DNA of 50,712 nucleotides from Octopus sinensis (GCF_006345805.1 NW_021834201.1:1-50712), one strand, 5' to 3'. Positions 1 through 50,712 are shown, numbered from the stretch's first letter. Numbers and translations: made by a program. Notes: generated by a model from the sequence alone, not told the origin.

Positions 1-197
1 TCATTAGAAATAGCAGCTAAAAAACTTTTTAAAGCTATTTCTAATACTTAAAGAAAATCTCTCTCATATATAGTGTTTGCTAATTCAACTCACAAAACTT
101 TTGTTGAGTTGAATTAAGCAAACACTATATATGAGAGAGATTTTCTTTAAGTATTAGAAATAGCTTTAAAAAGTTTTTTAGCTGCTATTTCTAATGA
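1..197. repeat. Near-perfect palindrome (foldback/MITE-like), possibly cut by the window edge
   Basis: 1-97 is the reverse complement of 99-197 apart from two 1-nt indels; centre C98. Confidence 0.9.
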
Positions 198-239
198 GTT
201 CAGTATGCGGCAAAGTAATTTATTTTACTAGCCCTTTTA

Positions 240-315
240 TATAATATATATATATATTATATATATATGATATATATACATATACATATATGTATATATA
301 TACATATATTCATAT

Positions 316-357
<42 letters not shown>

Positions 358-527
358 CATACATTCATTCACACACACATATATATATATATTTATATAT
401 ACATACATTCATATCACACACACATATATATATATATATACATACATTCATATCATACACACACACATATATATATATATATACATACATTCATATCATA
501 CATATATATATATATATACATTCATAT

Positions 528-582
<55 letters not shown>

Positions 583-596
583 ATATATTATATATG
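240..596. repeat. Compound (AT)n/(AC)n microsatellite with a recurring CATTCATATC-like spacer
   Basis: About six units of (AT)n-ACATACATTCATATC-(AC)n. Confidence 0.9.
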
Positions 597-1139
597 GTGG
601 CGAACTAGCAAGTCGTGTAAATATATTTCTCCGAAAGTTTAGTAGAACCTCCAAGAGATCGATGTTATCAGAAGTGAATTTTGTCTGTGAAGCAAATATA
701 ATTGAAAGTGCGACAAGACACTGTATTTGAGAAGAATATTTTTGCTTTTGATGTAGTATATGCAACTAAAGTGTACCACGCGATGAACCGAACACATGTG
801 CTGAAGCCACGTGTCGAAAACCTCTGAAAAGCTACGTCCTGATATCAGATTGCTCAAATATTAAATTCGCAAGCTGATCAAAACATAAAAACAAACCATA
901 AAATATTGCATCTACGAACATCGGAAATCTATTCTTTTGTTTACAAAACGCAAGTAAGATATTGAATACGGGAACATCGAAGGTCTGTCTTTTATATCTT
1001 TCTTTCTTCTAAAACAAAGTGAAGATAAATATTCTCCCAACCAGAAGGTAAGAAAAAAAAATTATTTATTATTAATAATAGTCTATTGTATACTCTGTAA
1101 CACCAATATATCCATATCCCTCAGACCCTCTATTCCGCT

Positions 1140-1715
1140 CTCTTCTCTCTCTCTCTCTGCCATCATCTGCTGAACTTGCATTCGCTTTCTCTTTCTGCAT
1201 CTCTCCCCACCCCGCTCTCACTCAGATCAACTTTCTCGCATCTCCCCCCACCTCTCTGTCCCTCTACTTCACCCACTCTCTTTTGTATCTCTATCCCGCG
1301 CTCTCTCTCTCACTGCCTCTATGTCCCTCTACTTCACTCACTCTCTCCCTCTACCTCACTCACTCTCTCTTGTATCTCTATCCTCCCCCTCTCTTCTCAG
1401 GTCAACCCCCTTGTCTCTCTTTTCCCCCCTTCTGTCTCTACACCACGCTCTCTGTCCCTTTACTTCACTCTCTTGTACCTCTATCCCGCACTCTCGCTCC
1501 CTCTCCCCCTTTTCTCTCTGCCTTTCCTCTCCCTGCTCTTTCTAAGGTCCATCCCCTTGTCTTTCTTTTCCTCTCTGTCCCTTTACTTCTTTCTCTCTAC
1601 CACACCTCTATCCCCCTCTCTCTCCCCCTGCTGATCTGCCATTCTTTCTCTCTCATCTCAGCTCAATCCCCTTATCTTTCCTCCTCTCTCTGTTCCTCTA
1701 TTTCAATCTCACTGT
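1140..1715. repeat. CT-rich low-complexity tract with a degenerate ~45-50 bp unit
   Basis: Recurring ctctgtccctctacttcactcactctcttgtatctctatcc-like unit near 1255, 1318 and 1450. Confidence 0.75.
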
Positions 1716-1722
1716 ATCTCAA

Positions 1723-2405
1723 GTGAAGATGTCAAGGAACTGGTCTGCAAGGGAGTTGCAATTGTTTGTCCGTGCCTGGAAGATTGCTAAAGGTGACTCC
1801 CCAAACAATTTTATTGCTGTGGCGCTTAAGAGCAATGATTTCTCCAGGACCACCACCCAGATAGAGCGAAAGAAACATGAATTCCTCCGTTCATATGCTC
1901 TAATCAGGCAACACATGGACACACTGGACATCATCCTGGGAAGTGACTGCACCAGGGATGACCAAAAGGATGGAGAAAGCATCCAGGACCCAACAAAAGA
2001 CACAACTGAGAGACCTGCAACCAAGGGAAACAATGGTACATGTCCAGCTCCCAACACAACTGAAGACCAAAGAGGTGCGATGGCAGCAAAAAAGGAAAGC
2101 ATCCTAAACTCGACAGAAAACAAGAGGTAAAAGACAAGAAAACTAAAACAAACACTGTTCAGAAAAAACAGAAGAACCCCAGCAAGAGCTACAAGGGCAA
2201 AAGCAGAAACGTCTGCAAATTCTACCTGAAGGGAGACTGCTGGCATGGCGACGATGGTGCAAACTGTCGTTTTGCACATCAGAAGCCATGCCAAAACCGC
2301 ATGGACACAAGACAAAAATCCCTCCCACGAGGAGAACAAAATGAAAAAGAAAAATATCAAAGAAGGAAAAATGGCGCACTGACTACTCCTGAAAGACGAT
2401 ATGTA
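1723..2405 (+). pseudogene. Myb/SANT-like plus CCCH zinc-finger ORF in two frames, probably transposon-derived, cut by a Tc1-like insertion
   Basis: Frame A: RNWSARELQLFVRAW...FSRTTTQIERKK. The -1 frame is open 2064 to >2405 and encodes CKFYLKGDCWHGDDGANCRFAH (C-x7-C-x8-C-x3-H). Confidence 0.6.
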
Positions 2406-2968
2406 CACTTGCGTCGGAAATTAATTAGCACTTCTCAAATTTCTACATTTTCTTACATTTTCTTAATTTAATTAACTTATTATCAGAAACGAACTCGTTT
2501 TTAATCAAAATTTTATTAAAACATATCCCAGCACACCACATAATTGTTATTAATCGTGAAATTTAGTCAATATCTTGTTTGCTCCTCCTTTGGCAGCAAT
2601 GACAGCTGTACGCGGGTCGGCATGCTGTCTATGAGTGCTGCAGGTACTGTGCAGGATGGCCCCATCATGCAGCAAGAAGTGCCCCAAACAGCTCGTGTCG
2701 GTTCTGTATTGCTGCACATTCAAATCCCTACCCAATCGCTCCAGAGGTTCTCATAGGGTTCAGGTCAGGTGACTTGCCAGCACGTACTCCTCGCCACCAA
2801 AGAGGTATCCCGTACTATCTCAACGTACTTTGCAGCGTTGATGTTGCCTTCGACGGCATAGAGCCGCCCAACACCACTGTAGCTGAACGCCCCTCACACC
2901 ATCAGACCACCCCCACCATGCTTCATGGTGAGCAAATCAAGGGTGCTAATTAATTTCTGACAGTAGTG
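2406..2968 (-). mobile_element. Internally deleted Tc1-like DNA transposon
   Basis: 26-bp TIRs (cacttgcgtcggaaattaattagcac / cactactgtcagaaattaattagcac), TA on both flanks; minus-strand remnants like MKHGGGGLMV and SPDLNP. Confidence 0.85.
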
Positions 2969-3073
2969 TATATGTATGTATATATATAAATCCTTAAAAA
3001 TGTTTTGTGTATATATACACAAATATATATATACATATATATACACATATATACATACACACATATATATATA

Positions 3074-3350
3074 TCATCATCATCATTTAGCGTCTGTTTT
3101 CCATGCTAGCATGGGTTGGATGGTTCAACTGGGGTCTGTGAAGCCGGAAGGCTTCATCAGGCCCAGTCAGATCTGGCAGTGTTTCTACAACTGGATGCCC
3201 TTCCTAACGCCAACCACTCCGTGAGTGTAGTGGGTGCTTTTTACGTGCCAGACAGAGCTGGTAAACGGCCATGAACGGATGGTGCTTTTACGTGTCACCG
3301 GCACGGGGGCCAGGCGAGGTTGGCAACGGATACGAACGGATGGTGCTTTC
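3074..3350 (-). mobile_element. Non-autonomous retroelement carrying the RTE 3' tail
   Basis: Reverse complement of 18160-18485, with a (TGA)n tail. Confidence 0.85.
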
Positions 3351-3714
3351 AATCATTTATATTATGATTTTTATAATTTGTATTCTTATCTTATATGTAT
3401 TGAATTATAAGATATATATGTATGCTTTTAAGGTTCTCATTTTGTTAAATGAATAAATAATTCAACATTCTAATATCCGAAAGTTGATGAACAAACTAAA
3501 TTGTTTCTCCATTTTCTTATTTGTATTATAAATTAATAGCAAAATATTTCTTTACCTTCACCCATTTAATACAATAAATAAGTTAATTGCATTGCAATTA
3601 AAAACATTTATGTATTAAGAATTTGGGTACTTTACCAACAGTATATTGGATAAATACTATCCCTTAGTGGGTTGCACCCATAACCCCTAACTTACTTTGT
3701 TTTATATATATATA

Positions 3715-3931
3715 CCTACCTTTTATCTTTTACTTGTTTTAGTCATTAGAATGCAGTTATGCTGGGACACCACCTTGAAGAGTTTTCAGCCAAATGAATT
3801 GACCCCAGTGTTTTTTTTTTATTTTTAACCTGGTACTTATTCTATCCAGCTCTTTTGCCAAACTGCTTAGTTATAGGGACATAAACAAACCAACACCTGT
3901 TGACAAGCAGTGGTGGGGCACAAACACAGAC

Positions 3932-3984
<53 letters not shown>

Positions 3985-4140
3985 AGGCTTTTTTCAGTTT
4001 CCATCTAACAACTCCAGTCACAAGGCTTTGGTTGGCCTTACACAATAGTAGAAGACACTTGCTCAAGGTGGCATGCAGCGAGAATGAACCTGAAACCATG
4101 TAGTTGGGAAGCAAATGTCTTAACCATACAGCCACACCTC
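3715..4140 (-). mobile_element. SINE-like element with tRNA-like head, interrupted by (TA)n
   Basis: Minus-strand head ggtgtggctgtatggttaagac...; related copies near 7745-8115, 12400-12690, 47020-47300 and 48610-48990. Confidence 0.65.
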
Positions 4141-4208
4141 TAGTTTTACATATATGCATTTGAGAAATTATGATAAATGTGAGTGTATGTATGTTATACA
4201 CACACACA

Positions 4209-5452
4209 CAGGTGTTGGACAAAATAATGGAAACACCTTAAAATTTCTAACAAATCTATTTTAATATGGAGTAGGACTGCCTTTGGCAGTAATTACAGCT
4301 TGAATTCTATGAGGTATGGACTCGACAAAGTTTGAATTGTTTCCAAAGGAATTTTTGTCTATTCTTCAGCTAAAACAGTCTCCAGTTCTTGTAGTGATGA
4401 TGGTGGAGGATATCAACTCCTCCATTGTTTTTCTAAAATGCACCATAAATGTTCAATAATGTTGAGATCTGGGGACTGTGGTGGCCAGATAAGATGTTCA
4501 ACTTCACTAGAATGTTCCTCATACCATTTAGTAACAACTTTAGCTGTGTGAATTGGTGCAATATCATCCTGAAAGATTGCATTTCCCTCAGGAAACAGTT
4601 CCGTAACCATAAGATGAATTTGATCAGATAAAACGCTTAAATAGGCTTGACTATTAATTTTACCATGAAAGGAAACCATTGGGCCAGTGGATTTCCAAGA
4701 TATAGACACCCTCCCCATCATCACAGATCCTCCTCCATGTTTAACAGTTGGAAGAGGGCAGTCTGGGTCAAATGCTTCTTTTGGCTGTCACCACACGTAT
4801 ACTTGGCCGGTGGTTGGAAATAAGGTAAAGGATGACTCGTCTGAGAAAATAACATTCTTCTACTGCTCCAGGGACCAATTCTGTAGGTTTTTACTCCACT
4901 CTAAATACTTTGCAACGTTTGTTTTTAAAAGCAATGGTTTTCTGATTGCAGCTCTCTTATGAAATCCGGCTTCATGCAGCTTCCAGCAAACAGTTTTTGT
5001 GGAAACTGGGTTCTCGAGGTAGTCATTAAGCTCTGCAGTAATTTTGGGAGCTGTACTTTTATGATCCTTTCTAACCATTCGCATAAGAGTCCGACGGTCC
5101 TTATCTGAAAGTTTTGGTTTTCTTCTGGAGTTTTGTTTCGACGAGGAGGTTTTTTCCCTCTTTCTCAAAGGCTGTCATTACTTTCGAGACAGTACTTCTT
5201 GATACACCAAACATTTTGGTTGTTTTCGTTACACTAGTGCTTGCCATATGAGCACCAACAATTTGACTGCTTTGAAAATCTGATTTTAATTACCTTTTCC
5301 TGATATTTGAAAAGAAACAGCAATTTTAGCAAAACATATTAAGCAACACTACTAATAAATCAAAAAACATAAAAATAAACAAGCTTTTGACTGTTTTATA
5401 GATATTTCAAAATCATGATGTTAGGTGTTTCCATTATTTTGTCCAACTCCTG
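4209..5452 (-). mobile_element. Full-length but degenerate Tc1 transposon
   Basis: 30-bp TIRs CAGG(T/A)GTTGGACAAAATAATGGAAACACCT, TA after the right end; fragments FQDDIAPIH and WPPQSPDLNIIEHLW; in-frame stops. Confidence 0.92.
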
Positions 5453-5556
5453 TACATGCACGCGCATTCTCTCTCACTCACTCACACACACACAATCATG
5501 CTAATAGCTTAGGAGTTAAATTTAAGATTTCTCAGTTTTCTGTGAATCAATTTTGA

Positions 5557-6942
5557 TAAAACTTTTCTCAGCTGGTTTGTACACTATGGCAACACCATCA
5601 TTATGTTTTCATTATTCTGTTTAATGTCCTTTCTTTTTTATTTCAGATCTTCAGTTTTTGGGTGAACCATGCTAGTAGCACATCTAGACATTTGTTTTTG
5701 AGAAAATGAAGGGTAATGATACATATTAAGCAAGTATTGAGTATATATTTTAAAGAAACCATGATAATATTATAACATCTATTGACATAATGGATTATTT
5801 AGTTACATGAGTAACATTGCAATGGATAACTTCAAAAACCCTATTAGTCATGGAATCTGTCAATTCCTTAACAGTAGCAGGTTGGACTACCTCTGCTGCA
5901 GCTTTGATGGTTGCTAATAAGACATCCTTCGATATAAATTGGTGTCCATCGGCATAAACATCTTGTTTAATGATGGACCAAAGATTTTTCCATAGGGCCG
6001 AGGTGCGGAGATGCTGGTGGCCACAACATCAACCTTTTACCTTGTATGCTGTAAGACCTTCGTAATGTTTAGGTGGTCCTAACAGAGTGGGAGGGAGCAT
6101 TGTCATGCATGAATACAAGATTCCTTAGAAGTGACAGTGCTGTCATCTAGCCAGGGATCCAAGACCTCCTTCAGGAGATTGCAGTAGGTGGTTGCAGTCA
6201 ATATAACCCCTTCAGGCACCCTGACTGGGCCAACAAGCCTGTCCCCAATGATACCAGCTCAAAACATGACTCCACCCTGTTGTTGATGTTGTAAACATTG
6301 GTGACGCTCATCTCCAAAACTGACCCAACCATTTGCCCAACTGTCAGATCCATCAGGGTCACCCTGGTTTCGCCAGTGAACAGAACACAACTCATGTCTA
6401 ACATCATGTACTTTTGGGGCCATTGAAGTCTCAAACTCCTGTGATGGGGCGTTAAAGGAGGCAGTTTCAGGGGTTCTCGTATGGAAGTTATGGTCCTGAG
6501 GATGCAATTTCTGGTGGTTTTCAATACACAAGGAAGTCTGGAGGTGGTGAAAATGGCTTTGCTTGTTTATCCAGGTTTCCCACGTAACTTGCAGTCAATA
6601 TTCCTTAAATCCCAAGCTGTCACAGTCTTGGAAGTTCCACAATCGGATTGTTTCTTCTTTGGTAAAGGGTCCTTCAGGAATTGTCTAACCATGTCTACAT
6701 GATGACCCAATTTTTCCGCATTGACATGAAGAGAGGTACTTTTAGCACTTTCCTTGATCACAGACTTTTCATCATTAAGGCCTTTTCCACGTCCCATTGT
6801 GCTTAGAGAAGAGAGACGCTATTAGTGTGGTTCACCCAAAAAACTGAAGAATCTGAAGTAAAAAAGAAAGGATGTTACACAGAATAATGAAAACATAACA
6901 ATCGTGTTGCCATAGTGTGCAAACCAGCTGGGAAAAGTTTTA
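5557..6942 (-). mobile_element. Degenerate DD37E (TRT-like) Tc1-superfamily transposon with ~120-bp inverted repeats
   Basis: IRs at 5557-5679 and 6818-6942; ATG at 6797 (MGRGKGL); DGSDSWANGW motif; 37 residues between the D of HDNAPSH and the E of GPME. Confidence 0.8.
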
Positions 6943-7329
6943 GGAGTAAATAATTAAATAAATAAACTATAAATTTTTATCAGGTTAGAGTGAATTATAA
7001 CATAGGGATGAAATATATACTGTAGTAAATGATAGAATAAAATAAATATGTTGAGTAAAGAAATCTAAAAAGGTAAAGATAAAAATTTAGTTTAACTAGT
7101 ATTTCATCATAATAGGTTTTAAGTAAGTCATAAGCTATGTAAAAAGCATTAGGGTTGGGGGCCATATGTAAAAAGCATTAGGGTTGGGGGCCATATAATA
7201 AGCATTAGGAAAGGCATCCAGCTGTAGTAACCATACCAAAACAGTTATGGAGCCCAGCTCCTGTCAAACTGTCCAACTCATGCCAGCATAGAAAACAGAC
7301 ATTACATGATGATGAGATATATGCACTCT

Positions 7330-7700
7330 CTAACACCAACCACTTTAGAGAGTATACTGGGTGCTTTTACATGGCACCAGCACCCACATTAGGATCACTC
7401 AGCTGAAGAGGGATTCAGGGGACATACCTGTATGCAAAGACAACCATGATTTTATTTGGCTTGACAGGTCTTCTGAAGCAAGACAAACTACCAGAAGTCT
7501 TGGTCCCATCATCCCCTCCGTGAGGGCCAATGGGTGAAGATCCTTTTTCACTTCTTCCCGGGTCTACCCCTTCCGGTTAGAGATTGGCACTTCTTGATAC
7601 AGCTGTCTTCATTCATGTGCATGACTGTACCAGCACAATCTTCTCTCTTACCACATTTCATGGCTTGTATATCCGGGTTTTCTCTCAAATGTACATGTAA
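7330..7700 (-). mobile_element. Degenerate RTE LINE 3' fragment
   Basis: Minus strand resembles the end of the 15126-17879 ORF (gatgaagacagctgtatcaagaagtgcc...ggtagacccgggaag). Confidence 0.65.
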
Positions 7701-7744
7701 GTTTGTGCAAGTAGGTACGGTTAGACATTTATGTATTTATATTT

Positions 7745-8115
7745 ATGGGTGTGTACATCCATTACTTTTCTCTCTTTTATCTATTACTTGTTTCAGTCAT
7801 TGGATGGCAGCCATGCTGGGATACTGCCTTAAAGGGTTTAGTTGAACAAATTGACCCCAGGACTTGTTTTTAAGGCTGGTACTCAGTCTACTGGTCTTTT
7901 TGTTAAACAGCTAAGTTATGGCGTTGTAAACAAACCAACACAGGCTGTCAAGTGGTGGTGGGGTATAAATATAAAGACACACACAGAGAATAGGCTTCTT
8001 TGAGTTTCCATTTACCTAAACCACTCACAAGGCTATAATAGAAGACACTTGCCCAAGATGTCATGCAGTGGGAGTGAATATAAAACCAGGTTTCTTACTA
8101 TACAGCCATGCCTGC
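7745..8115 (-). mobile_element. SINE-like copy (family of 3715-4140)
   Basis: Shares ttgaccccag, gaagacacttgcccaag and cagccatgcctgcacc blocks with 3715-4140. Confidence 0.65.
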
Positions 8116-8717
8116 ACCTACATTGGTATTTTACATACCTGTTTATTTAGAGCTTTTTTCTTCTTTCTCTTTGTCTTAATGTATTTAAATCAGTAATGGT
8201 TTTCTGATTAGCACAACATAACATTCTTGATTTGGATACACACAGTTTACAAATTAAATTATGTATCACAATTATGAAATTATACATTTAATAAAGTTTA
8301 TCTTAATGAAACAGCTGTTGAACACAGAGTATGTTGCTCTTAAAAATCATTATAGCTGATTATGTAAATACATGCAAGTTAGTCTGACCTGGGATTTATT
8401 ACACTCTTAAAGTTGATTTTTTTATGCTTACATATAAATAAATAAATAAATATATATATATAGATATAGATACACACATACATAAATACATATACATAGA
8501 TTCTGCAAACCAGATCACCTCATAAGGCTATGGTCAGCCTGGGGCTGTAGAAGACACTTGCTCAAGGTACAGCAGAGAGAGAAGAGAACCCAAAAATTGT
8601 GATGACAAAGTACAGTTCTCAATTACACAGCTATGCCTGTACCTATAGTTTTGTTCGGACCAGGACGATAGTAAGAGAGGTTTGCCTTGGTGCAGTACAG
8701 TATATGCACACATACAC

Positions 8718-8777
<60 letters not shown>

Positions 8778-9919
8778 CTTGTACACAAATATACACACAT
8801 ATACATACCTATACACACATATACACAGGTACAAGTCTGTATTTGTGTGTATACAAACATATGTTGCCATTTGTAAATGAAAGTGGAAGATAGTTCTTAT
8901 GATGTGGTGAAAATTTTATTCAAATATTTATTTAAACTGGCATTGTGGTCACTTCTCTAATTTCACACTGTGATCTTTCTGGTGACCTGGAAGACCGTAG
9001 AGTGTTTAAAGTCAAATAGCCACCAAAATTTTAGTTTAAATAAATATGTTTTTAGAAGAAAAGCAATAAATAAGAAACAGAAGAATATGATATCAATTTG
9101 ATAAATATTGCATGTTATCTTACATTCATGTTTACTGAACTTTAAAACTATCTACATGTAATCACATGCAGATTTCTGCAAATAAATATATTTACAGCCA
9201 TTTCTGCATATACACATGTAAGATAAATTATTTAATTAAACTGTTATGCATTAATACATGAAATTTATATGAGCATGTATAACAGATGCATTTGTACAGA
9301 CGTACACATTCAACAGTCACCACAAATCACATACGATATATCGCAATCAATGTATGTTGAAAATATGTTGAATTATTTTTATTAAGAGTTTTAAGAAAAT
9401 GGACATTAAAGCTGAAAATATTGGGAATTAAGTAGAAAGTAGTAAGATGCAGTACCTGATGCACAGGCAGTTAGAAGTATAAGAAAGTGTTAAGATTTTT
9501 ATAGTCACACTTAATGATATATTCACCTTAGATGTACCAATATATAAAGACTAAATAAATAATGATAGATATATTGTTATTTTAGTATCAAAGTATTTTT
9601 AACAAAAATTCCACTAATTACAGCAGGTGAGCAAAATCATATCAGCATGATAATGCAAAACTGAGTTGAATTTAGCTAATACTGATAACTGAAAATATTT
9701 GTTTGTAAGTTTTCTGGAGATGTCAGTACAAATTTTTTCTGATCAATTTTCCAAATGGTACAGATGGTTTTCATCACATTAAATCCTGAAAATACTTTTT
9801 GGTATACAGACAATGGTAGCTTGTTGATGACTGTTGGGGAAGATCGTCTTGTTTTAATGCCTTCTCTCATGATTGACACAGGAGCATTGTTAATCAAAAC
9901 TTAAAGAACATAAGTGAGT

Positions 9920-10215
9920 TTAGGAATAGAAATCATAGGTGCTATCAGGTTCTGTTTGTTCGGTGGGTGTTTTTTCTGTATGCGTTGGTGACAAACTAGT
10001 GTCTTTATCTTTAGGAACCTCTTTTGGAAGCTCATATAATGCACTGTCAGCTCGCATAGGTTGTGGTTGGTAAAGTACTAATGCCATTGACTGAGTTCTT
10101 GATTCATTTTTTTCAATATTTTGAGTTGTTTCTGTGAGTGATGAAGGACTGTGTGATACGGAATCAATAAAATGGTAACTGGACTTATCAGGAATCTTGA
10201 AGGAAATGTTAGTAT
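9920..10215 (-). CDS. USP exon 16 (last; C-terminal tail and stop)
   Basis: Acceptor tttgtttttcag, phase 1, 98 codons ending STYDFYS-TAA. Confidence 0.8.
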
Positions 10216-10599
10216 CTGAAAAACAAAGTTTTCATAAGTGAATATCACAGAAATAAAATGATAAAATGATCACATTGGAATTCAAACCTTACTACAAATA
10301 CTATTGCACACCAAAGCAAGACAGCTAATTGCATCTTACCTAATCTGCCTAAATCAAATTAACTAAAATGAGTATTAAGTAGTTGGAAGTGGCTTACTTC
10401 AGTAATTTGGTTGGTTTTGAAAATGGGTAGTTTTACACAACACTAAATAACTTGCCACTGGTGATAGCTATGTGTTTTTATACACACAAAAAAAAACCCA
10501 TAGAGTTTTTCACACTTGGTAAACATCACAGTATGTGTTCTAATGCAGTATTTGAGTGTTCTAATACAACATCCACCTTTAAGTGGTGAATATATATAC

Positions 10600-10790
10600 A
10601 TACATATATATTTTTTCAATTTCTCTCTCTATTTTTCCCTCTCATCCCTTTCTGTTGAAGAGTGTAGGCTTGTAACATCAAAGACCTTTCCATTTTCCCT
10701 GAGCATCAAACCAATATACCTGCTTGTTATTCTATCACCTGTCTCCATTTTTTGTTTTCAGTTCATTTGAACCATACATGTGTATCATCT
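10600..10790 (+). repeat. Dispersed repeat, second copy at ~31280-31410
   Basis: Shared cctttctgttga...taggct...aagacc...ttttc(c)ctgagcatcaaac.aata. Confidence 0.6.
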
Positions 10791-11224
10791 GGAAACTTAA
10801 GGATGAGAATGCCAGGTACATCAAATGGAAGATTCTTTCTAAGACCAAACAGTACATTAATGGTTAAAAAAAATGCTCCATATGCTGGCTTGAAAAACTG
10901 CATCCTTTAAAAATCTTAAGAGCCTCCTGTTATTATGTCAATACCAGGAATGAGATTTTTTCTTTGTTTCTGCATTTTACAAAAGACATCTTAGCAGAAA
11001 TTAAGGATAAACAACCTGACACTTTATAAACCATTCCACTCTTGGTTTATGTAATTTTTGATATTTGTAAGACACTAGTTATATTTACTGTGAAGTTAAT
11101 TCCCTTACCAGTGTTTTTGATTTTTTCTTTATCAATTTGACAAATGGTGAAATAAATTAATATTTCAGCCAGGAAAACTTGGGGTAGCTTTCTGAGGTTT
11201 TTTACTATAATAATATATGCATGG

Positions 11225-11261
<37 letters not shown>

Positions 11262-11299
11262 AATAAATATATAAAAGGAAATTGATCCAGGCAGATATC

Positions 11300-11815
11300 A
11301 ATAAAGCATTTGGTTTTAAATGAATTTGGTTAACTATACCAAAAAATCAGACACCAATAAATGCAAGTAGAATACACATCCAAGGTAATTCCTTATGTAT
11401 GACAAGTAGATCCAAATATCATTTGTAAGAATTTTGAGAAGTTCAGAGTATTAGACAATAAAAATACAAAATGTAGAATTGCCAATATTGTACAACGACG
11501 CATAACTAATAATGGACCCTTTTAAATGTTCTTATCTTTAAAATCCCAAATGCATTTATTAAGATTTGTAAAGTTACCTTTTCTTCTATACCTAAATTGT
11601 AGCAGACGAACCTATGTACCCCTATTATTATCTCACATTGATACACTATATTTCTCCTTAAACACTGATTTTCTAAAGGACAGATAATTTTGTTTTTACA
11701 ATTACACAGGTATTTATTCACTTCTATTTGATACTCATGCTTAAAAGAATTAATACTAATCCCTCTCTCAGAATTGGGTGTTAAAGCAGGATTATTATTA
11801 GTATTATAATTAACT
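11300..11815. mobile_element. Penelope-like element fragment (GIY-YIG region on minus strand)
   Basis: CNCKNKIICPLENQCLRRNIVYQC resembles the Cys-rich start of PLE endonucleases; inverted homolog at 29340-30410. Confidence 0.6.
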
Positions 11816-13198
11816 AGTGGGACCCGTGAATATTTTACAGAATTAATGGTAATCCTATTGGGTTATTTCTGAAAACTTTATCCAAAGAACCTAAAAGCGT
11901 AGCCTGTGTTGCATCTGTGTCAAAAGATATTTACTCATCTGCTAATCACTGAAAAGTGAAGGAAATTGGATTACAATGATTACCTAATGCACTTTATATA
12001 CTTTATGCACAATTTTATAGACTTAATACACAACACTCTCCCTCTTTCTTCTTTTGCTCTTTGCCTTTCCCTTCAACTAATCACGTAAAAGTGTAACAGA
12101 TAAGTTAATTAACAGAGGTAAAAAACTCATTACAAAAAAAAAAAATTACACTTCACTCACCACTACCTCCCACCCACTTCCCAACTAATCATGTGGAAGT
12201 GTTATGAATGTGTTAAGAAACGGAGTGACAAGCAGAATCATATGATATTAAAATTGGGTGTTAATTTAAACTGTATTATCAGAGTCAAAATGACTTTTAC
12301 TTAAATGATCAAAATCTAGTTCAGGAAAATTATCATTAGAGTTAATTTCATGGAAAATTAGGGACTATCTCGGCTCAAAATCTGTAAACATGAGTAGAAT
12401 CAATAGAGGGAATTATGAAATTCAATCAATAGAACGGCCTACTCATGAAATTAACATGTAAGAGGCAGAGTACTCCACAGATCCATAGCCATGTGTACCG
12501 TTAATATGGCTCTCTGGGAGATCCAACAGGACACAGAATGTGACAAGGCTGGACTTTGAAATACAGGTACAACTCATTTTTGCCAGCTAAAATAAAGTGT
12601 CTTGCTCAAGGACACAATGTGCCACCAAGTATCAAACTTATGACCTTACAATCTTGAGCTGAATATCCTAACCACTTAGCCATGTGTCTTCACCTATACA
12701 CACACCACACACAACAGGCATCCGTTGTTCTTGAAAGACCATTGATCTGCACCTGGGGAGTTTTGTGTCAGTTGCTGATGATGGTGCAGTGACTGCTGTG
12801 GCAGTACAAGCCTACATGGGAGTGGCAGTCTTGCATACAGTGACTGCATTTGAGGATGCTCTCCACTGGCACATACGCATATAGATGTATATATATGTAT
12901 ATGAACCCCTCCTAACAAATCATCTTCCTAATACCCTCTATCCTTCATTTTTCTGACTATGGAACTATTTCACTCAGCTTATGTACCTCTGAATTCATCA
13001 TTGGCTCTGTGCATCTCCCTTGCATTCTCCTTCTCCACTTCACATTATCTTTGTAGCAAACTATTATCTCCACATCTACTTCCTCCACTTTCACCACTCA
13101 CTACATTTCTCTCTTTTCCCCATCTTTATCCACCTGCCACTTGAAAAAAAATTATGCTCACTGTCTGTCCTTCCCAAAATAAATAAGAAACTACTTAC

Positions 13199-13342
13199 CT
13201 TGTCGTACATAGAACAAAACATAAGCGCTACTCAAATGGTCATCTCTCGGCATGTGCTGGCTAACATTCTCATCATTATAGTAGTACCAGTTGTTTTCAA
13301 TAGGATGTTTACTGTAACAGGTGTAGTGACCAGAATTAGATC
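13199..13342 (-). CDS. USP exon 15 (His box)
   Basis: SNSGHYTCYSKHPIENNWYYYNDENV...AYVLFYVRQ; ctcctgtag acceptor, gtaagt donor; 144 nt, phase 1-1. Confidence 0.95.
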
Positions 13343-13439
13343 CTACAGGAGATAAAAATAAAAATTTGATGAACATGTATATATTAAGTGAAACTAAAAG
13401 CAAATATTATGCCTAAGAATTGAGAATTTATTAGCTTAC

Positions 13440-13585
13440 CTCCAAAATGGCACACAAAACTGTGTAGGTCATAAAGCAAGTTCTTGGTGTGAGGACCAGA
13501 AGTGAACTGACTAAGGTCTAAATCTTCAAGAGGGAATGTCACTAAATTGTCAATTTTGGTACTTGTAAGTTCATGAAATACAAAC
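13440..13585 (-). CDS. USP exon 14
   Basis: FVFHELTSTKIDNLVTFPLEDLDLSQF...YDLHSFVCHFG; 146 nt, phase 2-1. Confidence 0.95.
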
Positions 13586-14427
13586 CTAAGAAAGAACAAA
13601 CTGATAGTATAAACATAATAGCTAAAAAGTAACAAAGAGTTTACTTAAATCTCAAATTGAAATATCACTATAAAGTTAGGACAATTTGCTCTAGGAAATT
13701 CAGTTTATGCATGGTAGCAATCTTAAATAGCATACAATGCCAATGATGACATGGGTGCATGTATCTATAGCATCATCTTTGTAATAAAAGCCTAATCTTA
13801 TATCTGGAGGAACTATTCTTTTGCCAGTTTTCTTGGTTTATATTTATTATAGATACCATCCATTAACTGGTACTCTTTAACAACCTTTTATAATTCAGAC
13901 ATGCTACATGCCCATAGCAATGTAGTTATTTTATTTGTTGAAAAAATTACATCAAATGCTTTTGAAATAATCTTCTCACTCAATTCTTTTAAATTAACTT
14001 TGCATGTCCTCTGGTGCATATTTAATTCTTTTCTTTTCAATTACTGCTGATTGCCCACATGTACAGTAACAAAGTATTGCATTTATTAAACATAAAATTT
14101 GTCCTTTGATAGATGAAAAAAAATCTTTGTTGACAACACATAACCTCAAAGTTTGCATTACACTTAATTTTAGTTGGCATTGAAAAATAACTCATTGAAC
14201 ATATATATGGTCATAAGTCAAATGAAAAAATTTTTAAGGCAATAATAATCAATTTGATAAATATTGAATAAACTTGTTAAAACATAATTATTGTATTTCA
14301 TATTTAATATATATTACATTAGATTCATAACATATGCTCTATATGTGCCACCAGGTAACAGACTTATGACCTTATATTACACACTCCAACATTCAAAATA
14401 TCAAAGTAGGTTTCATTTTAATTTTAC

Positions 14428-14544
14428 CGTTTTAGATATATAATAAGATTATCAGGATATCGCCAGACAGTCATTGTTTTCTTAGCACGGCAGTTCTTGG
14501 AGCAGTTTGGACAATACCAAGGATTGTGCTCATCTAGTGTTTCA
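14428..14544 (-). CDS. USP exon 13 (not in the ORF track)
   Basis: ETLDEHNPWYCPNCSKNCRAKKTMTVWRYPDNLIIYLKR; 117 nt, phase 2-2. Confidence 0.95.
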
Positions 14545-14829
14545 CTGAAGAATAAGAAATATTGGAACTAATAGAAAAACTGTTTGTTATTTTTGATAGG
14601 TACGCACTGTGATATTATGATAAGATCTTGGAAAATGTAAGAGTGGTTCTTAGAACTTGACTACATTGCTCATAAAATGAGAAAATGTCAAATTTATGCT
14701 CTGCTTATTCTTTTAAAAATTTTAATTTTCATGTTTATGTAAGAAACATTTTTGTGTCTAATAATATTGGTCATCATATCTTTATTTAACAATTGTTACA
14801 GGCTCTAGATACAGTGAGTCTAAGAAAGA

Positions 14830-17800
14830 GCCCATGCCTTCCACACCCTCAGGGTTGGCACCCTCAACGTTGGCACTCTGAAAGGTAGGTCTGGTGAGAT
14901 AGTCGAGATGCTTGAACAGAGATGTGTGGATATATGTTGCATGCAAGAAATAAGGTGGAGAGGAGGATCAGCTAGGTTCCTCACAGGCAAGGAACGCAGG
15001 TACAAGATTTTCTGGGCAGGGAACACTGACGGGGTTGGTGGCGTGGGTATACTTATCGCTGAGAAATGGGTAGATAAAGTAATAAGGTAATCAGAGTAAG
15101 TGACAGAATACTTAAGATTAGATTAGTGCTTCATCATAGTTTAGCAACCATTATATCAGCCTATGCTCCTCAGTCGGGGCTACCCGATGGACAGAAAGAC
15201 CGATTCTATGACACTCTACTGCAGACTACCTCATTGACGAACGACAGAGACCTTATCTTTGTGGCTGGTGACTTCAATGGTCACGTTGGACGACATGCTG
15301 GGGGCTTCCATGGCGTACATGGAGGCTATGGCTATGGCTCCCGCAACGAGGAGGGAACCAGGCTGCTGGAGTTCTGCGATGCAAATAATCTTATGATTTG
15401 CAACACTAACTTCAGGAAACCTACCAGCCACCTAGTCACTTACCAATCGGGCCAACATACCAGCCAAATTGACTACATCCTTACAAGGCAAAGGGAGAGA
15501 TGGCTGCTTATAAATGCCAAAACCTTCCCAGGTGAAGAATGTACCCCACAACATAGACTGGTAGTTAGTGACTTTAGGATCAGGACTAGGAGGACAACCA
15601 GAAGACGACAAATATGGAGAAGAAGGATCTGGAAGCTTAAAGATCCTGCAAATGGACAGAGATTTAGGGACATATTACTTGAAGCCGCTGACGAAGTAGA
15701 AGGGGATAGAGCATCACAGGGGGTAGAAGACAGCTGGACGTTTCTAAGGGACAACCTGCTGAGAGCCACTGACCAGATCTGTGGCTGGTGCAAAGTCCCC
15801 TCTCGACCTAGAATAACGTGGTGGTGGAACAATATTGTAGACAGGGCTATTAGAGAAAAGAGACAGGCTTGGAAGGTCTGGAAAAATGGGGGTAGCAGGG
15901 AATTGTATCAGACTGCCAAAAGAGAAGCTAGGAGACAGGTTTATTTAGCCAGAGGGGAAGCAGATAAGAAAAAATTTGCCAATGTTCTGCGCCGTGAGGA
16001 CCAAAGACTGGAGGTGTTTCGTGTTGCAAGACAGTGTTTGAGAGAGAATCGTGATGTGGTAGGAGAGAAGTGTGTTCGCATGGAAGATGGTTCACTTGCG
16101 CTAAATGAGGATGCGAAGAGAGAGGTTTGGAGATGCCACTATGAAAGGTTGCTGAATGAAGAAAATGAATGGGATAAAGAGAGTCTGCCGAATGTTGACC
16201 CAACAGAGGGACCAGCTATCCGAGTTGATAGTTCTGTGGTAGCTAAGGCAATTAGAAGCATGAAGACAGGGAAAGCCCCAGGCCCATCAGGAATCACTGC
16301 AGAGATGCTCAAAATGTCTGGTAGTGTCGGCTATAGCCTAGTCACCCATATAGTTAATCAGGTGATACACAAAGGGGTCATACCCAATGACTGGTGTAGC
16401 AGTATAATAGTCAACTGCTACAAAGGTAAAGGTGATGCCCTAGATACAAATAACTACAGAGGTATCAAGCTGTTGGACCAGGTGATGAAGGTTACGGAGA
16501 GGGTCATAGCCCAACTAATTAGAGAGAGAGTTAGTTTAGATGAGATGCAGTTTGGGTTTGTGCCAGGGAAAAGTACTACTGATGCTATATTCCTGGTAAG
16601 GCAGCTGCAGGAGAAATACCTAGCCAAAGATAAGCCCCTGTACCTGGCTTTTGTTGACATGGAGAAAGCCTTCGACAGGGTCCCCCGATCCCTTATCTGG
16701 TGGGCAATGAGAAAACTAGGGATAGATGAATGGTTAGTGAGAGCTGTGCGGGCCATGTATAGGGACGCCGCTAGTAGGGTGAGGGTTGGAAATGAGTACA
16801 GTGAAGAATTCCGGGTAGAGGTAGGGGTCCACCAAGGCTCAGTACTCAGCCCCCTCCTATTTATCATAGTCCTCCAGGCAATAACGGAGGAATTCAAGAC
16901 AGGATGCCCTTGGGAGCTCCTCTATGCTGATGACCTTGCTCTAATTGCTGAGTCGCTATCAGAACTGGAGGAGAAGTTTCAGGTGTGGAAACAAGGATTA
17001 GAATCGAAGGGCCTCAGAGTCAATCTAGCTAAAACCAAAGTCGTAATCAGTAGGAAGGTAGACAAATCACAAACACCTTCAGGTAGATGGCCCTGCTCGA
17101 TCTGTAGAAAAGGTGTAGGTAGAAACTCTATAAGATGCACCAAGTGTAAGCTATGGACACATAAGAGATGCAGCAATGTCAAAGGAAGGCTAACTAGGAA
17201 GATGGTTTTTGTATGTGGCAGATGCTCAGGAACAATAAACACTGAAAATGCTCTGAGACCAACTTCCGTCACTTTCCAGGGAGAAAAACTAGAAATAGTT
17301 GATAGTTTCCGTTACCTAGGTGACCAAGTCAGCAGCGGGGGTGGGTGTGCTGAAAGTGTAACTGCTAGAGTAAGAATAGCTTGGGCAAAGTTCAGAGAGC
17401 TCTTACCTCTGCTGGTGACAAAAGGCCTCTCGCACAGAGTGAAAGGCAGACTGTATGATGCGTGTGTACGAACAGCCATGCTACATGGCAGTGAAACATG
17501 GGCCGTGACTGCTGAGGATATGCGTAAGCTCGCTAGAAATGAAGCCAGTATGCTCCGATGGATGTGTAATGCCGGTACTCACACTCGGCAGAGTGTAAGT
17601 ACCTTGAGAGAAAAGCTGGACCTAAGAAGCATCAGTTGTGGTGTGCAAGAGAGACGTTTGCGCTGGTATGGTCATGTGGCGAGAATGGATGAAGATAGTT
17701 GTGTGAAAAAGTGCCACACCCTAGCGGTTGAGGGAACCTGTGGAAGAGGCAGACCCAGGAAAACCTGGGACGAGGTGGTGAAGCACGACCTTCGAACTTT

Positions 17801-18485
17801 AGGTCTCACTGAGGAAATGACTAGAGACCGAGACCTCTGGAAGTGTGCTGTGCGCGAGAAGACCCGGCAGGACAAGTGAGTCCACAACCCGTGGCCTTCT
17901 ACATGGGATGGAGCCAGCCTACGTATGCATACCTTCCCTTCTTGGGACACAAAACTCTACTTGTGAAGACGTGTTGAGGCAAGTGAGGATCAGAATCGAA
18001 ATCGATCAATGGAAATTGCGGATGTGCTACCAGTGCCGGTGGCATGTCGAAACTCTGCTTGTGAAGACCCATTGAGGCAAGTGAGGATCAGAATCGAAAT
18101 CGATCAATGGAAATCGATCAATGGAAATTGCAGATGTGTTACCAGTGCCGGTGGCATGTAAGAGAACTTTCCGTTTCGCGACCGTTGCCAGCACCGCCCC
18201 GTTTCGTGTCCGTTGCCAGCCTCGCCTGGCCCTCGTGCCGGTGGCACATAAAAAGCACCATCCGTTCGTGGCCGTTTGCCAGCTCTGTCTGGCACCAGTG
18301 CGGGTGGCACGTAAAAAGCACCCACTACACTCACGGAGTGGTTGGCGTTAGGAAGGGCATCCAGCCGTAGAAACACTGCCAGATTTGACTGGGCCTGATG
18401 AAGCCTTCTGGCTTCACAGACCCCAGTAGAACCGTCCAACCCATGCTAGCATGGAAAACGGACGCTAAATGATGATGATGATGAT
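14830..18485 (+). mobile_element. RTE-clade LINE, nearly complete, 5'-truncated, one frameshift, (TGA)n tail; antisense within the exon 12-13 intron
   Basis: APE motifs (TLNVGTL, GDFNGHVG), RT motif LLYADDL, 3' region ending atgatgatgatgat at ~18485. Confidence 0.95.
15126..17879 (+). CDS. RTE polyprotein: APE C-terminal part, RT and PHD-like finger (917 aa; N-terminal ~85 aa lie in another frame at 14830-15085)
   Basis: Uninterrupted ORF; the upstream frame rejoins it if 1 nt is restored at ~15085. Confidence 0.93.
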   Translation: MLHHSLATIISAYAPQSGLPDGQKDRFYDTLLQTTSLTNDRDLIFVAGDFNGHVGRHAGGFHGVHGGYGYGSRNEEGTRLLEFCDANNLMICNTNFRKPTSHLVTYQSGQHTSQIDYILTRQRERWLLINAKTFPGEECTPQHRLVVSDFRIRTRRTTRRRQIWRRRIWKLKDPANGQRFRDILLEAADEVEGDRASQGVEDSWTFLRDNLLRATDQICGWCKVPSRPRITWWWNNIVDRAIREKRQAWKVWKNGGSRELYQTAKREARRQVYLARGEADKKKFANVLRREDQRLEVFRVARQCLRENRDVVGEKCVRMEDGSLALNEDAKREVWRCHYERLLNEENEWDKESLPNVDPTEGPAIRVDSSVVAKAIRSMKTGKAPGPSGITAEMLKMSGSVGYSLVTHIVNQVIHKGVIPNDWCSSIIVNCYKGKGDALDTNNYRGIKLLDQVMKVTERVIAQLIRERVSLDEMQFGFVPGKSTTDAIFLVRQLQEKYLAKDKPLYLAFVDMEKAFDRVPRSLIWWAMRKLGIDEWLVRAVRAMYRDAASRVRVGNEYSEEFRVEVGVHQGSVLSPLLFIIVLQAITEEFKTGCPWELLYADDLALIAESLSELEEKFQVWKQGLESKGLRVNLAKTKVVISRKVDKSQTPSGRWPCSICRKGVGRNSIRCTKCKLWTHKRCSNVKGRLTRKMVFVCGRCSGTINTENALRPTSVTFQGEKLEIVDSFRYLGDQVSSGGGCAESVTARVRIAWAKFRELLPLLVTKGLSHRVKGRLYDACVRTAMLHGSETWAVTAEDMRKLARNEASMLRWMCNAGTHTRQSVSTLREKLDLRSISCGVQERRLRWYGHVARMDEDSCVKKCHTLAVEGTCGRGRPRKTWDEVVKHDLRTLGLTEEMTRDRDLWKCAVREKTRQDK

Positions 18486-18838
18486 ATGTTAAACCTACTC
18501 TAGAGACCCAACAGAATATTAATAAGTAACAATGTGTTGCTAATTAATTTCAGAATGATTTCAGTATTTTTATAAAGGGTCCTCCTGGATTTACAAATTC
18601 TTAGCAAGCAATCTTATATATCAGGTAGATGTTACTTTGTATTTAATGAATAACTCATGCCAACACAGAAAGCAGATGTATGATGATGATGATTCAATTT
18701 AATAAATATTTAATGAATATTCAGTAAGCAGAATTGATAATAAATATATGATCCAAATATAATAAAACATATAACATAATAAAATTTAAATCTATACATG
18801 TAAATCATAAATTCACACTCGTATTAATATACAGATAC

Positions 18839-19071
18839 CTTTGCATAAATGCTGTGAAACAATCATAAAGAGACATTGGAGTATTTGGACGTAGGTTTTC
18901 CATAGATTCATGATCAATTACACTCTGCTCCAAGAGCTGACCCTGTTCAGCAGGAACAGTAACAAAAGTAATGGTAAGATGATCACCAGGTTGGAGAGTA
19001 ACTTGACCAGTGCGCTGGACAACACAACCAACACATTGGTTTACTGATGGACATCGAGAACACTGTAGACC
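18839..19071 (-). CDS. USP exon 12 (CxxCx5CxxC cluster)
   Basis: GLQCSRCPSVNQCVGC...MSLYDCFTAFMQ; 233 nt, phase 0-2. Confidence 0.93.
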
Positions 19072-20167
19072 CTTGAAGATAAAACAAGAGAAAGAGAAAA
19101 AAATATTAATGAATCTCTTATGATAAAAGGCAGATTTTCTCTGCCTCCCAAACCGTTCGTTTTTTATACAATTGTACAATATAGAATTTCTTCAATTGGA
19201 ATTTACCTATCATTTTTCCAAGTAGATTCCATTGGGTCATGGCATGTAAAGTTTTTTCAATTTCACCCCCAATTAAGCAAAAATTCGAGAGAACTCAATA
19301 TTTTATGATTTCCCTCTTTCATTTCAAGTGCTTCACTCCTACCATTACCACTACACTTTCTCCTCCTTTCTCTTTGCAAGTGTGCAGCAATTAAAGTGAA
19401 AGTATTTATATAAAAGGGATGAGCAATTAATACTGGTCATCCTTTTTGCTAGAGAAAGATCCGCTATGGTCTTATATGCTACACCACTGGTTTTCAATTC
19501 ATATTAATCAAATTAATATTCAATTTTTCAACCTTATTATGTGTGTGTGTATTAGCAATTCGTATAAAATTGCATCAATGACTTGAACTTGAATAAGTGG
19601 TTTCACATAAATGGGGATACATTAAAAAGGTTTGTTGTTATTATTATTACTGTTTGACTATTGTAATCACGTTTGTTGGTTCCTCGTCAGTGAAACGTTG
19701 TTGTGTTGCATTTGTTAAATAATTGTAAACCGTAACCCTCCCCCTTTCGGAGAAGGGGCTTTGGTTATTGTTTTAAAATTGAATTGTGTCCCTGTTTGGG
19801 GAAATTGACAATATTTTCACCGTCTTTACGGAAGCATTTTTGTTAAAATGCCTTCGATAGAAGAAAGTCCAAAAATGAATTTCGCTGCAGCCGTACACTT
19901 CTATACAAGAGGGAGGACAAGATCCAATTGATCGAAATTGCAAGAGACGGGCCTACAATTCCAGTCTGTTATATATTTTGAGTATTGTTATCACTAGCGA
20001 TATCAAGATATAACTTTCTATTTTGTATTTTATGTGTAGATGTATATATATATATAGATGTACATGTAATATGTACACACACATATATATATATATATAT
20101 ACACACACATATATACATGCATAATATATCTACCCATACACACACACACACATATACATAGGGGCAG

Positions 20168-21500
20168 GTGTGGCAACAAACTACGTTTGAAGATACTGTA
20201 CTTGATATGGGCGGTAGTGCCTTGCCGGTCTATGGCCTACCTTCAACAAACCGGGAAGGCACAAACACTCTGTCTTCACATTTGCTGCGTGAGACATGTT
20301 TTAATGTTGACGAGCTTGCCGAGTACATAGCCGACAATGAGCCAAAGCTCCTTCCAGAACAGAAGTTCGCTTACAACTCTGTTGTTAATTCAGACTGGGC
20401 CAAAGCTGTAGGGATATTTTTCCTGGACGCTCCTGGGGGCACTGGGAAAACTTTTCTCAACAAATTAATATTGGCTGAGATTAGGCGAACACAAGGCATT
20501 GCCCTAGCTGTGGCATCATCTGGAATTGCGGCTACTTTGTTGCCAGGTGGCAGGACAGCTCACTCCACTTTCAAGCTTCCGCTTGACTTAGCGAAGACTG
20601 AGACACCAACTTGCAACATCAGTAACAGCTCCGATCAGGCAGAAGTCTTCAGACAATGCAAGCTTATCGTTTGGGATGAATGCACGATGGCCCACAGAGG
20701 TGCTCTTGAGGCACTAGATAGATCTCTCAGAGACATCAAACACTCTTCAGCTCCCATGGGAGGCATAACACTTCTTCTTTCAGGGGACTTCCGACAAACA
20801 CTTCCCGTTATTCCCAAAGGGACTAGAGCTGATGCAGTAAGTGCGTGTCTTAAGTCATCCACATTGTGGCCACTGGTGAAGACTCTCAAACTTCACACCA
20901 ATATGCGTGCTCATATGCGACGTAATATCACATCAGCAGCATTTTCTCACACCCTCCTTGCACTTGGTGAAGGCAAAATACCAGGGGATGAAAATGGTAA
21001 TATTGCCATCGATTCCATTTGTACCATTGTTAAAACGCCTTCTGATCTCAGAGACGCAGTGTTCCCAGATCTACAAGCTAATTATCAGAATATGGATTGG
21101 ATTGGCCAAAGGGCTATTCTGGCCCCGAGGAATAAAACTGTTCACCATATTAATGATGAAATGCTAAAACTCATTCCTGGGGATGTCTATGTATATAAGT
21201 CTATAATTACAACTCCTGACCCAGAGGACGTCATCAACTATCCAATAGAGGTACTCAATTCCTTTGAGCCCCCCGGACTACCACCACACATTCTCAAACT
21301 TAAAGTTGGTGCCCCTATAATGCTCATTAGAAATTTGGTTCCCCCAAAACAATGCAATGGCACACGTTTTATTGTTAAGTCCTTATCTCCCACCATAAAC
21401 TTATATCAATATTTGCCTGAATAATCATCATAATTCAGTGCAATCATTAACAGTACTTTCAAGCAATTCAGCCCCGAGCATCGCCGAGCAATTCTGCTAG
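20168..21500 (+). mobile_element. Helitron fragment: partial PIF1 helicase plus 3' terminus
   Basis: DAPGGTGKT, IVWDEC, GDFRQTLPV and CNGTR motifs; 3' end cccgagcatcgccgagcaattctgCTAG|T at 21497-21501; Rep domain and last helicase motifs absent. Confidence 0.9.
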
Positions 21501-21557
21501 TGTTAAAATAAAATATAAGAATAAATGTAAGAATCTACAAACAGAAGTAGTACAAAC

Positions 21558-21741
21558 CTCTTCCATGGTAAAAGCGATTGTGTATTGCAGGGCTGTATGG
21601 ACTATTTGGTCAACACAATTATACAAAGTGCCACCACTAATGTTGTTAGGAAGGTATAAGATGTGGGGATGACCAATCAATTGCTGTTGTTCAGGATTTG
21701 ATTTACTTAGACATCGGAAAGTCAGTGGCACAGCTAAGATT
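21558..21741 (-). CDS. USP exon 11
   Basis: ILAVPLTFRC...LIGHPHILYLPNNISGGTLY...FTMEE; 184 nt, phase 2-0. Confidence 0.9.
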
Positions 21742-24229
21742 CTATGAGAAAAATATAGAAAAATATACAGATTATGCTTACACTACATATGGTCATGTAG
21801 TCTCTCATAATAGAACCTGTTCTAATGGTCATCATACAGTAACAAAGAATACGCTTTTATCATTTTAAAGTTCTAAATAATGTCATATGAATAATGAATT
21901 AGATAATAGAAAATTAAGGGCCATGAGTTGACTAAATATATTAACATTTACCTGGATGATGAAATTGATAGTCTAAAAGTGAGACTAACTTTTAGTATTT
22001 ATGTGAATAATTTATTGCAGAATAGTGCTCCTGACTTCACTCTAACAGCATTAATACCATCATTTTATGCCTGCTGTGTATGCAAACATAAGCCAGATGG
22101 TTTGACAGGATCTAATGAGTCAGAGGACCATGTTTTGCTCCAACAATTTATGGTGTTCACTCGGCATCCAGCCCTTCCTATCACCAACATGTTACTTTAC
22201 AGAGTGTACTGGGTGCTTTTTCATGGCACCAGCGTAAGTCACAATTAATGTGCAAAACTAAGAAACACCTCCATGACCTGAGAAAGAAAATTAAGAGAGA
22301 TAGGGTGGAGACTAGCAAGGTGTTAAGAAGTTAAAGTATGATGGAAGGAGCAGGTTTCTTGTGAAAGGATATTAGTGGGGAAGCTCAGAGAAAGAGCAGT
22401 GTCAGTGGTTTGTGAGTGCAACTCAGAGAATATTAACAAGGGCTGTGGGGTAGGCTGAATAGGAGATTTATAGCTACTCTGTGTTATATGTTGGTGTATT
22501 GATGCTAGAAAGAGAGACATAAAGATGGTGTTGAGGAACCAGAATATATCCTCAAGTCCAAGATAATGAATAGAAGAGAGCAAGGTGACAGAAGGGTCAG
22601 GTCAGGTGGGTAAAAATTACAAGAAAGTGTAGGAAGTGAAGGTAGTTTGGTGAATGAGAGTCAATAGTATGAATGAAGGATTGTTATCAATAGGAAGTGG
22701 CTCAAGGCAGAGGGAGTGATGATTGGTAGTACAGTATGGTAATATATAAGTCAATTTACATTTTCATTATTTAGTAGCTTGGTAGAATTATTAGAGTATC
22801 AAATAAAATGATATGTGGTGTTTAGTCATGACCCTTTATATTCACAGTTTAAGTTCTGCCAAAGTTAACTATCTTTCATCCTTCTGGTTTCAAATATAAT
22901 TAACTATACCCATCAACAATACACTTATAGTGAGTCAAGGAAGTTCTATTTGGTTGTCATGTATTAGCACTGTAGTACTACGGCAACTTCAGCCAATTAA
23001 AGCTGGTTGCGGATTAATACAAACAGCAACTTTCACACCTTTTTTCAATATTTAGCTAGCAGTTAGCAGGAAACTTTGACAAGTGCACAGCTATTTTCAG
23101 TAGGACTTTGGAAGGACACTACCCCTGATGGCATACTTCAACATGAACAGCTATGTTATTTCACCAACTTAACACAGTAAACTTCAGTATAACGTTAAGC
23201 TTGCTTGTCAAATCCCATTATTCTCTATTGATGGAACTTGCCTGTTTAACCTTTTTACTACATTTATCGTGGTATGCTTCTACCCATTTGTGTAAATATT
23301 AAGTCCATTGGCCTCTTTCCTTGACTCCAACATACAATTGCCTACTCTCATTGCAACCCAAATAAATTATGATGTTTATTCTGATTTATTTGTTGTATTT
23401 CCTCAATGCCTCACAGATGCAACTCTTTTCTTGACTTTCCATGTTGTGTATTTATTTAGTAACACACTAAAATTGGTAACACTTTAATCAAATTACATTC
23501 TAGCACCAAAACTACTCCATTACATTGGTGACTGATGTGATGTTGGAAGATTTCTTCGAGGAATGGGAAATATTCCCCCACTAAAAAAATATTAATATTA
23601 TTATGCACAGGAAATGAACACTTTAAAACTACATTTGCTGCATTCTGCTTCATTTGAACTCTGTGTGTACATTTAGCTGCACACACCCAGCATTCAATGT
23701 TCATGTTTTTCTATCATGCAATGTTGCACTTCAGCCTTTCTCTTAGGAAGAATATCTATTTGTTGCCGGAATAGGTAACAGCTTTCTGAACTTTTTTACC
23801 TATTCTTAATCTGGTTTCTATACTTTCTAAACATCCTCCTCCATTGATAATTAGGTCAGCTAAGGAGCAAATATTTCTAGGGAGCCTCTGAGAATTTGAA
23901 AGAATATATTTCATTAGTGCTCTTACTTATTATTCCTGTGCATTTGTTAAATATGAAGTTTGTCTCTGTCAGCTTGCCTGTAATTCCAATGTACCTTTTG
24001 TGTAACTATAGTGTATATCATGCAATTCTTACCTGTTCCTTTTCTTCATACTGCCCTTGGCTATTTCCAAGATGGCAGCAGAGTTCTATCTTCTTTCTTT
24101 TTAACTAAAAACTGTTTTTGTCAGTTTTACTTTTACAACTTGATTCTAGGCTTTGTTTCTATGTATGAAATTTTTTTTCTGTAATTCTGTGACAGACTCA
24201 ACCCCCTCTGTTAGAGAATAATAATAAAG

Positions 24230-24435
24230 ACGGGATTGAAACTGAATCTTGAACACCTATCTGCATGCTAAATTCTTCATGAAACTCATTGCCAACTCTC
24301 ACCTTGCTGACAACACCTTTATCTCTGTACTAGGCTTGTATGACTCTCGCAAACCATTCATCTACAGATTACAGAGGGTGGAATATTAAAAGCCTTCTTC
24401 AGGTCAATAAATACTAAGTACAGTGGCTTTGATTT
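24230..24435 (-). mobile_element. Degenerate RTE RT fragment
   Basis: Remnants like PLYLVFIDLKKAF, VDEW and KVRVGNEFHEEF match the 15126 ORF. Confidence 0.7.
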
Positions 24436-24554
24436 TTCTATTTGAAAGCCATCAAACTAACTTTGAAATTCATATTATTTTCTTATGCATCATTCTCCAT
24501 TTTGTAGTTAATATCTTCAACATTAAAGAAAAAGGATGAAATAAGCACAATTAC

Positions 24555-24631
24555 CTTGTTCTTAACCTTTTGCTGTCTGGATCAGCCAATGGGACAAATT
24601 CCACAGAAGGATTTACGAAAGCAAGACACAC
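24555..24631 (-). CDS. USP exon 10 (end of RING-like finger)
   Basis: VCLAFVNPSVEFVPLADPDSKRLRT; 77 nt, phase 0-2. Confidence 0.88.
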
Positions 24632-24733
24632 CTAGAATAGTACAAACAAAATACAGACAAAAGAAGTAATTTCTAGAGTGTTACTATCACAATAAATGTA
24701 AAAAAAGAAATTACATATAAAAAACCTACTTAC

Positions 24734-24775
24734 AGGGCAAGTATAAGAGAAAACACTATGGTGTTTCAGTGACAT
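24734..24775 (-). CDS. USP exon 9 (42-nt mini-exon inside the RING-like finger)
   Basis: ttattccag|ATG...TGCCCT|gtaagt; MSLKHHSVFSYTCP; phase 0-0; completes CP|VC with exon 10. Confidence 0.88.
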
Positions 24776-26829
24776 CTGGAATAATACAAAATATATATAT
24801 ATATAAATAAACTAAAATACATCAAAATTTATAAGCAAATCTGAAAGTTATGGAATAAAATGAGTAATCAAATACCTAAAGTATAAAGTTCAATCTTTGT
24901 TCAAAATATACATATTGTTATTCATAAAAGCATTGTGAACAGGTCATAACCTAAAAGGCCCCGATTACAACTATCAAAAAGTGTGCTGATGTAACCAAAA
25001 AAAACTTGAAACTGAAAATGGTTAGAAAATATACTTGCAACAGGCTGTCACATGCTTATATTTCTTAGCTTGGTGTTCTGACACTCTTTTCTCTCTCTCT
25101 CTCTTTATCTACATACATGCACCATTTTGTATAATATACTCCTGGCTTTTCAAATCACATCCATTTCTAAAACAGGTATTAACCCTTGATTTAAGTTTTA
25201 ATTCAATTTAAATCACCTGGATCAAAGGATGACTGAATTCATATTCTTGGAGAAAATGCTTTATACACATGTATACACACACACACACACAAACACACAC
25301 GTACACATATCATTTTATGCATTTTCCATGCTGGCATGTGATGGATGGTGTGACAGGATCTGACAGGTCAAAACCATGTTTCTGAGGCTGGTGGAAGCCC
25401 ATCCTAACAATAACCACTTCACAAGGTATTAGGTGCCTCTTTTCATGGTACCACCAATAGAGGTAGTCTTACCCTTAGCAAAATTAAAAAGCACCCTCAA
25501 AAGCCCTACATTGTCAATGATCAATTTGATTTATCAACCACTTACAGAGTGTACAAGGAGCTTTTTTTCTGTACACCAACACTAGGCATGCAAGGTGACA
25601 AAGAGACCCCATGACTGAAAGAGATGTTAAAATATGATGAGAAGCAGATATAGTGTGGTGAGAGGAATGGTAATGGAGAGAGCAACTGAGGATACTGTGT
25701 TGGTGAAGAAGACAAAGCAAAAGTAACACAAAGAGTAATGTCAGGAATTAGTGTAAAAGAGAGAGGGGAGATGTTATATACCCTCATTTTATGTCCACTT
25801 TCTCCATACTTGCACGATTTGGACAGCATCAAAATTTGTCAGTTATACAGGTTTAGTGTTGAGAGGGTTGGATAGAGGGAACTGATAGAAACAGCAAGTG
25901 TTATGAAAGAGGGTAATAGCAAAGAAAGGGAAAGCAGTGTTGGGAGGTGGGGGGTTGTGTGTGTATGTGTGTGTGTATATATATGAGAGAGAGAGAGAGA
26001 GAGAGTGTGTGTGTGTGTTAGAGTGATAAAGATGGTGAGATAGAGGTTTAACGAAGTAGTGATGTAGAGCCACTCTATGTTATATATGACTGGTGCATGA
26101 GAAGAGGCAAGTTAACATAACCAAGAGAACATAGTGAATCACGGAGGGTGAGTAGAGGTTGCCTCCCAACCCAAGCATCACAATTCAAGATAGAAGAATG
26201 AGTAGCAAGCTATAGGCGGTGGTGGGGGTAGAGGGTACTCAATAAGCACAACTTGAGTGCTTTCCTCTGAAGTACATATGGCATGGTATGGTGAGTAGAA
26301 GTCATGCTAAGGAGATGAGAGGGTATTGAATAGATAATGGTCAGAGAGGTGGTAGTGCACTACTCCACTATCTTAACCAATATTTTGCTATGGTTATGCA
26401 AGAAGCTGAGTCTTCTGCAGTACCAAGTGTTACCAGTTGATAATTGTTAATGGTTTTTTTCCTATTGTAGTTTTTATGGTGGAAGGAAGACTGGAAGCAA
26501 TGAGATGATGTCATGTAAGTGAGAAGGAAAGTTTTTCCCTGCATTTGGTTTTTCCTAGGGACATGAGCAGTGACAGACGCCAGTCATGAAAATACAGAGG
26601 TCGTGACAACATGAGTGAAGAGTTGATCAATCTGCCAGCAGTACCTGATTGCAAGTCAAAGCAAGAACAATTTTATTTATTTGCCTTCAAACCACAAGCT
26701 ATTTTGGCACATTGTTACTAGCTGTGAGGGTACGTCCGAGAAGTAGACATTTTATTTTTCTTTTTGTTCTTGTTCTTTGTTTGTAATTGATACAAAAATC
26801 AGAATTGGAAATGATATAGGGAAGGTGAT

Positions 26830-28780
26830 ATGATGGCCTGGATAAAGAAGGTAAGATTAGTGGCAGAGCTGCAGGGAATAAAAGATGTGGCAAGCCTTAT
26901 GCTGTTGTATTTAGAAGGCAATGCATTGAATCTCAACCTGGAGATGGATGAAGTGGACCAAGAGAAAGCAGAAAAAAATTGAACAGCAGCTGAAGGACAT
27001 GTACACGGAGGGGACTTTTAAAGCCTACAGCAAGCTGAGGAAGGTTAGATGGATTGGCAAGCAGATAGCAAGTTTTACTGGAGCAGCAATGGAGCGGATG
27101 GTGAAGCTGGCTTTTGTGACTGCTTCCCTGACCATATCTTTGTATGTCAGTAGCATCGAAATGATGTCGGTAGGAGAGATGATTGATAAATTGCGTGTGT
27201 TGATGCAAGGCGACATTCGAGACATAGTGATAACAGTGATGATGGTTACAAGTTGGACAAAGAGGCAGGTAGCAAACAACGAGAGCAAGAGTCTGGTGAG
27301 GTGAATGACCAAGGGACCATGTTTCAGATGTCAAGGTCTGCACATGATCAGGGAGTGCACAGAACCAAAGCCAATGGTTGTGTTTGCAATGCGGCCACCC
27401 TGGGCACATAGCAAAAAATTGCAAGCAGGGAAATGAAAGAAGGGGACTACTGCACTGCTAGTTCCCTCCACTATCAATTGAAGGTGCACAACCGAATGTT
27501 GCCAGTAGAGAGGCTTAAGGTGGTGGGGTGGGGAGAGAAGCACGAGCCCTCGATACAGGTTGCGCAACAACCCCGGTGACCGCAAGAATTGTTGAGAACT
27601 AAAGAAGAAACATCAGGCTCAGAAAGGTAGATGGTAGGGAGGTCAAATGTATAGGCATCAGCAACATGAAAATGGTAAGCAAGCATAATCTGGGAATCCT
27701 GAGGGAGTTAGCTGCCAAGTGCACCCTGGAACTGCATATGGTGTTTGTGCCCTCAGAAAAGAATAAAGTGAACGTCCTAACCAGAGTGAAAAAGAATTGG
27801 CTGGAAACAGTAGATGATGTTCTGGGTGAGGTGGCGGCAGTTTGTCAGTTGGAGGGCACAGAACTAAGGAGGCTGCACAATATGCATCATATGGGGGTCA
27901 ACAAGACAATGTCTTTGGCTAGGATGGAAACCCCGATGTCACTAGGGAGTGTGTTTGGAAGATAGTGAGGAAGTGTAACAGGTACCAATCGATTGATCCT
28001 GCCCTAGACACACACGAACTAGGAAAGATTCGGGTAGAGGAAGAATGGAAGAGGCTGGCCATTGATGTGACACACTATCGGGGAAAGGTGTACCTTTCAA
28101 TAGTCGACTGTGAACTGGGGCGAATGGCTATATGGAGAGGAATCAATGCAGAGACTGCTGCTGAGGGCACAGAGGTGCTGAATGCAGTGTTTTTAGAAAG
28201 GGGTCCTGTAGACGAACTATTGATGGATAACAGTGGAATCTTTCACTCAGAGCAGCTGAGAGAAATGCTTGAAAGACGGAGCACAAGATGCTTTTTCAGA
28301 GTTGCATATAGGACAGGTGGAAATGGGATTGTGGAACAGCACCACTGTATGATTAAAACCATGGCCAAGAGGGGACGAGTCTCCCTTATGGAGGCAGTCT
28401 TCTGGTATAACATGTTGCCCAAGGTAGGGCAAGCTGAACAGTCAGTCCTGCACAGGGCCATAATCTGATATTCTGAGACACCTCATGGTGGTGCCGCAGC
28501 AGCGAGAAGTGGAAGGGATTACATCCATGCAGGTTGGGGATGAGGTTGTGGGTGAAACACCCGAATGCTTGGTTCACAACACAATGTGAATAAGGAAAGG
28601 TGACCACAATCAGCACTTTCAATAATGTATCAGTGGATGGAATACCACATCATGTCCTTGATATTTGAAGGAAGATTAGCTCTTCCGATGACAAAGGGGA
28701 GGGGGAAGGGAGGCCCCGAGACCTTACGGAGATCTCTAAGGGAACATTGTCCCCCCAGGTCGATGGATGATTACGAGACA
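26830..28780 (+). mobile_element. Degenerate Gypsy-like LTR retrotransposon internal region (gag, protease site, RNase H end, integrase; RT missing)
   Basis: Zinc knuckles CFRCQGLHMIREC and CLQCGHPGHIAKNC; ALDTGC at ~27545; integrase WKRLAIDVTHY, ELLMDN, GNGIVE. Confidence 0.8.
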
Positions 28781-29339
28781 GAACAGGGGAGCAGTGATCT
28801 TTGACAGAAGCCATGAGAACCACTGCCTGGCACAGCATCAGGGAATACCAGCCATATACTTAGTATCTACAGAGCTGAATCTATGCTTTTAAATATGTTC
28901 ATCTTCAATATTTTGTTTTTTACTTCTCATAGTTATATCATTAATAATGTTAATACTAAGAAAAGTATATATATAATAATAGGAAGACTAAATCAAGGAA
29001 TATTATCTGGTATAACACATCATTCACATAATCTATAGCTACTAATATACCTTGGAAATTCTTTGTTGCACAAGATAATTATTTCTCACCTCCAAATAAA
29101 TATAGGGAATTATTTAATTGCTGTAGTATAAAATTTTCATGTTTCAACCACCAAAAATTTGGTTGAAATTATAGCAGCACATAATAAACAGAGAATTAGA
29201 GAGTATCTCAACTAAAAATCTTTAAACTAGAATAGAATTGAAAGCGTGAATTGTGAAATTTACTCTAATGCTAGTTTTCCCGAATTAGATTTCGATACTT
29301 TAAGTAAAAGTAATTCCAACTCTGATAATACAGTTAACA

Positions 29340-30410
29340 CTTAGTTTTAATATTAATTAAAATAATAATCCTGCCATAACAATTCTGAGTGGGGGGGACT
29401 AGTAATAATTCTTTTAAGCATCAGTACCAAATAGAAGTGTATAATTCTAAAAATAAAATTATCTGTCCTTTAGAAAATCAGTGTTTAAGGAAAAATATAG
29501 CGTATCAATGTAAGGTAATAACAGGGATTATTACATAGGTTTGCCTGCTACAATTTGGAAATCCAGATTTCATAATAATTCTCATTCATTTAAGTATGGA
29601 AGAAAAGGCAATTCTACAAATCTTAGTAAATGCATTTGGGATTTAAAAAGATAGGAACATTAAGTATGATTTAAAATGGTCCATTATTAATTACGCACCA
29701 TCATAAAATACTGTAATTTAAAATGTGATCTTTGCCTTGAGGAAATGTATTATACAATAACTTCTAAATTAATATTATTAAATTACGTTGGTAATTTTAC
29801 ATTGAAATGTTATCCCCAAATTTAGAAAAGCATTTAAATATTTCAATTCTTAATGTCATATAATAAGCATATATCATATAAACATAATTTTTCTAAAAAT
29901 GATTGGCATATTCAATAGAGAGAAAACTAATTGTTGTGTCATAGAATCTCTATATTTCTAATTGTTGTAACATAGAATTCATGTTTATTTTTTATTCTTT
30001 TGTTATTCACTTATGTCACCAAAAGTTGAATATCAAACTAGCTTCTCTTAAGATATATTTCTTCTTAATGTTCTTTTTGTATGTGTTTGTCTACTAGAGA
30101 TATTTTCTTAGTTCATTTTGAATTTAACCAATTTGGAATTGCCTTGATAACCTTGTGTTAACATATATTTTCGGATATATCACTGACTGATATTTTCTGT
30201 ATCTAAATATGTTGATACAATTGAAATGATCGTCAGTATTGTATAGTTGAATCACCAATTAAAGATGAGATTTTCTCCATTCTTATATTTTGAAATTCTT
30301 GTAAATGATATTTGGATCTACTTATACATGAAGATTTACCATGGATGTTTATTCAACTTGCATTTATTGGTGTTTGATTGTTTGACATAGTTAACCTAAT
30401 TTGTTTAACA
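29340..30410. mobile_element. Penelope-like element fragment (GIY-YIG region on plus strand, ~29400-29760)
   Basis: IICPLENQCLRKNIAYQC and KCDLCLEE; inverted homolog of 11300-11815. Confidence 0.6.
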
Positions 30411-30745
30411 CTGAGAGCTTTGATATTTGCCTGGAATTTTTAATCCCTTTCACTTCTTATATATATATACTCTTCATCCTCTGACACAAGTTCTCCTTAA
30501 ATGTCCTGCCTCTCTCATAATTCATCATCTTGTGAGTTACTTGGTTACCCTGCCAGTGCTAGTGCCACATAAAATGCACTGAGTCCACTCTGCGGAGTGG
30601 TTGGTGTTAGGAAGGGCATCCAGCCATAAAATCCCTGTCAAACAGATACAGTAGCCTAGGGTAGATTTTCTACTTGGCCTGCTCCTGTCAACCACCCTGC
30701 TCATGCATGGAAGATGGACGTTAAACAATGATGATGATAATATAT

Positions 30746-31093
30746 AATAATCAATTAGGAAACAGAAGATGGATTTAATATTAGTCTTTATTTTGTACAA
30801 CGATCGTTTTGAGCCATCCTGTGACTGTCTTTTATGGGTGGGATGATGTGCATCATATTGTGTTGCATCAGTTTTGCTGTCTGGGTCATGTCAAATATAA
30901 ACAAGCATGCCTGTACTTAATATTTTTAACAAGACACCACTTCATGTATGCATGTACCGGATGTGACCCAGACTGCAAAATTGATGCAACACAATATGAT
31001 GCATATCATCCACCTATAAAGGACACTTGCAGGATGGGTTGATAGAATAAAGACTAATACCAAATCTATCTTCAGTTTCCTTAATTGATTATT
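30746..31093. repeat. Long imperfect inverted repeat (arms 30746-30892 and 30959-31093, ~66-nt loop)
   Basis: Manual alignment of the left arm with the reverse complement of the right arm. Confidence 0.9.
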
Positions 31094-31869
31094 GTCTCAA
31101 CTAACACTGCGGAATTCCTGAAGTAGATCTAAGGGAAATATACCCTAACTGCAGATGACACCAGGTAGTCCAAACCGTGCTAGTGCTTTACTCAACACAT
31201 CAAAATATTAATTGACAAATACCCATTAATCCAAAAATTACACACACACATATTTGGACCACTGAAATCTACAAGTTTTTTTCATTCTCTCCTTTTATCT
31301 TCTCTTAATCCTTTCTGTTGAGAAGCATAGGAAGCATAGGCTCAAAACGTAAAAGACCTTTTCATTTTCCTGAGCATCAAACTAATACACTTGTTTGTTG
31401 ATCATACACTTGTGTGTGTGTATATATATATATATTTATATATATACATACACACACACACACACACACAAGCATAAATATACATGTGTAAAATATGTCA
31501 GAATTTGAAGAACAAGTTTGGTGACACTGCTTGTTTTCGTAGGTAAATGTTTTTCATCATCATCATATTTAAATTTTTTTTAGGTGTGTATGTTGTCATT
31601 GGTAAGACATCATGTGGTGTTGGTGTGTATAATACATATGTTGTTTTAGTTTGCTGAGTTACTACTGCTCTTTCTGAACAATACATTCATTCACAATGTT
31701 TTTTCTCACAAAATCTCATGCTGCTGTCAGCCAAGTTGAGGTATGGATGCATACATAATTGAAGATTAGAAGAAAAAGATGTTATGACATGCTCCAGCAA
31801 ATGATAAAATAAAAATTTGTGAAGAACATATCTATTCTATGTAATAGCTGTATGAGAACATTTACTTAC

Positions 31870-32562
31870 TTCAAGACAACTATGACAAAAAGTGCCACTG
31901 CAAGATGTGTGCACCATTAAACTTGTATCAAGTAATTCCTCCAAACAGATGGCACAAGATCGCCAGTGTTCAGCAATGGATGATAAATTCGCAGAGGGTG
32001 CAGACTCCCAACTCATTGGAATGGCTGGCCTTTTGGAATTATCTGTTGTCAAAGACCAATCCCATATTTGGTCAGTTTGCATAGAGTCTGGATCAGGATC
32101 ATTAGTTTTGGACTGAGTTGTAACTGATGAAGAATCACAAACATGAGCATCATCTGTCACAATTGAATCAGGGAATGCAGAGGTAGACATGCTTGTTGTT
32201 AATGTAGACTGGCTCAGAGGAGTTAATACAGGATCCAAAGATGGCTGTGATAATAGTGGAAGGTTACTATCATTTGACTGTGGAGTTACATCAGATACTG
32301 TTGTGCTCATTGATGTTGTCTTCTGTGGTGAACAGTTACTGGGGCAGAAAGTATCCATATTTGAAAAAATGTCAGGAGATTTTGAAGAACTAGTTTGTTT
32401 GGTGGCAATGCTTTCTTTAGTAGCTAAACTGGAGTTAACTGTTGGCAGCTTTCCTAAATTGTCTGATGGGGAACTGTCCAGTGAATTAGGAGGAACAGCC
32501 ATTTGAAAGGCATAAATTTTTCGAGCAGAATCATTGACAAACCGGAGCAATATATTGTCATC
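31870..32562 (-). CDS. USP exon 8 (UBL-like end, Ser/Thr-rich linker, start of RING-like finger)
   Basis: DDNILLRFVNDSARKIYAFQ...CAICLEELLDTSLMVHTSCSGTFCHSCLE; 693 nt, phase 0-0. Confidence 0.93.
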
Positions 32563-32629
32563 CTAAAAAGAAAATGATCAAAAGAGAACTATTAGAAATG
32601 ATGATGGAGCAGTAGTAGTATCAGTAATC

Positions 32630-33030
32630 CTTTCTGCTATAGACACAAAGCCTGGAATCCTGGGGAGGGGCTAGTCAATTACATCAACTCCAGTGTGCAA
32701 CGGGTACTTATTTTATCAACCCTGAAAGAAAGGCAAAGCTGATCTCAGTGGAATTTGAATGCAGAACTTAAAGACAGATGAAATGCTGCTAAGCATTTTG
32801 TCCAGTGTGCTAATGATTCTGCTAGCCTGCCATCATAATAGTAGTAGTAATCTTTTCTACTATAGGCACAAGACCTGAAATTTTAAGGGAGAGAGCTAGC
32901 TGATTATACTGATCCCAATGCTTATCAACCCTGAAAGGATGAGAGGCAAAATTGACCTCAGCAGAATTTGAATGCAGAACGTAAAGACAGACGAAATGCT
33001 GCTAAACATTTTGTCTGGCATGCTAATGAG
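32630..33030 (-). mobile_element. Two tandem copies of a second SINE-like family
   Basis: Repeated tatcaaccctgaaag...gcaaa...ctcag...gaatttgaatgcagaac...cattttgtc block; partial plus-strand copy at ~44205-44345. Confidence 0.7.
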
Positions 33031-34656
33031 TAGTAGTAATAATAACAATAATAGTTTCTTATATTGTTAGAAAACAAACTATATTCTGATACATATTTTA
33101 TAGACCCTGCAGAAATAACAAGTGAACCATAGCATAAACTGTAAAAGGAAAAGAAAACAAACTGACTCCACATAGCAATAATGATGCCAAGAATGATATT
33201 AACAGATTTGAGGTCAAGACATGTAACCTTGGATCATATAGACAGTTTACTAAAGTCAAAGCACTGGTTTCCACAAGTTACCTGACTGATAACATATATG
33301 GTATGGAAAATAAACAACAGTGAAACAAATTGGTCAAATGTCATACAACAGGTCAAATTTGCAAAAGCCATCTCATCAATGCTAGGGTGATTGAATGGAT
33401 ACAAAAATATTAAAGGTCTAATATTGTGAACTGGAACATTCAGATTCAACTGTAAGGAATGGAGTGCTATTCAAATGATAAAGCATGAAGCATAAACTCT
33501 TTGGTTGATAGTCTGGCACCCAATCAATGTATTAAGCTGTGATTCTCATAAAAGATTATATATGAAAAATGTAAATTGTGGTGGTTTAAAGTGCCATAAA
33601 TTCATAATTAGTGTTAGTCAAGGAAGACAGTAAAGATGATAAAAATATTATTGTTACAATGGGAAAGGCTTGACCTTTCAACTTTTGGCTATCCTAAATG
33701 TAATAAAATTCTCCAAATGATTAAGCAGCGTAAAACAGATGGAGAGCTATATAGGATCATTCAAGTGAAATTCAACAAGGGTCCATCGTGAAGTTTCTTA
33801 GATTTTCTTCAAATTTACACTATTAGTTAATATCCATGGGATGAGTAATTCCTGAAAATTTCAGCTCCATAATAAGATTTTATGGCCATTTAAAGTTTTA
33901 GGCAATTTTCAAAATAATGAATTTCTTTTATTTTTAGGGGCCCATCATTCTAAATAGGTTTGATATCATAAGCAAGCAAATAACTTTTGATTCATTTTAT
34001 TTTTTACTGTTTCATGTTATTTCTGATATTTTTTACTAGTTTTCTTAATTTTTTTTCAATTTTGGAAGGAAAATACAGTCTTTTGTAATCGAAAACTTTT
34101 ATAATTGTCTTAACTATCAATATGAAACTAGTAGAATTTTTGACCCCATGAATCTATTATGAAGGTATTATAAAAGGATGAGGATCTATTTTCTGATCAC
34201 ATTTTTGTTATTGTATAGTCAAGAGGTCAATGTCCAAGGATTTTTAGGTTTGAAAGTTTTCCTAATTGTTGCATATTTATTTCTGGGGCTCTGAACTACC
34301 CATAAAAATGGAAATTTCTATTTTCAGAGGATGAAAATTGATATTTAGAGTAGTTTTAAATGCTGTATTCTTACATTTCTATACTCACCATTAGGTGTAT
34401 TTTCTGAGTATATATAGTTTTATATAGTTTTCACTTTAGTGATAAGAAGTTAGTCTGGTTAAAAAATAAAAAAAAAACACCCCTCAATTTTCAAACTTTC
34501 TCACAGAACTTTGTTGAATTTCACTGGAATGACCCAAATGTTTCCATTAGATTGGCTGGGAAAATACACAAAAATAACGAATGACAATATCAAGGATAAA
34601 AACAATAATATTGTACATGATCAATTAAAAAGCATTATGAAAGTTCTTTGACTTAC

Positions 34657-34829
34657 AAGGACTCGTGAAATGTAATTGTTAACTACTTCAACCATGATGA
34701 TATCACAGTTTTGCTGGCCTGCCGTCTTTCGCAGTTCAGTTTTGGCTTTATAAATGTTGTCATTTTTGTGCAGTTTTAAGAGATACCGTATGGGCGGAAT
34801 AGTACGGGTTTGTGTGATAAATATAACAC
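34657..34829 (-). CDS. USP exon 7 (UBL-like insert; not in the ORF track)
   Basis: VIFITQTRTIPPIRYLLKLHKNDNIYKAKTEL...IIMVEVVNNYISRVL; 173 nt, phase 1-0. Confidence 0.92.
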
Positions 34830-35377
34830 CTGAAAAACAATTTCAGCCAAGTCTTAGACAAATTTCTGAACATGAACATGGATAATAGAGAATAAAGAGC
34901 ACTGATTCAAGACAAACAGAATCTAAAAAGACTAGAGTGAGTTATGAGAAATAATATCCTAGTTTCTTGCTGTTATCTTGATTTTATAGTATGGTATGAA
35001 CTCAATGACATAAATTAAGAAAACACTAAGGCACTTCACTCAACTGTTTGTCCTCCATATACATCTCATATTTGTACTAGTTCAATCTACAACTCAAGTA
35101 TACTACAAGATTCTTCTTACACCTAGTTTTCCACAGTTTATTTGTGCATTAACAATATACATCCAATGGGTACACCTAATTTCTTTTCAGCTGTCACGCA
35201 TCCCCTGCCCCTGGCTTTTAATGTTTGTTTTGTTATGCAGCATTGCACTTCATAGGCATGTGTCATACAATCTATCCTTCACATGGAGTAATAATTCCTT
35301 TATTTCTATGAGAGTTAAGAGTTTCCTGAACTTTTTCAGGCTTATGCTTTTTAACACACACCTCCATTGCTACTTAA

Positions 35378-35597
35378 CCCTTTCATTACCAAGCTGGCTG
35401 AAGCCAGCTCTGGCTCTGAGTACAAATGTCTTGTTTTCATAAGTTTTGAATTAAAATCTTCCACCAAACCTTAGTCACAATTTATGTTCCTAATACTAGC
35501 TGAATGGTAACTAAGTTACTTTACTAAATTCTTTGTTATATTTAAAGTAATTGAAAGAAACACAGAGCATCTCAAAATAAATACAGTAACGAAAGAG
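35378..35597. mobile_element. piggyBac-type MITE
   Basis: TTAA|CCCTTTCATTAC...GTAACGAAAGAG|TTAA. Confidence 0.75.
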
Positions 35598-35607
35598 TTA
35601 AGTCACC

Positions 35608-36060
35608 TCAGTAAAAGAAACTATCAACTACTTCTAGGGAGCCTTCCAGGCATTTCAAACAATTTATTAGATGGATACTCTTATAGCTAACCACTCCTGC
35701 ACCCCATAGTTTACATAGAGTAAACCATATATAATTCCTACAGACTACTTTCCTGTATACTGATAATGGCTGTTTTCCAGATGGCAGTTGAGTCCTGTTT
35801 TCTTTTCTATTCCTTAAAAGTTCCATCTTTATGAGGTTTACTTGTAGACATTTTGGTTCTAATTTTACTTCCATGTTTCGAATTAAAAAAAAAAAAGTTT
35901 TGACAGAGAACTAAGTCAACAACATACAGAAGCTCTGACAGACAGCTGGTTTCAAACTCATTTATTATTGCCTGGAGGATGCTGAGATTTGAGTTCTGAT
36001 AGACACCTACCTGCACACTAAATTCCTTGCTGAATTTGTTGCTAACTCTTACCATGCTAT
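35608..36060 (-). mobile_element. Degenerate RTE RT fragment
   Basis: VRVSNKFSKEFSVQVGVYQ, ELLYVVDLVL and LEVVDSF match the 15126 ORF. Confidence 0.75.
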
Positions 36061-36891
36061 TGTAATTATTTATATAATTTAAACTCAGCAGTGTATATTG
36101 ACCTTCATCCCATGCTCAAAACTTTTCTATTCACTGCCCATTTAATCTAAAAGAAATAAACTGTATATAAAAGAATATCTTTAAAAAGTCAAAGATGGCT
36201 GGAAGGTCTAACTGTAATTATGACAAACATCAGTGAGATGGTAAACAGTTTGTCAGAATCTGCATTGATTCTAAACTAACTGAGACTGCAATACAAACGT
36301 TCTGTCTTGAAGTGATCCAACTTAATACTTACTTAATAATTACTATCAAAATTTTGTATTAATTTATGTTTCAACCACAGGATTAATAATCAAAATTAAT
36401 TGAAACAAAGGCAGTATTTTCAACAGAAATATGCAACAAAAGGGTTCAACACCCAGCAGTTATTTTCACTACATTTGTGTCTAAACATTTTAGGCAAAAT
36501 ATAAACATTTATTGTCCCATTTCCCATTAATCTTGATATGTAGCAGTAAAGAAGAATAAGAGACCACTTTAGGGTACCATCACTGAAATACCACGACATA
36601 TTCAAAATAGATATCAAAATCTATATTGTGATTATGTACATAGGATTTTTGATTACTGACTGATGGTTCTAATTACACCAGCAGAGCTGTATGTTTCTGG
36701 CAAAGATAGCTTTCAGTGATCCATTTTACAAAGATGTAAATAAGTCACTTAAGAATTTGATGTTAGGAAAAGATCATTCTAGTTTTGATAAAGAACAATT
36801 GTTAGCCAGTACTGTAACAGTTTAAAAGAGCAATAACAAATTCTAATGCTTTTAAAAGTTAAAACAAGAAAATTAAGTTATGTAAACTCAC

Positions 36892-36985
36892 AGAGTTGGC
36901 GTTCCATAGCATGAGGTATTGGTACTGACAAATACATAAAAGGCTCATAAGTTACAGATACATGGCAACACTCAGAGCAGATCAC
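36892..36985 (-). CDS. USP exon 6 (not in the ORF track)
   Basis: VICSECCHVSVTYEPFMYLSVPIPHAMERQL; 94 nt, phase 0-1. Confidence 0.95.
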
Positions 36986-37311
36986 CTGAAGTTTAGAGAC
37001 ATCAGATTAAAGAAAACATTTTACTACATATATAACTGCGCAATTTAATATAAGAAATTATAATTTTCAATAAGATTGCTAAGATTAACTTTACCATTTA
37101 TTAATTTGGTATTGATAAATTATGAGCAGTAGTGTACTAATGTTAATTCAGTCAACTATAATCCATCATTGTAAAAGTTGGCTTTGCGTCTAGTCCAACA
37201 AGTATTTTAAGGTTTTCCTGGTCAGATTGGTACCATTATTCCCAGTATCTCAGGTTGGAGTGAATAGTTTCTTAAGTATGAAATAGTTTTATCAAGACCT
37301 AAGTATCATAC

Positions 37312-37687
37312 CAGACCTTCATCAACAAATGTCTCCAGCAGATCCTCCATCTGAAGTTGTTCGACAGAGTGCCAAACACCAACCTGTGGGAAAGGGCCAA
37401 CCAGGAGCTCATACATGTTTGGATTAGATGAAGGAAATGGAGATGGATCGGACACAGACCGCAGAAAGAATCCTCAAATGTGACACGACAAGCACTTAAC
37501 TGGAACCTGAAGGGGAAAAGGAAGCGAGGACATCCGAAGCAGACATGGAAGCAAAGCATTTTGGACGAGCTCAGGACCACCGGCCTGACATGGGAAGCAG
37601 CCAAGAAACACGCCAATGACCTCAAAAAGTGGAAAACAACTGTTGAGGCCCTGTGTCCCACAAGGAGCAAAAAGGATTAAGAAGAAG
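37312..37687 (+). mobile_element. 5'-truncated RTE LINE of a second family, (GAA)n tail
   Basis: RQALNWNLKGKRKRGHPKQTW; 11-bp TSD aagtatcatac at 37301-37311 and 37688-37698. Confidence 0.88.
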
Positions 37688-37949
37688 AAGTATCATACTG
37701 AAGTTGCGACACATTATTAGGTTCATTTGCTGAACAGTTAAAGGGTTTAATTTTGAGACCTAGGCTTATCATTCAAAATCTCATGCACAAATTTATGTAG
37801 ATGAATAATATAAAACACAATCATACAATGACTTAAGGAAAAATTGTAAAAATCAAGTAGCATAGGTAACTATGAATTTATTTCAACCAGGGTCCTCACA
37901 ATATGAAAAATAATTTGAAACCAAATTCCTAATTTGGTAACTTGTAATG

Positions 37950-39315
37950 GTTTTTGTGTTTCTTTTAAATAATTCAGAGTTATGAATTTCCTTGAGATAT
38001 CCAAGCAGAATGTTCCACTGCTGGAAGCAGATTTAAAGCATTCCCAGTTATGTGAACCAGTGAATGATGACAGTGCTTAGGAAGGATTTGAACAGGGAGA
38101 GCCTAATAGACAACTTAAGGTTCATAACTCTGCTAAACATGGACTTGAAGAATTTGGTGAAGGTGGTAAACATGCTGGTGCTTGTTGTCAGTCATGTACA
38201 AACTTTGCAATTACGGTCAAATCTATCACAACCTCCACTTCACGTGGTATATTGTAGAATAGATTTAGAATAGGTCTAGCTTCAATAGGACATTGATTAT
38301 TTTGGATACATCAAAAGCTTATGTCAGAAGAAGCCATCATTACTTAGTGGCTGTCCTACTACAATTTATAGTGGAATCTGTATGATTGTACAACTGAGCA
38401 ACTACCTCTTGGTAGTTTCATACCATGCATCAAGAGTATCACCTCTTTTTTTCTTTCGAATGCTTTTGGAGTGGAGCCATTTTCATGTGGCACATCTTTC
38501 TGCAGCTTAATGCCAAGTATGCACTGCCCTCTACCAGCTAGACAATGTGGACAGTGAAAAGTGAACACTTGCATTTCATAAAGTTTAGTGGAGAACATGA
38601 GCAATGATAATCTGGGATTGATTAGGGCATTGAAGAAAACAATCTGAGCAGTCTCTTTTGGAAGACTTTCAAATTGGGGATTGTAGATAATTTCCAAAAG
38701 TTCTCAGCCTGGCAGTGCTACAAGGGAACATTGCTTACTTGGGATATTTCACCACTGAAGCGACAGTGGTGAAACCTTTATGAGATGCATGTAATTTTCA
38801 GTTACTGTGACATGGTATATATGTGTGTGAAGATAGGTCTTGCTGCCTTTCTTTGACAAAAAAAAGAGGTTACTTTTCCTCTACTTGATGGCTATGACAT
38901 GGAAGACAAAGATAGAAAGGTTGAGGACTAGGCTCTTCCTCTCTATTTAAATTCTCATCAAGTACTGCTTGAAGAGGAAAATGCCCCTTAGTTGTGTATT
39001 TCATATAAGGTGGGTGACAGCAGTTGACTGATGGAGCTAAATTGGTCTACCCTGATAATGTGACTGTAAAGGACAGCTGGGAGAGGTTACTTTGTGAGCT
39101 TGATGTGGTAGAGCAATCTTGGACTTTGGTGGGTTTCCTCTCAAATTACACAATGTTTTCTCAAACAATAGGGAAGCCCTCTTTGTTAAAATTTTGTTAC
39201 CTAATGCTTTTTATTGATTTTCCCTTCTTTTTACTTGATCTAAAAGCTTGTTTTTCTTTTTTAGAGTCTTCGATATTTTTGGCCCTTGTGACCAATAAGG
39301 GAAATAATAATAATC
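37950..39315 (+). mobile_element. Highly degenerate L1/Tx1-like RT remnant
   Basis: NLRFITLLNMDLKNL resembles NYRPISLLNxDxK; LDTSKAY...HHYLVAVL resembles LDxxKAFDRVxHxYL. Boundaries uncertain. Confidence 0.5.
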
Positions 39316-39353
39316 ACCATTACCATTTACTATTATTACTGGGTTCTCTTTAG

Positions 39354-39572
39354 CCCTTTAGCATCCAGATTACTCTGTCAAGTGTTCTGCCCATTTATTC
39401 ACATCATTTTGAATAAATCATGCACTATCTTATAGCTTTGAGAACTCAATGTTGTGATTGTTTAGTTTTGGAATGACACTGTAGGGTTGGCGTGAGAGGC
39501 TGGATCTGGTCAGTTTGAACATAAAAAGGTAGAATATTTTGGCCAAATTTGGCTGGTTTAAATGCTAAAGGG
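39354..39572. mobile_element. piggyBac-type MITE
   Basis: ttag|CCCTTTAGCA...TGCTAAAGGG|TTAA; second copy at 43351-43569. Confidence 0.8.
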
Positions 39573-39750
39573 TTAACGTTTCAATTTAAAACACTGCCTA
39601 GTTTTCTTCTAAGTATGTAGGTAGCTTGAGAGCCTTACTTCAGTAATGTAACTGATTATACATTTGCAATAATGATATATTCCATCACTCCACCAAATTT
39701 TAAAACAGAAGGTAAAAATATGATAAAATAGTAACTTTAAGAGAACTTAC

Positions 39751-41373
39751 AGTATTTTTGAATTGTCCATGGAATGTACTGACCACAATACTGTTATTCT
39801 TGACTAAATGGCTTTCCCAAGAAAGATTAGCAGCATCTACATCAGCAGCAGTGAGGCCTTCTTTCAGCCTGCAATGTTCTGCCAGTGGTAAATTTCTGTT
39901 GATTTCATTAGAACTTTGATGTTTACTGGCCTGCTTTTCTTCCAGCCACTCAGAATCCTGTCTTTCTATGACTGACTCTTCTCCACCACTCATTGCTTCT
40001 TCTTCTTCATCATCCTCATCTCGCTCCTCTTCCTCTTCTTCTTCATCATCATCTTCTAAAGTCACAGAGCAGCTTGGTGTAGTCATTACTTCATCACTTC
40101 TCAATGTGCTTTGTTCCAAGTTAAACTTTTGAAGAGCTTGCCTCTTCATGTTTTTCTCATCAACATCTGACTCTATTTTGATTCTTTTTATATTGTTAAT
40201 ATTAGACCAATCTTCATAGGGAAGTCCCGATGTGCAAGGGTAGTTTTGGTGACACCTTGTTTTCTTATCAAGTCTAATATTAATGTCTTTTAGCTTTTCT
40301 ATGCCAGGGGCAAGCTCAGCTTTAGCAGCCTCAGCTCCAATGATTTGTTCTATATTGTTATCACAATTTTCAGGATTTCCCCGAATTCGATTATCAGATT
40401 TTATAAACTTTTCTGAATCAGTCTTGATTTGTTCCTCAGATTCTGAAGCTAGCATATTAGTATTGAGAGTTTTTGTTTCTTTGGCATAGAAATCCTCCAG
40501 ACTTGGTAGACATTTGAGACCAAGGGCTAGTGTTGTGGTTGACTCTCCATTAACATTAGTGCTGTCGACAAAAGATTGATCATTAAATTGCACAGCAGTT
40601 GGTTGAGAGCAAGGTTGCATTAAAGATTGGTTGTTACTTGCAAAATTGATTGCCCTTCTGTTGATGACAGTTGCTTCTTCACTGCTACTGTTGGCAGCGC
40701 AACGCAATGGCTGTGTTGAGGAGCTAACACGACTCTCAACTGTAAGCATTTTATTAGTGTCTTTGTTAGGAGACCTTTCAAAGTTGCGTAATGAAGAGAT
40801 TTGCGCTTTACCTTTGTCAGTACTGAGTTCACTACAAACAGAGGTTACCTCAGTACTGCAACTACTAGCTACTAGTTCTTGTTCATGACTAGTATTACTG
40901 TGGTTGATGGTTAGTGAAGCTGAGTTGGTATTGTTACTCTCCGTGTACAACTGGTTTTCAGTGAAATGAAATGGTTTCTTCAGGCTGCTATTACAGTTTT
41001 GATAAATGATAGTGTTACCCATGGACAGTTTTGTTGGGTTTTTTGATAATGAATTGCACTCGGTTGTTCGATGTATATCTATCTGAGAACTTGATACATG
41101 GCTGTTGTTCTGGTTTTGAAGCTGTAATCCTGATGACAATACTTTAGTTCCTTCAGCAGTACTTTGACATGATGAAGGCACTGTTGAAGAAAAAGATGAG
41201 AGGGCTACTACACTTGATGTAACGGCATCATCAACAAGTGGATAGCCTTGTGGTTTAACAAAATCAGAGGTAGGCAGTGGATTTTGAAAAATATTCCTGT
41301 TGTTACAGCACACATTATTTAGTGATTCATGAAGATTATCTAAAAGCAATGTAACAAATTCTTGGCAGTCATG
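39751..41373 (-). CDS. USP exon 5 (1623 nt; QHD box, large low-complexity insert, STFHGQFKNT)
   Basis: tctatttcag|CATGACTGCCAA...AATACT|gtaagt; 541 codons, phase 0-0. Confidence 0.95.
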
Positions 41374-43350
41374 CTGAAATAGAAAGAAAACCAAAACTTC
41401 ATTAGTTAACATAAAATATAAAAATTAACAGAAGCATATTGATGATATTCCATAAACAATAAGGAAATTTAGCTCAGTGGGTCTCAAAAAACAATTTTTT
41501 TCCTTTATCATAGACAATGTTATACTTTAGGTTTGTCATTTCATTAAAGCTTTCACATAAATATTATGCTTTACAGAGACATAACATTAATTCATCAACC
41601 ACACTTCATTATAGACATAAATAACCTCAAGATGTTATATATGTGTACATCAGTGTCTCTCTCTCCTCCCACTACATATAAGAAATATTTTAACTTGATG
41701 ATTCCATTGTTAGTACATTGTAGTAACAGTGTTCAATGCATGGGATAAAATTGAATTTATTTTGATAATACTGGTATTTCCTAGTATATTTTGCATGCAT
41801 ACTCTAAGATGTGTATTAGAATTCATTATTATTGTTATGGTTCTGCTTTGTGCATCAATCATTGTGTTACTGTAATGTAAAGATAACATAAAATATGCAG
41901 TGAATAGTATCAGTTGAGCTTCTATGAAAAAAAAAAACAAAAAAAACAACATAAAAGCCCTTCTTCCCACCAAAAAAGAAGAAAAACAAACATACAAGAT
42001 TGGATGAATATAGCAGTTTTCACCTTTGTTGTTCATACCCAAGTTGTTTTCAAAAAGCATCTTCACATTAAAGAATATCATAGCTATCACTTACAGGAAA
42101 AGATTTGTTGACAAAAGTAAGAACAATATCTCTCATAGGGACAGCCTGCCAGAATGTGTAACATTTGCACAAGGTGCAGCTTATTTGGAATGAATCTGAA
42201 ACCATATGGTTGGGAAGCAAACTTTTTAACTACACAGCCAAGTCAGCACCTTACACATATATCTAAAATTACACAGACGCACAAGGACATGCATACTCAT
42301 CATTAACGAGTTCATTTCATAACCACACAGTTCCAAGATCAATTTTGCTGCTTGCCACCATAGGCAAGTGCCTTCTACTGTGAAGTCAGTATGACCATTA
42401 CATTGTGAATGAAATTTGGTACGTGCATGTGGGTACATGTGTGTGTGTGTTCCTCAGTTCATATTGTCAATTACTTCCACATGTCACTGTGCAAGATGAT
42501 ATGTAAATCAAAGGAGATATTTTTTAGATGATGATAATCATTATCATTTTTAACACCTGTCTTCCATGATGGTCTGGGTTGGATGGCTTGACAGGATCTG
42601 ATGAATTAAAGAACTGCACCATGCTCTAATTAATTTGCTTTTGCATGATTTCTAAGGCTGGATGTCTTTCCTAGCACTCAGCAATTTACAGAGTACTTTT
42701 TTTCAAAGTACCAGCACCAGTGAGGTCACCATGTAATTCACAAGAGTAAAGAGTACCTCTTTGATGGAGTGGGAGTAAAGTAAGAGAAGGAAAGAACTTT
42801 ATGCTAAGTGTTGAAATGTTAAAGTATCACCAAAGGTACAGGAACTCATTTCATACTGTAGAAGAGACACATGGCTGCATCACATTATATTAGGATGGGA
42901 GTAATTGGGGAGGAGCTGGAAAAAGAGAGAAAAATGGTGGTGGCGACGTGTCAGTGAGTACTCTTAAAGTACAAGGAGATGAGCAGATGAACAAGATGGT
43001 TGCAAGAATGTATAGGGAGAGTGAAAGACAGTTAGGGATAGGTATGAATGTAGGGAATGATGTACAGGGGTGGTAGAGTTTTTAAATATATTTATAAATT
43101 AAGAAAAAATTAAATAATTATTTATTGAAATTAGGAAAAAAAAATTGATTATCATGTGTGTGAGCGCCTGTGTTTATGTTTACACTAGTATAAGAACCAT
43201 TGTTGTTAATGTTCTGTTCCTATATGTCCCATAACTTAGCAGGTGGACAAATGGGAATTAATCAAATAAGTATTCAATGATAGACTACTGATTGATAGAT
43301 AAAAGATTGTTACTTTTGGGACATTTGAATAATTTATCAAATAAGTTTAA

Positions 43351-43569
43351 CTTTTTAGCATTCACATTATTCTGTCAAAAGCAATGCTTATTTATTCAAA
43401 TCATTTGCAATTAATCATGCCTTATCTGGTAGCTTCAGGATTTCAATGGTGTGTTTGTACATTTTTAGAATGACACTGTAGGGTAGGTGTGAGAGGTTGG
43501 AACTGGTCATTTTTAATATAAAGCAGGTAGAATATTTGGGCTGATATGGCCAGATTAAATGCTAAAGGA
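43351..43569. mobile_element. piggyBac-type MITE, second copy
   Basis: TTAA flanks; homologous to 39354-39572. Confidence 0.75.
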
Positions 43570-43727
43570 TTAAACAGTTTCTAGATCTGTAAATACTGCT
43601 TAAAGAACATGGGACATTAGTGGGAAGATTGTAAAGTATTATTTTTTGATATCTTATTAAACTAAAGAAATGAAAAACTGCTTCAACAAATAGAATAAGG
43701 TACAGAAAAATGCAATAGTAAACATAC

Positions 43728-43999
43728 CTGTCTGAAATCTTGGAATTGAGGATAATACATTCCAAGTGTATTTTTGAAGTCCAAAGGATGGATAAGTGAA
43801 AAATGTCCACTCCATACTTTCCTAACTAACTGACAAAATTTCCCAGTAAGTGTATCTTTGGTTAGATCATCAAACACAAATTGTTCATGGAAATATTTAA
43901 CAAGATGCATATTGCAAAATAAACATTGAAGTCCTGCATTCATGAAACAAGTGTTTCCCAAGTTATAAAAACCACAACATCCATTTGAAGCTGAAGGGC
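43728..43999 (-). CDS. USP exon 4 (Cys box)
   Basis: GCCGFYNLGNTCFMNAGLQCL...PQFQDFRQ; 272 nt, phase 1-0. Confidence 0.96.
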
Positions 44000-45678
44000 C
44001 TAAATGTAGAAAAAATGTTAAATGATAAATATCAAAAACTACATACACACAAACATCTAAAATATACAATCAGAACAGACAAAATTTCTAAGTCATAAAC
44101 ATTTAAAAAACAAAAAGGAAAAAGACAAGAGAGATTTCCTTTTGTGCACTCAAAAATAGTTTCTGTTCTTATCAGTTAACGATTTTTTGATAGATATTAT
44201 TATTACATTGTCGAGATCAACTTTCCATTTCAGCCCTTTGGGGGTCGATAAATTAAGTATCAGTTAAGTCCTGGGATCGATGTGATCGACTTACTCCCTC
44301 CCCACAATTTTCAGGCCTTGTGCCTATAGTAGAAAGGATTATTATTATTATTATTGTCATTATTATGGTCTTTCAATAGAGAAACTTCTGATGAACTGAA
44401 TCCAAAGACTTTCTATTCATTTCAGTTATGTCTGTCAGTCTCAATGCTTTAGATAAATGTTTGAGCATCATTTAAAATTTCTTGTTGCTGAAAAATCCTT
44501 CAGTATTTTGTGTATGTTAGAAATGATTATAATAACACATCCTTTTAAATTTGATGATGAGGCTGATGTCTAAGAAATTATTTAGCATCACCATCAAAGA
44601 GCTTTAAGGCTTTAGTCAAAAATAATGATAAACTATCAGCTACAGTATGTGTAGTAGTTACTAGTAATTTGCTGAGGCAACTGGATTATAGAAACAATTA
44701 GAGGAGGTCAGCAGCTTGTATTCTGTTACCATAGTAAAGACTTATCTCTTAAATGGCTAAATCTACCTCAAAGTAAATGGATATGGTGGGTTAAATACAA
44801 AAGTACTGTGAAAGTGACAAGTACTTTGCTAGCTTGCAATTGTGCAATCAAATTACCCTAGAGGGCCTTGAAAAGGTAGTGAGAGATAAAAGCTACTCTA
44901 GTATTTGGACTTAGACCCAAGCCACAATGATCTTAATCCACCTTACTATTTGGTTAAGTTTATGTACTCATGTTAAAACTCATGTGCAGGTAAATGACCA
45001 CTAAGGTACTACATTACAAAAGCTTTTACTATAAAACAACTGCTTTAGATATTTGATAACCTATTCTGTTGATGTCTTCTTCATCAAGGAACTCAAAGTA
45101 AATTTTGAATTATAGAATGCTTGATAAATAAATTGAATGACAAAATAAACTGTATTAAAAATATGAAATTATATACATACAGGGTATAAGTATAATAAAA
45201 TAATATAAAAATATAAGTAAAATAAAACCTCCACAAAGCTGAAGAAACATCACAAAATTCAATAAATATTTTAACATTAATAATTGTGAAATGCTCTATA
45301 TACTAACAAAAGTGTACGGAAAGAAATTGTCAGGAAGACTATGACTCTCAGAACTTTTCTGTTAAAAATAAAGTGATTATATCATGTAACATTACAGGCT
45401 GCCTTTAATGAACATAGCTATGTATGGACAATACCACTGCTGGTAACACAAGTATAGAAGGAACATGAAGTTGTTGAAGAATGGACAGATGGCTGATGAA
45501 TGGGGCAAAGGTTTTACAAAATGAAAACATTTAATAAAATTGCTGTTTCTTTAGCATAGTGAAGATTTTCAACATTTTTCAATAGCAATACTTCAGTAAT
45601 TGCAGAGTATTTTATGTAAATTATGAATTTCTAATTTGCAAGTTGAAAGCAACTTGTAGATTACTAATAAATACTTAC

Positions 45679-45735
45679 TTTCAATATCTTTTGGATTTCG
45701 GTGCAGAGGTCCAATTGAAGGTAGCAACTCAAAGT
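45679..45735 (-). CDS. USP exon 3
   Basis: acattttcag|ACTTTGAG...GAAA|gtaagt; FELLPSIGPLHRNPKDIE; 57 nt, phase 1-1. Confidence 0.8.
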
Positions 45736-46421
45736 CTGAAAATGTTAAGAATATTGCAATGTATTTTTATAGTCAAAAAATATATAAGCCTAAGGATTAG
45801 TTAGTATAAAACATAGAGCTTATGAAGAGAACCTGCTTTGCCAATCCTTTGAGACTGGTGAGCTTAATGCTGTTAATATTCTGTTTTAAACTATCATAGC
45901 TAATCACTTACAGGAAAAACGAGCAGGAAAGAAATAGGTCAAAAACAAATTGAATTTTGTTGCTATTATAACCAGAAGGAAAATATGTTTAAAAGACTTC
46001 TAGTTTCAGATTTGTAAAAAAATTTTAATATATAACCTTTAAGGACTTTTTGGGGTATTACAATACCTATTAGAATATAAAGTCAGTATTATTACTAAAT
46101 TGCATATATTCCATACCTAGACACTAACCTAAAACTCAGATTAGAATATATATAAGTTAATATTGTTGCTATATAGAACATGTTCCTTACCTAAACACTA
46201 ACCACAATTCAACATCATAGCATACAAAAATTAGTGCTGTTGTTATAGTCATTATATATAAAAAGTCAAACTTCTTTTAAAGAATCTTTAGCATATATTT
46301 AAAGATTCTAAACATCACAAAACACACATCCTTGATACCCTGAATAATTAAATCACCATTACATTAAGCTGGACCCTAAATAATTTGATGTTGTATATAA
46401 CTTTCAATATTTTTTTTTTAC

Positions 46422-46496
46422 CTGATTTACTTGCCTCCTGGTCCAAACTTGGCATTTCATTGAATATATCAGAATTTTCAGCAGAGTCAAGATTCA
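46422..46496 (-). CDS. USP exon 2
   Basis: tttgtcttccag|TGAATC...TCAG|gtaaaa; 75 nt, phase 1-1, open. Confidence 0.78.
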
Positions 46497-46679
46497 CTGG
46501 AAGACAAAAAGGAATAAACAATGAAAATTACCAATTATAACAGCTGAGAAATTAAAGAAGGAATATTATGATATAGAAAAACACTAGCTTGTTAGGTACC
46601 TTATTGGCTTTATGTCCTTCAAATTTTGTACAAATACAGGAATGGAATGTAGAAAATAATTTAATATTAAAAAACGTAC

Positions 46680-46788
46680 CATCAAAAAGCAGATTCTGAG
46701 ATGAAATATGAACATTTTCTATGACATCATCAGTTACTTGTTTTCTAGAGCAACTGGGTACTTCAATGTCCATAACTACAGCAGGCAT
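46680..46788 (-). CDS. USP exon 1 (start codon)
   Basis: Acceptor AG at 46793-46794, in-frame TAA directly before the ATG, donor GATG|gtacgt. An upstream non-coding exon is implied but was not located. Confidence 0.75.
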
Positions 46789-47779
46789 TTATCTAACAAG
46801 AATGGAAACAAAAAATGAAAGTGGCAAAATAAACAGATGAGATAAACTGAATTTTTAAAAAACTTTTTCATTGATTTATATAATATTTCCACTATTTGCA
46901 TGGTTGAGAAAATGTGTCACCATAATTTTTTTTATGCTTGCTTTTTCCATGAGAGCATGGCTTAAGCAAGACTTTAAAGCAGTATTATATAGCTTGATAC
47001 CTTTTCTGATTCCGACTTGTATTTGTTTTTAGGTAAAGTATTTTACTCCAATGGTCTTTGCATATTGAACTGCTGAGCTGTGGGACATAAATGTCACCAC
47101 TACCCAAGATGTGGATGTGAAGATGCAGGGAGACAAACGCCAATGAACATATGCACACACACAAAGGAGGCAGCTTTCTTCTCTCAAATTACATTCACAA
47201 AGCACTGGATAATCCAAGGTTAGAGCAGAAGACACATGCCAAAGTGCCATGCAGTAGGATCAAATCTCAAAAATCCCTAACCACACACCCATACATGCCA
47301 GCATTGTGTGTGTGTATGTGGGTATTAGTAGTAAAACAAATGGAAGAAAAAAAATTCAACTCCATAAGGCAAGGAATTAATTTAATTTGGATGTTTGAAA
47401 CCAGGATGGTGACTATTGACAATTTTCTTGTAAAGGAATCACTTAAATCTTCAAACAACCATTATTCCAATATGGTAACCTGAAGAATTGGGTAATTTTC
47501 TCTACAAACACACACACATTTGTGTATTAGCATATATGCATGGAGTGAAAATACACAAAGCAGTCAATACACACACAGAATTCAAGAAATTGGACAAAAT
47601 AATGCAAAGGGTACTTTTCATTAAACTGATTTTTCTATAGGTAATATGACAAATTCAAAGTTTTTATTGTTTTTAATATATGTATTCATATGTACAAGGT
47701 ATTATGTATGCTTTATACATCATGATACAGGCCCATTTTTTTAAATGTAGATATTGATATTTAAGTAATAAGTTGAAAT

Positions 47780-48560
47780 GCATGATCTATCTAATTTCTA
47801 ATGAGGACAAATTGTTGGAACTACAAATGGCTGGAGCTGCAGTTACTAAAACTGCTGAATTACTTAATATTTTGAAAAGCATGGTCTCTAAAATAATGTT
47901 GACATTCCAAAACAAGCATAATTCTGGATAGAAGGCAAAGCTCAGAGAGAGGGATTGCAGAATAGTGAAATGTACTGTGTCTAAAAATCATTGAACTTTG
48001 GCAGCAAAAGTGACAGTAGGGCTAAATCACAACTTTGCCAAACATTTATAAACCAAAATCCTTCAGTGTGTGGGAGAGCTGCAACTGCTAAACCTCTCTT
48101 GTCCTCCGTCAACATAAGCAGTAAAAAGTGTCCTGACTATCAGAAGTAGTCACTGACTCAGTGGGACAATGTCATCTCTGATGAATCATCATTCACCCTT
48201 TTGCCCATTTCAGAGTGTGTTTATACCTGGTGACAGCTCAAAGAAGCCTTCAATCCTGACTGCTTGGCCCCTACCATGAAGTGTGGGTGGCTCTGTGATG
48301 ATTTGGGCAGCTATATCTCAGAATTCTCCAGGCCCTTTATTTGTTCTACATAGCAAAGTTAATGGCAAGAGCTATCTGACTATCTTGGCTGATCAGGTAC
48401 AAATATTGTCCCCTGATGGTAGTGCAATCTTTCAAGACAATAAAGTGTTGATTCACATGGCAAATGTTATTCAAAATTGGTAGGAAGAGCGCAAAAGTGA
48501 TGTAGAGGACTTGAATTGGCCACAACAACCACCAGATCTCAATGCAACCCTCTGCCATTG
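47780..48560 (+). mobile_element. Degenerate Tc1 transposase remnant related to 4209-5452
   Basis: SDESSFTL, GGSVMIWAAIS, FQDNKVLIH and WPQQPPDLN remnants. Confidence 0.75.
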
Positions 48561-49076
48561 TCACTGAAGGAACTAAAGTAGATTTTACTTGAAGAATGAT
48601 TCAAAATTAGCCTCTGAGTGTGTGTGATTAATAAGTTCACTTTCTAACCATGTAATTTCAGGTCTAGTCTTATTGCATGGAACCTTGGCCAAGTGTCTTC
48701 TACTGTAGCTACAAGCTAGTCATAGCTTTGAGTGGATTTGCTTGATGGGAACAGAAAGAAACCTATTGTGCATATGGTTGAACATGCATGCAGCTGTGTA
48801 TTTGTGCCTCTCTGATTTGACGTCATATGATTGTAAACAAGTGCCAACATCATACATTTGTTCTCAATCTTCCATGAAAACATTGGAAAATATTATCTTG
48901 GCATCTGGAAAGTGAGGGTCGGTAACAAGAAAAGCCATTTTGCTGTAGAAAATCTGCCACTTAAATCTATCTAACCCAGGAATGCACAGAAGTGAATGTG
49001 CATAACAATATAATTTTTATTAAAGCATTGCTACAAGTTTCAGCATGACATGTATTTTTAAAAGACTACCTCACCA

Positions 49077-50240
49077 CACAAAATAACGTCTGCTTTCAAT
49101 GCTAGCATGGGTTGGACAGTTCGACCGGGGTCTGGGAAGCCATGAGGCTGCACCAGGCTCCAAGCTGATCTGGCAGAGTTTCTAAAGCTGGATGCCCTTC
49201 CTAATGTCAACCACTCCGTGAGTGTAGTGGGTGCTTTTTTACGTACAACCAGCACAGGGGCCAGAGGAGGCTGGCAATGGCCACGATCGGTTAGTACATT
49301 TTATGTGCCATCAGCATGGATGCCAGTCAAGGCAGAACTGGCTTCCGTTACGTTCAGATGGTGCTTTTTACTGGCATGAGTATCACAACTACAATTTCCA
49401 TTTGATTTTTATTTTGATGTTGATGTACTTGACTCAATAGGTCTCCTCAAGCACAGCAGGTTGCCCAAAGATCCAAGGTAAGAACAGCAGGCTGTCCTGT
49501 GAGTCATGAACTCAATTCAATTGTTGGATCTTTGCAGTCACAGCATATCTCCAGAGGTCTTGGTCTTTTGTCATTGCTGTTGTGAGGCCCAACGTTCAAC
49601 GGTAATACTTGACCACCTCATTCCATTTCTTTCTGGGTCTACCTCTACCCCTGATTCCTTCAACTGTTTGAGAGTGGCACTTCTTCACACATCTCTCCTA
49701 ATCCATCCGTAGTACATGACCATACCAACGCAAATGTTTCTCCTGCATGCCACATAGATGCTTCTTATGTCCAGTATTTCTCTCAGGGCATTGACGCTCT
49801 GTCGTGTGTGCACACTGACATTATACATTCAGCGGATCATGCTAGCTTAATTTCTTTCGAGCCTACGCATGTCCTCTGCAGTCACAGCCCACGTTTCACT
49901 GCTGTGAAGCATGGCAGTTTGCACACATGCATTGTACAATCTACCTTTCACTCTGAGCGTGAGACCCTTTGTCGCCAGTAGGGGAAGCAGCTTTCTAAAC
50001 ATTGCCCAGGCTATTCTTATTCTAGTGGTGACACTCTCTGAGCATCCACCCCCACTACTAACTTGGTCACTTAGGTAGCGGAAGCTATCAACTACTTCTA
50101 GTTTCTTCCCCTGGAGTGTGATGGAATCTGTTTTCTGAGTATCTGTGGTGTCTATTGCCCCTGTGCATCTGCCGCACACGAAGGCTGTCTTCTTGGTTAA
50201 TTTTCCTTTGATGTTGCTGCACCTCTTATGTGCAAAAACC
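49077..50240 (-). mobile_element. 5'-truncated RTE LINE related to 14830-18485
   Basis: CGRC...KLEVVDSFRYL...ETWAVTAEDMR plus the shared 3' tail at ~49077-49380. Confidence 0.88.
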
Positions 50241-50262
50241 TCCGTTTTGTGCTACACTGTTA

Positions 50263-50712
50263 TTACGAAGAGCCTCCTCTAACATGTGGCACTTGGTGAA
50301 GAATGGAGTTTGATATAGCTACTCTCATTTGCACCTCTTGCTGTGAGGTAGGTTCATCTGGGACTCTCGACAGGAAGATGTCCAGCTTTGATGTAAAAAC
50401 CGCTACATCTACTTTGTGCAAGTTCCTCAGACTCTTTGGGAGAATATTAAAAAGCTGTGGGCCCTTAAAACCCAGGCTGTTGCAGAAGCTGGTCCTGAAG
50501 CGTGATGGCATTGCTGGAATCTTTGGCACTATGCAGTATCGTCCCGTTCTAGCATTGGTGTAGCTTACAATGCCAAAATTTGGCACAATTCCTTCCAGGA
50601 TCTTCCAGATATATATTACTGCATACCTCTCCCGTCTTCTCTATAGGGAGTAGAGTCTTGGCTGTTTCAACCTTTCCCAGTAGCTGAGCTGTTGCATAGA
50701 GACGATCTTCTT
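50263..50712 (-). mobile_element. 3' end of a CR1/L2-like LINE ORF, continuing beyond the window
   Basis: ...RRRERYAVIYIWKILEGIVPNFGI...GPQLFNILPKSLRN...LDIFLSRVPDEP; ends TAATAA. Clade assignment is from recalled motifs. Confidence 0.7.

What the first reader, a model, noticed from the sequence alone, without database searches (positions are those of the whole stretch)
18839..34829. Deubiquitinase with a RING-like finger inside its catalytic domain (candidate DUB/E3 hybrid)
Seen: between the two finger CxxC pairs (CSEC, CPNC) the spliced protein has a UBL-like segment, a Ser/Thr-rich linker, then C1004-x2-C-x11-H-x2-C-x4-C-x2-C-x14-C-x2-C1048 (CAICLEE...CPVC), then C-x2-C-x5-C-x2-C (C1137-C1149). 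Catalytic C98, H1304 and N1321/D1322 are intact. Known: USP4/11/15/19/32-type enzymes carry inserts here (UBL; MYND in USP19; a similar four-Cys cluster in USP32/USP6). Ile before ligand 2 and Pro after ligand 7 are RING E2-contact features. I know of no characterised USP with a RING at this site. Inference: a ubiquitin-editing enzyme or E2/substrate adaptor. Caveats: ligands 3 and 4 are H then C (reverse of RING-HC), and there is no linchpin Arg after the last Cys.
Basis: partly seen in the sequence, partly recalled or inferred. Interest (0 to 1): 0.8.

Follow-up and report, generated by a model that had tools for sequence, protein, structure and literature searches.

The report
Deubiquitinase with a built-in RING finger
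A cephalopod gene encodes an intact ubiquitin-removing enzyme with a genuine RING finger (the hallmark of ubiquitin-adding enzymes) nested inside its catalytic domain; the same layout is conserved from a unicellular relative of animals to sea squirts, was not found in vertebrates, and I found no study of it.

Summary

The finger is a real RING.
- Pfam zf-RING_2 scores 33.5 bits on the isolated segment.
- A family profile hits solved RINGs: RNF4 (2e-13) and TRIM32 (5e-9).
- An AlphaFold model of the bivalve ortholog's segment has a core pLDDT above 90, and its best PDB matches are all RING E3 domains.

All eight ligands, the Ile before ligand 2 and the Pro after ligand 7 are invariant or nearly so in 46 full-length orthologs. 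In cephalopods the RING is as conserved as the catalytic core. The orthogroup runs from an ichthyosporean and sponges to Ciona. Every source calls it "uncharacterized" or misnames it USP4/11/15/32-like. No vertebrate member appeared, and six literature searches found no description.

The insert occupies the USP4/11/15 UBL2 site and reads UBL, linker, RING, then a beta-grasp domain with a Zn knuckle. Ligase activity is inferred, not shown: the linchpin position is Leu here and Ser or Asn in most orthologs. I read it as a new variant of a known kind, a likely cis-coupled DUB/RING enzyme. A non-catalytic docking RING is almost as likely.

The parts
9920..46788 (-). Whole coding region of the USP-RING gene: 16 exons, 1444 aa, with the stop codon included at 9920-9922
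   Evidence: Spliced model with GT-AG at every junction. It aligns end to end, 73% identical, with Argonauta hians P0153. Pfam UCH matches at E 3.5e-60.
43728..43999 (-). Cys-box exon holding the catalytic Cys98 (codon 43949-43947) in NLGNTCFMN
   Evidence: tblastn with orthologs. Cys invariant in 46/46. Closest solved cores are USP15, USP4 and USP11.
39751..41373 (-). Large exon: QHDCQEF motif, a roughly 500-aa mostly low-complexity insert 1 with short conserved motifs, then FHGQFKNT
36892..36985 (-). First finger pair CSEC (C715, C718) of the canonical USP zinc site
   Evidence: Invariant in 46/46.
34657..34829 (-). First exon of the UBL-like domain (aa 744-801). Its first base is the finding's 'end' coordinate. 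The domain continues to about aa 825 in the next exon.
   Evidence: Junctions. Pfam USP7_C2 matches the equivalent segment of orthologs: P0054 scores 34.0 bits against a cut-off of 29.4, and P0015, P0069 and P0178 score more weakly.
31870..32562 (-). Exon holding the end of the UBL-like domain, the Ser/Thr-rich linker (aa ~826-995) and RING ligands 1-6 (C1004, C1007, H1019, C1022, C1027, C1030)
   Evidence: The linker is only 38-41% identical among cephalopods, against 91-94% for the RING.
24734..24775 (-). Mini-exon MSLKHHSVFSYTCP carrying RING ligand 7 (C1045) and Pro1046
   Evidence: The same sequence is present in Argonauta.
24555..24631 (-). Exon VCLAFVNPSVEFVPLADPDSKRLRT carrying RING ligand 8 (C1048), the linchpin position Leu1049 and the conserved EF[VI]PL tail
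21558..21741 (-). First part of the post-RING beta-grasp domain (RILAVPLTF...YTIAFTMEE)
   Evidence: tblastn. AlphaFold model of the amphioxus ortholog's segment has mean pLDDT 89.7. Foldseek matches are beta-grasp and UBL folds, including the USP7 C-terminal UBLs, with weak TM-scores of 0.3-0.4.
18839..19071 (-). Exon with the four-Cys knuckle C1137-x2-C-x5-C-x2-C1149, the end of the beta-grasp domain, and the return to the USP core (SLYDCFTAFMQ). Its last base is the finding's 'start' coordinate.
   Evidence: The knuckle Cys are at least 90% conserved and are absent in the sponge ortholog P0070.
14428..14544 (-). Second finger pair CPNC (C1222, C1225) in WYCPNC
   Evidence: Invariant in 46/46.
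13199..13342 (-). His-box exon with catalytic His1304 (13328-13326) and Asn1321/Asp1322

Best explanation
**Shown.** The locus encodes an intact USP-family deubiquitinase. Its catalytic core is closest to USP4/11/15. The insertion site that holds UBL2 in those enzymes here holds four modules in order:
- a UBL-like domain;
- a disordered Ser/Thr-rich linker;
- a genuine cross-brace RING finger;
- a second beta-grasp domain carrying a four-Cys zinc knuckle.

The protein belongs to an ancient single orthogroup of holozoans, from an ichthyosporean, sponges and cnidarians to amphioxus and Ciona. I found no functional study of any member, and no vertebrate member appeared.

**Inferred.** The RING docks an E2~ubiquitin through the conserved Ile1006 and Pro1046 surface. 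One polypeptide would then both add ubiquitin (RING) and remove it (USP). That would make it a cis-coupled editing enzyme that could trim or reshape the chains it helps to build, or keep itself free of auto-ubiquitin. Its weak, non-basic linchpin (Leu here; Ser or Asn in most orthologs) suggests it pairs with an E2 that needs little allosteric activation. The second zinc site would be formed by His1019, Cys1022, Cys1045 and Cys1048, with His1019 replacing the canonical fourth ligand.
For: **Gene model and catalytic residues**
- The gene model matches a cephalopod database protein (Argonauta hians, NCBI) end to end.
- Pfam UCH scores 3.5e-60, and the triad and finger Cys are invariant in 46 orthologs.

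**RING identity**
- Pfam zf-RING_2 scores 33.5 bits (cut-off 27.3) over model positions 2-43 of 44 on the isolated segment. Five RING families match at E <= 1.5e-4.
- 19 of 34 ortholog segments hit zf-RING_2 at E <= 1e-3.
- The family profile finds 220 solved chains at E <= 1. The 60 best that were listed include RNF4 (2.3e-13), TRIM32 (4.7e-9), TRIM5, RING1B and BRCA1.
- The AlphaFold model of the Tegillarca segment has mean pLDDT 83.8 and a core above 90.
- The Foldseek top 50 are RING-type zinc-finger E3 domains (including RBR RING1 and the SP-RING of Smc5/6), many solved with an E2. Probability is about 1.0, with rmsd 2.4-3 A over about 60 columns.

**E2-contact positions**
- Ile is conserved in 45/46 and Pro in 44/46.

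**Selection**
- The RING is 94% and 91% identical to Argonauta and Sepia, like the catalytic core (95% and 87%). The adjacent linker is 38-41% identical.

**Breadth**
- An exhaustive HMM search gave 193 cluster representatives at E <= 1e-10.
- Named members include Chromosphaera, Sycon, Hydra, Lingula, Patiria, Glandiceps, Branchiostoma and Ciona.

**Non-basic linchpins in RINGs**
- RBX1 has Asn, which stimulates Cdc34 and Ubc12 better than Arg. Rad18 has Leu, but that paper says how such RINGs stimulate their E2 is largely unknown (PMC7667886).
- TRIM32 has Ser (PMC11992055), and TRIM32 is the best single-domain PDB hit of the family profile.
Against: - There is no biochemical evidence of E2 binding or ubiquitin transfer for any member.
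- The linchpin is not Arg, Lys or His. RINGs lacking it can be pseudoligases, as in TRIM6 and TRIM22 (PMC11992055).
- The position four residues after ligand 6, where c-Cbl has Trp408 (recalled from memory, not checked), is Ser, Thr or Tyr in this family.
- In the full-length protein the Pfam score is 26.5 bits, just under the 27.3 cut-off.
- The choice of His1019 as a ligand rests on conservation only.
- No flanking helices of the kind that dimerise TRIM or RNF4 RINGs are predicted.
Confidence: 0.45

Rival explanations
1. The RING is real but non-catalytic. It would be a 'pseudoligase' docking or regulatory module that does one of three things:
- binds a partner RING E3 or a substrate, aiming the deubiquitinase like a natural 'anti-ligase';
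- regulates the USP in cis, as the UBL2 insert at the same site does in USP4/11/15;
- tunes chain-type preference.
For: - The linchpin position is non-basic: Leu here, Ser in 16 and Asn in 15 of 46 orthologs.
- TRIM pseudoligases lack just this kind of feature (PMC11992055).
- The insert lies exactly where USP4/11/15 carry UBL2. In USP11 that insert steers linkage preference (PMC12718135, title and abstract).
- Engineered E3-DUB fusions act as dominant-negative anti-ligases (PMC7047443).
- Inactive RINGs commonly pair with active ones, as BARD1 does with BRCA1 (mentioned).
Against: - The two best-known E2-contact residues (Ile before ligand 2, Pro after ligand 7) are kept in 45/46 and 44/46 orthologs from an ichthyosporean and sponges to tunicates. 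A pure docking module would have less reason to keep them.
- At least some RINGs with Ser or Asn at the linchpin are active.
Confidence: 0.4
2. The RING works with the E2 of another ubiquitin-like modifier (SUMO, NEDD8 or similar) rather than a ubiquitin E2. The enzyme would then cross-wire two modification systems.
For: - A USP with ligase-type activity toward SUMO already exists: USP36 (PMC10164564, listed).
- The Asn linchpin of RBX1 is optimal for the NEDD8 E2 (PMC7667886). Asn is the second commonest residue at that position in this family.
Against: - The profile and fold matches are to ubiquitin RING E3s, not to SP-RING or MIZ fingers. Two Smc5/6 entries do appear low in the fold list.
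- There is no direct evidence of any kind.
Confidence: 0.08
3. The finger is an artefact: a mis-spliced gene model, or a chance run of Cys and His residues in a low-complexity insert.
For: - The RING is split over three exons separated by a 7.1-kb intron that contains a retroelement remnant.
- No RNA-seq was available.
- The Pfam score in the full-length context is marginal (26.5 against 27.3 bits).
Against: - The same contiguous sequence is found in independent predicted proteins of Argonauta and Sepia, and in more than 60 orthologs from more than ten phyla, with all eight ligands invariant.
- All junctions are GT-AG and in frame.
- The profile and fold searches recover only RINGs.
Confidence: 0.02

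Closest known systems
USP4 / USP11 / USP15 (DUSP-UBL deubiquitinases)
   Same: - They are the closest solved catalytic cores, at E about 1e-77.
- Their catalytic domain is split at the same place, between the fingers strand ending in 'LPLP' and the 'L.DC..F...E.L...WYCP.C' segment.
- A UBL-type domain sits at the start of the insert.
- Automatic annotation often names members of this family 'USP4/11/15-like'.
   Different: - No N-terminal DUSP or UBL1 domain: no DUSP hit even at E <= 10.
- The insert additionally carries a RING and a beta-grasp domain with a Zn knuckle.
- There is a second large insert between the Cys box and the fingers.
- The orthogroup is distinct and coexists with true USP15-like genes in the same phylum. 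For example, the scallop protein P0074 has DUSP and no RING, while another scallop has the fragment P0058 of the RING family.
USP19 (MYND zinc finger nested in the USP domain)
   Same: A zinc-finger domain is nested within a USP catalytic domain.
   Different: MYND is a protein-interaction finger that is neither homologous to RING nor linked to E2 binding. Here all the profile hits are RING families.
TRIM32 and RNF4 RING domains
   Same: - They are the best matches of the family profile among solved structures: RNF4 at 2.3e-13 (tandem construct) and TRIM32 at 4.7e-9.
- They share the CxIC...CPxC signature.
- TRIM32 is an active E3 with Ser at the linchpin, the commonest residue in this family.
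   Different: - Those are canonical C3HC4 RINGs that act as dimers through flanking helices or tails.
- Here the canonical fourth ligand is variable, an upstream invariant His is the likely ligand, and no flanking helices are predicted.
A20/TNFAIP3 and engineered E3-DUB 'anti-ligases'
   Same: - One polypeptide combines a deubiquitinase with a ligase-type module.
- A20 is the textbook 'ubiquitin-editing' enzyme (from my own knowledge).
- Engineered E3-DUB fusions reverse the fused E3's ubiquitination (PMC7047443).
   Different: - A20 is an OTU enzyme with a ZnF4 ligase element, not a USP with a RING.
- The anti-ligases are artificial end-to-end fusions.
- Here the RING is a natural, ancient, nested domain.

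Membership tests
USP / peptidase C19 deubiquitinases | Cys box with the catalytic Cys (G-x-x-N-x-G-N-T-C-[FY]-x-N) | tested here: met
   GFYNLGNTCFMN with C98. Invariant in 46/46 orthologs.
USP / peptidase C19 deubiquitinases | His box with the catalytic His and the downstream Asn/Asp | tested here: met
   SGHY (H1304) and YNDEN (N1321/D1322). Conserved in 45/46.
USP / peptidase C19 deubiquitinases | Significant match to the family profile over both halves | tested here: met
   Pfam UCH PF00443 at E 3.5e-60 and 204 bits, in two stretches. phmmer to the USP15 and USP4 cores at about 1e-77, in three stretches.
USP / peptidase C19 deubiquitinases | Isopeptidase activity on ubiquitin | not testable with these tools
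   Needs a Ub-AMC or di-ubiquitin assay.
RING finger (cross-brace zinc domain) | Eight Cys/His ligands with RING spacing | tested here: met
   C-x2-C-x11-H-x2-C-x4-C-x2-C-x14-C-x2-C. All eight are invariant in 34 segments and in 46 full-length orthologs. The spacing from C1022 to C1027 equals the canonical ligand 3 to ligand 5 spacing.
RING finger (cross-brace zinc domain) | Score above the curated threshold of a RING profile | tested here: inconclusive
   zf-RING_2 scores 33.5 bits on the isolated segment (above the 27.3 cut-off) but 26.5 bits within the whole protein (below it). 19 of 34 ortholog segments match at E <= 1e-3. One metagenomic member, P0135, carries PF13639 in the precomputed table.
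RING finger (cross-brace zinc domain) | Homology to solved RING domains and a predicted RING fold | tested here: met
   Profile against PDB: RNF4 2.3e-13, TRIM32 4.7e-9 and many more. AlphaFold core pLDDT above 90. Foldseek top 50 are RING-type zinc-finger E3 domains. Both structure tests used the bivalve ortholog P0060, whose RING region (aa 996-1062 of the window protein) is 54% identical to the window's.
RING finger (cross-brace zinc domain) | Binds two zinc ions | not testable with these tools
   Needs metal analysis. For the whole protein the expected total is four Zn: one in the USP finger, two in the RING and one in the knuckle.
RING-HC (C3HC4) subtype | His at the fourth ligand position (C-x-H after ligand 3) | tested here: not met
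   Gly1024 occupies that position in the window. Across orthologs it is C in 21, F in 16, G in 4 and L in 2. An invariant His lies three residues upstream of ligand 3 instead.
Catalytically competent RING E3 ligases | Hydrophobic E2-contact residues (Ile/Val before ligand 2; Pro after ligand 7) | tested here: met
   Ile1006 is conserved in 45/46 (Val in one). Pro1046 is conserved in 44/46.
Catalytically competent RING E3 ligases | Basic 'linchpin' (Arg, Lys or His) after the last ligand | tested here: not met
   Leu1049 in the window. In the family Ser occurs in 16, Asn in 15, and Gly, Thr and others in the rest, with Arg in only a few. Non-basic linchpins do occur in RING E3s: RBX1 (Asn, active), TRIM32 (Ser, active) and Rad18 (Leu, mechanism unknown).
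Catalytically competent RING E3 ligases | E2 binding and stimulation of ubiquitin discharge | not testable with these tools
   Needs an E2 panel or discharge assays.
DUSP-UBL USP subfamily (USP4/11/15) | N-terminal DUSP domain | tested here: not met
   No DUSP (PF06337) match in the 1444-aa protein's near-identical 1425-aa model, even at E <= 10. None is in the precomputed domains of the RING-bearing orthologs either.
DUSP-UBL USP subfamily (USP4/11/15) | UBL domain inserted in the catalytic domain after the first finger pair | tested here: inconclusive
   Pfam USP7_C2 matches that segment in orthologs (P0054 at 34 bits, above the cut-off; others weaker). The window's own segment gave no hit and no match to a solved chain.

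The most novel reading that the evidence does not exclude
This would be a natural, ancient enzyme that unites a working RING ubiquitin ligase and a working USP deubiquitinase in one catalytic domain. It predates animals, since it is present in the ichthyosporean Chromosphaera. It would be a self-contained ubiquitin-editing machine whose RING uses an unusual zinc-ligand arrangement, with His placed upstream of ligand 3. It would have escaped study because no member was seen in vertebrates, and I noticed none from flies or nematodes among the named members I sampled.
Probability: 0.4. Interest if true: 0.8.

Novelty: new variant of a known kind. Interest (0 to 1): 0.66.

Why it matters
Deubiquitinases and RING ligases are normally separate proteins that find each other. 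Much of ubiquitin biology concerns such DUB-E3 pairs, in which the DUB protects the E3 from self-destruction or edits its chains.

Here the two modules are welded together inside one catalytic domain. They have been kept that way, with every zinc ligand and every catalytic residue intact, from an ichthyosporean and sponges to sea squirts.

If the RING is active, the family is a minimal natural model of coupled ubiquitin writing and erasing, and the first USP-class counterpart of A20. If the RING is inactive, it is a natural 'anti-ligase' or a new way of aiming or regulating a USP.

Either way, the result does three things:
- It defines an unnamed, widely conserved metazoan USP orthogroup that automatic annotation currently mislabels as USP4/11/15/32-like.
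- It offers compact members for biochemistry, such as Hydra (714 aa) and Rhopilema (838 aa).
- It documents a RING variant in which an upstream His appears to replace the canonical fourth ligand.

Tried and rejected
- **Plain ORF and regex scans for 'CPVC'.** These failed because an intron splits CP|VC. I resolved it by looking for 'CPV' next to a GTAAGT donor.
- **First gene model.** It lacked a 57-nt exon and gave C79.
- **Second and third word-indexed homolog searches.** They returned only 12 and 7 hits, so breadth came from the exhaustive HMM search plus cluster look-ups.
- **Other zinc-finger identities.** No hit to zf-C2HC5 or to IBR. PHD scored E 0.33. FYVE matched only 3 of 34 segments, at best E 2.5e-4. 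RING families dominate.
- **Sequence search of the UBL-like segment against solved structures.** Nothing was found.
- **Post-RING domain.** No Pfam family matched. The fold search gave only weak beta-grasp matches.
- **Literature.** Six searches and three papers that survey deubiquitinase and ubiquitin-system repertoires or their evolution gave no description of a RING inside a USP. One survey has only an unspecified 'mixed-family' class, 0.4% of its entries.

Full report
**1. What is in the sequence**

The finding lies in an intron-rich gene on the minus strand. The window has about 35% G+C and contains many microsatellites and transposon remnants. Stop-to-stop scans showed USP motifs scattered from about 44 kb down to about 10 kb.

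A search with the N-terminal exons retrieved a family of 800-1150-aa invertebrate proteins. tblastn of four of these against the window placed the exons. Junctions were then fixed by eye to GT-AG sites in the right phase.

One 57-nt exon (45735-45679) was added after aligning the model with the Argonauta hians protein P0153. That protein matches the model end to end at 73% identity. The final model has 16 exons, spans 46788..9920 and encodes 1444 aa.

- catalytic residues C98, H1304 and N1321/D1322;
- USP finger pairs CSEC 715-718 and CPNC 1222-1225;
- RING C1004 to C1048;
- knuckle C1137 to C1149.

The finding's coordinates 34829 and 18839 are true exon ends.

The RING is encoded by three exons. 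Its last ligand pair is split 'CP|VC' by a 102-nt intron, which is why simple pattern scans miss it. The nearest relatives are Argonauta (octopod) and Sepia proteins, so the window comes from a cephalopod, most likely an octopod.

**2. Is the finger a RING?**

Four independent lines say yes.

(a) Pfam. The isolated segment scores 33.5 bits on zf-RING_2 (cut-off 27.3) over positions 2-43 of the 44-position model. It also matches zf-C3HC4, zf-C3HC4_2, zf-RING_5 and zf-RING_UBOX. Inside the whole protein the score is 26.5 bits, just under the cut-off. That explains why the precomputed annotations of the orthologs list only the UCH domain. Nineteen of 34 ortholog segments match zf-RING_2 at E <= 1e-3.

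(b) Solved structures by sequence. A profile of 34 ortholog segments finds 220 solved chains at E <= 1. The 60 best that were listed are led by RNF4 (2.3e-13 for the tandem construct), TRIM32 (4.7e-9), TRIM5, TRIM2, RCHY1, RNF125, RING1B and BRCA1.

(c) Predicted structure. An AlphaFold model of the bivalve (Tegillarca, P0060) segment with this alignment has mean pLDDT 83.8, and its core blocks score 91-95.

(d) Fold search. The 50 best Foldseek matches of that model in the PDB are RING-type zinc-finger E3 domains. They include RING1B, TRAF5/6, TRIM21, TRIM2, TRIM25, TRIM32, RAD18 and RNF20, along with the RBR RING1 of HOIL-1 and the SP-RING subunit of Smc5/6, and many were solved with an E2. 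Probability is about 1.0 and rmsd is 2.4-3 A over about 60 columns. E-values of about 1e-2 are what one expects for so small a domain.

No hit supported the alternatives I considered: C2HC5, IBR, PHD and FYVE.

**3. Conservation**

Sixty-six of the first 120 hits carry the same motif between the Cys box and the WYCxxC finger.

Ile before ligand 2 and the following Leu-Glu are at least 90% conserved.

In 46 full-length orthologs the following are all invariant or nearly so:
- the catalytic Cys, His and Asn-Asp;
- both finger pairs;
- the eight RING ligands;
- Ile (45/46) and Pro (44/46);
- the four knuckle Cys.

The sponge Corticium lacks the knuckle.

Among cephalopods the RING is 94% and 91% identical (to Argonauta and Sepia). 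That equals the catalytic core (95-96% and 83-87%). The adjacent Ser/Thr linker is only 38-41% identical. The RING is therefore under the same constraint as the active site.

**4. The ligand oddity**

Aligned to canonical RINGs, C1022 sits at the normal third-ligand position and C1027 and C1030 at the fifth and sixth. The canonical fourth position (C-x-H) is Gly1024 in the window. Across orthologs it is Cys in 21, Phe in 16, Gly in 4 and Leu in 2 of 46. It therefore cannot be the conserved ligand.

His1019, three residues (two to four in the family) upstream of C1022, is invariant. One fig-wasp protein has a CxxC at that place instead. By inference, zinc site 2 is H1019/C1022/C1045/C1048. It rests on conservation only, because coordinates of the model could not be inspected.

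**5. The rest of the insert**

The closest solved USP cores are USP15, USP4 and USP11 (E about 1e-77), followed by USP8, USP2 and USP21. The match breaks at residues 718 and 1180. That is exactly where the crystallised USP4/15 cores had their UBL2 insert removed.

The segment just after the first finger pair matches Pfam USP7_C2, a UBL-type domain, in orthologs. P0054 scores 34 bits, above the cut-off, and three others score more weakly. The window's own segment gave no hit.

The linker between the UBL and the RING is about 35 aa in compact orthologs and about 170 aa, rich in Ser and Thr, here.

The domain after the RING models confidently (mean pLDDT 89.7, pTM 0.76). It matches beta-grasp folds, including the C-terminal UBLs of USP7, TBCE-UBL, ubiquitin variants, UBX and FERM-F1. 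TM-scores are low at 0.3-0.4. The four-Cys knuckle lies between its strands.

The architecture is therefore USP-N, then [UBL, linker, RING, beta-grasp with knuckle], then USP-C. There is also a second, roughly 500-aa, mostly disordered insert between the Cys box and the fingers, which holds a few motifs conserved across phyla. No DUSP domain is present.

**6. Distribution and naming**

An exhaustive profile search of 1.84 billion cluster representatives, using the RING-to-knuckle profile, gave 193 proteins at E <= 1e-10 and 62 at E <= 1e-30. All 42 representatives of at least 600 aa except one old Nematostella model show the RING motif.

Named members cover many groups:
- sponges (Corticium, Sycon);
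- cnidarians (Rhopilema, Hydra, Porites);
- insects (Hymenoptera, Hemiptera, Orthoptera, Blattodea, Odonata, thrips and lice);
- chelicerates, sea spiders and horseshoe crabs;
- crustaceans;
- molluscs, a brachiopod and annelids;
- echinoderms (Patiria, Diadema, Antedon, Apostichopus);
- hemichordates, amphioxus and the tunicate Ciona;
- the unicellular ichthyosporean Chromosphaera perkinsii, whose RING scores 24.4 bits on zf-RING_2.

No vertebrate appeared. In the first search the vertebrate hits were USP20 at about 1e-10. Among the members I could name I noticed no dipteran or nematode. This is absence from what I could name, not proof.

Every source name is 'uncharacterized protein' or a borrowed label such as USP4, 5, 11, 15, 19 or 32-like. 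One is even called 'serine-rich adhesin for platelets-like'.

**7. Literature**

Six full-text searches, and reading of three papers that survey deubiquitinase and ubiquitin-system repertoires or their evolution, found no description of a RING inside a USP domain. The nearest items were:
- an unspecified 'mixed-family' class in one census, 0.4% of entries;
- engineered E3-DUB 'anti-ligases';
- USP36 acting as a SUMO ligase;
- the role of the USP11 UBL2 insert in linkage choice.

**8. How it probably works**

Shown: an intact USP active site, a real and strongly constrained RING, and conserved Ile and Pro at the positions that contact E2s in characterised RING E3s.

Inferred: the RING recruits an E2~ubiquitin, so that ligation and deubiquitination are coupled in cis.

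The missing basic linchpin is a real caveat, because TRIM6 and TRIM22 are inactive partly for this reason. It is not disqualifying, for three reasons:
- RBX1 uses Asn, which even outperforms Arg for Cdc34 and the NEDD8 E2.
- Rad18 has Leu, although how such RINGs stimulate their E2 is described as largely unknown.
- TRIM32, the family's best single-domain PDB match, is active with Ser.

I give the coupled DUB/E3 reading 0.45. I give a non-catalytic docking or regulatory RING 0.40, use of another ubiquitin-like E2 0.08, and artefact 0.02. The remainder is left unassigned.

**9. Verdict**

The object is a member of the USP family and of the RING fold family. It is not a C3HC4 RING, and it fails the basic-linchpin criterion of typical active E3s.

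As far as I could find, the nested USP-RING architecture has not been described in the literature, although the sequences sit unnamed in public databases. I rate it a new variant of a known kind, with an interest of about 0.66.

Noticed in passing
window 20168-21424 (+ strand), inside the intron between exons 21741-21558 and 19071-18839: An intact 418-aa ORF encodes a PIF1-like helicase (Pfam PIF1 3.8e-66, plus the Pif1 2B domain). This is typical of a Helitron-type transposon and lies antisense to the USP gene.
   Followed up: partly
window 26948-28468 (+ strand), inside the 7.1-kb intron that separates RING ligands 1-6 from ligand 7: ORFs here look like a retroelement remnant. The 167-aa ORF weakly matches the integrase core (rve, E 5.8e-4). 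The upstream 118-aa ORF has no Pfam hit.
   Followed up: partly
window 4416-5174 and 6201-6566 (- strand), downstream of the gene: Tc1/mariner-type transposase remnants: DDE_3 at 2.5e-12, and HTH_Tnp_Tc3_2 at 2.2e-14 and 3.5e-4.
   Followed up: partly
window 39751-41373 (- strand), protein aa ~460-585: Insert 1 is otherwise poorly conserved and low in complexity, but it holds short motifs kept across phyla: K-x2-K-T-[SL]-N-x-N-x-L-V-x-E, D-S-x-K-F-P-K and K-R-x-[RK]-[LI]. It also holds a long acidic run. The function of these motifs is unknown; they could be docking motifs or a nuclear localisation signal.
   Followed up: partly
window 24632-24733 (- strand): A 102-nt phase-0 intron splits the last zinc-ligand pair of the RING between Pro1046 and Val1047 (CP|VC). 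The preceding exon is only 42 nt.
   Followed up: yes
orthologs P0070 (sponge Corticium), P0047 (fig wasp Ceratosolen), P0213 (Nematostella): Lineage variants exist.
- The sponge protein lacks the four-Cys knuckle.
- The fig-wasp protein has a CxxC where all the others have the invariant His.
- The old Nematostella model shows the knuckle but no RING, which is probably a gene-model gap.
   Followed up: partly
window 18203-18322, and 17900-18450 generally: There is a 63-nt tandem repeat of 1.9 copies. It sits in a G+C-richer stretch whose ORFs repeat on both strands. It lies in the intron downstream of the knuckle exon and is probably part of a repeat element.
   Followed up: no
window 1-3400 and 47000-50712: I did not annotate the flanks. 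Open frames with no Pfam match occur at 1722-2420 (-), 49850-50251 (-) and 50266-50640 (-). The last two look like remnants of a retroelement, judging by eye only.
   Followed up: no
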